DNA from: Oscillospiraceae bacterium
GTDB taxonomy: Bacteria; Bacillota; Clostridia; Oscillospirales; Oscillospiraceae
Assembly (NCBI GenBank): GCA_020025535.1
Contig: JAHHRY010000007.1
Location: 12,630 to 76,629, forward strand
DNA: 64,000 bases
Reading direction: 5' to 3'
Under the pieces are notes generated by a model. The model was not told where the DNA came from and made no database searches. It was given only the letters and a program-made list of their open reading frames with translations. Below are positions 1-64,000 of the stretch, piece after piece; the first letter of the stretch is position 1; each line of letters opens with the position of its first letter. Both the position numbers and the translations under genes were made by a program.

Positions 1-153
1 ACTATTGCGACCGGAATGGCCTCCACTACAAAGAATCCTACTATCGAGTTATTCTTGCCAATGGATCAGCTGAAACACATAGCCTGTCATACAAAAAATA
101 TTTTAAGCGATTGGAAAAAGGATTGTACGAATTATCTAAAAAAGGAATCCTAG
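1..153 (+). CDS. 3' end of an unidentified chromosomal CDS (partial, truncated by window edge)
   Basis: Open frame from the window edge to TAG at 151-153 (...YRVILANGSAETHSLSYKKYFKRLEKGLYELSKKGILEG*). A hairpin sits immediately downstream. This may be the gene next to the integration site. Confidence 0.25.
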   Translation, partial: TIATGMASTTKNPTIELFLPMDQLKHIACHTKNILSDWKKDCTNYLKKES

Positions 154-168
154 AAGGCTAAAGATTAA

Positions 169-193
169 CGCCTGCGAGCAATCCTCGCAGGCG
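169..193. terminator. Perfect 10-bp stem hairpin (cgcctgcgag-caatc-ctcgcaggcg) between the upstream gene and int
   Basis: Inverted repeat read directly. It is T-rich on the minus-strand side, so it could terminate int or the flanking gene, or it could be part of the att region. Confidence 0.45.
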
Positions 194-203
194 TAATGTC
201 TAA

Positions 204-1604
204 TTATTCTGCCTTTCTAATTGTCGCAAACACGCCGGCTCGGACACCGGCTGCGGCAGCACGGGCTTTTGCGATTTGGTGGGCATAGATTTTCGCAGTT
301 GTCGTAGCATCGGTATGGCCCAGCTCTGCGGCGGTAGTGACCAGGTCGATGCCGTTGGCAATCATGGTGGATGCGGCAGTGTGCCGGAACAGGTGAGGAT
401 GGATATGAGGCAGATCCTCTGCTTTGCTGAATTTGCCCAGCCAGTCGGTGATGCTGTCCGGGTGCATGGGAGTGCCGTCATCCTTTGTGAAGATGAAGCC
501 GGTATCCTTCCAGATCAGGCCATTTTTCATGCGGATTCGCAGCTGCTCCTTATGCCATTTTCTCAGAACATCCAGGCTTTCCGGAGCCAGATAAACAGCA
601 CGGGGCTGACCGTTCTTGGGTGGGCCGACATACACACCTTTCTCCTTGGTGTAAAGCAGCGCCTGCTCGATCATCATGGTTCCCTTGTCAAAGTCGATGT
701 GCTTCCACTGGAGGCCCATCAGCTCACCTCGGCGGCAGCCGGTATCAATCAGCACATAGGACATGGCCTTCCACTTGAGAGGAGCGTTTTGCAAGGTGCT
801 GACAATATCCTCCATATCCTCCGGCTGGAAGGATTCCACCTTGTGCTTCTTCACCTTGGGCGGTGTGGCCTTGGCGGCAGGATTGTAGGGAATCAGCAGC
901 TCCTTGTCCGCCTGGGCAAAGATCGTGGAGATCAGCCTGTGATGTTCGAGAATTGTTTTGGCAGACAAGGGATTTGTGTTCTCTTCCGGTGTAAATAGGT
1001 CAGATATATCGTAGCCGAGGGCTTCCGAAATCCCTTTGGCCGTTTCCATTCGGACGGTGTCTCCCCGGATAGCAGCATTCAGAGTTGACTGGGAAACGTG
1101 GCATTTTTCAGCAATCTGATACTTCGGAATCTCCAATGCTTTGAGTTTCTTTGCCAGAATCCGCCGGGGCCTGGCCCGGCTGGTATCTTCCCGGACACCG
1201 TATTCTGCCAGATCTTTGTAAAACTGATTCAGGTGCTGGGGGCGGATATCCTTCAGCTTCATGTGGCCAATGGCACCGTTGATGCGCTCTAAAAGGCCCT
1301 GATACCGTTCCAAAGTGGTGGGAGCCAGGCCATTTCTCTCCTTTAGATCCATCACATACTGGGCATATTCAGCGAAGGTTTGGTTTTCGTCGTACTGATA
1401 TCCCTGTTCCAGTTTTTCTTCAAATTCAAAGGCAGCTTTCAGCGCTTCCTGCTTCATTTTTCGCTGTGATATATTTTTATCCTTGGGCCACCACATCTGT
1501 GTTTTACGGATCTGTCTCCCTTTGTAATCGTAGCGATTGGATGTGAATAGCCGATAGTGGGTGATATTTCCACTCTTATCATATTGCGGCTCAATATATG
1601 CCAT
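204..1604 (-). CDS. int: Tyrosine site-specific integrase (phage/ICE integrase family, Tn916-Int-like)
   Basis: C-terminal catalytic-domain motifs (HxLRHT...Y: 'HPHLFRHTAASTMIANG', 'AKIYAH'). GGAGG RBS 8 nt before the ATG at 1604 (MAYIEPQ...). The ORF track extends the frame 6 codons upstream. Confidence 0.9.
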   Translation of the reverse strand: MAYIEPQYDKSGNITHYRLFTSNRYDYKGRQIRKTQMWWPKDKNISQRKMKQEALKAAFEFEEKLEQGYQYDENQTFAEYAQYVMDLKERNGLAPTTLERYQGLLERINGAIGHMKLKDIRPQHLNQFYKDLAEYGVREDTSRARPRRILAKKLKALEIPKYQIAEKCHVSQSTLNAAIRGDTVRMETAKGISEALGYDISDLFTPEENTNPLSAKTILEHHRLISTIFAQADKELLIPYNPAAKATPPKVKKHKVESFQPEDMEDIVSTLQNAPLKWKAMSYVLIDTGCRRGELMGLQWKHIDFDKGTMMIEQALLYTKEKGVYVGPPKNGQPRAVYLAPESLDVLRKWHKEQLRIRMKNGLIWKDTGFIFTKDDGTPMHPDSITDWLGKFSKAEDLPHIHPHLFRHTAASTMIANGIDLVTTAAELGHTDATTTAKIYAHQIAKARAAAAGVRAGVFATIRKAE

Positions 1605-1680
1605 CGAAAATCCTCCTTTCAAAAAGAAAATCTCCCATGCTCATGGTAGGGCATGGGAGATTTTTTGACAAATGTGCGGG

Positions 1681-1887
1681 CTAGGTTCCCTGATAGGTGT
1701 CGCTGCCGTCAACGCAGTTGAGCCAGCGGACTACATTCTCCCAGGCGATGAGGTAAGTACGGCCCACAATCCGGCAGGGCAGCTGTCCGGAGCGGATGGC
1801 CCGGCGGACAGTGTACTCACTCAGGTGAATGCCCTGCTCGGCGGCACGGGCCACAACTTCTTTCATGTTGAGAATATCAAGATTCAT
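1681..1887 (-). CDS. xis: Excisionase / MerR-type HTH DNA-binding protein (Xis-like)
   Basis: 68 aa small HTH protein immediately upstream of int, the same arrangement as Tn916 xis-int. AGGAAA RBS. Confidence 0.7.
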   Translation of the reverse strand: MNLDILNMKEVVARAAEQGIHLSEYTVRRAIRSGQLPCRIVGRTYLIAWENVVRWLNCVDGSDTYQGT

Positions 1888-1909
1888 AATTTATTTTTCC
1901 TTTCGATGC

Positions 1910-2752
1910 TCAGCGGGCCTGATCCCGCTGGCGGCGTTTCTGGTAATCGTTTAAAAGTTTCAGAATGGTTTCCTGAATTTTGGTGGTGTCATAGCTTTTC
2001 GGGAAGAACTTCCGAAGATCGTCCACCCGGAAGCTGATTTTTTCGGCTTGATTGGCTTTTGGCTGGGCCATCATGGTAACGATGGTATCCACATCCAAAG
2101 TCCCGGCCTGACTGAGCTTTTTCAGCTTCACAGCCTGAGAGAGGGATGGCGTGCAATCTTCGCACTCCATGGCCTCCAGTAAGTCTCGCTGTTCCAGTTC
2201 TGTCAGATAGGACAGTTCTACGGCGGGAGTCAGGGCAATCTGTCCCTCGTCCACCAGTTTCAGAAGTTCCGGAATTAGATTGGTCAGACGGATATAGCGT
2301 TGAATTTGTCTGGAACTGTCATCAACTGTTTCAGCCATTCCGTCTCTAGTCCACTTCTGGCCAAGTTGGCCAGAAGTTCTCCCTTGGTGATTTAAGGCTT
2401 CAAGCTTCATCTTATAGGCGAAGGCCTTTTCGCTTGGGAGAATATGCTCCCGGTGGAGGTTGCTGTCCACCAGTGCGATTGCTGCGGCATCCCGATCCAT
2501 AGGAACAACAAAGGCAGGGACTTCTCTCATCCCTGCCTTTACTGCTGCCCGGAACCGACGGTGTCCCGAGACAATCTCATATTCATCTGTGGTATTTTCT
2601 TTCGGCCTGACAATCAGCGGACTGAGGATGCCAAGTTGTTGGACGCTCTCAATCAGGCTATTCATTTCTTCGTTGTCCAGTACCTTGAAGGGGTGCCCTT
2701 CAAAGGGGTGGAGCTTTTCTGCCGGGATATTTACCGGCACATTACTTTTCAT
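1910..2752 (-). CDS. ParB-like nuclease domain (ParB/Srx N-terminal) protein
   Basis: GHRR motif ('SGHRRFRAA') and ParB N-terminal-like region. GAGAGGAG RBS before MKSNVPV. The ORF track frame starts 36 codons upstream. Confidence 0.7.
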   Translation of the reverse strand: MKSNVPVNIPAEKLHPFEGHPFKVLDNEEMNSLIESVQQLGILSPLIVRPKENTTDEYEIVSGHRRFRAAVKAGMREVPAFVVPMDRDAAAIALVDSNLHREHILPSEKAFAYKMKLEALNHQGRTSGQLGQKWTRDGMAETVDDSSRQIQRYIRLTNLIPELLKLVDEGQIALTPAVELSYLTELEQRDLLEAMECEDCTPSLSQAVKLKKLSQAGTLDVDTIVTMMAQPKANQAEKISFRVDDLRKFFPKSYDTTKIQETILKLLNDYQKRRQRDQAR

Positions 2753-2753
2753 A

Positions 2754-4127
2754 TTATCGTCTCCTCTCTCTGTTCCTGCTGCGTGCCTTGGCTTCTGTCT
2801 CCCGCTCTGCCTGCAGAAGCTCCCAGACATGGGGATAGTGCTCCAGTGCAGACTGGGCAAGTTTCAGGTCCTTACGCAAAGGGTTTAGTTTCTTGGAAAT
2901 CTCTCTTGCAGAGGCATTCTTTTCTGCTCGTTCCTCCGGACTTTTGGGACGGCGGTTGCTGTTGCGGATTTTCTGCCGCTCCTGCTCCAATGCGGCAATT
3001 TGGTCGGTACAGCTGTCAATGAAATCCAGAATGTTTTCTTCCGTGTGCAGATCGTTGTTTTTCAGCAAGCCGTATTCTGCTGTCAGCTGCTTTTCCATGG
3101 TGATGGATTGACGGATTGCCGGTGAATGCGGCTGGTTGCCCAGTCTCTGCTGTTCCTGGTTCCGGGTCAGGTGCAGCAGCTGTAGGAGCATATAAAAAAG
3201 GACATCTACCAAAACAACGGCGGCGTCCTTCGAATGAGTGATTTCATAATTCAGTTGCTTTTCCAGTGACAGGAGCGGTGTGGTTTTGACCTGGATAACA
3301 GCACAGGCGATATATGGCCCATGCTGATTTTCCCGAAACCGGTTCAGCAGCACCTCCTGAGTGTAGCCGATGGAGTCCAGCCGCACGGCCCGCTTCCAGC
3401 CGGGAGCCTGCAGGCTGATCCGGGAATAGTCGTAATTGTGATCCACCTGATACCCCAACGCAGTCAGCTGCCATTGCAGATCCCGCCAGTTGGTACTGCT
3501 GGTGAGAATCTTCTCCATGTCCTGCTTCAGCACATCCCGGTGGGTTAGATTACCGTTTTTGTGTACCCAGTAGTCCTTTTTTCGGCTACCGGTAAATTTA
3601 CTGGGCGGCAGAACGCTGAGGTTTTGCTCCCTGCAGATCTGGTCGGAAATCTCCCGGAGTTTGTAGTGGTCAGACTGGTGGTTCTGGAACTTTCTGCCCG
3701 TGCGGAAGGACACGGAGTTCACCACAATATGGTTATGAAGGTTATCGGTATTCAGATGGGTGGTGACCACAATCTCATATTCCTGGCCCCACATCCGGCG
3801 GGCGGTTTCCAATCCAATTCGGTGGGCCTGCTCCGGTGTGACTTCCCCGGTGCGAAAGCTTTGAAAGCCGTGGTAAGCTACATTGCCGCCCAGCTTGCCG
3901 TACCGCTGTTTGGTGGCCATCATGTGCTCATAGGCCCGTTTGGTGGGACAGTTGATGGCGGTGACATACATCTTCTGATCGGTCTTGTCGTCGTCCTCCG
4001 TGTAGCGCAGCGCCTTGTAAAGATCATCGTCCAGATACCTGCTGTCGGTGGTTTTATCCGGGTTCCGGGCGTACTCGATGACCTCCTTCAATCGGCCTTT
4101 GACGGGCCAGAATCCTGTTGTTGCCAC
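2754..4127 (-). CDS. Relaxase/mobilization nuclease (MobA/VirD2-type, MOB relaxase)
   Basis: N-terminal relaxase domain with a histidine triad motif 'HLNTDNLHNHIVVN'. 457 aa, adjacent to mobC. Confidence 0.85.
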   Translation of the reverse strand: MATTGFWPVKGRLKEVIEYARNPDKTTDSRYLDDDLYKALRYTEDDDKTDQKMYVTAINCPTKRAYEHMMATKQRYGKLGGNVAYHGFQSFRTGEVTPEQAHRIGLETARRMWGQEYEIVVTTHLNTDNLHNHIVVNSVSFRTGRKFQNHQSDHYKLREISDQICREQNLSVLPPSKFTGSRKKDYWVHKNGNLTHRDVLKQDMEKILTSSTNWRDLQWQLTALGYQVDHNYDYSRISLQAPGWKRAVRLDSIGYTQEVLLNRFRENQHGPYIACAVIQVKTTPLLSLEKQLNYEITHSKDAAVVLVDVLFYMLLQLLHLTRNQEQQRLGNQPHSPAIRQSITMEKQLTAEYGLLKNNDLHTEENILDFIDSCTDQIAALEQERQKIRNSNRRPKSPEERAEKNASAREISKKLNPLRKDLKLAQSALEHYPHVWELLQAERETEAKARSRNRERRR

Positions 4128-4131
4128 GGCG

Positions 4132-4527
4132 TCACATCACACTCCGTCCTTCGCTGTCGGTGCAAGCGCCGACAGGCTCACAACTCCGTGGATGCTCCTC
4201 TTCCCCACAAAGCAGGCTTTGCGGGGTCCCCATATTTTTCTCCTTTCCCGGCAGCAGTAGCTCTGAATGAATTTCATCAATCAGGGAAAGCAGCTTTTCT
4301 TCTGTTTCCTGTGAAAGCTCACTGTTGGAGAGTTTACATAATTCTCCATAGAAATCATAAAAGGCATCGGGAAGAACCGCTCTCGGCTCATGTCCCAATG
4401 CCCGTTTCACCATATATTCGCTGACAGAGAGATTGCACTTTCCTGCCAGCTTTTGAATCTTTTCTTTGTCCGTGGGTTTCGCCCGAATCTCAATGCGGGC
4501 CAATTTCTCTTTCGGATTACGGTTCAT
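4132..4527 (-). CDS. mobC: MobC-family mobilization (relaxosome accessory) protein
   Basis: ~130 aa protein directly upstream of the relaxase with a MobC-like 'LSVSEYMVKRAL' region. Confidence 0.65.
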   Translation of the reverse strand: MNRNPKEKLARIEIRAKPTDKEKIQKLAGKCNLSVSEYMVKRALGHEPRAVLPDAFYDFYGELCKLSNSELSQETEEKLLSLIDEIHSELLLPGKEKNMGTPQSLLCGEEEHPRSCEPVGACTDSEGRSVM

Positions 4528-5009
4528 ATGGTACCTTCCTTTCCGGGGGATTGGGGGTGTCCCCCAAAGAGCGGCTCAGAAAAATCTGAGCCTGAGCTGG
4601 AACTTGCCGTACAAGTTCCCTGCTTGCTACCGGATGCGACAGTCCTTGCCGCATCCCTGTCCTTTCCCAAATCCGGGGGCGTGTAGGTTTGATATTCTGC
4701 CGACACGATCTCATAATTTCTGCCGTAGGCATCTGCCTGATCGGTCTGGCGAATCTCCAAAACCATCCGGTCTTTGAACTCCGGAGCCCTGCACCGGAGC
4801 ATATTTAACTCTTCCTCTGTAAATTGAATCCACAGGTCATAAGGGAGTGCTTCTCCGGGCATCAGATGCACGGAAATTGGGTTTTCTCCGGAGAAACGGT
4901 CCCGAATAACACCGGAAACCCTGCCGTTAAACCAGGGTTCGGCACATTCGATGCCGTCTACAACCAGAATCCGTACTTCCCTTCCTTCAATTGTTCTGAA
5001 TTGGGTCAT
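4524..5009 (-). CDS. Hypothetical protein (mobile-element associated)
   Basis: 161-codon ORF abutting the mobC start. The 3' third is low-complexity and overlaps the IR-rich putative oriT, so the true protein may be shorter. Confidence 0.4.
   Translation of the reverse strand: MTQFRTIEGREVRILVVDGIECAEPWFNGRVSGVIRDRFSGENPISVHLMPGEALPYDLWIQFTEEELNMLRCRAPEFKDRMVLEIRQTDQADAYGRNYEIVSAEYQTYTPPDLGKDRDAARTVASGSKQGTCTASSSSGSDFSEPLFGGHPQSPGKEGTI
4536..4680. promoter_or_regulatory. Candidate oriT: dense cluster of short inverted repeats upstream of mobC
   Basis: Inverted repeats read directly: gggggtgtccccc; gctcagaaaaatctgagc; ggaacttgccgtacaagttcc; ggatgcgacagtccttgccgcatcc. All lie within ~140 bp, immediately 5' of mobC. 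Confidence 0.35.
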
Positions 5010-5143
5010 AAAAATTCCTCCTCTCTTTGCGTGCAGTCAAAAAGAAGTCATGCACCGTTTGAACCTTCGGCACATGACTTCTTTCCTGCATGGTTATGAC
5101 TTCGTTTCTGTTTTTGTACTTTTGGTGTACAGTCATTTTGCAG

Positions 5144-5416
5144 TCACCGGAAAAACTCCAGGGCATCCATGACCAGCTCGTCAGCGCCTTCCGTGGCGGT
5201 CGGCTCCGGCATGGAGGGAGCCGGCTGGACATTCCCCATTTCCTCCCGCAGAACATTGCGGAAGGTATTCCAGTAGTCCTCCTGTTCAGCTGCCCGATTG
5301 AGCACAGAAATGATTGCTGCGTTCTTGGAGCCGGACAGACCTTGCAGATACCCATAGGCCCGCCGGTGCTCCGGATCGTTCATATGGAAACGCAGGGTAA
5401 AGGTCTTTGGCTTCAT
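5144..5416 (-). CDS. Small protein downstream of parM, possible ParR-like segregation adaptor
   Basis: 90 aa, overlaps parM by 4 nt (translational coupling). Position matches parR in parMR operons. No motif recognised. Confidence 0.4.
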   Translation of the reverse strand: MKPKTFTLRFHMNDPEHRRAYGYLQGLSGSKNAAIISVLNRAAEQEDYWNTFRNVLREEMGNVQPAPSMPEPTATEGADELVMDALEFFR

Positions 5417-6336
5417 GCCTTGCGCTCCCTTCTCAGCTGAATCTGAGCCATAAATTCGTAGCCTTTGGCGGTGGCGCAGATATCCTCATCGATGAAGATC
5501 TGCCCGGTGGCGGCAGGGGCAAAGTGCCTCAGCAGGCATCCTCCGCCGCCCACCACATAAAGCTTCATCAGTCTGGGATCGTAGCCACGCTCCCGGAGTG
5601 TGCGGAACAGCTTCTCCGTGTAGGCTTCGGCTGTGGCCTTCATGGGTTCCTCAATTTCCGGGGCAATGCCCACGGTGCCGTTTTGTAGAAAGCTGTAGAT
5701 CGTGGTTTCGTCCAACCGGGCGTTGTGCTCCCGGAGCAGATCCTCCTGCATGGCCAGTACGCACTGATGAACACCCAGCATCTCCGTGTACATCTGCCGG
5801 GGATCAATCCGGGCATCGTGGAGCCGCAGCAAATTCATGGTGCCGTTTCCGATGTCGCACAGCAGCGTGTCCCCTTTGAATCTGCCCATCTTTTCCGCAA
5901 TGGCGGAAAAGCCCTGTGGAAAAATTTCCGCACCGACAATGCGGATGTGGTAGTCCTTGTTCCGGAAGGTGAAGTCTACGGTCTCCCGCCGGAGCAGATA
6001 CTCCCGAAAAGCATTGCGCTGTTTGCTGAGCCAGGACAGGGGCAAGCCCGCCGCCAGATACACGGAAGCGCTGGTGAGATGCTCACGGCTCAGCTCCTGT
6101 GCAATGGCGGCCAGTGTCAGAATATAGTAGTCCTCGTCCAGAATCTTCTCCGGACTGTACTCCTTATGTCCGACGCCCACATAGTAGAATCTGCCGTCCA
6201 GAATCAGCAGATCCTGCTTGAATGCCGGCATCTCCTCGCTCTCCAAAACACCGGTGGGAAAACAGCAGTTGGCCGTTTTCATGTTGCCGTATCCGTGATC
6301 GATTCCAATGATCCGGATTCCATTCATTTCTTTCAT
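5413..6336 (-). CDS. parM: ParM/StbA-family actin-like plasmid segregation ATPase
   Basis: Actin-fold motifs 'IGIDHGYGNMK' and 'LCDIGNGTMN'. GGAGG RBS before MKEMNG. The ORF track frame starts 60 codons upstream. Confidence 0.8.
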   Translation of the reverse strand: MKEMNGIRIIGIDHGYGNMKTANCCFPTGVLESEEMPAFKQDLLILDGRFYYVGVGHKEYSPEKILDEDYYILTLAAIAQELSREHLTSASVYLAAGLPLSWLSKQRNAFREYLLRRETVDFTFRNKDYHIRIVGAEIFPQGFSAIAEKMGRFKGDTLLCDIGNGTMNLLRLHDARIDPRQMYTEMLGVHQCVLAMQEDLLREHNARLDETTIYSFLQNGTVGIAPEIEEPMKATAEAYTEKLFRTLRERGYDPRLMKLYVVGGGGCLLRHFAPAATGQIFIDEDICATAKGYEFMAQIQLRRERKA

Positions 6337-6563
6337 GTTCGTTCCTCCTTTTTGTTTTCGGAGGCTCATCACTGCCTCCTGCCTATGTAATACCGGGAAA
6401 AAGGAAAAACCGGAATATTTGCGAAACAGTCTAAAATCAATCTGCGAAACATGAAAATTGCTTTCAAATACGATAAATAGCAGCAGAAAGCTCTGTGAAA
6501 AGTTAATACTGTACAAATGTTCGTATATAGTGTAAAATAAAAAAGCAAAGGAGGGAGATTGCG

Positions 6564-7691
6564 ATGCTGCAGAAAAGCTTTTTCACTGCGACCTATCAGA
6601 ATACGCAGGTTCAGGTCTGTGGGCAGTGGTTTGATGCCGGCAGCTTCGCCGTGTCCCTGCTGAACCGTTTCTATGACAATGATCTGGCGGCCCGCCTTGG
6701 CGTGATGGGGATGAACAATGATTTCCTGATTCGGGACTTGCAGATGGGGTATCTGAATCAGACGCTCTTTTCCCGTGCCGGGGAGGAATATCAGTATATT
6801 CTGAAAACACTGCCCAAACTGGAACCATTCAATCTTCTGGATCTGGAATCTGAGCGGCAGAGAATGGAGCGGCTTTTTTCTCAGGACAGCTTCAATTTTC
6901 TCCAGACCTATCTGCGGGCCAAGGCCAGAAATGCCAGCGTCAGTGTGGATGAACAGGCACTGAATGTTGTGCCGGAACAAGACAGCTCGCTGTTTCAGAA
7001 GGGTGAAATAATGGCAGCCCAGATTCGGCAGGCGGACCGGCTGTATCACTCCATTGCGGAGGATATGCGGGTCTGCTTTCAGGGCCTGCGGAAATTTGTT
7101 GCGGGTGAAGAAGCCGCAGACCGACTGGACGAATCCTGCCTTCTGCCCATGGCTCTGGAAGTGCTGGGCACACCGGAACTTCCAACAGGAGTCCGGTATA
7201 TCCAGACCCGAAAGCCGGGCGGTGAGGCGGCCGTTGTGGGCCGGGAAATGACCTTCGACAGCTACAAGAGCTTCATCTTGACAGACTTCTTCGAGGGTCT
7301 GCATTCCGGCCACTACCCCAGACAGTGCGAAGTCTGCAAAAAGTATTTTCTGATGAAATCTGCCCGGTGGCAGTATTACTGCGACGGCTGGTCGGGCCAC
7401 CTGATCCGGGGCCATCGGGTTAGCTGTAGACAGTACGGCGAATGGCAGCGCAGCAAGGAATATGCCACCGAAAACCCTATCAAGGATCGGTGTACCCGCC
7501 GCTGCGGCTGTATCCGGGCAGAAAAATCCCGAGGCCTGATCTCCGCTGAATTTGCAGAAAAGGCAAAGATTCTGGCCCAGCGGCGCAGGGATAAAGCCAC
7601 CCGGGACCCGGACTATGCCATGACGGATTACGAAACAGAAATGACGAAGGAGCGGCTTTATGCCGATGTAAAAAGGGGTTGTGAGGAGTGA
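6564..7691 (+). CDS. Conserved hypothetical protein of integrative elements (Cys-rich C-terminus)
   Basis: AAAGGAGGGAG RBS. 375 aa. C-terminal CxxC...C...C cluster ('CEVCKKYF...YYCDGW...CRQYGEW...CTRRCGC'). Overlaps the downstream sigma-factor gene by 4 nt. Confidence 0.6.
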   Translation: MLQKSFFTATYQNTQVQVCGQWFDAGSFAVSLLNRFYDNDLAARLGVMGMNNDFLIRDLQMGYLNQTLFSRAGEEYQYILKTLPKLEPFNLLDLESERQRMERLFSQDSFNFLQTYLRAKARNASVSVDEQALNVVPEQDSSLFQKGEIMAAQIRQADRLYHSIAEDMRVCFQGLRKFVAGEEAADRLDESCLLPMALEVLGTPELPTGVRYIQTRKPGGEAAVVGREMTFDSYKSFILTDFFEGLHSGHYPRQCEVCKKYFLMKSARWQYYCDGWSGHLIRGHRVSCRQYGEWQRSKEYATENPIKDRCTRRCGCIRAEKSRGLISAEFAEKAKILAQRRRDKATRDPDYAMTDYETEMTKERLYADVKRGCEE

Positions 7692-8593
7692 AGGACTGGG
7701 AAAAACAGCTGAAAATCTATCAGCTCATACCGCCGCCCCCGAAGCTGCCGCTGCAGGAATATATCGTCCGGTATCTGGAAGGTTGGGACGACAAATACCT
7801 GAGCTGGTTTTTCCATGCGGCCGAGCCATTACTTAATCAGATGGCACAGGGACTGGTGGTGCGCTACGCCATGTACGGCTTCTTTCTTGATTTGAAGCAG
7901 GCCTGCGTGGAGGGCATTTTGAATGCGCTGCGGGACTACAATCCCGAAAAAGGCACTCCCCTTTGGTGGTATGCCAGGCAGTATCACATTCCCGATGCGG
8001 TGCACAATCTGGTTCGGCAGCTTCGTCCCGGCTTTTCGGTGCAGAGCAAGGACGAATATGATACCCTGCGGAAAGTCATGTGGATGTATCAGGATTTGCG
8101 GCAGAAGCAGGAGCCGAATCCCATAAAGCAGATTTCAGAAGAAACCGGACTTTCCGAAAAGAGGGTCAGCGAATACCTGCAGGCTGGCATGCGAAATATG
8201 TCTCTGGTTCCGATAGAAATGCAGGAAAACGGAGACGAGGACGGAGAAATCACCCATATTCCTGCCCCGGACTATTCTGCCGACCCTGCCCGGCAGCTGC
8301 TTCGTATGGAATGGGAAGAAAAACTGTTTGAGGCATTTGGAACCCTGAGTTACCGGGAACAGGATATTGTGGCCTCCCATCTGGGCTTCTGCCCCAAGTG
8401 TCTGAATACAAAAAATGCTGACGGCAGCAACCGTCAGCGGGAATATTTTGAAGACCTGGCAATCTTCTACGGCCTGACCCCAAAGGCGGCGGCAAAAGTC
8501 TACGACAAGGCCATTGAAAAGCTGAGGAAAGCACTTTGTCCTTGGGAAGAATTCGGGGAGGAAGATCAACTGGTCAGCAGTTCTATGGTATAA
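7688..8593 (+). CDS. Sigma-70 family RNA polymerase sigma factor (element-encoded)
   Basis: Region-4-like HTH ('ISEETGLSEKRVSEYLQ') and a region-2-like N-terminus. Its position resembles the orf7 sigma-like gene of Tn916-family elements. Confidence 0.65.
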   Translation: MKDWEKQLKIYQLIPPPPKLPLQEYIVRYLEGWDDKYLSWFFHAAEPLLNQMAQGLVVRYAMYGFFLDLKQACVEGILNALRDYNPEKGTPLWWYARQYHIPDAVHNLVRQLRPGFSVQSKDEYDTLRKVMWMYQDLRQKQEPNPIKQISEETGLSEKRVSEYLQAGMRNMSLVPIEMQENGDEDGEITHIPAPDYSADPARQLLRMEWEEKLFEAFGTLSYREQDIVASHLGFCPKCLNTKNADGSNRQREYFEDLAIFYGLTPKAAAKVYDKAIEKLRKALCPWEEFGEEDQLVSSSMV

Positions 8594-8596
8594 AAC

Positions 8597-8630
8597 AAAA
8601 GCGGCGAGCATATGCCCGCCGCTTTCTCTG
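8597..8630. terminator. Bidirectional intrinsic terminator
   Basis: aaagcggcg-(loop)-cgccgcttt with flanking A/T runs, between two convergent genes. Confidence 0.6.
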
Positions 8631-8632
8631 AT

Positions 8633-8917
8633 TCATTTACACGAAATTGCCTGTTGGAGTTCTTCCTGCACTTCCCGCTCAAGCGCCATACCACTGGTAA
8701 AACCTAACTTGAAATAAGATTCACACTCAAAGCACTGAGCTCTGTAAATGGTGTCCACCAACTGCTCCACAAGCTTGTAGTGCGGCTCACTGAGCTGAGA
8801 TTTCAGCAGTTCCATCATCTGCCCCACCTGGTGATTTGCCTCCCAGTAATCGGGATTAGAGGGGGTAATCAGATCCGGCGGGGAGTAATTCCCTCTGCAG
8901 AGAGCTTCCAGAATCAT
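8633..8917 (-). CDS. Small hypothetical protein
   Basis: 94 aa ORF downstream of the tnpV-like gene. No motif recognised. Confidence 0.4.
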   Translation of the reverse strand: MILEALCRGNYSPPDLITPSNPDYWEANHQVGQMMELLKSQLSEPHYKLVEQLVDTIYRAQCFECESYFKLGFTSGMALEREVQEELQQAISCK

Positions 8918-8931
8918 GATTGTTGCCCCCC

Positions 8932-9303
8932 TAGCTGTAAATAAGTTCGGCGTAAATGATTCCCCGCACTCTGGCGGCGATGTTGTTCATGGCGCTTACC
9001 CAGGCCATTGGATCAGAGGCCTTTAGCGCTTCTGTGATGCCCTCCTGCTCTTTGAACTGTCGGGTGAGCCCGCTCTTCCATGGCTTCGGCTGCCTCGCTG
9101 GTGTCTGCCAGATGGGCGTCCAGCGTGCATTTGGTGAGCATGTTGTAGTATTTTACTCTGTGGCGGCTCTTGAGAAATTCTCTCCGCCGCTGGCCCCAGA
9201 TGCCGATGGGCCGCTTCTCCTGTGGCGGTAGTTTTACATCCGGCAGCAGATAATCTCCCTGCTGCGAATATGTGCCGCCCAATTCTTCAAATAATGATTT
9301 CAT
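8932..9303 (-). pseudogene. tnpV: tnpV-like gene (transposon TnpV family) with a frameshift
   Basis: N-terminus 'MKSLFEELGGTY...IGIWGQRR' matches the TnpV family. GGAGG RBS. The reading frame breaks near 9060 and the TnpV-like C-terminus ('...MAWVSAMNNIAARVRGIIYAELIYS*') continues in another frame to the stop at 8932. Confidence 0.55.
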
Positions 9304-9492
9304 AACAAAACCTCCTTTGCTGCTCCTATCATAGCAAAGGAGGTTTCTTTTGACGAATGTACGGGAAATTATTTTATTTGCCAGAGTAATTTTCGCAGAC
9401 GGATACCAAATATTCAAAACAACTGGATTTTGTTGAATTTAGAGATATTTTGTTGTATTATTATAATATGTTATTTTACAGGAGATAAAGAA

Positions 9493-11943
9493 ATGGCTAT
9501 CAAAAAGAATGAACTTTACAGCTCACTCTGGGCTAGTTGCGATAAACTCAGAGGCGGAATGGATGCATCTCAGTATAAGGACTACATCCTGACCCTTTTG
9601 TTTGTGAAATATGTCACCGATAAATTCAAAGGTGTGAAATATGCGGATATCACCGTCCCGGAGGGCGGTAGTTTTGACGATATGATTGCGCTGAAGGGCA
9701 GCAAAAATATCGGCGAAGGAATGGATAAGGTCATCGCTAAACTGGCAGAAGCCGGCAACAATAACCTCCGTGGTGTTATCGATAACGCCCATTTCAATGA
9801 TGAAGCCAAACTTGGTAAAGGCAAGGAAATGGTCGACAAGCTCACCGGCCTGATCAGCATCTTCCAGCGTTCGGAATTTGACTTCCGGAATAACAAAGCA
9901 GGCGGCGATGATATCCTGGGTGATGCCTACGAGTATTTGATGCGCCATTTTGCTACGGAAAGCGGAAAGAGCAAGGGCCAGTTCTATACCCCTGCCGAAG
10001 TTTCCCGGATTCTTGCCAAGGTGATTGGTATCGACAAGATTGAAGATAACGGAGAAAACTATACTGTCTACGATCCTGCCTGCGGCTCCGGTTCCTTGCT
10101 GATCCGGGCAGCAGACGAAGCACCTTTTGATATTTCTATCTACGGACAGGAAAAAGAAGTTACCACGGCAGGCCTTGCCAAGATGAACCTGGTTCTGCAC
10201 AATAAAGCTTACGGTGAAATCAAGGCAGGCAACACCTTCTCTGATCCCCAGTATTTTGAGGAAGGATCTGACAATGAAATTCTGAAACGCTTCAATTTTG
10301 CAGTGGCGAATCCCCCTTTTTCCTTAAAAAACTGGACAGACGGTTTGAAAGATTACGGCCGGTTTGATTTTTGTGTGGTTAGACCGCCCGAAAAGAACGG
10401 AGATTTTGCTTGGCTTCTGCATATCCTGAAGTCCCTGAAGTCCAACGGTAAGGCTGCCGTGATTCTGCCCCATGGCGTACTGTTCCGGGGTAACGCAGAA
10501 GCAGAAATTCGGAAAGTCATCATTGACAAGGGCTATATCAAGGGCATTATTGGCCTTCCTGCCAACCTGTTCTATGGTACCGGCATTCCTGCCTGCATCA
10601 TTGTGATTGACAAGTCTGATGCAGATGAGCGGACCGGCATTTTTATGATTGATGCCAGCCATGACTTTATGAAGGACGGCAATAAGAACCGTCTGCGGGA
10701 GCAGGATATTTATAAAATTGTGACCACCTTTAACGAGCAGATTGAGGACGATCCCCAATATGCCCGTTTTGTCCCCAATGACGAGATTAAAAAGAAAAAC
10801 GACTATAACCTGAATATTCCCCGGTATATCGACAGCTCTACCCCGGAGGATCTGCAGGATATCGAAGCACATCTCCACGGCGGCATTCCTGCAGCGGATG
10901 TGGATTCCATGGAGAAGTATTGGAACCTGTTTCCCGGACTGAAGGACAAGCTGTTCACTGTCCTGCGGGAGGGCTACTATCAGCTGAATCTGCCCAAGGA
11001 CGAGGTTCGCAGTACCATTTATGCCGATGAAGCCTTTGCGGATTATGTTGGTCGGGTGGACGAGGCCTTCGATGCCTGGAGGCAGGAAGTGGATGAAGGC
11101 CTGCGGAACATTGACGAGCTGGTGGACTTGAAAACATATATTGTGGAACTGTCTCAGGCGCTGGTGTCGAAGTTTGAAGATCTGGAGCTGATCGATAAGT
11201 ACGATGTTTATGAAGTCCTGCTTTCTTACTGGCAGCAGACCATGGCAGATGATATTTTTGTGCTGATTCAGGACGGTTACCTGGCCGGACGGGAAATCGA
11301 GTACGATGTGGAAGTTACCGAGAACAAGAAGGGTGAACGCAAGGAGAAAGTCAAGGGCTGGGACGGGAAGCTGATTCCCAAAGACCTGGTGGAAGCGGCT
11401 TTTTTTGCCCAGGAGCGCCGGAAAATTGACGAGGCCCAAGCAGTTGCGGAAGAAACCCAGAGCCAGCTGGAAGAGCTGACGGAAGAACAGACCGGAGAGG
11501 ACGGAGTGCTGTCCGATTGCCTGAATGACAAGGATGCCGTGGATTCCAAGCAGGTATCTGCCAAACTGAAGGAGCTGAAGAGAAGCGCACCCAGAAGTGA
11601 GGAGTACCGGGTTTTGGCCCAGTATACAGATCTGAGCAAGGCAGTGAAGGATCAGGGAAAGCTGGTCAAGGAACTCAATGCGGAACTGGAAGAAAGTGTG
11701 AAGGCACGGTACGGCACGCTGACCGAGGCAGAGATCAAGGAACTGCTGGTGAACAGGAAGTGGTATTATACCCTTTTTGTCGGCATCAAGTCCCTCTATG
11801 TGACGACCTCCCACAATCTGGCAAACCGGATTGCAGAGCTGGCAGAACGGTACGAGGACACTCTGCCGAGCCTTACCGAAGAAGTGGAAGACTACGAGGC
11901 CAAGGTCAAGGCCCATCTGGAAAGGATGGGATTTGTATGGTAA
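9493..11943 (+). CDS. hsdM: Type I restriction-modification system DNA methyltransferase subunit (HsdM), long form with coiled-coil C-terminus
   Basis: HsdM N-terminal domain ('ELYSSLWASCDKLRGGMDASQYKDYIL'), SAM motif ('VYDPACGSGSLL') and NPPF motif ('ANPPFS'). AGGAGA RBS before MAIKK. Confidence 0.9.
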   Translation: MAIKKNELYSSLWASCDKLRGGMDASQYKDYILTLLFVKYVTDKFKGVKYADITVPEGGSFDDMIALKGSKNIGEGMDKVIAKLAEAGNNNLRGVIDNAHFNDEAKLGKGKEMVDKLTGLISIFQRSEFDFRNNKAGGDDILGDAYEYLMRHFATESGKSKGQFYTPAEVSRILAKVIGIDKIEDNGENYTVYDPACGSGSLLIRAADEAPFDISIYGQEKEVTTAGLAKMNLVLHNKAYGEIKAGNTFSDPQYFEEGSDNEILKRFNFAVANPPFSLKNWTDGLKDYGRFDFCVVRPPEKNGDFAWLLHILKSLKSNGKAAVILPHGVLFRGNAEAEIRKVIIDKGYIKGIIGLPANLFYGTGIPACIIVIDKSDADERTGIFMIDASHDFMKDGNKNRLREQDIYKIVTTFNEQIEDDPQYARFVPNDEIKKKNDYNLNIPRYIDSSTPEDLQDIEAHLHGGIPAADVDSMEKYWNLFPGLKDKLFTVLREGYYQLNLPKDEVRSTIYADEAFADYVGRVDEAFDAWRQEVDEGLRNIDELVDLKTYIVELSQALVSKFEDLELIDKYDVYEVLLSYWQQTMADDIFVLIQDGYLAGREIEYDVEVTENKKGERKEKVKGWDGKLIPKDLVEAAFFAQERRKIDEAQAVAEETQSQLEELTEEQTGEDGVLSDCLNDKDAVDSKQVSAKLKELKRSAPRSEEYRVLAQYTDLSKAVKDQGKLVKELNAELEESVKARYGTLTEAEIKELLVNRKWYYTLFVGIKSLYVTTSHNLANRIAELAERYEDTLPSLTEEVEDYEAKVKAHLERMGFVW

Positions 11944-13199
11944 AACCGGGATATAAGGAAACAGATGTTGGTGTCATTCCGGAGGATTGGGATGTTCTTA
12001 CTCTAAATTCTATTTATAATATTACATCAAGTAAACGGGTTTTTCAGAGTCAATGGAGAACATCCGGTATTCCTTTTTATCGTGCACGAGAGATTGCTGT
12101 TATGGGTGATGGACAACCTGCCCCCGATGATTTATACATTTCAAAAGAACTCTATGATGAATATTCCAGGAAATATGGCACTATTAAAGAAAATGATGTT
12201 TTAATTACAGGTGTAGGCACACTGGGAAAAGTTTATGTTGTTAATAGGTCTGATAAATTTTATTTTAAGGACGGAAATATTATTTGGTTACAGTGGAAAG
12301 GAAATTTTTCATCAGCTTTTTTGAAGCAACTATATTTCACAACAACACTTACAGATCAAATATTTGGAAATGCGGGAGGAAGTACCGTACCCACATATAC
12401 AATCACAAATGCCAAAGCAACGATGATTCCTGTGCCTACATTTGCGGAACAGCAAAAAATTGCGGAAGTGCTTTCGGATATGGATGGGCTGATTGCATCT
12501 CTGGAAAAGCTGATTTCCAAGAAAAAGGCCATCAAGCAGGGAGCTATGCAGGAACTTCTCACCGGTAAAAAGCACCTTCCGGGATTTACTGGGGACTGGC
12601 AACGTTTTAATTTAGTCCAACACTCTAAAATTAAGGCTAGAATCGGCTGGCAAGGATTAAAAAAGTCAGAATATTTAGATAGTGGCTTCGCTGTTCTAGT
12701 GACAGGGACAGATTTTACTAATGGAAAAGTTCAATGGGAAACTTGTCATTATGTTGATAAGGGACGATATAATCAAGATAAGAACATTCAGCTTAAAAAC
12801 GGTGATATTTTAATTACAAAAGATGGTTCACTCGGAAAAACTGCCTTTGTTCAGGGATTAAACGAACCTGCTACACTCAATAGTGGAATATTTGTAGTGC
12901 GGCCTTTACAGGATACCTATAACCCACAGTTTGTGTATTATGTGTTGTCATCGTTTATTTTTGGAGAATTTCTTGAACAGCTGTCAGCTGGTTCAACGAT
13001 TGTACACCTATATCAAAAGGATATTAACAAATTTGAATTTATGATTCCTCCAAATTTAGAAGAGCAACAAGCCATTGCATCCATTCTTTCCGACATGGAT
13101 GCTGAAATTGAAGCCCTTGAGCAGAAGCTGGCCAAGTGCCGCCAGACCAAGCAGGGTATGATGCAGCAGCTCCTGACCGGTAAAATCAGATTGGTGTAA
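11937..13199 (+). CDS. hsdS: Type I R-M specificity subunit (HsdS), two target-recognition domains
   Basis: Two TRDs separated by and ending with conserved repeats ('KQGAMQELLTGKK', 'KQGMMQQLLTGKIRLV'). Overlaps the hsdM stop (ATGGTAA). Confidence 0.9.
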   Translation: MVKPGYKETDVGVIPEDWDVLTLNSIYNITSSKRVFQSQWRTSGIPFYRAREIAVMGDGQPAPDDLYISKELYDEYSRKYGTIKENDVLITGVGTLGKVYVVNRSDKFYFKDGNIIWLQWKGNFSSAFLKQLYFTTTLTDQIFGNAGGSTVPTYTITNAKATMIPVPTFAEQQKIAEVLSDMDGLIASLEKLISKKKAIKQGAMQELLTGKKHLPGFTGDWQRFNLVQHSKIKARIGWQGLKKSEYLDSGFAVLVTGTDFTNGKVQWETCHYVDKGRYNQDKNIQLKNGDILITKDGSLGKTAFVQGLNEPATLNSGIFVVRPLQDTYNPQFVYYVLSSFIFGEFLEQLSAGSTIVHLYQKDINKFEFMIPPNLEEQQAIASILSDMDAEIEALEQKLAKCRQTKQGMMQQLLTGKIRLV

Positions 13200-13218
13200 A
13201 GAAAAGAGGTTGTGCTAA

Positions 13219-14907
13219 ATGCGGCTTACATATTTTACAGTCTCGAATTATCGCAGTATTACCAATGCATATAAAATTGATATGCATGACATCACTATTT
13301 TGATTGGAAAAAACAATGAGGGAAAGTCAAACTTAATCAAAGCATTAAATTTGGCTATGGATATTCTTCAGAATGTTCCAATTATGAAATTAAAGAAAGT
13401 TCCGCACCAACTGTATAGCTGGCGGGAAGATTTTCCAATTGAATTACAGGACAAGAAAAAGCTTAAACACAAAGATACTGATTTACGATTGGATTTTCGG
13501 TTGGATGATACGGAAATCACCGAGTTCCACGAAAGAGTTGGATCGATTATCAACGGTGAGCTTTCCGTCTTCATTAAAATCAAAGAAGATGAAAGCATAT
13601 CTATTACTGTTCCTAAGAAAGGAAAAAATGCGACCGCATTAACAGGAAAACTAAATATTATTGCCTCCTTTATTATGCAGCACATCTTTATGCAGTACAT
13701 ACCGGCCATTCGATCCGAATCAGATGCCTATGATGTTATTGGCCGCCTTGTAGACGAAGAACTTCGTCAGACGGGAGATGAGAGATACAAAGAAGCGCAA
13801 AAATATATTGCTGAATATCAACAGGCGCAGCTTGCAAGTTTATCCCAACGTATTAAGGTGCCCTTGGCTGAATTTATGCCGAGTGTCAAATCTGTAAAAC
13901 TGCACTTGTCTGATTCGATAAGTCCACGATATTTAAAAAGAAGGGTATTGTCAGTTGAAATTGATGATGGTGTAATGACAAATTTGTCCCAAAAGGGAGA
14001 CGGTGTAAAGAGTCTGACCACAATGGCTATTTTAAGTCAGACGGATGCCAAAAATAGAATCGTGATTATAGACGAGCCAGAAGCTCATTTACATCCTGAA
14101 GCGGTCCATTATTTGAAGAAAGTATTGTTCAAGCTTGCAAAAGACAACCAGTTGGTTATTTCGACTCACGATCCTATTTTTGTTAACCGGCTCTCGATTG
14201 CTTCCAATATTATCGTTGAAAAAGGAGAAGCTAAGCCAGCACAGCGGATTGACCAGATTAGAAGATTACTTGGCGTAAGGACTGCAGATAATCTAATGTA
14301 TTCCGATTATGTTGTGATCGTAGAAGGTCCCAGCGATAAAAATGTCATGGAAAAGTTCTTGCGGAGAGACCCTGCTTTAGCTGAGCTTTTGAACAACTCT
14401 TTTCTTACTGTGCGATCCATAGGAGGAGTAAATAATCTTCGCAGTGAAATTTACAATCTTGAACGCTATATGTGCAGTTATATAGCTGTTCTTGATAACG
14501 ATGAGGCTGGAAAAGAAGCTGCCCGAGATGTGCAACAGCAGCTGGATATTGGAAGCGACCGATTCCGCTATTTCATGATAAACGGTCCTCGTTCCAAGAG
14601 TGAATTGGAGGACCTATATAAGCCTGATGCCTATAAGACTATGTTGAAACAGGATTTTGAAATTGATATTTCTACCCCATCATTTAAAAACAAAAGCAAA
14701 AAATGGTGTACAAGAATTGAAGAAATTGCCGCTGCTGCTGGTCGTGAGCTCTCCGAAGAAGAACTAAATAATATGAAAAAGACATTAAGTGAATCTGCCC
14801 GTGACGGGGGTGCAGAAGACTGGTTCTCTGACAAAGGGATACAGCTTCTAGATGCTATTAGTAGTGATATAAAATCTGATGTTTTTCGTCTTCTATCACG
14901 TCAATGA
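13219..14907 (+). CDS. OLD-family ATP-dependent endonuclease (ABC-type ATPase + TOPRIM)
   Basis: Walker A 'GKNNEGKS', Walker B/D-loop 'IVIIDEPEAHLHPEA', TOPRIM 'VIVEGPSD' and 'DNDEAG'. Embedded between hsdS and hsdR. Confidence 0.8.
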   Translation: MRLTYFTVSNYRSITNAYKIDMHDITILIGKNNEGKSNLIKALNLAMDILQNVPIMKLKKVPHQLYSWREDFPIELQDKKKLKHKDTDLRLDFRLDDTEITEFHERVGSIINGELSVFIKIKEDESISITVPKKGKNATALTGKLNIIASFIMQHIFMQYIPAIRSESDAYDVIGRLVDEELRQTGDERYKEAQKYIAEYQQAQLASLSQRIKVPLAEFMPSVKSVKLHLSDSISPRYLKRRVLSVEIDDGVMTNLSQKGDGVKSLTTMAILSQTDAKNRIVIIDEPEAHLHPEAVHYLKKVLFKLAKDNQLVISTHDPIFVNRLSIASNIIVEKGEAKPAQRIDQIRRLLGVRTADNLMYSDYVVIVEGPSDKNVMEKFLRRDPALAELLNNSFLTVRSIGGVNNLRSEIYNLERYMCSYIAVLDNDEAGKEAARDVQQQLDIGSDRFRYFMINGPRSKSELEDLYKPDAYKTMLKQDFEIDISTPSFKNKSKKWCTRIEEIAAAAGRELSEEELNNMKKTLSESARDGGAEDWFSDKGIQLLDAISSDIKSDVFRLLSRQ

Positions 14908-14951
14908 AGAATTTATGTACGGATAGAATTTTTAAAGGAGGGTACCTGTAA

Positions 14952-16400
14952 TTGGAAAATTTAGATAAATTAGTGCGCCGCCTGTGCCAATATCCGAATG
15001 AAACGCCGTGGCTGGAATTTAAGCATAATAATTATATCCCTGATATGATTGGACAGGATATTAGTGCGTTAGCAAATGGTGCGGCAATGCACGAGAAGAA
15101 TTGTGCATATATGCTATGGGGAATTGATGACGGTACCCATAAGATTGTAGGGACTGATTACGACCTGCAGAAATTGAAAAAGGGCAAACAGGAACTGGAA
15201 AACTGGCTGAGATCTTTGTTGTCCAGAAATGCGGAATTTGAATTTCACACTGTAAAAATGGATAATAAACAGGTTGGAGTGCTCATAATATATAGGGCAG
15301 TGAATCAGACAGTTATGTTTGAAAAAACTGACTATATTCGGGTGGGGAGTTACACGAAAAAATTGAATGAGTATCCTGCTTTACAAGCAAAACTTTGGGA
15401 CAAAATCCGTAATTCCAAATTTGAAGACCGGTATGCTAAGTCTGATTTGGATATGGACTCGGCGCTTCGTTTCTTGGATTATTCTGCTTATTTTGACATC
15501 AACCATATACCTCAGCCTAGCGACAACAAAGGTATTGCCCACTATATGCTTGAAGAAGGCGTTATAGAGGAACAGGATAACGGACTCTATGCCATTACAA
15601 ATATGGGGGCGATTCTTTTCTCAAAGCATTTGTCGGATTTTCAAAGAATTTCTCGCAAGGCTATTCGTGTTGTACAATACGAGGGCAACAATAAAATGAG
15701 TACGCTCAAAGATTTTACTGGGGACAAGGGATATGTCCTAGGCTTTGAGGGGTTAATTCAATTTATCGATGCGCTGATTCCGACGCAGGAAGTTATCAAT
15801 GGAGCGTTAAGAGAAAAGAAATCAGCCTATCCGATTATTGCAATCAGAGAAGCTGTGGCCAATGCGTTGATTCATCAGGATTTTACGATTACTGGCACTG
15901 GCCCAGTTGTCGAAATTTTTAAAAATCGTATTGAAATTACAAATTCAGGTACACCTCTTGTTGATGTGTGGAGAATTATTGATAATCCACCTAAATCGAG
16001 AAATGAAAAATTGGCGGCATTGATGCGCCGTCTTAGAATGTGCGAAGAACTTGGAACTGGATGGGATAAAATTGTCATTTCCTGTGAATTATTCCAACTT
16101 CCAGCCCCTAAAATTGAAGTGTTTGAAGATAGCACAAGAGTTACATTATACTCTGAAATGCCTTTTTCCAACATTCCTCCAGAAGATAAACTTCGTGCCT
16201 GTTATTTGCATGCATGTATTAAACACGTACAAGGGGAGCAGGTAACCAATAGCTCTTTAAGAGAACGCTTCGGATTACCAACATCTTCCTCAGGAAGTGT
16301 TTCTAGATTAATAAGAGATGCTGTTGAATGTAAGATTATTAAACCATTAGATCCTACAACTGCGCCAAGGTATATGAAGTATATTCCTATATGGGCGTGA
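14952..16400 (+). CDS. AlbA_2 (Schlafen-like DNA-binding) + HATPase_c_4 domain protein
   Basis: N-terminus 'LEFKHNN...ISALANGAAM...MLWGIDDG' (AlbA_2). C-terminus 'IREAVANALIHQDF...IEITNSG' (HATPase_c_4). This architecture is commonly embedded in hsd loci. Confidence 0.75.
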   Translation: MENLDKLVRRLCQYPNETPWLEFKHNNYIPDMIGQDISALANGAAMHEKNCAYMLWGIDDGTHKIVGTDYDLQKLKKGKQELENWLRSLLSRNAEFEFHTVKMDNKQVGVLIIYRAVNQTVMFEKTDYIRVGSYTKKLNEYPALQAKLWDKIRNSKFEDRYAKSDLDMDSALRFLDYSAYFDINHIPQPSDNKGIAHYMLEEGVIEEQDNGLYAITNMGAILFSKHLSDFQRISRKAIRVVQYEGNNKMSTLKDFTGDKGYVLGFEGLIQFIDALIPTQEVINGALREKKSAYPIIAIREAVANALIHQDFTITGTGPVVEIFKNRIEITNSGTPLVDVWRIIDNPPKSRNEKLAALMRRLRMCEELGTGWDKIVISCELFQLPAPKIEVFEDSTRVTLYSEMPFSNIPPEDKLRACYLHACIKHVQGEQVTNSSLRERFGLPTSSSGSVSRLIRDAVECKIIKPLDPTTAPRYMKYIPIWA

Positions 16401-16933
16401 TTTTAACTTGCTGGTAACTTGCTGACAAATTAATATGCAGATAAAAAAGAGATTTATTATGCAGTTATAGAGGTATATTGGCCGTGTATATAAATAAATG
16501 TGATTATATAAGTAAATATTTAACTTGCTAACAATATGCTGATTGCTTTTGTGTCTATAATTGAAACACTATAAATTAAAGATAGTAAGAGAATAATATA
16601 AAAATGTTGGTAAGACTATATGGGGCTAAAATTTGCTATATAATTTTCATTAGGTTCTACAAGACTGAAAAGATATAAGTATAAATGAAGTGCCTGCTGT
16701 ATGTTTAAATCTCCAGTATAATATGAGGTATAAGGTGATAATGTAGCATGAGATGATAGTAAAAACGTTATAATTTATATATCTAATAGTAGAATTAGCA
16801 GACCATGACTTTATTTTTTGACATGAATGCTGAAGTTTCTGTACTAAAGTAGAAGAATCAAAATTGCTACTAGATCAAGGATGGTATAATTTAGCAGCTT
16901 CTAATAGGTAAAATTAGATTGGTGTAGAATAGA

Positions 16934-17248
16934 ATGGATAAAAACATAAAAAAGATAATTTATATTTCTGGATTATTTTTAATTATTGGCGGAAAGGATA
17001 TGCTGTTCACTTTATGGAGGGCTGTAGCACAAATATTTATGGCATTCTTTCCTATATTTAAAAATGTTGCAAAGCAAAAATTAGAAGACTATTTAACGTC
17101 TCCGTATTTTATTGTAAGTGTTATTATGGCGCTTGCTTCTACGGTAGGCATATGGTTTGGCCACAAAGGCGGTAAAATTCTATATACTGTCATATCGATT
17201 ATCCTGCTTTTGATTAATTTATTCAGCATTCTCGCAAATGTAGTATAA
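16934..17248 (+). CDS. Small hydrophobic (2-3 TM) protein in an AT-rich spacer
   Basis: 104-codon ORF in ~25% GC DNA, where stop codons are frequent, and strongly hydrophobic. Weak RBS. Confidence 0.3.
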   Translation: MDKNIKKIIYISGLFLIIGGKDMLFTLWRAVAQIFMAFFPIFKNVAKQKLEDYLTSPYFIVSVIMALASTVGIWFGHKGGKILYTVISIILLLINLFSILANVV

Positions 17249-17337
17249 TCTTTTGGGATATAGCAAACAAGAATACCGCTGCACAAACAAAATTTTGATT
17301 AGTTGTGATATAAACAAATTGCTAAGAAGGTGGTACT

Positions 17338-20300
17338 ATGTCTAACATTGGCGACAACGAACGCAAAACGCAAGATCGAGTAATTAAATTTTTCAGTGAC
17401 AAACTCCACTATACATATCTTGGAAATCTGCAGGATCAGGTCAACACCAATATCATGCAGGACCGGCTGCTGAACTGGCTGACCGAAAAGCAGGGATACT
17501 CTGAGAAGCTGGCCCAGCGTGCAGTTGCCGAGCTTTCCAAAACTACCGGAAATCTGCAGCAGGGTCTGTATCACGCAAACAAAGAGGTATACTCCCTTCT
17601 GAAATACGGTGCCAAGGTCAAGGAAAGTGCCGAGCAGTCCGAAACCACCGTTTACTTTATCAATTTTCAAAATCCGGCTGCCAATGACTTCGCCATTGCC
17701 GAAGAGGTGACTGTGGTGGAGAAAAATGAAAAGCGCCCGGATCTGGTAATCTATGTCAACGGTATTGCGTTAGCGGTCATAGAGCTGAAGAAGAGCAGTG
17801 TTTCTGTTTCCAATGGTATCCGCCAGAACCTTACCAATCAGAGAGCCAACTTTATTGAGAAGTTTTTCACGACGATTCAGTTCTGTATGGCAGGAAACAA
17901 CAGCGAAGGCCTGCGTTATGGTACTTTACTGACCCCGGAAAAGCACTATCTGGAGTGGAAAGCGGACGGCTTTACCCAGTTCCCGGAGGAGCGGGAAGAT
18001 ACGGATGTGAATATCGAGGAAGTTTGCAAATCCATTCCCAACAAGCTGGATATGCAGATTTATGCAATGTTCTACAAAAAGCGTTTCCTGGATCTAATTC
18101 ACAACTTTGTGATCTTCGATAAGGGCTATAAGAAGGTCTGCCGTTACAACCAGTATTATGCAATCAAACGGGCACAGCATCGGCTGAATGATAAGCACAG
18201 AGGCGGTATTATCTGGCACACACAGGGCAGCGGAAAGAGCCTGACCATGGTGTGGCTGTCTAAGTGGATTCTTTCCAATAATCCCCACGCCAGAGTCCTG
18301 GTTGTCACGGACCGGGAGGAACTGGATGACCAGATTGAGAAGACTTTTATTGGCGTAGACGAGAAAATTGTCCGGACCAGAAGCGGTAAAGACCTGCTGG
18401 AACGCCTCAACGCTTACGATGATAATCTGATATGTTCCCTGATTCACAAATTTGGCAGACGGGGTAGCGAAAGCACCGACGGCGATTATGAAAAGTATAT
18501 TGATGAGCTGAAAAAGGCTCTCCCCAAGGACTTTGTGGCTAAGGGCGACATAACGGTTTTTGTGGATGAATGTCACAGAACGCAGTCCGGAAAGCTCCAT
18601 GATGCCATGCGGGCAATTTTACCTAATGCAATTTTTATCGGCTTTACCGGCACCCCCCTCCTGAAAAAAGATAAGAAAACCAGCCTGGAAACCTTCGGCG
18701 GCTATATCCACACCTACAAATTTAACGAAGGCGTCCGGGATAAGGTCGTGCTGGATCTGCGCTATGAAGCCAGAGATATTCCTCAGAATCTTACCTCCCA
18801 GGCAAGAGTAGATGCCTGGTTTGATGCTAAAACAGTCGGCCTGACGCCCAGAGCAAAAGCCAAACTGAAAGCCCGCTGGGGAAATATCCAGAAGGTTTTC
18901 TCTTCCAAATCCAGATTGGAGCAGATTGCCAATGACATTATTTTTGACTTTGGAACCAAAGCCCGCCTGATGGATGGAAACGGAAATGCCATTCTGGTGG
19001 CAGGATCGGTGTATTCTGCGTGCCGGTATTATGAGATTTTCCAGAGCAAGGGATTCAAAAAATGTGCTGTTATTTCCTCCTATACGCCCAATGTGGGAGA
19101 TCTGCGGACGGACACTGTCAGCGAGGAAGAAGAAACAGAAACAGCAGAAAAATACAATATTTATCTGAAAATGATTGGAATTGATCCCAATGGGGATCAG
19201 AAACATATTGCAGGCAAAGTTGAGGAGTTTGAAAAGGAAGCAAAGAGAAAGTTTGTAGCAGAGCCTGCTAATATGAAGCTGTTGATTGTGGTAGACAAGC
19301 TTCTGACAGGCTTTGATGCCCCGCCATGTACCTATCTTTACATAGACAAGTCCATGCATGACCATGGGCTGTTTCAGGCAATCTGCCGTGTTAATCGGCT
19401 TGATGGCGAAAGCAAGGACTTTGGTTATATTGTTGACTATAAAGAACTCTTTGGCAATCTGGCTGATGCCATGAACAAGTATACTACTGGTGCATTTGAA
19501 GCCTACGATGCAGAAGATGTAGATGGCCTTTTGAAGGATCGTACTGAGGAATCCAAGAAATATTTTGAAGATACGCTGGAAGCGTTGGAAGAACTTTGCG
19601 AGGGTGTAGAAGCACCAAAGTCGGAACTGGAATATAATCACTATTTTTGCGGTGAAAGCGGCGTTGATACAGATCAGGATGAGGTATTTACACGCATCCG
19701 GGAGAAACTGTATAAGCTGGTTTCCCGCCTGGTTCGGGCATATGCAGAACTGAAATCCCGTATGGGTGAGGCTGGATATACAGAAGAAGAACAGCTTCGC
19801 ATGGACCGCAAAGTGACATTTTATGTGGAACTGAAGGAAACTATTGGCAGATCCAGTGGAGATTTTATTGATCTGAAAGCCTATGAGCCGGGAATGCGGT
19901 ATCTGGTTGATACCTATATTTCTGCAGAGGAGTCCAATACCATTGGTAATATGGAAGATTTCACGCTCCTGGATTTCATCCTTACGCAGGAGGGAAAACT
20001 GGAGGACGAATCTGATAAGAAAGGCCAGGATAGTGCAGCAGAAACCATTGAGAACAACATCCGAAAAAAAGTTGTTGAAAAAATGGTTATCAACCCGGCG
20101 TATTACGGAAAAATGTCTGCGATTTTGCAGCGGTTGATTGAAGATCGTAAAAAAGGCGTTATTCAGTATGGGCAGCTTTTGGATGCTTACATGGAACTTG
20201 CAAAAAAAGTGACAAATCCGGAAAAGAATTTCAGGTATCCAGAAAGCATTCGGTCCAGTGGCGCTAAGCGAGCATTGTATGACAACTGCGGTGAAGATGA

Positions 20301-20469
20301 AAAACTGGCCAATAAGCTGCATGATGCCGTAATGAAGTCTAAAATGGACGGTTTTCGGAATAACGCAGTCAAGGAAAATAAAATAAAATACGCTCTGTAC
20401 AAAGTCCTGAGAGATGATGATGAAGTGGACCGTATTTATCAGATCGTCGTGGAACAAGAGGAATACTGA
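17338..20469 (+). CDS. hsdR: Type I restriction enzyme endonuclease/helicase subunit (HsdR)
   Basis: 1043 aa with SF2 helicase motifs ('TQGSGKS', 'FVDECHR', 'GFTGTP'). AAGGTGG RBS. Confidence 0.9.
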   Translation: MSNIGDNERKTQDRVIKFFSDKLHYTYLGNLQDQVNTNIMQDRLLNWLTEKQGYSEKLAQRAVAELSKTTGNLQQGLYHANKEVYSLLKYGAKVKESAEQSETTVYFINFQNPAANDFAIAEEVTVVEKNEKRPDLVIYVNGIALAVIELKKSSVSVSNGIRQNLTNQRANFIEKFFTTIQFCMAGNNSEGLRYGTLLTPEKHYLEWKADGFTQFPEEREDTDVNIEEVCKSIPNKLDMQIYAMFYKKRFLDLIHNFVIFDKGYKKVCRYNQYYAIKRAQHRLNDKHRGGIIWHTQGSGKSLTMVWLSKWILSNNPHARVLVVTDREELDDQIEKTFIGVDEKIVRTRSGKDLLERLNAYDDNLICSLIHKFGRRGSESTDGDYEKYIDELKKALPKDFVAKGDITVFVDECHRTQSGKLHDAMRAILPNAIFIGFTGTPLLKKDKKTSLETFGGYIHTYKFNEGVRDKVVLDLRYEARDIPQNLTSQARVDAWFDAKTVGLTPRAKAKLKARWGNIQKVFSSKSRLEQIANDIIFDFGTKARLMDGNGNAILVAGSVYSACRYYEIFQSKGFKKCAVISSYTPNVGDLRTDTVSEEEETETAEKYNIYLKMIGIDPNGDQKHIAGKVEEFEKEAKRKFVAEPANMKLLIVVDKLLTGFDAPPCTYLYIDKSMHDHGLFQAICRVNRLDGESKDFGYIVDYKELFGNLADAMNKYTTGAFEAYDAEDVDGLLKDRTEESKKYFEDTLEALEELCEGVEAPKSELEYNHYFCGESGVDTDQDEVFTRIREKLYKLVSRLVRAYAELKSRMGEAGYTEEEQLRMDRKVTFYVELKETIGRSSGDFIDLKAYEPGMRYLVDTYISAEESNTIGNMEDFTLLDFILTQEGKLEDESDKKGQDSAAETIENNIRKKVVEKMVINPAYYGKMSAILQRLIEDRKKGVIQYGQLLDAYMELAKKVTNPEKNFRYPESIRSSGAKRALYDNCGEDEKLANKLHDAVMKSKMDGFRNNAVKENKIKYALYKVLRDDDEVDRIYQIVVEQEEY

Positions 20470-21179
20470 TGCAGATTGTAGTAGCAAATATCCCAGTAGA
20501 AGTAGTTAAGAAAAATATCAAAAATATGCATCTGTATGTTCTGCCACCGGATGGTCATGTCCGTGCATCAGTGCCGATGACGCTTTCAGATGAAGCGATT
20601 ACCATGTTTGTCAGGACCAAAATCAGCTGGGTTCGGAAACAACAGGAAAAATTTCAGAATCAGCCAAGACAGTCTGAGCGGGAATATGTGTCTGGAGAGA
20701 CATTTTATCTTTGGGGAAAGCAATATTATTTGCAGGTTGAATACAGCTACCAGGGAAATTCCCTTGTTTTATCCGGTGATAAAGCAATCTTGACGGTTCG
20801 AAAAGAAAGTACCGTAAAACAGCGTGAGAATTTTGTGCATGAATGGTACCGCAGTCAGTTGAAGAAGAAAATTGGTCAGCTGTTGCCCAAGTGGGAAAAA
20901 ATTACGGATTTACATCCCAGCGGTTGGCAGACGAAATACATGACTACCAAATGGGGCACATGTAATACGAAAACAAAGAAAATCTGGCTTAATCTGCAGC
21001 TTGCCAAAAAACCGGTGGAGTGTCTGGAGTATGTCATTCTCCATGAGCTGGCCCATCTTCGGGTAAAAAATCACGGCCCGGAATTTGTAGCAATTCTGGA
21101 CCAGTATATGCCTTTTTGGAGAGATACAAAGAAATTACTAAATGATTCAACCTTGGATTATTTTGGTAACGAAAGATAA
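20469..21179 (+). CDS. DUF45/YgjP (M48-like, WLM/SprT-like) zinc metallopeptidase associated with Type I R-M
   Basis: HExxH motif 'ILHELAHL'. Start overlaps the hsdR stop (TGATG). This family commonly follows hsdR. Confidence 0.75.
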   Translation: MQIVVANIPVEVVKKNIKNMHLYVLPPDGHVRASVPMTLSDEAITMFVRTKISWVRKQQEKFQNQPRQSEREYVSGETFYLWGKQYYLQVEYSYQGNSLVLSGDKAILTVRKESTVKQRENFVHEWYRSQLKKKIGQLLPKWEKITDLHPSGWQTKYMTTKWGTCNTKTKKIWLNLQLAKKPVECLEYVILHELAHLRVKNHGPEFVAILDQYMPFWRDTKKLLNDSTLDYFGNER

Positions 21180-21200
21180 TTTAAAGAGGGTGTGGGATAG

Positions 21201-23756
21201 ATGAAGGGTTCAGAGGCAAAACTGGTCTCCTATATGCAGGGATCTGACAAACGATTTGTGATCCCGGTATATCAGCGGAACTATGACTGGCGGTTGGATA
21301 ACTGCAAGCAATTATTTGACGATCTGGTAAAAATTATCAAGAAGAACCGTTCCAGCCATTTCTTTGGAAGTATTGTCTCAGTACATAACGAGGGCTCATT
21401 TAACGAGTTCCAGGTGATTGACGGACAGCAGCGGCTGACTACCATTTCGCTGCTGTTTCTGGCGATGTATAACCTGATGAAATCCGGGGCAGTGGTGCCG
21501 GCTCAGAAAAATCTGGCAGATAAGATTCTGAAAACTTATCTGATTGATGAGTGGCAGGAGGATGAAACCAGAATCAAGCTGAAACCCATTAAAAACGATC
21601 AAAAGGCGTTTGGCCTGCTGTTTCAGGATGCGGAGGACCATATTCCGGAATCCAATCTGACCATTAACTACAACTTTTTCTGCGACCAGATCAAAAAAGA
21701 GCGGATTACGGTGGACGAGCTGTACACTGCTATTACCCGACTGGAGATTATCAATATCACACTGAACCAGGAGGATAACCCTCAGCTGATCTTTGAGAGC
21801 CTCAACTCTACGGGACTTGCACTCAGCGAAGGTGATAAGATCCGCAATTTCATTCTGATGGGCCTGCCCGCCCGGGAACAAAACGAGTATTACGAAAAGT
21901 ACTGGAATAAAATAGAAGTCTGCACGAAATATGATGTCAGTTCCTTTGTCCGGGACTATTTGAGTGTGAAACAGCTGGAAATCCCGGCTATCAGCAAGGT
22001 GTATGCCACTTTTAAAGCATATGTGGAAGAAGCCAGCCTCACAACAGAGCAGCTACTGCAGGATCTTTTGGGGTATGCCAAGCGGTATCAGATTCTTCTG
22101 AAGGGACAAACAGAGGACAGAGCACTCAATGCCTGTATCTACCGTCTGAATCGACTGGAAACCACTGTTACAAGACCTTTCTTTATGGAAGTTCTGCGGC
22201 TGCATGAAAAAGAAAACGGAAGTGTTCTGACATTGCAGCAGGTTCGTGAAATTTTCTTGTTTACTGAAAATTATCTGTTCCGGAGAATGATCTGCGATCT
22301 GCAGACCAACACCCTGAATAAAATTTTTCTGCTGCTCCACAGAGAAATTATCCGGTTTGATGGTTCTTCCGATAACTATGGAGAAAAGTTTAAGTATGCC
22401 CTGCTGTCCAAAAATGATCGGGGCAGATTCCCCAGAGATGACGAATTCACGGAAGCATTTTCTGCCCGCCAGATCTATCAGATGAACAGTAAGAATAAAA
22501 TCTATATTTTTGAGCGCTTTGAAAATGCGGGGACGATTGAAGACAAGGATATTTATCGTCACTGTGATGAGGGCACTTATTCCATCGAGCATATTATGCC
22601 GCAGCATCTGACACCGGCCTGGGCAGAGGCTTTGGGGAATGATTATGAAGAAATTCACGAGCAGTGGCTGCATCGCATTGCTAACCTGACCCTGACTGCC
22701 TACAACTCCAAATACAGTAATAACTCGTTTGAAAATAAACGGGACCGGGAGGATGGCTTTGCTGCCAGCGGACTGCGGCTCAATACTTGGATTGCGGCTC
22801 AGAGTCAGTGGACCCTGACGGAGCTGAAAGCCCGAAATGACCTGCTAATGGAAAAAGCAGTAGGAATCTGGCCCGTTCCGGTCACAGACTACAAACCAGC
22901 AGAAAAACAGCTGGATTGCTATACACTGGAAGATGATGTGGATCTGAGTGGTCGTGAAATTATTCGCTTTGAGTATAAGAATACTTCGCAGCCGGTGACC
23001 AGTTGGATTGCCATGCAGGAACAAGTGCTGAAAATACTCCACGAAGAGGATGAATCAATTCTGTCTCAGCTGGCTCATGTCTGCAATCCCGATAATGAGC
23101 TCGATGTTTATGTCAGTGATAATCCTGCTGATTTACGTGGAGCACTGCAAATTGATGAAGGCATTTACCTGGAGAAAAATACCAGCACCACAACCAAGAT
23201 TTCCATGCTTCGGAAATTCTTTAAGGCGTACAACGCCAACCCAGAAAGTCTGGTATTTTACCTGAAGGATCCCGGCGAGGAGAATACTACAGCCGAAGCA
23301 GGAACTCGGTATGAGTTACGCAGAAAATATTGGGCATTTGCTCTGGATTATATCCACGAGGCTCATGGAACAAACGGAACATTCCGGTATGTCGGTCCAT
23401 CTAAAGAAAACTGGATTACCGGAGCTCTGGGAATCAGTGGATTCGGCATCTGTTGTGTGGCTAATTATGATCAGGCTAGAGTTGATCTGACATTGTCAAA
23501 ATCAGACAAGGAGAAAAACAAGTCTGCATTTGATTACCTGCTGGCACATAAAACGCAGATCGAAGCGCAGCTGGGGACACAGGTGGAATGGCAACGCAGC
23601 GAGGACACAAAGGGGTCTTACATTGTTTACCGTCTTACCGGTGTGGGTATTGACCATGAAACAGACTGGATCCGTATGGCAAAATTCCATGCAGAGTGGA
23701 GCAAGAAATTCTTTGATGTATTTGTGCCGCTGCTGCAGCAGTGGAATCTGCAGTAA
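21201..23756 (+). CDS. DUF262 + DUF1524 (GmrSD-like) Type IV modification-dependent restriction endonuclease
   Basis: DUF262 motifs 'IPVYQRNYDW' and 'DGQQRLTT'. DUF1524 His-Me finger 'EHIMPQ...W...IANLTL'. 851 aa. Confidence 0.8.
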   Translation: MKGSEAKLVSYMQGSDKRFVIPVYQRNYDWRLDNCKQLFDDLVKIIKKNRSSHFFGSIVSVHNEGSFNEFQVIDGQQRLTTISLLFLAMYNLMKSGAVVPAQKNLADKILKTYLIDEWQEDETRIKLKPIKNDQKAFGLLFQDAEDHIPESNLTINYNFFCDQIKKERITVDELYTAITRLEIINITLNQEDNPQLIFESLNSTGLALSEGDKIRNFILMGLPAREQNEYYEKYWNKIEVCTKYDVSSFVRDYLSVKQLEIPAISKVYATFKAYVEEASLTTEQLLQDLLGYAKRYQILLKGQTEDRALNACIYRLNRLETTVTRPFFMEVLRLHEKENGSVLTLQQVREIFLFTENYLFRRMICDLQTNTLNKIFLLLHREIIRFDGSSDNYGEKFKYALLSKNDRGRFPRDDEFTEAFSARQIYQMNSKNKIYIFERFENAGTIEDKDIYRHCDEGTYSIEHIMPQHLTPAWAEALGNDYEEIHEQWLHRIANLTLTAYNSKYSNNSFENKRDREDGFAASGLRLNTWIAAQSQWTLTELKARNDLLMEKAVGIWPVPVTDYKPAEKQLDCYTLEDDVDLSGREIIRFEYKNTSQPVTSWIAMQEQVLKILHEEDESILSQLAHVCNPDNELDVYVSDNPADLRGALQIDEGIYLEKNTSTTTKISMLRKFFKAYNANPESLVFYLKDPGEENTTAEAGTRYELRRKYWAFALDYIHEAHGTNGTFRYVGPSKENWITGALGISGFGICCVANYDQARVDLTLSKSDKEKNKSAFDYLLAHKTQIEAQLGTQVEWQRSEDTKGSYIVYRLTGVGIDHETDWIRMAKFHAEWSKKFFDVFVPLLQQWNLQ

Positions 23757-23778
23757 TAAACTTTGTATAACAAATAAG

Positions 23779-23804
23779 GCTGAGATCCATATGAATCTCA
23801 GCCT
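23779..23804 (+). terminator. Hairpin terminator after the GmrSD-like gene
   Basis: ggctgagat-ccatatga-atctcagcc, a perfect 9-bp stem 23 nt after the stop codon. Confidence 0.5.
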
Positions 23805-23825
23805 TGGCAAATTTATGGCAAAAAA

Positions 23826-23872
23826 GAGCTAACCCTCGATTGAATCTCTGACTTTCAATCGAGGGTTAGCTC
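23826..23872. repeat. Long perfect 19-bp inverted repeat (gagctaaccctcgattgaa / ttcaatcgagggttagctc)
   Basis: Read directly. A5 tract on the 5' side (plus strand) and no T tract on the 3' side, so it would terminate only minus-strand transcription. Confidence 0.5.
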
Positions 23873-24315
23873 TGATGAATTTCCGGACTTCTCATATTAC
23901 TGAGCCTCCTTCTATATGGAAACGATTTGTTTTTTTGTTCCTTTGTTGTGACTACAGAATACTATAGAAATCGGTGCTTTTCAATTGGCAGAGTCCTTAA
24001 AAAGCAGGGCTGAAAGTTAGAAAAAATGCGAATAGATAAGACCGAATAGAAATGATATGATAAGTATGTTGGGCAGCCTACAGACTGCCCATTTTTGACG
24101 AGAAACCGAAAACAGAAAAATATTACAGATGAGATACAGTATTGCTTAAACAGTATCTATGATATAGATTTTAACTGTGCAGTGTGTTATGATAAACAGG
24201 GAGATTTTTGGCGAAACGCAGTATATTTTGAATTATATGTTCTGACTTTGTCAAACCAGGTTAGTATGTTGGGTTGCTGAAAGCAACACTTATTAACTTT
24301 ACGGAGGCTAAGAAA

Positions 24316-25455
24316 ATGAGCGAAAGAAAATTCAAAAAAGAAACACTTGAAATGCTGGATATTATGATTCAGCATGCTGAGGCCGGTCCGTCTGGATTCT
24401 GGGTGGATGATTACGAAGGCTGCGGAAATCCGAGAATCTTTCCTGAGTTTGCAGAGGGCCTTAAAAAGGGCAGGCTGGTTCAAAAGCAACATTATATTTG
24501 TCCTTGGAATACTGCGGTCCTCTATGGTGAGGGACATGGCAATATCCACACAGGATGCTATTATAGCTGCTCATTTCGGGACGCCAGCGTTTTTCCTCCT
24601 CAGATGCTGCGGGCAATTCTTTTGCGGTTCAGAAAAAGAATGCTTTCAGGGGAATATGATAATTTGAAACATCTGAAGCCATTGCTTACGGAAAGTGAAC
24701 AGACTTATATTGCGAAGCAACAGAAAGCTGAGAAAGAAAGACGGGAGCGTCAGTATACCCAAAAGCAGACTGAAAAGGCCAAAAGAGCAAAGGCATTGCT
24801 GAATAAATACGAAGGCGACAAGGATATTCAGGCCCTTATACAATGTCATTATGGGGAAAAAATCTCAGTGATTCATGAACATGAGATTATTGATTTTTCG
24901 CCTGACGGAATGAAAGACATTAAAAGCGGTCATCCACTTTCTTATGATGAGTATCTGGATATTCAGATTCGCTCTCAGGGAAAGGAACGGCCCTGGTTTG
25001 CCTTGTGCTATTATAATTTCCCCAATGAATTCAAGGGCTGCATCGAAATCAGGAACAATCAAAAAATTTGCTTCCAGAGGATATTTGTGACAGGAATGTA
25101 TGCAGATGATTGTTCCTTTTTTGACGGGAAAGAAGATCATGTCTGGATGGATGAGGCTGGTTTTGAAAAATTTGAGGTGGGGGACTGTGTCTCGTTTTAC
25201 GCAGATGTGTACCGATATGTGAAAACAGGGCATGGGAAAATCCTGGATTATGGCCTGTGTAATCCTCGGAACATAGAAAAGATCGAGGCATATCGCCTTC
25301 CAAGCGATAAGCAGATTGTAGCACAACAGATCGATGAGATCATCTGCGAAAACTGTTATTTGTCTGAACAGTGCAGTCGGCTGCATTGTATGCGCAACCC
25401 AAAAGAGCTCAGAGCGGTGCGAGATCAAATGATGAGTATGGTGAATAAGGAGTGA
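24316..25455 (+). CDS. Hypothetical Cys-rich protein, no recognisable domain
   Basis: GGAGG RBS before MSERKF. ~380 aa. Many Cys/His residues. Translationally coupled (ATGA) to the downstream lipoprotein. Confidence 0.6.
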   Translation: MSERKFKKETLEMLDIMIQHAEAGPSGFWVDDYEGCGNPRIFPEFAEGLKKGRLVQKQHYICPWNTAVLYGEGHGNIHTGCYYSCSFRDASVFPPQMLRAILLRFRKRMLSGEYDNLKHLKPLLTESEQTYIAKQQKAEKERRERQYTQKQTEKAKRAKALLNKYEGDKDIQALIQCHYGEKISVIHEHEIIDFSPDGMKDIKSGHPLSYDEYLDIQIRSQGKERPWFALCYYNFPNEFKGCIEIRNNQKICFQRIFVTGMYADDCSFFDGKEDHVWMDEAGFEKFEVGDCVSFYADVYRYVKTGHGKILDYGLCNPRNIEKIEAYRLPSDKQIVAQQIDEIICENCYLSEQCSRLHCMRNPKELRAVRDQMMSMVNKE

Positions 25456-26255
25456 TTGCGGTGAAAAAGGCCATTTTGCCAAGGTTGCTTGTTTTATCCC
25501 TTCTTTTAACGGGCTGCAGCAGTATGTTGGGGGCTGCCCGGGTGGAAACTTTACGGGGATGGTCATTCCAGTACAATGAAGGAACAGATGACTACAGCCT
25601 TTTCTTTGGTTTGAGGGATTGCAATGAGCGTGCAGTTTCTGCGGAGGTAGATGTAGACATCCGTATTGAAAATGACCAGGGCGAAGTAGTTTATTCTGCT
25701 ACAAGATCGGTTACACCCGATGACTTTGGAACCTATACAAGTGAAGCAAGAGGCGAAGAATATCTTGCGGAGATTAGAATTCCAAGAAGGGATATCACTG
25801 CGGGAAAATCCGCCGATGGAAAGGTATATCTAACAGTTTATAAAGGAGATGCCCTGCGCTTCGATGAAGTGAACTGTGAGCCACTTTTCTGTCTCCCGAT
25901 ACAGGACATAAAACTGGAAGCGGCACAGCTGCCGGCTGAGATTCCGGTCCGGGACTATATGGGGGAGATTGCATCCAAAATTCAGATCGAAGATGTTTCC
26001 TATGTGTTTGAGAAAGAATATAGCCCTGTCCTGAAGATTACGGTTATTGGCACGAAAACAGAAGGCAATTCGGACTCTATCTATGATAGGGTCAGTTATA
26101 AGTTGTGCGACGAGGAAGGGTATGTGGTTGAAACCGGAGAGCTGTTTCTGGATTCTCTTAACAAGGGTGATAAATTTAAGGATGATTCCATTGTAATTTA
26201 TGATATTGAACCGGGCAAAACATATACGATTACTTTTGCGGAATCGAAGATTTGA
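25452..26255 (+). CDS. Hypothetical lipoprotein
   Basis: Signal peptide plus lipobox 'LLLTGCSS'. 267 aa. Overlaps the stop of the upstream gene. Confidence 0.65.
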   Translation: MIAVKKAILPRLLVLSLLLTGCSSMLGAARVETLRGWSFQYNEGTDDYSLFFGLRDCNERAVSAEVDVDIRIENDQGEVVYSATRSVTPDDFGTYTSEARGEEYLAEIRIPRRDITAGKSADGKVYLTVYKGDALRFDEVNCEPLFCLPIQDIKLEAAQLPAEIPVRDYMGEIASKIQIEDVSYVFEKEYSPVLKITVIGTKTEGNSDSIYDRVSYKLCDEEGYVVETGELFLDSLNKGDKFKDDSIVIYDIEPGKTYTITFAESKI

Positions 26256-26440
26256 AGAAGCCATTGAGAGGCAGTACATACAGTATTGCCTCTCAATTTT
26301 ATCAAAAAGTTTCTTAGAACAGAAGAAAATAGCATTTATATACACTTAAAGAATGGCCAAATAGTTTTAATTCCTTCTGCATTTAAAAATTCAGAATATT
26401 TATAGGGAAAAGTAGATATCCTGCGTCCCCCCTGCGCTTC

Positions 26441-26755
26441 GTGAAAAACACAATCGTGCCTGCAAACACGCTGGAACAAAATAGATTTACTTCAATCAGT
26501 GACTTTAAGAGATCTTTGTGTTGGGGGGCTGAAATTGAATTCGAATGGGAAGGAAAGCGTTATGGTATCTTTTCTCGTCTAAAGAAAACGGCGTCTTCTC
26601 CTACACAAATATTGATTTCTCAGTTTTGCATTGAAAACTATCAAAATACAGATAAATGGTGCGATACCCCCGACGAAGTCCTCGAATACATGGTCGGTTC
26701 TGACCGCCTGCGGGATGTGATCACACAGGTCACTGTATTGGATCGAACGGTTTAA
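26441..26755 (+). CDS. Hypothetical protein or gene fragment
   Basis: GTG start with no RBS. 104 aa. Lies in a gene-poor stretch near the island boundary. Confidence 0.25.
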   Translation: MKNTIVPANTLEQNRFTSISDFKRSLCWGAEIEFEWEGKRYGIFSRLKKTASSPTQILISQFCIENYQNTDKWCDTPDEVLEYMVGSDRLRDVITQVTVLDRTV

Positions 26756-27337
26756 GGATGAATGACGAAATGATATCTATGAATCCATATATGCCCCCCT
26801 GTAGAGAATGATTCTTTCCATAATGGTGATTTCTACGGAAAGCATTGCCAAGCCTCATGCACATAACACAGGTATCATTGCTGTGGTATTGTGGATTATG
26901 CTGGCCGTTTGGGTAGGGTACTGCATTATAGGTATCGATGTGGGCTGACACCCGGAGTGATTGGTATGTTTTTCTGGAAGGATCCTATCCGTTAAAACAC
27001 CTACTGACAAACAAACCGAGACAGTGGATTTGCGCCCTGCCTCCACAACGAAAAAACCGGAATTCGTAAGAATCCCGGCCTTTTTATGCGTTTTTTGCGC
27101 TGCTTTCCACAAAGCAGTTCTGCACATATGTGATTAAGGTAAAAGAAAGCAGGCGGCTATCCCGGAAAAAGAAAGGCGCAGTTTTGTTTTCAGGGCGCTT
27201 TGCGTATGAGTTCCATTGGCTTTGAAGAGAAAAGCCTATATTTGTGCTACTCTGATAAATATGATTGGGTATGGATTTGTACGCGGCACTGTGATACAAT
27301 GTCTCTGCACCTAAGTTAAAGAGCTAGGAGGGGAAAT

Positions 27338-27724
27338 ATGCGTTACATAGAATCTGTTGCAGAACTTAGAGAAAATATGACTACACTCGACCACTATCTG
27401 GAGCAGAAAAGAGAAAGTACATATTCTTTTGCGCTGAATCTTATCCGGAAGGGAACCTGTTTTGTGGCGTTGTCTACAAAGAATGGCTACCGTTTCTATC
27501 CCAGCAGATTTGTTGGATACGCAGAAAATACCAAGGAAAAGCATGAAAATAATGATACGAAGGATGGCCGCAAGACCAATCCTGTCATTTCTTCGCTGTT
27601 AGGCCAGAAAGTTGAGCCCAATCCCATGCTTGAAAAGGCATATCGGGATTATTGCGAAAAGCTGGGCTTTATTGCCAACGACAGGGGCACCTTTGGCGTA
27701 GAAAGAAAGTATTGGATGCTGTGA
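27338..27724 (+). CDS. Hypothetical protein
   Basis: Strong RBS 'AGGAGGGGAAAT-ATG'. 128 aa. No motif recognised. Confidence 0.5.
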   Translation: MRYIESVAELRENMTTLDHYLEQKRESTYSFALNLIRKGTCFVALSTKNGYRFYPSRFVGYAENTKEKHENNDTKDGRKTNPVISSLLGQKVEPNPMLEKAYRDYCEKLGFIANDRGTFGVERKYWML

Positions 27725-28140
27725 CCTCTGATAGATAAAGAAAGTGGATTCAGCGGATCATTTGTGTGATTGTGGTACAGTGCGCTTTATGGCATCCGTT
27801 TCCGGACCGATGCCGGGAAACGTATTTACATGAGAGATTATCAAACGGGGCTGCATGGAACATGCTGCAGATTAGATGCATAAAATATGTACGCATCTGC
27901 CTGCGGCACCGGAATTTTGGGATGTTGATGAGCGCCCGAAGCACTCTGTTTCCGAACTTCCAAAGTCTGAGCAGAATACAGGAGATTCCACCGGCATTGA
28001 GAGCCTGGCTTCCAATGTGTACTTTCTGAATTGCCCAAAGGAGCAATGGAAGATATGCCCGCTGTCCCGGCATCAGACTTGCTTTTGCGCCGGCGAATCC
28101 ATAAGTGCGGCTGCGTGGCATCACGTTCCTAAAGAAATCA

Positions 28141-28185
28141 AAAAGGCTCCCCCATGCAGTTTTTTCTGCATGGGGGAGCCTTTTC
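28141..28185. terminator. Bidirectional intrinsic terminator
   Basis: aaaa-ggctcccccatgcag-ttttttc-tgcatgggggagcc-tttt. It lies downstream of the antiporter gene on the minus strand. Confidence 0.65.
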
Positions 28186-28288
28186 TGTTGCTGAGTTTTC
28201 GGGGCAGCCTGCGGTGCGGCACCGGAGCCGAAGAATCTCTGGCGGTTCTTCTGCGGGGACAGCGACCCAAAGGACACCCCTGAAACGC

Positions 28289-29512
28289 TTAACGGGAGTC
28301 CTGACCGTCGCTCGGACTTTCCTTTTTCAGCAGATGCGGATAGGCCAGATCCATGCCGATGGCACCGAGGGGAGCGGTTATCAGAATGGACAGCACGGCA
28401 ACCGACAAAACCAGTTTTCCGCAGGGGAGTCCCATGGAAAGAGGTACAGAACCGATAGCCGCCTGAACGGTAGCTTTCGGCAGGTAAGCAATCACACAGT
28501 AGAGACGCTCTTTAAAGTCCAGACGGGTACCCAGCAGGCAAAGCCATACGCCTATGGAACGGAACGTAAGACCCAGCAGGATCATCCACACCGCTTCAAG
28601 GCCGGCGTCCAGCGTATAGCGGATATCCACCGCGGCGCCTACCAGGACAAAGAGAATCAGCTCTGCAGCCAGCCAAAGCTTTCCGTATTTTTCCCGCAGC
28701 CGCTGCGCCACCGAGGGGACACTCCGCATGGCGATTACCAGAGACATACTCATAATGGCCAGCAGACCGGAGAAGGGGACGGTTCCTTCCAGCCATTCCT
28801 CCACCGTCAGAAGGAAAAAGGAAATACCCAGTATGATGATGACCTTGGTGCTGTTCCGGATCAGCTCGTGGTGTGCATAATACAGCTCAAACAGCCGGGA
28901 AAGGAACAGACCTACCAGCGCGCCTGTCAGCAGGCCCAGCAGAATGGAAATCGGAATTTTTGCCAGGGCCAGCATATGAACGCCGTTTCCCTGTGCCATT
29001 CCCAGAAAGGTGGTAAAAAGCACGATTACGAAAACGTCATCCAGCGAAGCACCTGCCAGAATGAGCTGGGGGATTTTCTTTTCCGTGCCCCAGTTCTGCT
29101 CCATCAGGGTCACCATACGGGGCACGACCACGGCGGGGGAAACGGCGCCCAGCACGGCACCCATCACTGCTGCCTCAATCCGGTTGATGCCCAAAATGGC
29201 CGGAGCAAAAAGAACGAAAGCGGAAATTTCAAAGAGGGCAGGCAGAAACGACATACATATGGCGGGACGGCCCACTTTTTTCAGATCGTCCAGATTCAGG
29301 GACAGACCCGCTTTGATGAGGATAATGACCAGTGCAAATTTTCTCAGTTCGGCGGAAATGCCCAGAATGGAACTGTCCAGCAGATCCAGAACGTATGGCC
29401 CCAGCAGGATGCCGGTGACCAGCATTCCGATGATCCGCGGAAGGTGAATTCTGCGGCAGATTGCAGCAGTGGAGAGTCCTACCAGAAAAACTAAAGACAA
29501 AGAAAATAACAT
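28289..29512 (-). CDS. Cation:proton (Na+/H+) antiporter, CPA1 family
   Basis: 407 aa polytopic membrane protein with Na+/H+-exchanger-like TM segments. Confidence 0.8.
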   Translation of the reverse strand: MLFSLSLVFLVGLSTAAICRRIHLPRIIGMLVTGILLGPYVLDLLDSSILGISAELRKFALVIILIKAGLSLNLDDLKKVGRPAICMSFLPALFEISAFVLFAPAILGINRIEAAVMGAVLGAVSPAVVVPRMVTLMEQNWGTEKKIPQLILAGASLDDVFVIVLFTTFLGMAQGNGVHMLALAKIPISILLGLLTGALVGLFLSRLFELYYAHHELIRNSTKVIIILGISFFLLTVEEWLEGTVPFSGLLAIMSMSLVIAMRSVPSVAQRLREKYGKLWLAAELILFVLVGAAVDIRYTLDAGLEAVWMILLGLTFRSIGVWLCLLGTRLDFKERLYCVIAYLPKATVQAAIGSVPLSMGLPCGKLVLSVAVLSILITAPLGAIGMDLAYPHLLKKESPSDGQDSR

Positions 29513-29889
29513 GATTTCCTCCTTTTGGGCGCAAAAAAGCCGATAACTTCTGCGCCTTAAAAATCACAGAAGTCATCAGCTGATTCAGCGGTTCAGGTTT
29601 CCCTAGGGAGAACTTCATTCCCGAGGACACATTATATCTGCCGAAGGAATAAAAATCAAGAGATACGCACGAAGAATTTCTGCGTTGCGTCAGGAAAGAC
29701 CGGGAAACAGGCATTTTTGCCGCGGAAAGCAAAGGATAGCCCGCTGCCGTTCGGGGTCGCCGGACAGCGGGCATAAAATTCTCCTGAATCCGTATTTTGG
29801 GGGATGGACAAACGGGAAAAAGTATGCAATAATGAGAAAGAATAAGGGTGTGTCCGGATCGGCTCCTTTGGGAGCGCAGATTTGAAGGA

Positions 29890-29937
29890 AAACTGCCGAG
29901 AAAGTTCTGTATAGGGACTTTCTCGGCATTTTTATAT
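29890..29937 (+). promoter_or_regulatory. Hairpin plus U-tract (terminator/attenuator-like) immediately upstream of the pabA RBS
   Basis: gccgagaaag-ttctgtataggga-ctttctcggc-atttttat, followed by the GGGAGG RBS. Confidence 0.4.
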
Positions 29938-29949
29938 GGGAGGTTCCGT

Positions 29950-30573
29950 ATGTATTTGATGATCGATAATTTTGACTCGTTTGTCTATAATCTGGCCTGC
30001 TATATGCAGGAGAGAGGGGCGCAGGTGCGCCTTGTACGCAGCGACCGGATCCGTGCGGAGGATTTGGAAGCGCTGCTGAAAGAAGGTGCGGAAGAAAGGC
30101 TGGAAGGGCTTATCCTGTCTCCCGGCCCCAAAAGCCCGCAGGACTGCGGAAACTGCAGGGAGATCCTGCTGCGTGCCGCCGGACGGGTTCCGGTCCTTGG
30201 GGTGTGTCTGGGACACCAGATCATCGGAAGCGTGTACGGCGCGGAGGTTTGCAAGGGAAAGCGGCCCATGCATGGAAAAATCAGCAGGATTGAGACAAAC
30301 GGAAGGAACCTGTTTGCAGGGCTTCCCGGCTCGTTCCGGGTGACCCGCTACCACTCTCTGGTGGTGAGCGACCGGGGCTTTCCCGATTGCCTGGAGGTGG
30401 ATGCCCGGGCGGAGGATGGGACAATTATGGCGCTGCATCACAAAAGTTTGCCGATTTACGGCGTGCAGTTCCATCCGGAGGCGGTGCTGACGGAGTACGG
30501 CCATGAGCTGCTGGAGAATTTTATGCGGATATGCGAACAATGGGGGAAGAGCCATGAAAACAGTCATTCGTAA
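29950..30573 (+). CDS. pabA: Aminodeoxychorismate/anthranilate synthase component II (class I glutamine amidotransferase)
   Basis: GATase triad region 'GVCLGHQ' and 'VQFHPE'. GGGAGG RBS. The ORF track frame starts 34 codons upstream. Confidence 0.85.
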   Translation: MYLMIDNFDSFVYNLACYMQERGAQVRLVRSDRIRAEDLEALLKEGAEERLEGLILSPGPKSPQDCGNCREILLRAAGRVPVLGVCLGHQIIGSVYGAEVCKGKRPMHGKISRIETNGRNLFAGLPGSFRVTRYHSLVVSDRGFPDCLEVDARAEDGTIMALHHKSLPIYGVQFHPEAVLTEYGHELLENFMRICEQWGKSHENSHS

Positions 30574-31912
30574 GCTGGATATTTACAAAGAAGCGGCAGC
30601 GATTTTTGAATGCTGCCAGAATGAGAAGATGGCGGCATTTCTGGATTCGTCTCTGGAGGGAGAGACCGGGCGGTACAGCGTGATTGGTCTGGACCCCTAT
30701 CTGATCCTGACGGAGGACGAGGGAGTTTTTTACCGCAATGGAGAGCCGCAGAAAGAAAGCTTTCTTCAGGGGCTGAACCAGGCACTGGAAAGCGCAAGAG
30801 AGGACAATCCGACGTCGCTTCCGCTGATTTCGGGAGCGCTGGGATATTTTTCCTATGACTTCGGAAGAAAGTTTGAGCACATCTCTACACGCCACCCCAG
30901 AAAACTGCGGGTGCCGGATGCGGTGTTTGCCTTTTACGATGTTCTCATTATCGAAGACAAGACGGAAAAGGCCCTTTATCTCACAGCCCGGGGAGAAAAA
31001 CGCCCCCCGGAGCAGGCGTTTCGGGAGGTGGAAGCGGAGATTCGTCAGTGCCGGGAGACGGTACAGCCGGAAAGACATCCGGGACTGGCACCCTTTACGC
31101 CGAATTTCGAGAAGGAGGACTACAAGGCTGCCATTGACCGGGTGATCTCCTATATCGTGGAGGGGGACATCTATATTGCCAATATGACCCAGCAGCTGAC
31201 GGTGAAAAGCGGCAGGACACCCTATGAGGTCTACCGCTATCTGCGTACCTATAATCCCGCACCTTTCAGCGCCTTTTTCCAATACGGAGATTTTCAGGTG
31301 ATCTGCTCCTCACCGGAGCGGTTCCTGCAGGTCAAAGACGGAAAGGTAGAGACAAGACCCATCAAGGGCACCCGGAAGCGGGGCAGGACTGCCAAGGAAG
31401 ACGAAGCCCTTCGCAAAGAGCTTGAAAACTCCGAGAAGGATCACAGCGAGCTGCTGATGATCGTGGATCTGGAGCGGAACGACCTGAATCATGTCTGTCA
31501 GCCGGGAACCGTGGAGGTAACGGAGCATTTTGCCGTGGAGACCTATGCCACGGTGTTTCATCTGGTTACCACCATCGTGGGCAGGCTTGGGCAGGAATGC
31601 ACGCCGGGTGCCCTGATGGAAGCGGCTTTCCCCGGAGGCTCCATCACCGGTGCACCTAAGATACGGGCAATGGAAATTATTGACGAACTGGAACATGACC
31701 GCCGGAATCTGTATACCGGCTCTTTGGGATATTTTTCTCTGAACGGGGACTGTGATCTGAATATCATCATCCGTACCGCTGTCCATCAGGACGGACAGTA
31801 TACGCTGGGCGTGGGCGGCGGTATTACCTGTGAGTCGGAGCCGGAATTTGAGTATGAAGAGACCCTTCAAAAGGCAAAGGCTCTTTTGGAGGCCATGTGG
31901 GAGGAAAGATAA
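30554..31912 (+). CDS. pabB: Aminodeoxychorismate synthase component I (chorismate-binding enzyme)
   Basis: Chorismate-binding-domain motifs ('SPERFL', 'PIKGT', 'PGGSITGAPK'). Overlaps pabA. Confidence 0.85.
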   Translation: MKTVIRKLDIYKEAAAIFECCQNEKMAAFLDSSLEGETGRYSVIGLDPYLILTEDEGVFYRNGEPQKESFLQGLNQALESAREDNPTSLPLISGALGYFSYDFGRKFEHISTRHPRKLRVPDAVFAFYDVLIIEDKTEKALYLTARGEKRPPEQAFREVEAEIRQCRETVQPERHPGLAPFTPNFEKEDYKAAIDRVISYIVEGDIYIANMTQQLTVKSGRTPYEVYRYLRTYNPAPFSAFFQYGDFQVICSSPERFLQVKDGKVETRPIKGTRKRGRTAKEDEALRKELENSEKDHSELLMIVDLERNDLNHVCQPGTVEVTEHFAVETYATVFHLVTTIVGRLGQECTPGALMEAAFPGGSITGAPKIRAMEIIDELEHDRRNLYTGSLGYFSLNGDCDLNIIIRTAVHQDGQYTLGVGGGITCESEPEFEYEETLQKAKALLEAMWEER

Positions 31913-32652
31913 TGTTTACACCGGACGACGGGTATTATTTTGGTTTGGGAGCCTTTGAGACCATCGCACTGGAGGAGGGAAGACCGCAGTTTCTCCGGGA
32001 GCATCTGCAGAGACTGGAGACGGCACTGAAATTTTTCTCTCTCCCGGTTTCCGTGGAACAGATCCGGGAGGCGGTGGAAGAAGCCCTGTCCCGGCAGGAG
32101 GCAAGACAGGGCCGCAGAGCACTGAAGGTGGCGGTTTCCCGGGAGAATCTGCTGGTTACCACCCGGGAAAATCCCTATTGCCGGGAGGACTATCTTCAGG
32201 GCTTCGACACAGATTATTCTGCCATCCGGCGCAACGAGACATCTCCTTTTTCCTATCATAAGACGCTGAACTGCGGGGACGGAATCTGGGAGAAGCGGCG
32301 GGCTGCGGCAGCCGGAATCCGGGAGCCGATTTTCCTGAATACCCGGGGACAGATTGCCGAAGGCGCGACGACCAACGTGTTTTTTATCCGGGAAGGCAGG
32401 CTGGTGACGCCGCCTCTTTCCTGTGGAATGCTTCCGGGCATTCTGCGAGCCTATCTCTGCCGAATCTATGAGACAGAAGAAAAAATCGTGCTGCCGGAAG
32501 AGGTTGCGGAGTATGAGGAGATGTTTGTGACCAATTCCCTGCTGGGTATCATGCCGGTGCGGCGGCTTGGACAGCATACGTTTTCCGGTATGGAGAGGGG
32601 ACTGGCGCTGGCCCGTATGTTTTTTGACAGTCATCCCGGGGAAGAGGTGTAA
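31912..32652 (+). CDS. pabC: Aminodeoxychorismate lyase-like (class IV aminotransferase fold)
   Basis: Class-IV aminotransferase fold, inferred from operon position and length. Translationally coupled to pabB (TAATG). Confidence 0.65.
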   Translation: MFTPDDGYYFGLGAFETIALEEGRPQFLREHLQRLETALKFFSLPVSVEQIREAVEEALSRQEARQGRRALKVAVSRENLLVTTRENPYCREDYLQGFDTDYSAIRRNETSPFSYHKTLNCGDGIWEKRRAAAAGIREPIFLNTRGQIAEGATTNVFFIREGRLVTPPLSCGMLPGILRAYLCRIYETEEKIVLPEEVAEYEEMFVTNSLLGIMPVRRLGQHTFSGMERGLALARMFFDSHPGEEV

Positions 32653-32656
32653 TAGG

Positions 32657-33550
32657 ATGGCAGAGACGGTTTCCGGTACCGCTCCCGGAAAAATGCTGGT
32701 GGAGCGGACAAGCCAGACCGACAGCACCCGGGTGCAGATCGGAGAAGCCCGGATCGGCGGCGGGGGTTTTTCTTTCCTTGCAGGTCTGAGAAAGGCATGG
32801 AACGAGGAAAACATAAAGAATCTGAAGCAAACAGGCGCTGCCTGCATCTGGGCGGAAGAAACGGACGACCGGAATCCCGGGGAAGAACGTCTGAGCCTGC
32901 TGACGGCGGCAGGAAAAAAAGCCGGTCTGCCGGTGATTGCCTCTGTTTCTTCCATTCGGGCGCTGCCGCTTCTGGAAAAGGCGGATGCCGTTTTGACAGA
33001 GGGACGGAGTATGCAGGATTATGAGTTGCTCCGAGCATTGGGCAGACTCAGAAAACCGGTGATTCTCACAAGGAATGCAGGCAGCACGCCGGAGGAGCTG
33101 CTTATGGCCGGGGAGTACCTGCTGAGCGGCGGCAACGGGCAGGTGATTTTCTGCGAGCAGGGAACCCGTACCTTTTCTTCTCCCACCGGGAGAAGTCTGG
33201 ATCTGACGGTAGCTCTGTGGCTTCGCAGCCGGACGCACCTGCCGATTATTGTGGATCCCGGTCCCACCGTACAGACGGAGGAGGCACTCAGCGCGATGAT
33301 TCTGGCGGCTGCGGCAGCGGGAGTGGACGGAGTGATGTTCCGGCTGGGAACGGAGGGAGACGTACCGGGGCTTTCGCCGGAGACCTTCCGGCGGACGGCG
33401 GAGCACACGCAGGCACTGCTTGCGGCGCTGGGCAGGCCGGATGTGCCGCACCCGGATGACGGACGGCTTCGTGAGAGCGCCGGGGCGCCGGTGGCTGCCT
33501 GCGAACAGGAGGCAGAAAAGCATACGCGGGCAAGCACTTTGGCGGTTTGA
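32657..33550 (+). CDS. DAHP synthase (AroF/KdsA)-family homolog with degenerate catalytic motifs
   Basis: Strong similarity to the DAHPS barrel ('KPVILTRN...EYLLSGGNGQVIFCEQGTRTF...HLPIIVDP'). The conserved Cys (AGPCS), KPRTS and DPSH positions are replaced. Confidence 0.7.
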   Translation: MAETVSGTAPGKMLVERTSQTDSTRVQIGEARIGGGGFSFLAGLRKAWNEENIKNLKQTGAACIWAEETDDRNPGEERLSLLTAAGKKAGLPVIASVSSIRALPLLEKADAVLTEGRSMQDYELLRALGRLRKPVILTRNAGSTPEELLMAGEYLLSGGNGQVIFCEQGTRTFSSPTGRSLDLTVALWLRSRTHLPIIVDPGPTVQTEEALSAMILAAAAAGVDGVMFRLGTEGDVPGLSPETFRRTAEHTQALLAALGRPDVPHPDDGRLRESAGAPVAACEQEAEKHTRASTLAV

Positions 33551-33613
33551 AATGGAACGCCTGAGCTGTCGGAAGTGACCCGGAGTTCCTACCCGCCCCC
33601 GGCAACTGAAAAA

Positions 33614-33650
33614 AGTCCTGAAATCATAGGATTTCAGGACTTTTTCTTTT
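33614..33650 (+). terminator. Intrinsic terminator of the pab operon
   Basis: agtcctgaaatc-atag-gatttcaggact followed by a T run. Confidence 0.7.
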
Positions 33651-33825
33651 CTGAGCGCATAGGAATCTTTGAAAGGCTGTTTTTTGAATCAGACCGGAGG
33701 CCAGCGGCAGTTCCGTGCAGAGAATGCCGCCTTGTCAGCGATACAAAAATAGCACTGAAATTTCTACAAATTATAAAAGAGAAGATGTGTTTTTTGTGTT
33801 GCAAAATGTATTTAACGATGATAGA

Positions 33826-34212
33826 ATGACCGTGGGTGATGTAAACTTGTTGAAAAAGCCAACCAATCTGCGCTGGAAGCTGCCGCTGTTTTTGCTGTGC
33901 GGCGGATTTCTGCTGACTTGGGCTCTGTGCTGCTTTCCTTGTCCTATCCGGCATCTGACGGGAATTCCCTGCCCGGGCTGCGGTATGGGCAGAGCGTGGT
34001 ATGCTGCACTTCACTTGAATTTCCGGAAAGCATTTGCCTGTCATCCTGCATTTTGGGCTGTTCCCGTGATTGCGGTGTTTCTGCTGTACGACTGTAAATT
34101 GTTCTCCAAAAAGAGAACCAACACCCTTGTTTTGACAGGTGTTCTGCTTGTGGTCGCTGTCAGTTATGTGATTCGTCTGATTATGTATTTTAATGGGGCC
34201 TTGGCCCTTTAA
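33826..34212 (+). CDS. DUF2752-family membrane protein
   Basis: 'CPIRHLTGIPCPGCGMGRA' motif typical of DUF2752. Hydrophobic. Confidence 0.55.
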   Translation: MTVGDVNLLKKPTNLRWKLPLFLLCGGFLLTWALCCFPCPIRHLTGIPCPGCGMGRAWYAALHLNFRKAFACHPAFWAVPVIAVFLLYDCKLFSKKRTNTLVLTGVLLVVAVSYVIRLIMYFNGALAL

Positions 34213-34246
34213 AATGAGTCCCTACCAATAAAAGGAGAGAGTATTT

Positions 34247-34651
34247 ATGTATTGTAAAAATTGTGGTAACCCTATGGACCCGAATGCCTCTGTATGTGTA
34301 AAGTGCGGCTGTGCAGCCAACAATGGCGGCAACTTCTGCGCAAACTGCGGTCAGCCTGTTGCTCCCGGTGCCGTGTTCTGCACTTCCTGTGGCGCAAGTA
34401 TGACTCCTGTTGCCCCTGCTGAGGCAAAGAGCAAGATGGTTGCCGGCCTGCTGGGTATTCTGGTGGGTGCTTTGGGCGTCCATAATTTCTATCTGGGTTA
34501 CACCAGTAAGGCTGTCGTGCAGCTTCTGCTTACTGTTCTGAGCTGCGGTGTCCTGGGCGCTGTAAGCTCCATCTGGGGCCTGGTTGAGGGCATTATGATC
34601 CTGACCGGCAATATCAAGACGGACGGAAAGGGCAATCCTCTGAAGGATTGA
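34247..34651 (+). CDS. Zinc-ribbon + TM2-domain membrane protein
   Basis: N-terminal CxxC repeats ('CKNCGN...CVKCG...CANCG...CTSCG') and a TM2-like hydrophobic C-terminus. AAAGGAGAGAG RBS. Confidence 0.75.
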   Translation: MYCKNCGNPMDPNASVCVKCGCAANNGGNFCANCGQPVAPGAVFCTSCGASMTPVAPAEAKSKMVAGLLGILVGALGVHNFYLGYTSKAVVQLLLTVLSCGVLGAVSSIWGLVEGIMILTGNIKTDGKGNPLKD

Positions 34652-34894
34652 TCTTTGGCTGCAGTGATGTCTGCGGCTGAGGGAAAGATACATATGCGCC
34701 GCCGGTAAAGGGAGTTTGAAAATCTGCGGCAGCTGTGGATACCTTTCCGCTTTCGGAATATTACAATATATTTAGACAGCCCCCCGGTTTCTGCCGAAAC
34801 AGAGACCGGGGGCTAAAAAAGCCATCTGCCCGGACAGGCAGATGGCTTTTTTGTTCTGCGGGAATCCGGCTGTACCGGAAAACGGGGAACGGTA

Positions 34895-35722
34895 TCAGTA
34901 CTTGCCGCCTCCGCCGCCATGACTGGTGCCGGAGGAGCTGGTATGCGTGCTCGAGCCGGAACGGGAGTAAGAGCCGGAGCTGCCGCCTCCGCCGGTATCC
35001 TTGGGCCTTGCACGGCGGTCAACCGTATGGTAGAGGAAAAGGTCGCTCTTCTCATCGATCCGTGTACTGCCGGCGCGAATATAGCTGTTGGCAGAGGACT
35101 GGGAACGGACGCTTGTCAGCTGGCTCTTCATGGAGCCTACCACAATGAAGGCAATCACAAAGCCCACCACCAGAGAAATGGGAATCCATTTCAGGGACAG
35201 AGGCTTCATGGGGAGATGTCCGTAATCATAGGGCTCTCCTGTCAGGGCCTGACGGATGAATTTATCGCACTGATCGGCAAAGATATTGAAGGCCTTGGCG
35301 TAGTTTTCTTTCTTCAGGGAAGGCAGAAAACGCTCGGACATATAGTCGAGGCCTGCGTCCGTCACCGCACGGATACCGAAGCCGGTAGTGGAAACATACC
35401 AGTCCCGGGTAGTGGGGCACAGCAGCAGGAGAATGCCGTCCCGGCTGCTGCCAAAGCCATAGCCGCTGTAGTCGAAGAAATCATCCGCGACATCTCTGGG
35501 CAATTTGCCACCCAGATCCTTGACGGTGAGGATGACGATGTCCACCTGATGCTTTTCACTGATTTTATCCAGTTTTTCCAGCAGCTTTTCGGACTCGCGG
35601 GTGCCTAAAACCCCGGCTCCATCCACAAGACGGGGAGGTTTTGTATCGGCTGCCCGTGCGGGAATCAGGGCTGCCGCACACAGCACGATCATGAGGAACA
35701 ACGCAAAGAAACGCTTTTTCAT
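34895..35722 (-). CDS. TPM-domain (TLP18.3/Psb32/MOLO-1) protein with signal peptide, TM segment and Gly/Ser-rich tail
   Basis: TPM-domain motifs ('LVDGAGVL...QVDIVILTV...GILLLL') and a C-terminal GGGG tail. Confidence 0.8.
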   Translation of the reverse strand: MKKRFFALFLMIVLCAAALIPARAADTKPPRLVDGAGVLGTRESEKLLEKLDKISEKHQVDIVILTVKDLGGKLPRDVADDFFDYSGYGFGSSRDGILLLLCPTTRDWYVSTTGFGIRAVTDAGLDYMSERFLPSLKKENYAKAFNIFADQCDKFIRQALTGEPYDYGHLPMKPLSLKWIPISLVVGFVIAFIVVGSMKSQLTSVRSQSSANSYIRAGSTRIDEKSDLFLYHTVDRRARPKDTGGGGSSGSYSRSGSSTHTSSSGTSHGGGGGKY

Positions 35723-35735
35723 ATTCTGTCCCTCC

Positions 35736-36830
35736 CTAAATCAGGCCGATCAGCCGCAGCAGCCACGCGGCACCGTAAACAATCGCGCCGCACAGGGCGG
35801 TCAGGCCGACAGTCCACTGTGCTGCCAGCTTCTTGTCCACGGGCAGGTTGCCCACGAACTTGCCCGTCTGACCATTCATGGCAAAGGTGTATTTCTGACC
35901 GTTCCAGGTGGTATTCAGCAGCCAGACAGGGTAAAGGGCATACTTGGCCTTGCTGTTTTGCAGAGAGATGCTGGTGGTTACCGGTACGGCGGTGGTATAG
36001 CCGCTCACGCTGTTGGCGAAGGACTGCACCGTGCTCTTCCGGATTCGTTCGTTGGCGCGGCTGATGCTTTCGTTTGCGTCTACGTCATATTTATCCGCCA
36101 GATAACCTGCCAGATAGGCAGTCTGGAAATCCTTTGCTTCCTTAAAATCAAACGGCTCAAGAGATTCCATCAAATCGTCCGCCATTTTGACGGAGCCGTC
36201 CACGGGCACATGATTAAAGCCAATCTGGCCGCCCCGTTTGACGGAGAAGTACTTGGTTTCCGTGTAGATATAATTGCTGTCGCTCCAGCTGCGGACCCGG
36301 GTGGCTCTGTAGAGGATTCTGGCATTTACGTCTGCGTCAAACAGCCAGAAGGGGACATACACGCCCTTGACCTCATCCAGATGGTGCTTCTCTTTGAAAA
36401 CTTTGGGAAGCAGCCGTTTTCCGCACAGATGCTTTGCAAAGCTGTCTGTGGCGGCTTTTTTATCCAGCCTGAAAGGAATCACATAATCCGGCCGCAGGTC
36501 GCCCGAGAGCTGTCCTTTCATCACAACGGGGCTGTCACAGAAGGGACAGGACGTTGCGGCGGTATTTTCGTCCACCACAATTTCGCCGCCGCAGGAATTG
36601 CAGATATAGGTACGAAGGCCCTCTGCTTCCCCCTCCTGCCATTCGCTTCCGGGCCGGTTTTCCCATGTCATTTCATCCGGCTGCCCGTCGTTTAAATCGG
36701 CATCGTAGTTTTTCAGGGTGTCCATTTCAAATTCCGTGTCGCAATAGGGACACTTCATCTTTTGCAGCTCACTGTCGAAAGTGATTGCGCCGCCGCAGCA
36801 CGGACACTTGTATTCAAGTAATGTTGCCAT
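35736..36830 (-). CDS. Double zinc-ribbon protein with C-terminal TM helix
   Basis: Two CPxCG...CPxCD zinc ribbons plus a C-terminal hydrophobic segment. AAGAGG RBS before MATLLEY. Confidence 0.65.
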   Translation of the reverse strand: MATLLEYKCPCCGGAITFDSELQKMKCPYCDTEFEMDTLKNYDADLNDGQPDEMTWENRPGSEWQEGEAEGLRTYICNSCGGEIVVDENTAATSCPFCDSPVVMKGQLSGDLRPDYVIPFRLDKKAATDSFAKHLCGKRLLPKVFKEKHHLDEVKGVYVPFWLFDADVNARILYRATRVRSWSDSNYIYTETKYFSVKRGGQIGFNHVPVDGSVKMADDLMESLEPFDFKEAKDFQTAYLAGYLADKYDVDANESISRANERIRKSTVQSFANSVSGYTTAVPVTTSISLQNSKAKYALYPVWLLNTTWNGQKYTFAMNGQTGKFVGNLPVDKKLAAQWTVGLTALCGAIVYGAAWLLRLIGLI

Positions 36831-37013
36831 GTCCACGTATCCTCTTTATGTCGTTATTTCTTTCACCCGTCGGAACTCCGGTAAAGAAATCCGTGCAGCG
36901 GCTCACCGGCTGCCGGCCCGTTTCCCGGAAAGAGCGGGCGAATGCGTCCGGACCGGTGGCCTGCTCAGGGCTGCCGATCCTCTGGGGACATCATATTAAA
37001 TTCCTGAGTGTTC

Positions 37014-38426
37014 TTATTCCTTATCGCTGTCGTCAAACGGGTCGCCGCATTCGGGACAGAACTTGGGAGGATGCGTCGGGTCTTCCGGCTGCCATCCGCA
37101 CTTGTCACAGCGGTAGAGAGGGGCGTCTGCAGGTTTTCTGGCGCCGCAGTTCTGACAGAACTTGCCCTGATTTACAGAACCGCAGGAGCAGGTCCAGCCG
37201 CTGACTTCCGGTCTTCTGGCACCGCACTGCGGGCAGAACCTGCCGGTGGCAATGGTGCCGCAGGAGCATTTCCAGCTGTCGGCCTGTACGGGTTCCGGCT
37301 TTTTGCTGCCGCAATTCTGGCAGAACTTTCCGGAGACGATGGTGCCGCAGGAACACTTCCAGGTGTTCTGCTGCTGAGGTGCCTGCTGTGCCGCCTGCAT
37401 GGCAGCCTGCTGCTGTGCGGTCTGCTGTGCAAAGAGGTTCTGCACGGTGCCGCCGCCGGCGTTCATAGCCATGCCCATGCCCAGGAATCCGTTCATGGCA
37501 CCGTTGCGGTTGGAGGCGGCAGCCTTCATGGCATCGGCCTGTGCGCCTACCAGCGTGCCTGCAGCCATGCCCGGATTGCTCATGAAAGCGGAACGCTGTG
37601 CCTGCTTGATCAGCTCGGCGTCCTCGGGAGGCAGGGTGACGGAGCCCAGAGCAACGGATACCATCTTGAGGCCGCGTTCTTTCCACAGCTTGGAAAGCTC
37701 CTCGCTCATGGCCTTCTGCAATTCCTCGTTGTGGGTTATAATCTCATTCGGGCGCAGCTCCAGTGCGGACAGCTTGCCGAATGCCTGCTGCAGAGCACCG
37801 ATAAACTCTCCTTTCAGCATACTGTCCAGACCGTTGGTCTCCCGGGTGAAACGATCGGTCACGTTATTGCAGACCTTGACGTAGAACAGGGGCGGGTTTT
37901 CGATCTGATAAGAGTACACACCGGAGCAGCGGATGGAAACGTCGATGTCCAGATTGATTTTGTGATCCACCACACGGAAGGGAACAGGATTCGGCGTGCC
38001 GAACTTGTTGTCAAACAGCTCCTTGGTGTTGATGTAATACACTCTCTGGTCGTTGCCGACGTCTCCGCCGTAGGTGAAGCGCTTGCCGACTGTTTTGAAG
38101 GTTTCCAGGATACCGGTACCCAGAGGGCCGGTGAAAAGGCTGGGCTCGGAAGAGGTATCGTAGGTGAAGCAACCCGGCTCCGCACAGATTTCGACGACCT
38201 TGCCATGCTCCACGATCAGCATACACTGACCGTCTGCAACGGCGATACCGGAGCCGTTGGAAATGACGTTATCATGTCCCTTGGTGTTGGAAGAACGCTT
38301 GCCGGTGACTTTGTGGCCTCTGGTGACAAGCAGGTCGTTGGACATGGAATCGCAGTAAAAGTACTCCTTCCACTGATCGGCCATGGTGCCGCCAAAGGAA
38401 CTGATTGCTGCTTTAATGAGTCCCAT
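37014..38426 (-). CDS. SPFH/band-7 domain protein with four C-terminal tandem zinc-ribbon repeats
   Basis: SPFH-like N-terminus, Q/A-rich linker, then 4x 'W(K/T)CSCG..G(K/R)FC(Q/P)(N/Q)CG..(K/R)P'. Confidence 0.8.
   Translation of the reverse strand: MGLIKAAISSFGGTMADQWKEYFYCDSMSNDLLVTRGHKVTGKRSSNTKGHDNVISNGSGIAVADGQCMLIVEHGKVVEICAEPGCFTYDTSSEPSLFTGPLGTGILETFKTVGKRFTYGGDVGNDQRVYYINTKELFDNKFGTPNPVPFRVVDHKINLDIDVSIRCSGVYSYQIENPPLFYVKVCNNVTDRFTRETNGLDSMLKGEFIGALQQAFGKLSALELRPNEIITHNEELQKAMSEELSKLWKERGLKMVSVALGSVTLPPEDAELIKQAQRSAFMSNPGMAAGTLVGAQADAMKAAASNRNGAMNGFLGMGMAMNAGGGTVQNLFAQQTAQQQAAMQAAQQAPQQQNTWKCSCGTIVSGKFCQNCGSKKPEPVQADSWKCSCGTIATGRFCPQCGARRPEVSGWTCSCGSVNQGKFCQNCGARKPADAPLYRCDKCGWQPEDPTHPPKFCPECGDPFDDSDKE
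37050..37330 (-). repeat. In-frame tandem coding repeats (4 zinc-ribbon units) within the SPFH gene
   Basis: Repeated tgg-aag/acc-tgc-tcc-tgc-gg...ttc-tgc-cag-aac/aat-tgc-gg blocks read directly on the minus strand. Confidence 0.6.
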
Positions 38427-38614
38427 AGTGTATCTCCTTTGCGTTTTATGTTTATAAAAAAGGTTTTCTATTCATTTTATGCATGAATAATATACGCACA
38501 CAATTATACTTATTTTCCGCTTCAATGTCAACGAATGAAAAGAAATTTTGTGGCAGCTGAATTTCTATGCAATGCAAAATGCATAGAATGGGCATTCCTT
38601 ACAGGTTACATAAT

Positions 38615-38632
38615 ACCACAATATATTGTGGT
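38615..38632 (+). promoter_or_regulatory. NrdR box 1 (ACCACAATATATTGTGGT palindrome)
   Basis: Matches the NrdR-box consensus acaCwAtATaTwGtgt. Upstream of nrdG-nrdD. Confidence 0.65.
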
Positions 38633-38670
38633 GCATTTTGACGATAACAACAAAATAAAGGAAAATGGTG

Positions 38671-38702
38671 TTGACTTTTGGAATCCGACTATATATACTG
38701 AG
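38671..38702 (+). promoter_or_regulatory. nrdGD promoter (TTGACT-17-TATACT) overlapping NrdR box 2 (cgactatatatactgag)
   Basis: -35 at 38671-38676 and -10 at 38694-38699. Box 2 at ~38686-38702 matches 12 of 16 consensus positions. Confidence 0.5.
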
Positions 38703-38731
38703 CACTAGAACGGCCACGGGAGGGAACGGAA

Positions 38732-39433
38732 ATGCACATTGCCGCCATACAGAAAACCACACTGCTGGATTATCCAGGAAAACTGGCGTGTACGGTATTT
38801 TTGCCGGGCTGTAATCTGCGATGCCCTTTCTGCCACAATGCGGGGCTGGTTCTGCCGGAGCAGCTCCGGCAGGAACGGAAAGAAATCACGCAGGAAGAAC
38901 TGCTAGAGTTCCTTTCCCGGAGGAAGGGAAAGCTGGACGGTGTCTGTATTTCAGGCGGGGAGCCTACCCTGTACGACGACCTGCCGGAGCTGATTCGCGC
39001 GGTTCGCAAAATGGGTTTTCTGGTTAAGCTGGACACCAATGGCACCAATCCTCAAATGCTGGAAGCTCTGATGGATGAGAGGCTTCTGGATTACGTGGCC
39101 ATGGACATTAAGAACAGTCCTGAGCGGTACAGGGAAACCTGCGGCGGTGTGGACGTACTGGAGCAGGTACAAAAAAGCGCGGCGCTTCTGATGGCGGGAA
39201 ATGTGGAATACGAGTTCCGCACAACCGTAGCCGGACCGCTGCATACAGTGGAATCCGTTGCCCGGATCGGGCACTGGCTCAGGGGAGCGAAACAGTATTA
39301 CCTCCAGGCCTTTGTGGATTCCGGAAACTTAGTAGGGCAGGGAATCTTCCCTCTGACAGAAACGGAAATACAGGCACTGCGTCAGGCGGTGCTTGCCGAT
39401 ATACCGAATACCCGGATTCGGGGCATCCAGTAA
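38732..39433 (+). CDS. nrdG: Anaerobic ribonucleoside-triphosphate reductase activating protein (radical SAM)
   Basis: 'CNLRCPFCHN' radical-SAM cluster motif. 233 aa. Immediately upstream of nrdD. Confidence 0.9.
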   Translation: MHIAAIQKTTLLDYPGKLACTVFLPGCNLRCPFCHNAGLVLPEQLRQERKEITQEELLEFLSRRKGKLDGVCISGGEPTLYDDLPELIRAVRKMGFLVKLDTNGTNPQMLEALMDERLLDYVAMDIKNSPERYRETCGGVDVLEQVQKSAALLMAGNVEYEFRTTVAGPLHTVESVARIGHWLRGAKQYYLQAFVDSGNLVGQGIFPLTETEIQALRQAVLADIPNTRIRGIQ

Positions 39434-39445
39434 GGAGCGTATCAT

Positions 39446-41530
39446 ATGTATAAAGTAACAAAAAGAGACGGCAGAATTGTGGATTTTGAAATCAACCGAA
39501 TTGCCAGCGCCATTACCAAAGCTTTTGAAGCTACCCAGATTCCCTACAATCCAGATATTATCCATATGCTTTCCCTGCAGGTCACAGCAGACTATGCCGG
39601 CAAGGTGGTGGATGGTGCCATTGCGGTGGAAACTATTCAGGACAGTGTGGAGGCGGTTCTGCAGCGTGCCGGCTATGCCGATGTGGCAAAGGCCTATATC
39701 CTCTACCGAAAGAACCGGGAGAAGCTTCGCTCCATGAGCTCCACCATTCTGGACTATAAGGGACTGGTGGACGGTTACCTGAAGGTTTCCGACTGGCGTG
39801 TCAAGGAAAACTCCACCGTCACCTATTCCGTGGGCGGTCTGATTCTGTCCAATTCCGGCGCAATTACCGCCAATTACTGGCTCAGCGAAATCTACGACGA
39901 GGAAATCGCCAACGCGCACCGGAATGCAGACATCCATATCCACGACCTGTCCATGCTCACTGGCTACTGTGCCGGCTGGAGCCTCAAGCAGTTGATTCTG
40001 GACGGCCTCGGCGGCGTCCCCGGTAAAATCACCTCTGCTCCTGCCAAACATCTGGCAACGCTGTGCAACCAGATGGTCAATTTTTTGGGTATCATGCAGA
40101 ACGAATGGGCAGGCGCACAGGCATTTTCCAGCTTCGACACCTATCTGGCGCCCTTTGTGAAGTCGGATAACCTGTCCTATGAAGAAGTGAAGCACTGCAT
40201 CGAAAGCTTCATTTACGGTGTCAACACCCCCAGCCGCTGGGGTACGCAGGCACCTTTCTCCAACATCACGCTGGACTGGACGGTTCCTGCCGATCTGGCC
40301 AATCAGCCCTGCATCGTCGGCGGCAAGCCCCAGGACTTTACTTACGGCGACTGCAAAAAGGAGATGGATATGGTCAACCGTGCCTTCATCGAAGTTATGA
40401 TCGAGGGCGACGCCAACGGCAGAGGCTTCCAGTATCCCATCCCCACCTACTCCATCACCAAAGATTTCGACTGGAGCGAAACCGAGAACAACAAGCTCCT
40501 GTTTGAAATGACTTCCAAGTACGGTACGCCCTACTTCTCCAACTACATCAATTCCGATATGGAGCCTTCCGATGTGCGGAGTATGTGCTGCCGTCTGCGT
40601 CTTGACCTGCGGGAGCTGCGGAAGAAGAGCGGCGGTTATTTCGGAAGCGGCGAGTCCACCGGTTCCATCGGCGTGGTCACTATCAACCTGCCCCGGATTG
40701 CTTACCTTGCCAAAGATGAGGAGGATTTCTTCCATCGTCTGGACCGGATGATGGACATTGCCGCCCGCAGCCTGAAAATCAAACGTACCACCGTGGAAAA
40801 GCTGCTGGAAGAGGGACTGTATCCTTATACCAAACGGTACCTGGGCGGCTTCGGCAATCACTTCTCTACCATCGGCATTGTGGGCATGAACGAGGCGGGA
40901 CTGAACGCCAAGTGGATCGGCAAGGACCTGACCCACAGAGAAACCCAGGATTTTGCAGTGCGTGTGCTGAACCACATGAGAGAGCGGCTGTCCGATTATC
41001 AGGAAGAGTACGAGGACCTGTACAATCTGGAGGCAACGCCTGCCGAATCCACGGCTTACCGTCTTGCCAAGCACGACAAGAAGCACTATCCCGACATCAT
41101 CACCGCCCATGAGGGGGCGACTCCCTACTATACAAACTCCTCGCATCTGCCGGTCGGCTATACGGATGATGTGTTTGAGGCACTGGATATTCAGGACAGA
41201 CTCCAGACCCTTTACACCAGCGGAACGGTGTTCCACACCTTCCTGGGTGAAAAACTGCCTGACTGGAAGGCGGCTGCAGCTCTGGTACGGAAGATTGCCG
41301 AGAACTACGAGCTGCCCTACTACACCCTGTCTCCTACCTATTCCGTGTGCGTGGATCACGGTTATCTCAGCGGCGAGCAGTATACCTGCCCCCATTGCGG
41401 TAAGAAAACTGAGGTTTACAGCCGTATTACCGGCTATTACCGCCCGATCCAGAACTGGAACGACGGCAAGGCACAGGAGTACAAGGACCGCAGGAACTAT
41501 CTGGCTCAGCCGGTGGAAACCTGCATTTAA
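39446..41530 (+). CDS. nrdD: Anaerobic ribonucleoside-triphosphate reductase (class III RNR)
   Basis: N-terminal ATP-cone ('VTKRDGRIVDFEINRI'), C-terminal glycyl-radical region and CxxC...CxxC. Confidence 0.9.
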   Translation: MYKVTKRDGRIVDFEINRIASAITKAFEATQIPYNPDIIHMLSLQVTADYAGKVVDGAIAVETIQDSVEAVLQRAGYADVAKAYILYRKNREKLRSMSSTILDYKGLVDGYLKVSDWRVKENSTVTYSVGGLILSNSGAITANYWLSEIYDEEIANAHRNADIHIHDLSMLTGYCAGWSLKQLILDGLGGVPGKITSAPAKHLATLCNQMVNFLGIMQNEWAGAQAFSSFDTYLAPFVKSDNLSYEEVKHCIESFIYGVNTPSRWGTQAPFSNITLDWTVPADLANQPCIVGGKPQDFTYGDCKKEMDMVNRAFIEVMIEGDANGRGFQYPIPTYSITKDFDWSETENNKLLFEMTSKYGTPYFSNYINSDMEPSDVRSMCCRLRLDLRELRKKSGGYFGSGESTGSIGVVTINLPRIAYLAKDEEDFFHRLDRMMDIAARSLKIKRTTVEKLLEEGLYPYTKRYLGGFGNHFSTIGIVGMNEAGLNAKWIGKDLTHRETQDFAVRVLNHMRERLSDYQEEYEDLYNLEATPAESTAYRLAKHDKKHYPDIITAHEGATPYYTNSSHLPVGYTDDVFEALDIQDRLQTLYTSGTVFHTFLGEKLPDWKAAAALVRKIAENYELPYYTLSPTYSVCVDHGYLSGEQYTCPHCGKKTEVYSRITGYYRPIQNWNDGKAQEYKDRRNYLAQPVETCI

Positions 41531-41541
41531 CGGATAACAGA

Positions 41542-41585
41542 ACAGGCCCTCTGCGATTGTTCGGCAGAGGGCCTGTGTTTTTTCT
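41542..41585. terminator. Bidirectional intrinsic terminator
   Basis: acaggccctctgc-(loop)-gcagagggcctgt followed by ttttttc. Confidence 0.7.
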
Positions 41586-41611
41586 GGCGCGAAAAACCCG
41601 GCAGAGTTTCT

Positions 41612-42271
41612 TTATTTTGTCTGTTTGCGGCCGGGGAGCTTGATCTTCTGCATAAGGCCGATGATCTGCCCGGACAGAATAACGGTCAGCAGGGAATAGA
41701 GAATCCGATTGAGGGGAATGTAGCTGAGGGAAAGCAGCAGCACGATCAGATCGCTGAACAGATAGATCCACTGGATATCAATGTGGGAAATTTTGGAAAT
41801 ACTCATGGAAAGTGCATCATCTCCGGTGGGGGCACCGCCTATACGCACACACAGACCTGCGCTGACACCTACAAACAGCGCTCCTACCACGGAGGCCAGC
41901 AGGGGCTTATTCGCTATAGCGGGGAACAGCGGATTGAACTGCTCGAAGATTCCGTAAAATGCGGAAAAGCCCACGGTTGCAACGGTAGAATAAATAACAA
42001 ACCGTTTGCCCAACAGCTTCCAGCCGAGAACATAGCAAGCAATATTCAGCAGGAAACCGGAAACAGAGGGAGAAATCTGAAACCAGTGATCCAGCAGAAG
42101 GGTAAGACCCAATACGCCTCCTTCTGTGACAACGGATTGCGCATGTATATTATAAAGACCGAAGGCCAGCAGGGCACTTCCGAACAAAGCAATCAGGCAG
42201 GAGGATAGACGGATACCCTCAAATAGGGATGATATCTTGTTGGCAATGGTTTGCTTCAGACTGAGAAACAT
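41612..42271 (-). CDS. YitT/DUF161-like polytopic membrane protein
   Basis: Hydrophobic with a 'GGAPTGDDAL' motif reminiscent of DUF161. Confidence 0.5.
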   Translation of the reverse strand: MFLSLKQTIANKISSLFEGIRLSSCLIALFGSALLAFGLYNIHAQSVVTEGGVLGLTLLLDHWFQISPSVSGFLLNIACYVLGWKLLGKRFVIYSTVATVGFSAFYGIFEQFNPLFPAIANKPLLASVVGALFVGVSAGLCVRIGGAPTGDDALSMSISKISHIDIQWIYLFSDLIVLLLSLSYIPLNRILYSLLTVILSGQIIGLMQKIKLPGRKQTK

Positions 42272-42368
42272 AGGCTTGACTTCCTTTCATATCAAATCAA
42301 AAATAGTAATTGTATTTATAGTATAAACTCTGGTATAATACTAGAGTCAAGAGGGGAGGAAGGCTTTT

Positions 42369-43175
42369 ATGGAAAAATACTTCAAAATCGGTGAAATATC
42401 TCGCCTATATCACATTGGTGTGGATTCATTAAGATACTATGAGGAAATTGGCGTAATTGTGCCGCACCGCGCGGAGAGTGGATACCGCCTGTACAGCATC
42501 CATGACATTTGGCGGCTGAATGTGATCCGGGAACTGCGGGAATTAAATTTCAGCATGGAGGAGATCAAGAGGTATTTGAACTGCCACACGGTAGACTCCA
42601 CCCTCCATTTGCTTGAGCAGGAGCAGGATAAAATCTGTGCCAAGCTGCAGATGCTGATGGAGCTGCAGACCAATGTCCAGCAAAGAATGCAGACCATTCG
42701 CTCGGCGCTGGAGTGTCCAATGCATCAGATTACGGTAAAAAACTATTCGGTGCGTCATTGCTTTTCCATTTCAGAAGGATATACCAACGAGGATGAAATG
42801 GACGTGCTGATCAAGCGGCTGCTGAATATCGATCAGGAGCGCTTTTATGTGATTGGAAACAATCAGATCGGCACGGTCATTTCTCTGGAGAAAGCGCAAA
42901 GCAATGGAGCGGTGCAATATCAGTCCGTATTTATCATGGACGAGCACGGCAGGGATGCGCTGCCGGGAGGACTGTATTTATCCGTCAGCTATCGGGGACG
43001 TTACGATCAGAGCGCAGAGTGGATTCAGGCACTGCTCAGTTATGCCGGAGAACATCATCTGAAACCGACAGGGGATCTCCTGGAAATCCTGTGGGTGGAT
43101 ATCCATACCACTTCGGACGTTCAGGAACGCATTACGGAGCTGCAGCTGCCGGTGGAGAAGAATGCTTGCATTTAG
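42369..43175 (+). CDS. MerR-family transcriptional regulator with GyrI-like effector domain (BmrR-type)
   Basis: N-terminal MerR HTH ('IGEISRLYHIGVDSLRYYEEIGV') and a long C-terminal domain. Confidence 0.8.
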   Translation: MEKYFKIGEISRLYHIGVDSLRYYEEIGVIVPHRAESGYRLYSIHDIWRLNVIRELRELNFSMEEIKRYLNCHTVDSTLHLLEQEQDKICAKLQMLMELQTNVQQRMQTIRSALECPMHQITVKNYSVRHCFSISEGYTNEDEMDVLIKRLLNIDQERFYVIGNNQIGTVISLEKAQSNGAVQYQSVFIMDEHGRDALPGGLYLSVSYRGRYDQSAEWIQALLSYAGEHHLKPTGDLLEILWVDIHTTSDVQERITELQLPVEKNACI

Positions 43176-43219
43176 CTGACGGGTATGCTAAGCTGTACTT
43201 TTAGATACGGAGGGATTCT

Positions 43220-43654
43220 ATGGCTACGTTGACAGAGCTGCAGAAAATTTATGATCAATATGCGGAGGACGTGCGTCAGGTGCGGCAGAAAGCCTCCTGT
43301 TTTGCGGGGTTGTTCGGCATGGGAGACGATCCCAGAAAGCACCCCTGCCACGAGGCGTTTTATGAGGCTGTAGGGCATTGGGTGGAGGCATTTGTGCAGA
43401 CCGGCCCTGCGCCCGAGGATGTGTCGGCGGCTGTGAGGTACATTCTGGAAGCGGCGGTGCTTCACTGGGAGGAAGAAAGCTGCTGGTATATGTACGCTGC
43501 CCAGAAGCACGCGGAAGCCCTGATTCCCATGCTGTCCCGGCAGACCTGCGGAGAGCTTCGGGAACGGTATGAACAGTGGTATCCGCCGATTGAAAGAATG
43601 CCCGTGCAAACGAAGATTTACCGTATGCTGTGCAAGGGCGCAAGAAGTAAATAA
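43220..43654 (+). CDS. Hypothetical protein
   Basis: GGAGGG RBS. 144 aa. Terminator downstream. Confidence 0.5.
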   Translation: MATLTELQKIYDQYAEDVRQVRQKASCFAGLFGMGDDPRKHPCHEAFYEAVGHWVEAFVQTGPAPEDVSAAVRYILEAAVLHWEEESCWYMYAAQKHAEALIPMLSRQTCGELRERYEQWYPPIERMPVQTKIYRMLCKGARSK

Positions 43655-43667
43655 GTAACAGAGTATA

Positions 43668-43700
43668 ATCAGGCCGGCTGGAAGCCGGCCTGATTTCTTT
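43668..43700 (+). terminator. Intrinsic terminator
   Basis: atcaggccggc-tggaa-gccggcctgat followed by ttcttt. Confidence 0.65.
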
Positions 43701-44037
43701 ATGGGGATGCCCGGATTTTTCCGGCAAAAATCCGGGTTTGTTCTGTGCAGGTCGAACAAAATGCAAATCCAAATCTGGGAGAAAATGAAAGCAGTGATTC
43801 AATAGTACAAAATAGTCTAATGAGAAACCAAATTTCACTTGTATCCTTTGCTGCATCTGTTTAGCTGGTTTTGTCTGAATGAACGAATCATCTTGCATAA
43901 TTCAGAGAGACCTTGACATAGATAATTTAGTGTTGTAGCATATAACTATGTTGTGGCACACCACAGCTGAATGCGCGGCTGGTTGACCGCCAAACACGGA
44001 CGTATGTCCGCATATAAAGTGAAGGGAGAAAACACAA

Positions 44038-45159
44038 ATGAAAAAAATCTTGGCCATGGTTATGGCAGTAGTGATGGTTCTTTCTCTCGCTGCCTGCGCT
44101 GGCAACGGCGACAAGAAGGACGACGGCAAGAAGACTGTCGGTATCTCTATGCCCACCAAATCTCTGGAGCGCTGGAATCGTGACGGCTCCTACCTGAAGG
44201 AAGAGTTTGAGAAGGCTGGCTACAATGTTGAGCTGACCTACTCCGACAACAATGTTACCCAGCAGAACAACGATATCGACAACCTGGTTGCAAAGGAAGT
44301 CGACCTGCTGATCGTCGCTGCTATCGACGGCGAGGCTCTGACTCAGACCCTGAAGAACGCTAAGGAAAACGGCATCCCCGTTATCGCTTACGACCGTCTG
44401 ATCATGAACACCAATGCAATTTCTTACTATGTTTCTTTCGATAACTACAGCGTCGGCAAGCTGCAGGGCGAGTACATTGAGAAGGCTCTGGACCTGAAGA
44501 ATGCAGGAAGCAATGTTTACAACATCGAGTTCACTGCCGGCGACCCCGCTGACAACAATGCTCGTTTCTTCTTCAACGGCGCTTTCGACGTGCTGAAGCC
44601 CTACATCGATGCAGGCACCCTGAAGGTTGTTTCCGGCCAGACCGAGTTTGAGAAGGTTGCTACCGCTCAGTGGAACACCGACAAGGCTCTGGATCGTATG
44701 GAGAACCTCCTGGCTTCCTACTACTCCAACGGCACTGTCCTGCACGCAGTTGTCTGCTCCAATGACTCCACCGCTATGGGCGTTTCTCAGGCTATCAGCT
44801 CCAGCTATCATGGCGGCAATGTTCCTTTCATCACCGGCCAGGACGGCGACGTTGCCAACCTGCGTAACATTGTCGACGGCAAGCAGAGCATGACCGTTTA
44901 CAAGAACGTTGCTCACGAAGCCGTTGTCACTCTGGCACTGTCCAAGGATATCCTGGACGGCAAGAAGCCCGCTGCTGAGCTGGCTGAGAGCCAGGAGATC
45001 GAGTGCACTTACGACGTTGAGTCCTACAACAACGGCACCGGCATCATTCCTTCTTACCTGCTGGTTCCCTCCGTTGTTACCAAGGACAACCTGCAGGATC
45101 TGGTTGAGACCGGCCTGTATGCATGGGAAGGCGACTACCTGGTTTCCACTGCAAAATAA
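44038..45159 (+). CDS. Sugar ABC transporter substrate-binding lipoprotein (ChvE/XylF-like, multiple-sugar binding)
   Basis: Lipoprotein signal 'LSLAACAG'. Periplasmic-binding-protein type I fold motifs. Confidence 0.85.
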   Translation: MKKILAMVMAVVMVLSLAACAGNGDKKDDGKKTVGISMPTKSLERWNRDGSYLKEEFEKAGYNVELTYSDNNVTQQNNDIDNLVAKEVDLLIVAAIDGEALTQTLKNAKENGIPVIAYDRLIMNTNAISYYVSFDNYSVGKLQGEYIEKALDLKNAGSNVYNIEFTAGDPADNNARFFFNGAFDVLKPYIDAGTLKVVSGQTEFEKVATAQWNTDKALDRMENLLASYYSNGTVLHAVVCSNDSTAMGVSQAISSSYHGGNVPFITGQDGDVANLRNIVDGKQSMTVYKNVAHEAVVTLALSKDILDGKKPAAELAESQEIECTYDVESYNNGTGIIPSYLLVPSVVTKDNLQDLVETGLYAWEGDYLVSTAK

Positions 45160-45343
45160 TTTATTCCAGCAAAGTATTTTCGCTCAATCCGGGGGGGCGG
45201 GGATTCCCCGCCCCCTAAATTAATACCATTTTTTCGTGTAATACGTATTTATGAGGAGAGAAACAGGCAGTAACTTCTCATGACCAAAGTGAAATCCGCC
45301 GACAACAGAAAAATGTCGGGCGGAAAAGAGGAGGTCACGCAAT

Positions 45344-46876
45344 TTGGCTGATAATATCCTTGTGATGAAAAATATCACAAAAGAATTCCCGGGCGTTAAA
45401 GCCCTGAACGATGTGAATATCGAGGTCGCCAGAGGTGAAATTCATGCTCTGGTCGGCGAAAACGGCGCCGGTAAGTCCACCTTGATGAATGTACTCAGCG
45501 GTATCTATCCCTACGGAAGTTATACGGGAGATATCATCTATGATGGTGAGGTCTGCCGGTTTAAAACTCTGAAGGACAGCGAGAAAAAAGGCATTGTCAT
45601 CATCCATCAGGAGCTGGCACTGATTCCGGAACTGTCCATCGGAGAAAATATGTTCTTGGGCAACGAGCGTCGCGGCAAGTTCGGCATCGACTGGGAGCGG
45701 ACTTACTACGAAGCAGAGCAGCATATGCGTCAGGTGGGCCTGAAAGAGTCTGCCACTACCCTGATCAAAGATATCGGTACCGGCAAGCAGCAGCTGGTGG
45801 AAATCGCAAAGGCCCTGTCCAAAAATGTAAAGCTGCTGATTCTGGACGAGCCTACATCTTCCCTGAACGAGTCCGACTCCAGAATGCTGCTGGACTTGCT
45901 GCTGGAGTTTAAGAAGCAGGGTATGACATCCATTATTATTTCCCATAAGCTTAATGAAATCTCCTACGTTGCCGACCGGATCACGGTGGTGCGTGACGGC
46001 TCCACCATCGAAACCATCGACAACGCAAATCACGACATCGATGAAGACCGGATCATCCGGGGCATGGTTGGCCGTGAGCTGTCCGACCGTTATCCTGAGC
46101 GTGAGCACAATATCAGCGAGGAAGTCGGACTGGAAGTCCGGCACTGGAATGTGCATCACCCGATCTATGCGGAGAAAAAGGTGGTCAACGATGTGTCCTT
46201 CTGCGTACACAAAGGAGAGATCGTCGGCTTCTCCGGACTGCAGGGCGCAGGCCGCACAGAGCTGGCAATGTCCATCTTCGGCCGCAGTTACGGCACCAAC
46301 ATCAGCGGTGAAGTGCTGGTGAACGGCAAGAGCGTAAAGCTGCGCAACGCAAGAGAAGCCATCGAAGCCGGTATCGCCTACGTTACCGAGGACCGGAAGG
46401 GCAATGGCCTGGTTCTGAAGGATTCCATTGCCATCAACACCACGATGGCCCGTATGGAAAAGATTTGCGGACACGGCATCGTCAACAAGGATAAGGAAAC
46501 AGCTGCCGCGGAAGATTACTGCGAGAAGCTGCACACCAAGACCCCCAGCGTTCATCAGGCTGTCGGCAATCTGTCCGGCGGCAACCAGCAGAAGGTTCTG
46601 CTGGCAAAGTGGATGTTCGCTGACCCTGATGTCCTGATTCTGGATGAGCCGACCCGAGGCATCGACGTCGGCGCAAAGTATGAAATATATTGCATTATGA
46701 ACGACCTGGTCAAGCAGGGTAAATCCGTGGTAATGATTTCTTCCGAAATGCCCGAAATTCTGGGTATGTGCGACCGTGTCTACGTTATGAACGAAGGCAG
46801 CATGGTTGCAGAAATGGATGCTGCCGAGGCAACCCAGGAGAAGATCATGTCCGCAATTCTGAAATCCAGTAATTGA
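45344..46876 (+). CDS. Sugar ABC transporter ATP-binding protein (duplicated ABC domains, GguA/MglA/XylG-type)
   Basis: Two Walker A sites ('GENGAGKST' and 'GLQGAGRTEL') and ABC signature motifs ('LSGGNQQKV'). Confidence 0.9.
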   Translation: MADNILVMKNITKEFPGVKALNDVNIEVARGEIHALVGENGAGKSTLMNVLSGIYPYGSYTGDIIYDGEVCRFKTLKDSEKKGIVIIHQELALIPELSIGENMFLGNERRGKFGIDWERTYYEAEQHMRQVGLKESATTLIKDIGTGKQQLVEIAKALSKNVKLLILDEPTSSLNESDSRMLLDLLLEFKKQGMTSIIISHKLNEISYVADRITVVRDGSTIETIDNANHDIDEDRIIRGMVGRELSDRYPEREHNISEEVGLEVRHWNVHHPIYAEKKVVNDVSFCVHKGEIVGFSGLQGAGRTELAMSIFGRSYGTNISGEVLVNGKSVKLRNAREAIEAGIAYVTEDRKGNGLVLKDSIAINTTMARMEKICGHGIVNKDKETAAAEDYCEKLHTKTPSVHQAVGNLSGGNQQKVLLAKWMFADPDVLILDEPTRGIDVGAKYEIYCIMNDLVKQGKSVVMISSEMPEILGMCDRVYVMNEGSMVAEMDAAEATQEKIMSAILKSSN

Positions 46877-46896
46877 TTGCGAAGGAGTTATATAGA

Positions 46897-48114
46897 ATGA
46901 AAGCTAAAAATAATGATTTGGCCGCTTCCGGGTCCAAACTCAGTGCCGGTAAATTCACCGGACTGATTAAAAAGTATACGATGGTCATTGCACTGGTCGT
47001 TGTCTTTATCCTGTTTGCAGTGCTGACCGAGGGCCGTATCCTGCATTCCCAGAATATGTCCAACCTGCTGCTGCAGAACGCATACGTTCTGGTTATGGCC
47101 TGCGGTATGCTGCTGTGTATTCTGACCGGCGGTAACGTTGACCTGTCCGTAGGCGCAACCGTATGTCTGATCGGCGCCGTCGGCGCACAGCTGATGGGCA
47201 AGAGCGGCCTGGGCGCCGTCCCCACCATCCTGATCTGCCTGCTGATTTCCACTGTGATCGGCGTGTGGCAGGGCTTCTGGATCGGCTATGTCCATATTCC
47301 TCCCTTTATCTGCACACTGGCCGGTATGTTCCTGTTCCGTGGCCTGGGCCGTGTTATTCTGGAATCCAAGACCGTGCCTATCCTGAACGAGCAGTTCTTG
47401 GACATCTTCGCTTCCTACATCAAGATCCCCGGCCTCGACACCGGTGATTCCGGAATGGTCTGGTCGGCACTGATTGCAGGTATCGCGGTGGCGGTAATCC
47501 TGCTGGTTTATACCATCATCAGCCGTCAGGTAAAGATTAAGAAGGGCTTCAAAGTCCCCGCAGCTGCTCCTACTTATGCCAAGATCGCTGTGATTGACGC
47601 ACTGATCATCTTCTACGCTTGGAAGCTGGCAGACTACAAGGGCATCCCCTATATGCTGCTGTGGGTTCTGGCTGTCATCTTCCTGTACGCTTTCATTACT
47701 TCCAAGACCGCTTTCGGCCGTCACTTCTATGCTGTCGGCGGCAACGAAAAGGCTACCAAGCTGTCCGGTATCAATACCAATAAGGTTTACTTCATGGCCT
47801 ACACTTCCATGTCCATTCTGGCCGGCCTGTCCGGTCTGCTGATGGCTGCCCGTGTCGGCTCTGTCAACGGCGACTCCGGTATGTCCTATGAGATGGAAGC
47901 AATCGGCTCCTGCTTCATCGGCGGTGCTTCCGCTTACGGCGGATCCGGTACCGTTTCCGGCATCGTCATCGGCGCTATCCTGCTGGGCGTTATCAACCAG
48001 GGTATGTCCATCTATGGCCTGGACAACAACTGGCAGTATGTGGTTAAGGGCGCTGTCCTGCTGATTGCCGTTATCTTCGACGTGGTTTCCAACCGCAAGA
48101 CCGGCAAGGCTTAA
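46897..48114 (+). CDS. Sugar ABC transporter permease (GguB/MglC-type)
   Basis: Polytopic membrane protein. AAGGAG RBS before MKAKNN. The ORF track frame starts 8 codons upstream. Confidence 0.85.
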   Translation: MKAKNNDLAASGSKLSAGKFTGLIKKYTMVIALVVVFILFAVLTEGRILHSQNMSNLLLQNAYVLVMACGMLLCILTGGNVDLSVGATVCLIGAVGAQLMGKSGLGAVPTILICLLISTVIGVWQGFWIGYVHIPPFICTLAGMFLFRGLGRVILESKTVPILNEQFLDIFASYIKIPGLDTGDSGMVWSALIAGIAVAVILLVYTIISRQVKIKKGFKVPAAAPTYAKIAVIDALIIFYAWKLADYKGIPYMLLWVLAVIFLYAFITSKTAFGRHFYAVGGNEKATKLSGINTNKVYFMAYTSMSILAGLSGLLMAARVGSVNGDSGMSYEMEAIGSCFIGGASAYGGSGTVSGIVIGAILLGVINQGMSIYGLDNNWQYVVKGAVLLIAVIFDVVSNRKTGKA

Positions 48115-48174
48115 TTCGATTTGATTTATAAGGGGCTTGCCTTTACGGCAGCCCCTATTCTAAGAGGTAATCCC

Positions 48175-48453
48175 ATGGACCAGGAAAACAAGAATCCCCT
48201 GAAAATGAAACTGCCCAAAGGAAATCCGACCCACGCCACACTGATGGCACTGGTGGGCGCCTACCTGATCTATATGGCCTATCAGATGCTGCGCAATACG
48301 CTGAACGGCAATTCCACAATGTCTCTGACAGTGACGTGCATTGTGGGAGGCCTGATGGCGCTGATCGGACTGGGGGTAATCGGTTATGGTATCGCTATAT
48401 ATGTGAGCTACCGGAAACGGATGAAAGAGAAAACTTCGGACGAAGAAATCTGA
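48175..48453 (+). CDS. Small membrane protein
   Basis: AAGAGG RBS. Two predicted TM helices. Follows the permease. Confidence 0.4.
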   Translation: MDQENKNPLKMKLPKGNPTHATLMALVGAYLIYMAYQMLRNTLNGNSTMSLTVTCIVGGLMALIGLGVIGYGIAIYVSYRKRMKEKTSDEEI

Positions 48454-48526
48454 CCGCTGACAAACAGCCGTCGGAAGATCCTTCGGCAGAAAAAACGACC
48501 GCGCCCGAAGGCGCAGCCGTTCAATA

Positions 48527-49465
48527 TCAGGATTCGGAATCAATCTGATTTTTAAATTCCTGCAGCAGCTGCAGGCTCCTTCCCCGGGTGTGGATCTGCT
48601 CCAGAGAATGAATGCTGTGGTGTACATGCGTCTCTTCGGGAACAAAGTGAACAGCTTGCTGGCTGTACTCCGCAGGCGTCATGCCGAAGGTGTCCTGGAA
48701 GGCCCGGGAGAAATACCGGTAGTCGGAAAAGCCCGACTCCATGCTGATATTGACCATCGAACGGTTGCCGGCAGCAATCAGCTTGCGGGCACAGTTGAAC
48801 CGGACCGTATTGACGTAGTCCTGAAAGGTCATGTTCAGTGCTTCCTTCACAAAATGAGAAATGTAGCTGACTGAGCAGCCTTCCTGCTGTGCAAAGTCAG
48901 AAAGACGAATTTTCTGCATATAGTGTTCGTCCACAAACTGAATCAGACGCATCAGCCGGGCGTTTTTGCGATCCGTGTTTTCCGCCTCTTCCGCAGAGAG
49001 AATGCGGTAGGGCAGATTTGTCAGCAGGTGATGCAGCATCAGGCCGCATTTTCCCAGACAGTAAAGATCGTAGAAATCCGTCCGATAGAGATAGGCAGAG
49101 GCAACTTTCAGCATGGTTTTTTTCAGCCAGAGAGTATTTTCTTTTGAAAGTTTCCCGTCCAGACAGATGTCTTCGGTCTGGATGTTCACCGTGGAGCCCA
49201 GCGCCTGAGAGGAGATCTGCAGGCACAGAAAGGTACAGTCCTGCTGTACTTTGTGAAATTCATGGGCTGAATTGGGGGAGAAGAGGACGAGTCCTCCCGG
49301 CTGCACCACATACTGTTTTTGCCGGCAGGTGACGGCCAGAGGTGCATTCAGCACCCAGATAAGTTCCCATTCCGGATGGAAGTGGGGCGTGCGGTAGTTG
49401 ACGGTATTGACAAAAACACGAAGTCCGTTGACTTCCCGGTCCTGAATGATCTCCAGTTCTTCCAC
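48527..49465 (-). CDS. AraC-family transcriptional regulator (cupin + HTH)
   Basis: C-terminal AraC HTH ('SYISHFVKEALNMTFQDYVNTVRF'). Confidence 0.85.
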   Translation of the reverse strand: MEELEIIQDREVNGLRVFVNTVNYRTPHFHPEWELIWVLNAPLAVTCRQKQYVVQPGGLVLFSPNSAHEFHKVQQDCTFLCLQISSQALGSTVNIQTEDICLDGKLSKENTLWLKKTMLKVASAYLYRTDFYDLYCLGKCGLMLHHLLTNLPYRILSAEEAENTDRKNARLMRLIQFVDEHYMQKIRLSDFAQQEGCSVSYISHFVKEALNMTFQDYVNTVRFNCARKLIAAGNRSMVNISMESGFSDYRYFSRAFQDTFGMTPAEYSQQAVHFVPEETHVHHSIHSLEQIHTRGRSLQLLQEFKNQIDSES

Positions 49466-49560
49466 TGACAGACACCTCCATTGTAATTTTTTACTATCCT
49501 AACAGAATTATGCAAAAAAATCAAGAAAATTGAGAACAAACCATACAGGGAGTGATATAT

Positions 49561-51048
49561 TTGAAGTTGTACATTGGCGTAGACCTGGGTACTTCCGCAG
49601 TCAAACTGCTGCTGATGAATGAGCAGGGCGAGATCAAGAACGTGGTATCCAAGGAATATCCCCTGGAATTTCCCCAGCCGGGCTGGAGCCAGCAGGCACC
49701 TGAAGACTGGCGCAAGGCAGTCATGGAAGGCATTCCTCAGCTGCTGCAGGGCTTCAACGGAGCAGACGTGGCCGGTATCGGCTGCGGCGGCCAGATGCAC
49801 GGACTGGTAATTCTGGACGATCAGGACAAGGTAATCCGTCCTGCCATCCTCTGGAATGACGGAAGAACCGCCAAGCAGGTAGACTTCCTGAACAATGAGA
49901 TCGGCAAGGAAAAGCTGTCCAGACTGACGGCAAACATTGCCTTTGCCGGCTTTACTGCCCCCAAGGTGCTGTGGGTCAGAGAAAATGAGCCCGAAAACTT
50001 CAGCAGAATCGCAAAGATCATGCTGCCGAAGGATTATGTAAACTATATTCTCACCGGCGTTCATGCCTGTGATTATTCCGACGCATCCGGTATGCTGCTG
50101 CTTGACGTAGAGCACAAGTGCTGGAGCAGGGAAATGCTGGATATCTGCGGTATTTCCGAAAATCAGATGCCCAAGCTGTTTGAAAGCTATCAGTGCATCG
50201 GCACCGTAAAGCCCGAAATTGCCAAAGCTCTGGGAATCCCTGAAAATGTCAAGGTGGCTGCCGGCGCCGGCGATAACGCCGCTGCGGCTGTAGGCACCGG
50301 CGTTGTGGGTGAGGGCGGCTGCAATATCAGCCTGGGTACCTCCGGAACGGTGTTTATTTCCTCCGAGAAATTCGGTGTGGATAACCACAATGCGCTCCAT
50401 GCCTTCGCCCATGCCGACGGCGGTTATCACCTGATGGGCTGTATGCTGTCCGCCGCTTCCTGCAACAAGTGGCTGATGGACGAGATCTACAAGACCTCCG
50501 ACTACGCTGCAGAGCAGGCCGACATCACCGATGACAAGCTGGGTGAAAACCATGTTTATTTCCTGCCTTACCTTATGGGTGAGCGCAGCCCCATCAACGA
50601 CACCAATGCCCGCGGCACCTTTATCGGCATGAGCATGGACACCACCAGAAGCGACCTGACGCAGGCAGTTCTGGAAGGCGTTGCCTTTGCCATCCGCGAC
50701 AGCGTGGAGGTTGCCCGCAGTCTGGGAATTGAAATCAACACTTCCAAGATCTGCGGCGGCGGCGCCAAGAGTCCTCTGTGGAAGAAAATCATTGCCAACG
50801 TGCTGAATGCACAGCTGCAGTGTCTGGAATCCGAGCAGGGTCCCGGCATGGGCGGTGCCATGCTCGCCATGGTCGCCTGCGGCGAATACGGCAGCGTGAA
50901 GGAAGTCTGCGACAAGTTTGTCCATGTGGCTTCCACCGTTGAGCCCGATCCTCAGCTGGTTGCCAAGTACGAGAAGCGCTATCAGCAGTTCAGGCAGATC
51001 TATCCTGCCTGCAAGGCACTGTTTGCTGAATTTGTAAAGGAGTGTTAA
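49561..51048 (+). CDS. xylB: Xylulokinase / FGGY-family carbohydrate kinase
   Basis: 'YIGVDLGTSAVK' N-terminal motif. TTG start 9 nt after AGGGAG; the GTG given in the ORF track sits too close to the RBS. Confidence 0.85.
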   Translation: MKLYIGVDLGTSAVKLLLMNEQGEIKNVVSKEYPLEFPQPGWSQQAPEDWRKAVMEGIPQLLQGFNGADVAGIGCGGQMHGLVILDDQDKVIRPAILWNDGRTAKQVDFLNNEIGKEKLSRLTANIAFAGFTAPKVLWVRENEPENFSRIAKIMLPKDYVNYILTGVHACDYSDASGMLLLDVEHKCWSREMLDICGISENQMPKLFESYQCIGTVKPEIAKALGIPENVKVAAGAGDNAAAAVGTGVVGEGGCNISLGTSGTVFISSEKFGVDNHNALHAFAHADGGYHLMGCMLSAASCNKWLMDEIYKTSDYAAEQADITDDKLGENHVYFLPYLMGERSPINDTNARGTFIGMSMDTTRSDLTQAVLEGVAFAIRDSVEVARSLGIEINTSKICGGGAKSPLWKKIIANVLNAQLQCLESEQGPGMGGAMLAMVACGEYGSVKEVCDKFVHVASTVEPDPQLVAKYEKRYQQFRQIYPACKALFAEFVKEC

Positions 51049-51050
51049 CC

Positions 51051-51689
51051 GTGAAAATTTATTCCGTTCTGGATCCCGAGTTCAAGGCCTACGGCCAGGT
51101 GGTCACCGGCATGGAGGACACCGTAGCACAGATTCTGTCTGTTCTGAAAGATGCCCCTCAGCCTGCAGGCGTGGATTACGTTCCCGAGTACGCTCCTCTG
51201 CAGGAGCTGCCCGCTGCCAATGAAGTCAGCGAACACCTTTACGGCGGAATGCCTGTTCAGCTGGGCTGGTGCAACGGTCACAATACCAAGCTGAACTGCC
51301 TGGAGTATCACCGGGATTCTGAGTTCAATCTTGGCACCGAGGATTTCATTCTGCTGGTTGCCAAGCAGGAGGAAATTGTGGACGGCGTTCTGGACACCGC
51401 CAAAATCAAGGCATTCAGAGCACCTGCGGGCGTTCTGGTGGAATGCTTTGCAACGACTCTGCACTATGCCCCCTGCCACTGCGATCCCGCCAAGGGCTTC
51501 CGGGTTCTGGTTGCTCTGCCCAAGGGCACCAACACCGAAAAGCCCAATATGCCCCTCAAGGCCCCCGAAGACAAGCTGCTCTGGGCCCGCAACAAGTGGC
51601 TGCTGGCTCACAAGGAGTCCAATGAAGCAGCTGCCGGTGCCCATATCGGCCTTGCCGGAGAAAACATTGACATTGCAAACCTGATCTGA
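51051..51689 (+). CDS. DUF4867-family protein
   Basis: GTG start after AAGGAG. ~212 aa. Sits between the kinase and the isomerase. Confidence 0.55.
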   Translation: MKIYSVLDPEFKAYGQVVTGMEDTVAQILSVLKDAPQPAGVDYVPEYAPLQELPAANEVSEHLYGGMPVQLGWCNGHNTKLNCLEYHRDSEFNLGTEDFILLVAKQEEIVDGVLDTAKIKAFRAPAGVLVECFATTLHYAPCHCDPAKGFRVLVALPKGTNTEKPNMPLKAPEDKLLWARNKWLLAHKESNEAAAGAHIGLAGENIDIANLI

Positions 51690-51705
51690 AAAGGAGATAT
51701 TAAAA

Positions 51706-53175
51706 ATGAACATTCCTGAAGTTAAGCTGGGCATTATTGCCGTATCCCGTGACTGCTTCCCCATCGGACTGTCTACCAAGCGCCGCCAGAATATCGTGGC
51801 TGCCTACGGCGAAGGCCTGTATGAGTGCCCCATCACCGTTGAAAACGAGAAGGACGCTCTGGCTGCTCTGGCGGATGTAAACGCACACGACGTGAACGCT
51901 CTGGTGGTGTTCCTGGGCAACTTCGGCCCTGAAACTCCCGAGACTCTGCTGTGCCAGAAGTTTGATGGCCCCGTCATGTATATTGCTGCAGCTGAAGGCG
52001 ACGGCAACTTGATCAATGGTCGTGGCGATGCTTACTGCGGTGTTCTGAACTGCTCTTACAACCTGGGTATGCGTCACCTGAAGGCCTACATTCCCGAGTA
52101 CCCCGTGGGCACCGCCGAGGAATGCGCCAAGATGATCCGTGAGTTCATTCCCATCGCCCGTGCCATCGTGGGTGTCAAGAACCTGAAGATCATCACCTTC
52201 GGCCCCCGTCCTCAGGACTTCTTCGCCTGCAACGCACCCATCAAGGGCCTGTACGAGCTGGGCGTGGAGATTGAAGAGAACTCCGAGCTGGATCTGCTGG
52301 TGTCCTACAAGGCACACGCCAAGGATGCCCGTATTCCCGAAGTCATTGCCGACATGGAAAAGGAAATGGGCGACAGAAAGATCTACCCCGACCTGCTGGA
52401 GCGTATGGCTCAGTTTGAGCTGACTCTGCTGGACTGGGCAGAAGCTCACAAGGGCGCAAGAAAGTACGTTGCCTTCGCTGACAAGTGCTGGCCCGCATTC
52501 CCCGAGCAGTTTGGCTTCGAGCCCTGCTATGTGAACTCCCGTCTGGCATCCCGCGGCATTCCCGTGGCCTGCGAGGTGGACATCTACGGTGCACTGTCCG
52601 AGTACATCGGTGCCTGCATCACCGGCGATGCCATCACCCTGCTGGATATCAACAACTCCGTGCCCAAGTATATCTACGACGAAGATATTGCCGGCAAGTT
52701 TAATTACGACATCAAGGACACCTTTATGGCATTCCACTGCGGCAACACCCCCAGCTGCAAGATGTGCGGCGATTGCGCTGTGAAGTACCAGCTGATCCAG
52801 AACCGTCTGCTGGAAAACGGCGGCACTCCCGACATCACCCGCGGCACTCTGGAAGGTGACATTGCTGCTTCCGACATCACCTTCTACCGTCTGCAGTGCG
52901 ATTCCGAGGGCAACCTGCGCTCCTACATCGCAGAAGGTGAAGTCCTGCCTGTTCCCACCCGTTCCTTCGGTGGTATCGGTATCTTCGCAATTCCTGAAAT
53001 GGGCCGCTTCTATCGCCATGTGCTGATCCAGAAGCGTTATCCCCACCATGGTGCGGTGGCATTTGCACACTGCGGCAAGAGCTTGTTTGAAGTTTTCAAA
53101 TACTTTGGACTTTCTGACATTGCCTACAACCAGCCCAAGAGCCTGCCTTACGCAACAGAGAATCCTTGGGGTTAA
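51706..53175 (+). CDS. L-fucose/L-arabinose isomerase-family sugar isomerase
   Basis: N-terminus typical of the FucI/AraA family. 489 aa. AAGGAG RBS. Confidence 0.75.
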   Translation: MNIPEVKLGIIAVSRDCFPIGLSTKRRQNIVAAYGEGLYECPITVENEKDALAALADVNAHDVNALVVFLGNFGPETPETLLCQKFDGPVMYIAAAEGDGNLINGRGDAYCGVLNCSYNLGMRHLKAYIPEYPVGTAEECAKMIREFIPIARAIVGVKNLKIITFGPRPQDFFACNAPIKGLYELGVEIEENSELDLLVSYKAHAKDARIPEVIADMEKEMGDRKIYPDLLERMAQFELTLLDWAEAHKGARKYVAFADKCWPAFPEQFGFEPCYVNSRLASRGIPVACEVDIYGALSEYIGACITGDAITLLDINNSVPKYIYDEDIAGKFNYDIKDTFMAFHCGNTPSCKMCGDCAVKYQLIQNRLLENGGTPDITRGTLEGDIAASDITFYRLQCDSEGNLRSYIAEGEVLPVPTRSFGGIGIFAIPEMGRFYRHVLIQKRYPHHGAVAFAHCGKSLFEVFKYFGLSDIAYNQPKSLPYATENPWG

Positions 53176-53200
53176 TAATTTGCCTGTTTCTTCCTAAAAA

Positions 53201-53238
53201 AGAGGGTCTCCGAAATTTTCGGAGGCTCTCTTTTTTTG
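53201..53238 (+). terminator. Intrinsic terminator
   Basis: Extended hairpin agagggtctccgaaa/tttcggaggctctc followed by T7. Confidence 0.65.
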
Positions 53239-53335
53239 CGGCCGCCGGAGAGGGTAAAGCCCCAAATAGCTTGACACCAGACCGAAATCATACTAAAATA
53301 CAGCGGTACGATTTCGGACCAGAGGAGGAAACACC

Positions 53336-53788
53336 ATGGAAACAGCAGCCAAAGACGTGAAGCAATACGGCCTGATTACCAGCGAGATGGACGCCGAATA
53401 CCATCAGGCGGCATTTCAAATGGGACTTTCAGACAGCGCTCTTCGGATCCTGTATGTTATCTGCCTCCATGGAGAGGAGAGTATGCTCAGCGAGATTGTC
53501 AGACTGACCGGAATGCAGAAGCAGACCGTGCACTCCTCTTTGCGAAAGATGGAGGAGGAAGGCCTGCTTCGTTTGCTGGCGGCAGAGGGACGAAGGAAAA
53601 AAGTCTGTCTGACGGAATCCGGAAAGGAACTGACCCGACGCAGCGTACTGCCGCTGCTGCAGATAGAGCAGGATATTCTGTCTTCCTGGACGCAGGAGGA
53701 ACAGGACATTTATATTCAGCTGAACCACCGCTTCCTTGTGCAGCTGCGGGAGAAAATGAGAACAGCAGACTTCGGAGGTGCCGTATGA
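53336..53788 (+). CDS. MarR-family transcriptional regulator
   Basis: Winged HTH ('LSEIVRLTGMQKQTVHSSLRKMEEEGLL'). Confidence 0.8.
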   Translation: METAAKDVKQYGLITSEMDAEYHQAAFQMGLSDSALRILYVICLHGEESMLSEIVRLTGMQKQTVHSSLRKMEEEGLLRLLAAEGRRKKVCLTESGKELTRRSVLPLLQIEQDILSSWTQEEQDIYIQLNHRFLVQLREKMRTADFGGAV

Positions 53789-55113
53789 TACAGATATCGG
53801 AACACTTTAACTACAGAAAGCTGCTGCGGTTTACCTTTCCGTCCATTGTTATGGTGGTGTTTACCTCGATTTACGGTGTGGTGGACGGCTATTTTGTATC
53901 CAATTTTGCGGGAAAAGTTCCTTTTACGGCACTCAATTTCGTGTTTCCGTTCCTGATGATTCTGGGAGGCACGGGCTTTATGTTCGGCAGCGGCGGCGGT
54001 GCGCTGATCGCAAAGACCATGGGCGAACAGGAGCACGAGAAGGCCAACCGGATTTTCTCCATGCTGATCTATGCTTCCGTTGCCTGCGGAGTGGTACTGG
54101 CAATTCTGGGAATGGTCCTGCTGCGCCCTGTGGTGCTTTTCTTAGGCGCGGAGGGACAGCTGCTGGAGGACAGCATCCGGTACGGCAGTATTTATTTGCT
54201 GTCGCTTCCGGCGGTCGTTGTCCAGAGCGAGTTCCAGTGCCTGTTTTCCACTGCCGGAAAACCCCAGATGGGACTGTTTGTGACTGTGGCGGCAGGCCTT
54301 ACAAACATTGTGCTGGATGCGCTGTTTGTGGCGGTGTTTTCCTGGGGGATTACCGGTGCGGCAGCAGCCACCGCCCTCAGCCAATGCGTGGGAGGGATAG
54401 TTCCTCTGATTTATTTCAGCCGCCCCAACACAAGTACCCTGCGTCTGGTAAAAACCAAGTTTGAAGGCAAAGTGCTGGCACAGGTCTGCGTCAATGGTTC
54501 TTCGGAACTGCTGAGCAATATTTCCATGTCGCTGGTGAGCATGATCTACAATGCCCAGCTCCTGAAATACGCCGGCGAGGACGGCGTGGCGGCATACGGA
54601 GTGCTCATGTATGTCTGCCTGATTTTCCTTGGCATTTTCATCGGCTTTACCATGGGCACATCGCCCATTATCAGCTACCACTACGGCGCTCAGAACGACA
54701 GAGAGCTGAAAAGCCTGCTGCGGAAAAGCGTGGCGATCATCGGCATCGCGTCACTGGCCATGCTGGCGGCAGGAGAGCTGCTGGCAAAACCCCTGTCCTG
54801 GCTGTTTGTAGGATATGATTCGCAGCTGATGGAAATTACGCTGCGAGGATTCCGGATTTATTCGATGTCCTTCGTGTTTTCGGGATTTGCCATCCTGGGT
54901 TCTTCTTTCTTCACCGCCCTGAACAACGGTATGGTATCGGCGGTGATTTCCAGCTTGCGGACACTGGTGTTTCAGATCCTGTCGGCGGTGATTTTCCCCC
55001 TGTTCTGGGGCGTGGACGGTATATGGGCATCACTGGTGTTTGCGGAAGCCATGGCTGTGATTGTGGTGGGGCTTTTCCTGGCGGGAAACCGGAAGAAGTA
55101 CCGCTATTACTAA
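53785..55113 (+). CDS. MATE-family efflux transporter
   Basis: 12-TM topology and MATE-like N-terminus. Overlaps the marR stop. Confidence 0.85.
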   Translation: MIQISEHFNYRKLLRFTFPSIVMVVFTSIYGVVDGYFVSNFAGKVPFTALNFVFPFLMILGGTGFMFGSGGGALIAKTMGEQEHEKANRIFSMLIYASVACGVVLAILGMVLLRPVVLFLGAEGQLLEDSIRYGSIYLLSLPAVVVQSEFQCLFSTAGKPQMGLFVTVAAGLTNIVLDALFVAVFSWGITGAAAATALSQCVGGIVPLIYFSRPNTSTLRLVKTKFEGKVLAQVCVNGSSELLSNISMSLVSMIYNAQLLKYAGEDGVAAYGVLMYVCLIFLGIFIGFTMGTSPIISYHYGAQNDRELKSLLRKSVAIIGIASLAMLAAGELLAKPLSWLFVGYDSQLMEITLRGFRIYSMSFVFSGFAILGSSFFTALNNGMVSAVISSLRTLVFQILSAVIFPLFWGVDGIWASLVFAEAMAVIVVGLFLAGNRKKYRYY

Positions 55114-55175
55114 GAAGGCCTTTTATTCCAAAATAACGCTTGCAATTCCCGAATCCCGGGTGTAAAATACTTGTG

Positions 55176-55290
55176 ACAACTGAAAAGGGGAGCTTGTGAA
55201 TGGCAGCGTTCGGGCAGGCTGAGAGGAAGGCAGAACCTTCGACCCGTGAACCTGATTTGGATAATGCCAACGTAGGGATTGTGTAGAATA
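55176..55290 (+). ncRNA. TPP (THI-box) riboswitch
   Basis: Hallmark 'CTGAGA' and 'AACCTGATTTGGATAATGCCAACGTAGGGA' elements, followed by a terminator hairpin. Confidence 0.75.
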
Positions 55291-55296
55291 AGCAGC

Positions 55297-55337
55297 GTGG
55301 GAAGTTACCAAATCCGGTAACTTCCCACTTTTATTTT
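55297..55337 (+). terminator. Riboswitch expression-platform terminator
   Basis: gtgggaagttacc-aaatcc-ggtaacttcccac followed by ttttatttt. Confidence 0.7.
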
Positions 55338-55351
55338 CTGGAGGCGAATCT

Positions 55352-55546
55352 ATGGTAAAAATCAACGGCAGCGATATGGAGCTGGCAGGCAGAAGTCTGG
55401 CAGAGTATCTGGAAAGTACCGATTACGATCCGAAGCGCATTGCTGTGGAACGCAACGGTGACATTGTCCCCAAGGCAAAGTATGCGGAAACCGTTTTGCA
55501 GGATGGGGACGAACTGGAAGTAGTCAGCTTCGTGGGAGGTGGCTAA
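55352..55546 (+). CDS. thiS: Sulfur carrier protein ThiS
   Basis: 64 aa ending in GG. Confidence 0.85.
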
Positions 55547-56188
55547 ATGGCGGCAATCCCGACCCGGGAGGAAATGGAGCGTGTTCTGCGTCAGCGGCAC
55601 GGCGCGCAGCTGCAGGAAAAATTTGAACGTGCAGCGGTTGCCGTCTGCGGTCTGGGAGGACTTGGCTCCAATATTGCCGTTTGTCTCGCAAGAGCCGGCA
55701 TCGGCAGACTGATCCTTATTGACTTCGACCGGGTGGATGTATCCAACCTCCACCGTCAGCAGTATAAAGCATCCCAGGTGGGAATGCCCAAGACCCGGGC
55801 GCTGGCGGAGAATCTTCTGGAAATTGCCCCCTATGCGGCAATAGAAACCCACACCGTGAAGGTCACGGAAGGCAATTTCCGGGAGCTGCTGGACGAGGCA
55901 GACATCGTCTGCGAAGCCTTTGACAATGCAGAGGCAAAAGCGATGCTTGTCAACGGCGTATTGGAGAATATGCCGGACAAATATCTGGTGGCGGCATCCG
56001 GCATGGCGGGCATCGACTCCGGCAATGCCATCAGGACGCGGCGGATTACCGGGCATTTTTATCTCTGCGGAGATTTTGTCAGCGATGTGGCGGACGACAT
56101 GGGACTCCTGTCCTCCCGTGTGATGCTTTGCGCCGCCCATCAGGCACATATGGTGCTGCGGATTCTGGCAGGAAAACAACAACCATAA
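55547..56188 (+). CDS. thiF: ThiS adenylyltransferase (E1-like, ThiF)
   Basis: 'GLGGLGS' nucleotide-binding motif. Confidence 0.85.
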   Translation: MAAIPTREEMERVLRQRHGAQLQEKFERAAVAVCGLGGLGSNIAVCLARAGIGRLILIDFDRVDVSNLHRQQYKASQVGMPKTRALAENLLEIAPYAAIETHTVKVTEGNFRELLDEADIVCEAFDNAEAKAMLVNGVLENMPDKYLVAASGMAGIDSGNAIRTRRITGHFYLCGDFVSDVADDMGLLSSRVMLCAAHQAHMVLRILAGKQQP

Positions 56189-56210
56189 TTTCTGAAAGAA
56201 GGATATTGAT

Positions 56211-56981
56211 ATGGAAAACGATAAGCTCATCATTGGCGGTCACGAATTTAACTCCCGTTTCATTCTCGGTTCCGGCAAATACTCCATGCGGCTGATTGAG
56301 GCGGCAGTGAAAGATGCCGGCGCAGAGATCATCACGCTGGCAGTCCGCCGTGCCAATACCAAGGAGCATGAGAACATTCTGGATTACATTCCTCAGAACG
56401 TCACCCTGCTGCCCAATACCTCCGGCGCAAGAAACGCCGAAGAGGCCATACGGATTGCCCGTCTGGCAAGAGAACTGGGCTGCGGCGATTTTGTGAAGGT
56501 GGAAATCATGCGGGATTCCAAGTATCTCCTGCCCGACAATCAGGAGACCATCCGGGCTACGGAGACACTGGCAAAGGAAGGCTTTGTGGTCATGCCCTAT
56601 ATGTATCCCGATCTGAATGCGGCGCGGGATCTGGTAAATGCCGGTGCCGCCGCCGTTATGCCGCTGGCTTCTCCCATCGGCTCCAACAAGGGCCTGGCTA
56701 CCAAAGAGTTCATCCAGATTCTCATTGACGAAATCGATCTGCCGATTATTGTGGATGCCGGCATCGGCAGACCCTCTCAGGCCTGCGAGGCCATGGAAAT
56801 GGGCGCTGCTGCCATTATGGCCAACACCGCTCTGGCAACGGCCGGTGATCTGCCTATGATGGCATCCGCCTTCCGTCAGGCCATTGAGGCAGGCCGCAAG
56901 GCTTATCTGTCCGGTCTGGGCAGAGTGCTGATGCGCGGTGCCTCTGCTTCCGATCCTCTGACCGGCTTCCTGCGGGACTAA
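56211..56981 (+). CDS. thiG: Thiazole synthase
   Basis: ThiG TIM-barrel family. 256 aa. Confidence 0.9.
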
Positions 56982-56992
56982 GGGGTGGAATC

Positions 56993-58246
56993 ATGGAAAA
57001 TCAGTTCTTGGTAGACTCCGAGTACCTGTCCAAGGAGGCACTGGCAAAAAAACACCGTCTGGAAAACGATCCTTCCTCTCGGAAAAATCACATGGAATAT
57101 CTCCCCGGCATGGAGATTATCGAGTCCGATGTCTGCCGGCAGGTGATGAGCCAGGTGGAGGCTTTCGATTACTCCGTCTACACCGCAAAGGATGTCCGGG
57201 CGGCGTTGGAGCATGAAACCTGCACGCTGGAGGATTTTAAGGCACTTCTGTCCCCGGCAGCCGAGCCGTTTCTGGAGCGGATGGCTCAGAAGGCCCGTAT
57301 GGAAACCAGCAAGCACTTTGGCAATACGGTGTATATTTTTACGCCCATCTACATAGCCAATTACTGCGAAAACTACTGCGTCTACTGCGGTTTCAACTGC
57401 TACAACCACATTACCCGCATGAAGCTGAATATGGAGCAGATCGAACACGAGATGAAGGTCATTGCAGACTCCGGCATGGAAGAAATCCTGATTCTCACCG
57501 GCGAGAGCCGCAGCATGAGCAGCGTGGAATACATCGGGGAAGCCTGCAAGCTGGCACGGAAGTATTTCCGTATGGTGGGCCTGGAAATCTATCCGGTCAA
57601 TACCGACGAGTACCGTTATCTTCACCAGTGCGGCGCCGACTATGTGACCGTGTTCCAGGAGACCTACGATTCCGACAAATACGAAACCCTGCACCTGTTC
57701 GGACATAAGCGTGTCTGGCCTTACCGTTTCGACGCACAGGAGCGTGCGCTTCGGGGCGGTATGCGGGGTGTGGCATTCTCGGCATTGCTGGGACTTTCTG
57801 ATTTCCGGAAGGATGCGCTGGCAAGCGCCCTGCATGTGTACTATCTCCAGCGGAAATTTCCCCATGCGGAGATGTCCCTGTCCTGTCCCAGACTGAGACC
57901 CATCATCAACAATGACAAAATCAACCCTCTGGATGTGGGCGAAAAGCAGTTGTGCCAGATTCTCTGCGCCTATCGGATTTTCCTGCCCTTCGTGGGCATC
58001 ACGGTTTCGTCCCGTGAGAGCGCTCAGTTCCGCAACGGCATTGTGAAAATTGCCGCAACCAAGGTTTCCGCCGGCGTTTCCACCGGCATCGGTGACCATG
58101 AGAGCAAGTACACCGGTAAGGAATCGGATGCAGAGCAGGGCGACGAGCAGTTTGAAATTGACGACAGCCGCAGCTTCCAGGCCATGTATCAGGATATGGC
58201 AGAGGAAGGCCTGCAGCCGGTTCTGAATGATTATCTCTATGTCTGA
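56993..58246 (+). CDS. thiH: 2-iminoacetate synthase (radical SAM, tyrosine lyase)
   Basis: 'CENYCVYCGF' radical-SAM motif. Confidence 0.9.
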   Translation: MENQFLVDSEYLSKEALAKKHRLENDPSSRKNHMEYLPGMEIIESDVCRQVMSQVEAFDYSVYTAKDVRAALEHETCTLEDFKALLSPAAEPFLERMAQKARMETSKHFGNTVYIFTPIYIANYCENYCVYCGFNCYNHITRMKLNMEQIEHEMKVIADSGMEEILILTGESRSMSSVEYIGEACKLARKYFRMVGLEIYPVNTDEYRYLHQCGADYVTVFQETYDSDKYETLHLFGHKRVWPYRFDAQERALRGGMRGVAFSALLGLSDFRKDALASALHVYYLQRKFPHAEMSLSCPRLRPIINNDKINPLDVGEKQLCQILCAYRIFLPFVGITVSSRESAQFRNGIVKIAATKVSAGVSTGIGDHESKYTGKESDAEQGDEQFEIDDSRSFQAMYQDMAEEGLQPVLNDYLYV

Positions 58247-58841
58247 TATTCTGTGTGTGACCAATCGCAGCCTCTGCGGAGAGGATTTTCTCCTGCGGAT
58301 GGAGAAAATCGCCGCGGCCCGTCCGGCGGGCATCATCCTTCGGGAAAAGGATCTTTCGCCGGAGGACTACCGCAGGCTGGCACAGCAGGTTTTGCAGATC
58401 TGCCGGGCGCAGAATGTGAAGTGCATTCTCCACAGCTTTGTGGAGGCGGCTCTGGAGACGGAGGCGGATGCCATCCATCTGCCTCTGCCGGTGCTTCGGA
58501 CCATGCGCCGGGAGCAGAAGGCACATTTTTCCACCCTCGGCGCCTCCTGCCACTCGGAAGAGGATGCACGGGAGGCGGAGCGGCTTGGCTGCACCTATAT
58601 CACTGCCGGACATATTTTCGATACCGACTGCAAAAAAGGTCTGCCGGGGCGGGGACTGGAGTTTCTGGAATCCGTGTGTCGGAGCGTGAATATTCCGGTG
58701 TACGCCATCGGCGGGATAGCGCCTGAAAATGTGGAGCTTGTCCGCAGGGCGGGCGCCGCCGGTGCGTGCGTCATGAGCGGACTGATGCAGTGTGCAGATG
58801 CCGCTGCCTATTTGAATGACTTTGAGAAAGCGGGGAAGTAG
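58227..58841 (+). CDS. tenI: ThiE-paralog, TenI-like (thiazole tautomerase-like) protein
   Basis: ThiE fold without the canonical 'LQLREK' motif. A canonical thiE follows it directly. An alternative start at 58239 is possible. Confidence 0.55.
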   Translation: MIISMSDILCVTNRSLCGEDFLLRMEKIAAARPAGIILREKDLSPEDYRRLAQQVLQICRAQNVKCILHSFVEAALETEADAIHLPLPVLRTMRREQKAHFSTLGASCHSEEDAREAERLGCTYITAGHIFDTDCKKGLPGRGLEFLESVCRSVNIPVYAIGGIAPENVELVRRAGAAGACVMSGLMQCADAAAYLNDFEKAGK

Positions 58842-58842
58842 A

Positions 58843-59484
58843 ATGCCCTTTCAGAAAGAGAGCCTGCTGCTATACGCGGTGACAGACCGTGCATGGGTGG
58901 GCAAAAAAACCTTGCTGGAGCAGGTGGAAGAAGCCCTTCTCGGCGGCGTGACCATTCTGCAGTTGCGGGAAAAGCATCTGGAGGAGGATGCGTTTTTAGA
59001 GGAGGCCGTCGCAGTTCGGGAGCTTTGCCATCAATACCATGTGCCCCTGATTATCAACGACAACGTGGATGTGGCACTGAAAAGCGGTGCTGACGGAGTC
59101 CATGTAGGTATGGAAGATGCAGCTGTTGCGGACATCCGCAAGCGTGTCGGCAGGGACTTTATCATCGGCGCCACCGCCAAAACCGTTGCTCAGGCGCAGA
59201 CGGCAGAAAAGAGCGGCGCGGACTATCTGGGCGTGGGAGCTGTGTTTCCTTCTCCCACCAAGACGGGGGCGGTCCGGATCACCCGGGAGCAGCTGAAGGA
59301 AATCTGCACCAGTGTTTCCATCCCCACGGTTGCCATCGGCGGGATCTCGCTGGACAATGTGGACCAAATCAGGGGCGGCGGCATGGACGGCATTGCCGTG
59401 GTGTCCGCCATCTTTGGCGCAGACGATATTCGCGCCGCTGCGGCTCAGCTGAAGGAAAAAGCCAAAAGGGTGACAGCAGGATGA
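58843..59484 (+). CDS. thiE: Thiamine-phosphate synthase
   Basis: 'LYAVTD', 'LQLREK' and 'IINDNVDVAL' motifs. Confidence 0.85.
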   Translation: MPFQKESLLLYAVTDRAWVGKKTLLEQVEEALLGGVTILQLREKHLEEDAFLEEAVAVRELCHQYHVPLIINDNVDVALKSGADGVHVGMEDAAVADIRKRVGRDFIIGATAKTVAQAQTAEKSGADYLGVGAVFPSPTKTGAVRITREQLKEICTSVSIPTVAIGGISLDNVDQIRGGGMDGIAVVSAIFGADDIRAAAAQLKEKAKRVTAG

Positions 59485-60140
59485 TTCAGGGCGCAGTTTT
59501 TGATGTGGACGGTACGCTTCTGGACTCCATGGACCTGTGGGACAGGCTGGGAAGTGATTACCTGTGCAGCATCGGCTGCCGACCGGAGGAAGATCTGGAT
59601 GAAACCTTCAAGACCCTGAGCCTTTATCAGGCCGCCTGCTACTACAGAAGCCATTACGGCGTGAAATTGTCTGTAGAGGAAATCATGGAGGGCGTTAACC
59701 GCATGGTGGAGGATGCCTATTTCCATAAGGTGGTTCTGAAGCCCGGTGTGGCGGAACTTCTCCGGCAGCTGCAGGAAAAGGGGGTAAGGATGTGTGTTGC
59801 CACGGCGACGGACCTTTACCTTGTGGAAGCGGCACTGGAGCGCTGCGGAGTGAGGCATTTCTTTTCCGAAATCCTTACCTGCACGGATGTGGGACACGGC
59901 AAGGACGAGCCGGTGATCTATCGGGAAGCCCTGCACTGTCTGGACACGGAAAAAGAGAATACGATTATTCTGGAAGATTCCTTTTATGCGGCAAACACCG
60001 CAAAAAAGGATGGCTTTCATGTGGTGGGCATTTACGATGTCCATGAGCGCAAAAGCAGGGAACTGGAATCCCTTTCTGATTTTTATCTGCGGGATTTCCG
60101 GGAACTGAAAGATTTTTGGAAGTTTGCTTCCGCTCTCTGA
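59481..60140 (+). CDS. HAD-IA family hydrolase (phosphatase) embedded in the thiamine operon
   Basis: 'FDVDGTLLDS' motif I. Confidence 0.75.
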   Translation: MIQGAVFDVDGTLLDSMDLWDRLGSDYLCSIGCRPEEDLDETFKTLSLYQAACYYRSHYGVKLSVEEIMEGVNRMVEDAYFHKVVLKPGVAELLRQLQEKGVRMCVATATDLYLVEAALERCGVRHFFSEILTCTDVGHGKDEPVIYREALHCLDTEKENTIILEDSFYAANTAKKDGFHVVGIYDVHERKSRELESLSDFYLRDFRELKDFWKFASAL

Positions 60141-60220
60141 GCGGAAGCCTTCAGGCGGCAGACCGGGGGCACCACTCTCTGTCGCTTAATAAAAATAATG
60201 CAGTGTAAAGGAGAAACAGA

Positions 60221-61018
60221 ATGAAAACAGCATTATCAATCGCTGGCAGTGACTGCAGCGGAGGCGCCGGGATTCAGGCCGATTTGAAAACAATGACCAT
60301 GAATGGTGTTTATGCCATGAGTGCCATAACGGCACTTACGGCGCAGAACACAACCGGCGTCACAGGAATTCTGGAGGTCACTCCGGAGTTTTTACAACAG
60401 CAAATCGATGCGATATTCACGGATATTCGCCCCGATGCTGTGAAAATCGGCATGGTATCTTCTGTAAAACTGATCGAGACCATCGCTGAAAGGCTTCGCT
60501 TCTACAAGGCGGAAAATATCGTGGTGGACCCTGTGATGGTGGCTACCAGCGGTTCCCGCCTGATTGAAGCCGATGCGGTGGCTACTCTGAAAAAGGAATT
60601 GCTTCCCATGGCTGCGGTGGTCACGCCCAACATCCCGGAGGCGGAGATCCTTTCCGGAATTTCCATCCATGGGGAAGAGGACATGACGGCCGCCGCCGAA
60701 ATCATCAGCAAGACCTACGGCTGCGCCGTACTGTGCAAGGGCGGTCACAGCATCAATGATGCCAATGATCTTCTCTATGCGGACGGTCATGCCCGGTGGT
60801 TTATGGGCAAGCGGATTCAGAATCCCAATACCCACGGAACCGGATGCACCCTGTCCAGCGCCATTGCCTCCAATCTGGCCAAGGGCTATGATCTGGAGAC
60901 CTCCGTACAGAGAGCCAAAGCCTATATTTCCGGCGCACTTTCGGCTATGCTGGATCTGGGCAGGGGCAGCGGCCCTATGAATCATGCGTTTGATCTGCAG
61001 GGAGAGTTCAGCTTATGA
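60221..61018 (+). CDS. thiD: Hydroxymethylpyrimidine/phosphomethylpyrimidine kinase
   Basis: Ribokinase-like fold motifs ('AGSDCSGGAGIQADL', 'GTGCTLSSAIA'). Confidence 0.9.
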   Translation: MKTALSIAGSDCSGGAGIQADLKTMTMNGVYAMSAITALTAQNTTGVTGILEVTPEFLQQQIDAIFTDIRPDAVKIGMVSSVKLIETIAERLRFYKAENIVVDPVMVATSGSRLIEADAVATLKKELLPMAAVVTPNIPEAEILSGISIHGEEDMTAAAEIISKTYGCAVLCKGGHSINDANDLLYADGHARWFMGKRIQNPNTHGTGCTLSSAIASNLAKGYDLETSVQRAKAYISGALSAMLDLGRGSGPMNHAFDLQGEFSL

Positions 61019-61626
61019 TGACAGCTACGTTTGCGGTTGTGTATACGCTGGGATACTTGGGCACTACGATTTGGCTGTGTCGCGGCCTGCGGATAACGCC
61101 CAAAGCTCTGTGTCTGGGTGCGATGGCCATTGCCATGACGCTGCTGCTGGGCTCCATTACCATTCCGCTGCCGACAGGCTGCGGAATCAGCTGCGGCTCC
61201 TGGCTTCCGCTGATGGTGCTGGCGCTGGTGTATGATTATCGTCTTGCCATGGTGTCCGGCGTTGCCTGCGGTATTCTGGCGCCTTTCCTGCTGCCCGGCT
61301 GGTCGCTGGTGCATTGGGCACAGTTCTTCATGGAATATCTGGTGGTTTTTTCCTCCATGGGATACGCCGGCGTGTTCGGGTTCAAAAAGCGGTACTATGT
61401 GATTCTGGGTATGCTCCTGGCGGTGTGCCTGCGGCTGGTTGCACAGGTGCTCAGCGGAGTGATTTTCTTTTCCCAGAACGCGTGGGACGGCTGGGGTGCA
61501 TGGGGATACAGTCTGGGCTTTCACCTGTCTGCCAAAATCCCCGAAAGCATTTTTACCGGACTGATTCTGATGATACTGCCGCTGAAACAGCTTTCCAAAT
61601 TTGCCAAGGGAGGAAATAACGTATGA
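61015..61626 (+). CDS. thiW: ECF-transporter S component ThiW-like (predicted thiazole transporter)
   Basis: ~200 aa polytopic membrane protein within the TPP-riboswitch-controlled operon. Confidence 0.55.
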   Translation: MMTATFAVVYTLGYLGTTIWLCRGLRITPKALCLGAMAIAMTLLLGSITIPLPTGCGISCGSWLPLMVLALVYDYRLAMVSGVACGILAPFLLPGWSLVHWAQFFMEYLVVFSSMGYAGVFGFKKRYYVILGMLLAVCLRLVAQVLSGVIFFSQNAWDGWGAWGYSLGFHLSAKIPESIFTGLILMILPLKQLSKFAKGGNNV

Positions 61627-62297
61627 GTTTTGTAGCAAAATGTGTGGAGGACAGCCTGCCGATCTGGGAACGGTGCCTGAATTCCGCATTCCTGACCAAA
61701 ATGGAAAACGGTACGCTGGAGGAAGACTGCTTTGCCGGCTATATCGTGGATGACAGCCTGTATCTGCGGGAGTATGCCAAGGTGTTTGCCTGGGGCATCG
61801 TAAATGCTCAGGACATGGAGGCAATGCGTACATTCTATTCGTTCCTTGCCTTTGTCAACGAAGGAGAAGGCTCTACCCGTCTAAAGTATCTGCACCACTA
61901 TGGCCTTGCGGATGAGGAGATTCAGAAGCTGCCCCAGCGGCCGGAAAACAAGGCGTATACCGACTGTATGCTTGACGGTGCCAGATACGGTGTGGCGGAA
62001 GCTATGATGGCCAGCCTGCCCTGTACGCTCAGCTACGGCTGGATTTTCCAAAGATTGGTGAAGCGTTCTCCCGGCGTGATGGATACGGTGTACGGTCCGC
62101 TGGTGCAGGATTACGCCAGCGATTCCTACGATGCCATCTGTGACCGCTGGATTGCCTTTGCTGACAAGGTCTGCCGGGATCTCCCGCAGGAGCGTCTGGA
62201 CCGATGCCTGAAGATTTTCCACGACTGTTCGGAGCATGAGCTGCAGTTCTGGAAAATGAGCGAGCGTCCCAGAACGGATCTGAAAATTCTGAAATAG
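61623..62297 (+). CDS. tenA: Thiaminase II / aminopyrimidine aminohydrolase
   Basis: TenA/THI-4 family features. Last gene of the operon, followed by a strong terminator. Confidence 0.75.
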   Translation: MSFVAKCVEDSLPIWERCLNSAFLTKMENGTLEEDCFAGYIVDDSLYLREYAKVFAWGIVNAQDMEAMRTFYSFLAFVNEGEGSTRLKYLHHYGLADEEIQKLPQRPENKAYTDCMLDGARYGVAEAMMASLPCTLSYGWIFQRLVKRSPGVMDTVYGPLVQDYASDSYDAICDRWIAFADKVCRDLPQERLDRCLKIFHDCSEHELQFWKMSERPRTDLKILK

Positions 62298-62302
62298 CAT
62301 GG

Positions 62303-62339
62303 TCTCCCCTGCAGAAATCTGCAGGGGAGGCTTTTTTTG
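62303..62339 (+). terminator. Intrinsic terminator of the thiamine operon
   Basis: ctcccctgcag-aaat-ctgcaggggag followed by T7. Confidence 0.75.
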
Positions 62340-62529
62340 ACTGCCTCTCGGGCAGGGGGGCGAGGACTGAGGACCGAGCCGTGTACTGCCCCGGGTTTCC
62401 GGTTCCCGGCTCAGCGGAGCGCATCCGCTGACGGGGGCGGCGTACACCGGGAAGACTCTCCGGCGCATGGAAGAGGCGTGCCTGACCTGCAGACTTTGAA
62501 CCTGTGCCGGGCCGCGGCGAAGGGGGTGA

Positions 62530-62839
62530 TATGATCTTCAATTCCGCAGGCAGACGCCCGGTGGTGATCGGCAAGCCCAGCCCTCTGAAGCCGCACCTGG
62601 CCATGGAGAGAAACGGCTACACCCGGGAAGAAACGGCTGTAGTCGGTGACCGGATCTATACGGATGTAAAATCCGGTCTGGACGCAAGCATTACCGGAAT
62701 TCTGGTGATGAGCGGTGAAACCACGGAACAGATTCCGGCAGAATCCATCCACAAGCCACATCTGGCACGGAAACACGCGAGAGATGCCTGCCGTCCTGAA
62801 ACAAAAGAAAAGCCCCGGCTCAATGCCTGGTACTGCTAA
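62530..62839 (+). pseudogene. C-terminal fragment of a HAD-IIA (NagD-like) hydrolase, probable gene remnant
   Basis: 'VIGKPSP...VGDRIYTDVKSGLDASITGILVMSGETT' is the HAD-IIA C-terminal motif set. There is no N-terminal half, and the upstream 190 bp is GC-rich and non-coding-looking. Confidence 0.45.
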
Positions 62840-62887
62840 GGACAGTTTGCTGAAATTCGTACAATGAGCATTGCAGCAGGACAAAAA

Positions 62888-62932
62888 ATGCCGAGAAGGA
62901 CTGTAAAAAAGTTCTTCTCGGCATTTTTATTT
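62888..62932. terminator. Bidirectional intrinsic terminator
   Basis: atgccgagaag-(loop)-cttctcggcat followed by ttttatttt. Serves the convergent kinase gene. Confidence 0.65.
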
Positions 62933-63092
62933 TGATGAATCAAGTCAAACAGAGAAATTCTATTTTTTCTGCTTGTAAGGGCAAAAGCAAGGGAATTTAT
63001 ATTTGTTATGAAGTTTCAAGGAGTAAAAAGCCTTGGAAACACAGGGGGTGCAGAGGGCTTGTCAGGTAAAATCGAATCACTCTACCACTTCT

Positions 63093-64000
63093 TTAGACCA
63101 AATTTACCCAGTTTTCCACTTTCTGCTGGAACTTTATAACCACAACGCCGCCGTTAGCACTGTTGCTCAGTTGAATCTGCCCGGCGTGATTTTGGATGAC
63201 CTGGGATGCAAACCATAGCCCCAGACCATTATGCCCCGTAGATGCTCTTGCGCTGTCTCCACGCCACAGGCGCTCTGTTGCATGAAGAATTGCAGCCTTA
63301 TTGAAACCGGGTCCTTCATCCCGCACAGCGACCTGCCATCCGTCTTCGACCATGGTGCCTTCCAGTGTAACAGTTCCACCTTCAGGGGTATATTCCACGG
63401 CGTTCTGTACCACATTGCCGATTGCACGGAGCAGATGATGCCTTTGCATCGTCACACATCCGCTCAAATGATTGAGAGACGCTAAATTGATCTGTCCTGC
63501 CTGTGCCACAGGTTTCGCATTCCGGCACAGCTCCGCAAAAAACGCTTCCAGTGAGGTACATTCAAATGGCTCGTCTTCTCCACGAGAAGCTTCCAGCAAA
63601 CTGCTCACATACTGTTTTGCCCGACCATTACTCTCCAAAATGGTTTCGACCATCTTTTTGTGTTCATCTTTCAAATCCTCTTCCAGAAGAAGCTCTGCAT
63701 TTCCTCCGATCAAAGTAATCGGTGTTTTCAAATCATGTGCCAGAGCGGCCATTTCAGAATCTCGCTGCTGCTGCGCCGCCCACTGAGAACTGAGTGAAGA
63801 ATAGAGGGCCTGTCGCATCTGCTCCATCGCATTGAGCGCCTGGTCAAACTCTTTGATTCCGGCATATGGCATCGGGAAGTCCAGCTCCTGAGCGCCTACT
63901 TTTTCACTCACATCACGGAACAACTGGATTTTTGCCACCAACCGGCTCCGAAGCCACATGGCATTCAGCAGCCAGCAAAGCATACAGGCAATTCCAAGTG
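63093..64000 (-). CDS. Sensor histidine kinase (HisKA + HATPase_c), N-terminus beyond the window
   Basis: H-box 'LAHDLKTPITLI', N/G-box ('VVQNAVEYT', 'GLGLWFASQVI'). The frame runs off the window end. Confidence 0.8.
   Translation of the reverse strand, partial: LGIACMLCWLLNAMWLRSRLVAKIQLFRDVSEKVGAQELDFPMPYAGIKEFDQALNAMEQMRQALYSSLSSQWAAQQQRDSEMAALAHDLKTPITLIGGNAELLLEEDLKDEHKKMVETILESNGRAKQYVSSLLEASRGEDEPFECTSLEAFFAELCRNAKPVAQAGQINLASLNHLSGCVTMQRHHLLRAIGNVVQNAVEYTPEGGTVTLEGTMVEDGWQVAVRDEGPGFNKAAILHATERLWRGDSARASTGHNGLGLWFASQVIQNHAGQIQLSNSANGGVVVIKFQQKVENWVNLV

What the first reader, a model, noticed from the sequence alone, without database searches (positions are those of the whole stretch)
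32657..33550. DAHP-synthase homolog with degenerate catalytic motifs as the fourth gene of the pabABC operon
The protein aligns well to the DAHPS/KDO8PS (AroF-type) barrel ('KPVILTRNAGSTPEELLMAGEYLLSGGNGQVIFCEQGTRTF', 'HLPIIVDP'). At the positions that are catalytic or ligand-binding in characterised DAHPS (the metal Cys in 'AGPCSVES', the phosphate-binding 'KPRTSP', the His in 'DPSH'), this protein has 'FLAGLRK', 'EETDDRN' and 'DPGPT'. It is therefore probably a pseudoenzyme or has a new activity. It ends the pab operon and shares its terminator with it.
Basis: partly seen in the sequence, partly recalled or inferred. Interest (0 to 1): 0.6.

Follow-up and report, generated by a model that had tools for sequence, protein, structure and literature searches.

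The report
Dead DAHP-synthase copy in pABA operon
The last gene of this bacterium's p-aminobenzoate (folate precursor) operon is a copy of the first enzyme of the aromatic pathway that has lost its whole catalytic machinery yet is still kept by natural selection, so it probably has a non-catalytic or new job; it is known from only three related gut-type bacteria.

Summary
Window 32657-33550 (+) encodes a 297-aa protein that is a clear homologue of type I-beta DAHP synthase (PDB 1VS1, E 7e-33; AlphaFold model TM 0.82-0.88 to DAHPS barrels). It scores far below every curated DAHPS cut-off. It has lost all four metal ligands, four of six PEP ligands and the erythrose-4-phosphate loop, and two active-site loops are 6-7 residues shorter. 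It is translationally coupled to pabC (5-nt gap, good RBS) and followed by a strong terminator.

Only three such proteins exist in about 15 billion searched. All three lie after pabA-pabB-pabC in one narrow Lachnospiraceae-like clade. A dozen sister pab operons lack any such gene.

It is not a pseudogene: dN/dS is 0.25-0.29 (bootstrap maximum 0.49), against 0.08-0.18 for pabABC.

Best reading: a DAHPS-derived pseudoenzyme kept as a non-catalytic, ligand-binding or partner subunit of the chorismate-to-pABA branch. The partner and ligand are inferred, not shown. A new enzymatic activity, modulation of the housekeeping DAHPS, or a slowly decaying relic remain possible.

In passing: the operon has a conserved, covarying leader RNA that overlaps a terminator and matches no Rfam family. 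It is a riboswitch candidate.

The parts
29805..29833 (+). Promoter-like site of the pab operon (TGGACA-17-AATAAT, TG-extended)
   Evidence: Consensus scan, 10 of 12 matches. The position is conserved in alignment A3. Function is not shown.
29847..29897 (+). Conserved leader RNA element: GGUGUGYCC, a variable hairpin, then GAARACUGCC. It is a riboswitch or attenuator candidate that would control the whole operon, including the DAHPS-like gene.
   Evidence: Conserved in 17 pabA leaders. The Y:R pair covaries (C:G 13 times, U:A 4 times, no exception) and the P2 stem covaries. 93% of cells are paired against 16-55% in slid registers. No Rfam match.
29894..29935 (+). Leader intrinsic terminator (15-bp hairpin plus T-run). 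Its 5' arm overlaps the 3' strand of the leader element.
   Evidence: Terminator scan. Folds have z-scores of -2.8 to -5.2.
29950..30573 (+). pabA (glutamine amidotransferase component II)
   Evidence: PF00117 183 bits; TIGR00566 trpG_papA 198 bits, above its cut-off of 121.
30554..31912 (+). pabB (aminodeoxychorismate synthase component I)
   Evidence: TIGR00553 pabB 365 bits, above its cut-off of 328. The nearest named homologues are Blautia/Lachnospiraceae ADC synthases.
31912..32652 (+). pabC (aminodeoxychorismate lyase, class IV aminotransferase fold)
   Evidence: PF01063 170 bits. The best NCBIfam hits are ADC lyase models, all below their cut-offs.
32642..32649 (+). Ribosome-binding site AAGAGGTG for the DAHPS-like gene, inside the 3' end of pabC
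   Evidence: Read directly from the sequence. It lies 7 nt before the ATG at 32657.
32657..33550 (+). DAHPS type I-beta-derived barrel protein (297 aa) without the catalytic residues. The barrel is residues 13-262. Residues 263-297 are a lineage-specific, low-confidence tail.
32789..32791 (+). Codon 45 (Arg; Ser in the two relatives) at the position of the metal-binding Cys
   Evidence: Alignment A2: Cys in 96% of 82 DAHPS.
32849..32851 (+). Codon 65 (Trp, invariant in the family) at the position of the PEP-binding Arg of 'LRGG'
   Evidence: Residue role from PMC6362186.
33068..33070 (+). Codon 138 (Thr, invariant in the family) at the position of the PEP-binding Lys of 'LKRG'
33263..33265 (+). 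Codon 203 (Pro; Ala in the relatives) at the position of the metal-binding His of 'DPSH'
33341..33343 (+). Codon 229 (Arg, invariant in the family) at the position of the metal-binding Glu of 'EVH'
33610..33655 (+). Operon terminator (16-bp hairpin AAAAAGTCCTGAAATC/GATTTCAGGACTTTTT plus T-run), 60 nt after the stop codon

Best explanation
The gene encodes a (beta/alpha)8 barrel that descends from a type I-beta DAHP synthase lacking the N-terminal regulatory domain. It can no longer condense PEP with erythrose-4-phosphate: the metal site, most of the PEP site and the E4P loop are gone. Selection keeps it as a protein. It is made together with PabA, PabB and PabC from one leader-controlled transcript and is translationally coupled to pabC. 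The most likely role is a non-catalytic pseudoenzyme subunit of the chorismate-to-pABA branch. The remodelled barrel mouth keeps Arg117 and Arg171, has gained Trp65 and Arg229, and also holds Arg139, Glu167, Asp121 and Asp200. I infer that it binds an anionic chorismate-derived ligand (chorismate, aminodeoxychorismate, pABA or pyruvate) and/or that the barrel docks onto a Pab enzyme to scaffold or tune it. This would resemble the way true DAHPS barrels pair with chorismate mutase. Shown here: homology, loss of catalytic residues, operon membership, purifying selection, narrow distribution. Inferred: absence of DAHPS activity, and ligand or partner binding.
For: Fold and ancestry. Loss of function-defining residues: 0 of 4 metal ligands, 2 of 6 PEP ligands, E4P loop shortened by 7 and the beta8 loop by 6 residues (residue roles from PMC6362186). 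Scores are 129-144 bits against curated DAHPS cut-offs of 268-335. Kept by selection: three intact ORFs at 56-77% identity. Omega is 0.25-0.29 with a 95% bootstrap range of 0.16-0.41 and no replicate above 0.49, at dS 0.6-1.4. All four quarters of the barrel are constrained in the least-saturated pair (L001-L003), most strongly residues 131-200. Seventeen formerly DAHPS-invariant positions are fixed to a new residue shared by all three members, for example Arg to Trp65, Lys to Thr138 and Glu to Arg229. So the remodelling predates their divergence. Co-expression: 5-nt gap, RBS, no terminator before 33610, and the same pabA-pabB-pabC-X order in the other two lineages. GC3 of 0.66 matches the neighbouring genes. 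Precedents: DAHPS barrels act as physical partners of chorismate-using enzymes (DAH7PS-CM complexes and fusions, PMC8408635; CM-PDT-DAHPS fusions). DAHPS copies sit next to ADC synthase genes in the chloramphenicol cluster (cmlE/cmlB, PMC4249514).
Against: No partner or ligand has been demonstrated, and no tool here could model a complex. The former active-site positions are no more conserved within the family than ordinary positions (49% against 43% invariant), and the Cys and His positions vary. This argues against a sharply defined new pocket, although three sequences give little power. Omega is about twice that of pabABC, so constraint is relaxed. The family is extremely rare: three proteins, one 50% cluster, and none in 185,579 GTDB species representatives. 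About a dozen sister pab operons work without it. Any role is therefore dispensable for pABA synthesis in general.
Confidence: 0.45

Rival explanations
1. Neofunctionalised enzyme. The barrel keeps two substrate-binding arginines (Arg117, Arg171) and has acquired Trp65, Thr138, Asp121 and Arg229. It would catalyse a new, metal-independent reaction on an enolpyruvyl or carboxylate compound of the pABA or folate branch.
For: Purifying selection. Seventeen new residues are fixed at formerly invariant DAHPS positions, several at the C-terminal ends of beta strands where TIM-barrel active sites lie. The pocket remains polar and charged rather than collapsed. The enolpyruvyl side chain of chorismate and ADC derives from PEP (established pathway knowledge).
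Against: pabA, pabB and pabC already provide the complete known route, and sister operons lack a fourth gene. Former ligand positions such as 45, 96, 168, 203 and 231 differ among the three members, which is unusual for a catalytic site. Two active-site loops are shortened. No similarity to any other enzyme family was found.
Confidence: 0.2
2. Modulator of the housekeeping DAHPS. The dead subunit lacks a regulatory domain. It would co-assemble with the organism's catalytic I-beta DAHPS tetramer and weaken feedback inhibition by aromatic amino acids. Chorismate would then keep flowing whenever the pab operon is switched on.
For: I-beta DAHPS are homotetramers in which regulatory domains of opposite subunits pair to close the active sites (PMC8408635). 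The family lacks that N-terminal domain but keeps the barrel core, with 39 of 74 invariant positions retained. The strongest constraint is on residues 131-200. That stretch includes Leu183, the equivalent of the P. furiosus tetramer-interface residue Ile181; this mapping is from memory of PDB entry 4C1L (an I181D interface mutant) and was not verified structurally. The nearest true DAHPS are Clostridia shikimate-operon enzymes that carry the regulatory domain. The logic of dedicated, unregulated DAHPS copies in chorismate-consuming clusters is established (cmlE, phzC).
Against: Identity to the nearest true DAHPS is only 36-43%. No interface analysis or complex model was possible. The organism's own DAHPS is not in the window. 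The idea is purely inferential.
Confidence: 0.12
3. Evolutionary relic. A once-active, operon-dedicated DAHPS copy lost activity and is drifting towards loss. The remaining constraint would reflect only avoidance of misfolding or toxic products, or preservation of translational coupling and mRNA stability.
For: Distribution is extremely narrow. It evolves about twice as fast as its neighbours (omega 0.25-0.29 against 0.08-0.18; 56-59% identity against 70-84%). The N-terminal region and the C-terminal tail are variable. Former catalytic positions are no more conserved than average.
Against: The ORF has stayed open with only in-frame indels over dS of about 1.3. Omega is significantly below 1 in every pair, and in every region of the least-saturated pair. 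The degenerate state is shared by all three members and therefore old. The predicted fold is confident, with 190 residues at pLDDT 90 or above. No sampled relative shows the supposed active intermediate at this position.
Confidence: 0.15
4. It is still a working DAHP synthase with an unusual active site.
For: Clear DAHPS homology. Dedicated DAHPS genes next to ADC synthase genes are known.
Against: All four metal ligands, Lys and Arg of KPRT, Lys of LKRG and His of DPSH are absent, and two loops are deleted. The reaction depends on a divalent metal (PMC8408635). Scores are less than half of the curated equivalog cut-offs.
Confidence: 0.03

Closest known systems
Type I-beta DAHP synthase (EC 2.5.1.54; e.g. 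A. pernix 1VS1, P. furiosus 1ZCO, T. maritima 1RZM catalytic barrel)
   Same: Homologous (beta/alpha)8 barrel with the N-terminal beta-hairpin: 33-43% identity, E down to 7e-33, TM 0.82-0.88. It retains Arg of GAR, Arg of GIRTF, the 'CE.G.RTF' and 'LPI.VDP' strands and many core residues, 39 of 74 invariant columns in all.
   Different: No metal ligands. No KPRTSPY loop, no Lys of LKRG and no His of DPSH. Loops beta2-alpha2 and beta8-alpha8 are shortened. It lies in a pab operon instead of a shikimate operon and scores below all curated thresholds.
Pathway-dedicated DAHPS isozymes in chorismate- or ADC-consuming clusters (CmlE next to ADC synthase CmlB in the chloramphenicol cluster; PhzC in phenazine operons)
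   Same: A DAHPS-family gene co-located and co-expressed with chorismate-utilising or ADC-forming genes, and lacking allosteric domains.
   Different: PhzC has been shown to be a catalytically competent, PEP- and metal-binding type II DAHPS, and CmlE is annotated as a DAHPS homologue. The window protein is type I-beta-derived and has lost the catalytic residues. It belongs to a primary-metabolism pab operon of a Lachnospiraceae-like bacterium.
DAH7PS-chorismate mutase assemblies (non-covalent M. tuberculosis complex; Geobacillus, Listeria and Prevotella fusions)
   Same: A DAHPS barrel serves as a physical or allosteric partner of an enzyme that acts on chorismate (PMC8408635). This is the mechanistic analogy for the proposed role.
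   Different: In those systems the DAHPS is itself active and the partner is chorismate mutase. Here the barrel is catalytically dead, the candidate partners are PabA, PabB and PabC, and no interaction has been shown.
HisZ-type pseudoenzyme subunits (a catalytically dead histidyl-tRNA synthetase paralogue that regulates ATP phosphoribosyltransferase). Cited from general knowledge, not tested here.
   Same: The concept is the same: a paralogue of a metabolic or housekeeping enzyme has lost catalysis, is retained under selection, and is encoded with the pathway it serves.
   Different: Unrelated fold and pathway. HisZ is widespread and its partnership is biochemically proven. This family has three known members and no experimental data.

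Membership tests
DAHP synthase type I-beta (functional enzyme) | Homologous (beta/alpha)8 barrel of the PF00793 superfamily | tested here: met
   Pfam 74 bits against a cut-off of 25.5. Foldseek TM 0.82-0.88 to 1VS1, 1ZCO and 3PG8.
DAHP synthase type I-beta (functional enzyme) | Four divalent-metal ligands Cys, His, Glu, Asp | tested here: not met
   Cys is Arg45 (Ser in relatives). His is Pro203 (Ala in relatives). Glu is Arg229. The Asp loop is deleted (ligand roles from PMC6362186).
DAHP synthase type I-beta (functional enzyme) | PEP-binding residues: Arg and Lys of RGGAFKPRT, Ala/Ser-Arg of GAR, Lys of LKRG, Arg of GIRTF | tested here: not met
   Only Arg117 and Arg171 are kept. Arg is replaced by Trp65, Lys by Asp70 or a gap, and Lys by Thr138.
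DAHP synthase type I-beta (functional enzyme) | E4P-binding KPRT(S)PY loop | tested here: not met
   The loop is 7 residues shorter and reads 'EETDDRN-P'. In the two relatives the segment reads 'EADAQGQRAAHF' / 'DADAAGQRSAHF' and is gapped at the K-P-R-x-S columns.
DAHP synthase type I-beta (functional enzyme) | Score above the curated NCBIfam thresholds (TIGR01361, NF006421, NF009239) | tested here: not met
   129 against 268, 144 against 335, and 110 against 279 bits.
DAHP synthase type I-beta (functional enzyme) | Catalyses PEP + E4P to DAHP | not testable with these tools
   Needs an enzyme assay or complementation of an aroFGH mutant.
KDO8P synthase | Sequence membership (NF009109 or PDB KDO8PS) | tested here: not met
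   16.6 bits against a cut-off of 457. PDB KDO8PS hits reach only E 1e-6 to 0.07 with 14-19% identity.
Operon-dedicated DAHPS isozymes (CmlE/PhzC-like) | Encoded with chorismate- or ADC-utilising genes | tested here: met
   It directly follows pabA-pabB-pabC in three lineages.
Operon-dedicated DAHPS isozymes (CmlE/PhzC-like) | Intact catalytic site | tested here: not met
   See the metal and PEP rows above.
Pseudoenzyme accessory subunit (HisZ-like concept) | Enzyme homologue lacking catalytic residues but under purifying selection | tested here: met
   Omega 0.25-0.29, bootstrap maximum 0.49. Intact ORFs at 56-77% identity.
Pseudoenzyme accessory subunit (HisZ-like concept) | Physical or functional partnership with a catalytic protein | not testable with these tools
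   No multimer modelling or experiment was available. Only co-transcription and translational coupling are seen.
pabABC operon | Same strand, no intervening terminator, coupled start, conserved synteny | tested here: met
   5-nt gap and RBS. Strong terminators occur only at 29894-29928 (leader) and 33610-33645. Synteny holds in L001/L002, L003 and L145.

The most novel reading that the evidence does not exclude
The dead DAHPS barrel is a genuine allosteric or scaffolding subunit. It would bind either the ADC synthase/lyase enzymes or the housekeeping DAHPS and sense a chorismate-derived ligand through its remodelled Trp/Arg pocket. It would then be the first pseudoenzyme of the DAHPS/KDO8PS superfamily and a newly evolved way of partitioning chorismate towards folate. 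The whole module sits under a previously undescribed leader RNA switch.
Probability: 0.3. Interest if true: 0.7.

Novelty: new variant of a known kind. Interest (0 to 1): 0.45.

Why it matters
DAHP synthase is a textbook case of how one catalytic barrel acquires regulation by recruiting extra domains or partner proteins. A lineage in which the barrel has given up catalysis, yet is retained inside an operon that consumes the pathway's end product, would show the reverse route: the enzyme becomes the accessory module. If a partner or ligand is found, it offers a young, tractable example of pseudoenzyme birth in bacterial primary metabolism, since three sequences and sister operons without the gene are all available. 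It would also give a handle on how gut Lachnospiraceae secure pABA and folate synthesis when aromatic amino acids are abundant. If nothing is found, it is a well-documented case of a slowly dying paralogue, and annotation pipelines should not call it a DAHP synthase. Separately, the conserved pabA leader RNA noticed here may be an undescribed riboswitch class controlling pABA synthesis in Clostridia.

Tried and rejected
(1) P0121 and P0122 (423 and 465 aa) scored above ordinary DAHPS in the exhaustive profile search and looked like possible PabC fusions or further family members. Their sequences are tandemly duplicated or chimeric true DAHPS with intact CSVES, KPRTSP and DPSH motifs. Rejected.

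(2) The scan of 185,579 GTDB species genomes with family-specific peptide patterns returned only ordinary DAHPS at 30-42% identity and no family member.

(3) Long hits of 520-700 aa were checked for Pab-DAHPS fusions. Nine of the ten are combinations of chorismate mutase, prephenate dehydratase and ACT domains fused to DAHPS, and one is an amidohydrolase-DAHPS fusion. None involves PabA, PabB or PabC.

(4) A neighbour-joining tree meant to locate the donor clade put the family on a long stem outside all 82 DAHPS. This is long-branch behaviour and uninformative.

(5) Literature searches for a DAHPS pseudoenzyme, for I-beta interface residues and for a pabA riboswitch found nothing pertinent.

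(6) No second DAHPS gene is present in the 64-kb window.

(7) The Pfam NAD_binding_10 hit (E 0.012, 16 bits against a cut-off of 27) was disregarded as noise.

(8) The long antisense ORFs over pabC and the gene (31867-32955 and 32549-33523, minus strand) have no support. They were treated as GC-rich artefacts because the plus-strand genes have strong homology.

(9) Rfam: no family matches the pabA leader, even at E up to 10 on 126 nt. The trpB-motif hit of 14.8 bits against a gathering score of 59 is noise.

(10) 106 of the 120 metagenome matches to the leader pattern had no PabA homologue detected downstream: 97 had none and are presumably chance matches, and 9 had too little downstream sequence to test. 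All were discarded.
Full report
**1. What is at the coordinates**

It starts 5 nt after the TAA of the upstream gene. The sequence AAGAGGTG lies 7 nt before the ATG, inside the end of that gene.

The three upstream genes are:
- pabA: PF00117, and TIGR00566 above its cut-off.
- pabB: TIGR00553 at 365 bits, above its cut-off of 328.
- pabC: a class IV aminotransferase whose best NCBIfam hits are ADC lyase models, all below their cut-offs.

The genes overlap or abut (pabA/pabB by 20 nt, pabB/pabC by 1 nt). The only strong terminator-like hairpins on this strand are one in the 5' leader (29894-29928) and one 60 nt after the fourth gene (33610-33645 plus a T-run). The description 'fourth gene of the pab operon, sharing its terminator' is therefore correct as far as sequence can show.

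**2. Homology and fold**

- Pfam DAHP_synth_1 matches at 74 bits.
- NCBIfam type I-beta DAHPS models match at 110-144 bits.
- Solved I-beta DAHPS structures (A. pernix 1VS1, T. maritima 1RZM/1VR6/3PG8, P. furiosus 1ZCO, Geobacillus 5J6F, Listeria 3NVT) match at E 7e-33 to 4e-26. KDO8P synthases reach only E 1e-6.
- An AlphaFold2 model built on an 85-sequence alignment has mean pLDDT 84 and pTM 0.81. It shows eight beta-alpha units plus the N-terminal hairpin.
- Foldseek places the model on I-beta DAHPS barrels with target TM 0.82-0.88.
- The protein begins exactly at the linker before the barrel. The ferredoxin-like regulatory domain (PF18152) of most of its nearest true relatives is absent.

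**3. The catalytic machinery is gone**

I aligned the protein and its two close relatives with 82 true DAHPS (A2) and tabulated the columns that at least 90% of the true enzymes share. Residue roles are those listed for I-beta enzymes in PMC6362186.

| Site | True DAHPS | Window protein (relatives) |
|---|---|---|
| Metal ligand | Cys | Arg45 (Ser) |
| Metal ligand | His | Pro203 (Ala) |
| Metal ligand | Glu | Arg229 (invariant) |
| Metal ligand, also E4P | Asp | lies in a 6-residue deletion |
| PEP | Arg of RGG | Trp65 (invariant) |
| PEP | Lys of KPRT | Asp70 (gap) |
| PEP | Ala/Ser of GAR | Gly116 (invariant) |
| PEP | Arg of GAR | retained as Arg117 |
| PEP | Lys of LKRG | Thr138 (invariant) |
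| PEP | Arg of GIRTF | retained as Arg171 |
| E4P | KPRTSPY loop | 7 residues shorter, unrecognisable |

Pairwise HMMER alignments to 1VS1, 4GRS and 5J6F show the same substitutions. The residues are therefore not merely displaced.

Of 74 near-invariant DAHPS columns, the family keeps 39 and has lost 35. All curated equivalog or subfamily thresholds are missed by a factor of two or more. Because the reaction depends on a divalent metal (PMC8408635), I infer that the protein cannot make DAHP. This is inference, not measurement.

**4. How common is it**

- A search of 5.8 billion protein clusters found the protein itself (P0001, which differs from the window protein at one residue, Val112 to Ile) and only two relatives: P0002 and P0003, at 56-59% identity to the window protein and 77% to each other. 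Everything else is ordinary DAHPS at 43% identity or less.
- An exhaustive HMMER profile search of 1.84 billion cluster representatives found one family cluster only. The next two hits are tandem-duplicated true DAHPS.
- None of 185,579 GTDB species representatives has it.
- Both relatives lie directly after pabA-pabB-pabC (L001/L002, L003). The same holds for the independent assembly of the window organism (L145).
- PabB's nearest named relatives are Blautia and Lachnospiraceae.
- Sister pab operons with PabB at 49-73% identity are abundant in gut metagenomes. They end at pabC and contain no DAHPS-like sequence, true or degenerate (L019-L024, L044, L059, L065, L067, L085, L094).

The fourth gene is therefore a clade-specific addition to an ancestrally three-gene operon. 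No 'still active' intermediate was found.

**5. Pseudogene or protein**

Nei-Gojobori estimates on codon alignments of the three operons:

| Gene | omega |
|---|---|
| DAHPS-like gene | 0.25-0.29 |
| pabA | 0.11-0.18 |
| pabB | 0.08-0.10 |
| pabC | 0.11-0.18 |

For the DAHPS-like gene, dS is 0.58 for L001-L003 and about 1.3 for the window against either relative.

- Bootstrap 95% ranges are 0.16-0.41, and no replicate of 1000 exceeds 0.49.
- In the least-saturated pair (L001-L003), all four quarters of the barrel are constrained. Residues 131-200 are the most constrained (0.13-0.19 across the three pairs).
- The N-terminal 75 residues are the least constrained part in comparisons with the window (0.54 against L003; not estimable against L001 because dS is saturated).
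- All indels are in frame.
- GC3 is 0.66, against 0.63-0.69 for the neighbours, so there is no sign of recent import.
- Seventeen formerly invariant DAHPS positions carry the same new residue in all three members: Trp65, Ser118, Asp121, Thr138, Thr170, Gly178, Gly202, Arg229 and others. Eighteen more vary.

The remodelling is therefore older than the divergence of the three lineages, and the gene has been kept since. It evolves about twice as fast as its neighbours. The old active-site positions are, as a group, no more conserved than the rest (49% against 43% invariant).

**6. Mechanism**

Shown: a DAHPS-derived barrel without catalytic residues, co-transcribed and translationally coupled with PabABC, under purifying selection, and restricted to one clade.

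Inferred: the residues now at the C-terminal ends of the strands are Leu44, Trp65, Arg117, Ser118, Asp121, Thr138, Arg139, Glu167, Arg171, Asp200 and Arg229. Together they still form a polar, arginine-rich mouth with a new aromatic residue. Such a site could hold a carboxylate-bearing aromatic or enolpyruvyl compound such as chorismate, ADC, pABA or pyruvate. Arg229 may simply fill the former metal site.

DAHPS barrels are known to work as physical partners of chorismate-handling enzymes (DAH7PS-CM complexes and fusions, and fusions). DAHPS genes are also known next to ADC synthase genes (cmlE/cmlB; compare phzC).

I therefore favour a non-catalytic accessory role, either ligand-binding or scaffolding, in the pABA branch (confidence 0.45). 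The rivals are:
- a new enzymatic activity (0.20);
- a relic on its way out (0.15);
- a subunit that co-assembles with the housekeeping DAHPS and blunts its feedback inhibition (0.12);
- residual DAHPS activity (0.03).

None of these could be separated further with the tools available. No multimer modelling or coordinates were accessible, and three sequences give little site-level power.

**7. Comparison with known families**

It works, at most, like a pseudoenzyme subunit (the HisZ concept) or like the DAHPS half of DAH7PS-CM assemblies. It is a member of the PF00793 superfamily by descent. It fails every functional criterion of DAHP synthase that could be tested: metal ligands, PEP and E4P residues, curated thresholds and genomic context. 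It should not be annotated as 3-deoxy-7-phosphoheptulonate synthase. I found no report of a DAHPS-family pseudoenzyme in the searchable literature.

**8. Verdict**

Novelty: a new variant of a known kind, namely a pseudoenzyme derivative of a well-studied enzyme in a pathway-related operon.

Interest is moderate (0.45). It would surprise DAHPS specialists and it is experimentally tractable. Against that, it is confined to three sequences, is dispensable in sister lineages, and has no demonstrated function.

**9. Side observation: the pabA leader RNA**

All 17 pabA leaders examined share the blocks GGUGUGYCC and GAARACUGCC around a variable hairpin. This includes the three four-gene operons and 14 three-gene operons with PabA at 51-67% identity.

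- The Y and R positions covary perfectly (C:G 13 times, U:A 4 times). The search pattern did not force this.
- The base of the hairpin covaries (AU, GC, UA, CG).
- 93% of cells pair, against 16-55% in slid registers. The covariation score exceeds all 500 shuffles.
- The 3' block is also the 5' arm of a strong intrinsic terminator, so the two structures exclude each other.
- No Rfam 15 family matches.
- The architecture (P1, conserved internal loop, P2) recalls THF-II (PMC6800512). The sequence, the taxa, the associated gene and the expression platform all differ.

This is a candidate riboswitch or attenuator for pABA synthesis, and it also governs expression of the DAHPS-like gene.

Noticed in passing
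window 29847-29935 (+); also L001:184-270, L003:912-1000, L019:4315-4385, L022, L023, L040, L041, L043, L044, L048, L062, L065, L067, L085, L094, L095, L132: A conserved leader RNA lies upstream of pabA in many Clostridia: GGUGUGYCC, a variable hairpin, then GAARACUGCC. The Y:R pair covaries perfectly (C:G 13 times, U:A 4 times) and the P2 stem covaries. Its 3' strand doubles as the 5' arm of an intrinsic terminator. There is no Rfam match even at E up to 10, and no paper on it was found. It is a candidate new riboswitch or attenuator controlling pABA synthesis.
   Followed up: partly
window 29560-29631 (-) and 28289-29512 (-): A fluoride riboswitch (RF01734, 46 bits against a gathering score of 34, E 2e-10) lies upstream of a 407-aa Na+/H+ exchanger-family membrane protein (PF00999). 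It is transcribed divergently from the pab operon.
   Followed up: partly
window ~9400-24000 (+), GC 0.37-0.46 against about 0.53 elsewhere: A low-GC defence island. It carries a type I R-M methylase HsdM (9430-11943) and HsdR (17338-20469), an OLD-like AAA/TOPRIM nuclease (13219-14907), a Schlafen/AlbA_2 protein (14952-16400), a YgjP-like peptidase (20469-21179) and a GmrSD-type restriction enzyme (21201-23756).
   Followed up: partly
window 28132-28191 (both strands): A hairpin or palindrome matches several unrelated miRNA and ctRNA models on both strands, all well below gathering score. It is probably a bidirectional terminator between convergent genes.
   Followed up: no
window 33443-33547 (+), residues 263-297 of the DAHPS-like protein: The window protein has a 35-residue C-terminal extension (GC 0.68, mostly pLDDT around 45-52) that the two orthologues lack. 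It is a lineage-specific tail, possibly created by a shifted stop codon.
   Followed up: no
L019:1-4158, L020, L021, L024 (sister loci): In sister lineages pabABC lies divergently next to a folate operon: folC, folE, an HD-domain gene, folP, folB-folK. In the window and in L001/L003 this neighbourhood is different, so the clade with the fourth gene has also relocated the pab operon.
   Followed up: partly
proteins P0121, P0122 and P0126-P0179: Two true DAHPS have an internally duplicated barrel segment, which may be assembly chimeras or real tandem duplications. Many CM-PDT(-ACT)-DAHPS multi-domain fusions occur, and one amidohydrolase-DAHPS fusion (P0128).
   Followed up: no
window 31867-32955 (-) and 32549-33523 (-): Two very long antisense ORFs (362 and 324 aa) overlap pabC and the DAHPS-like gene. 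They were not searched for homology and are most likely a by-product of high GC and codon bias on the coding strand.
   Followed up: no
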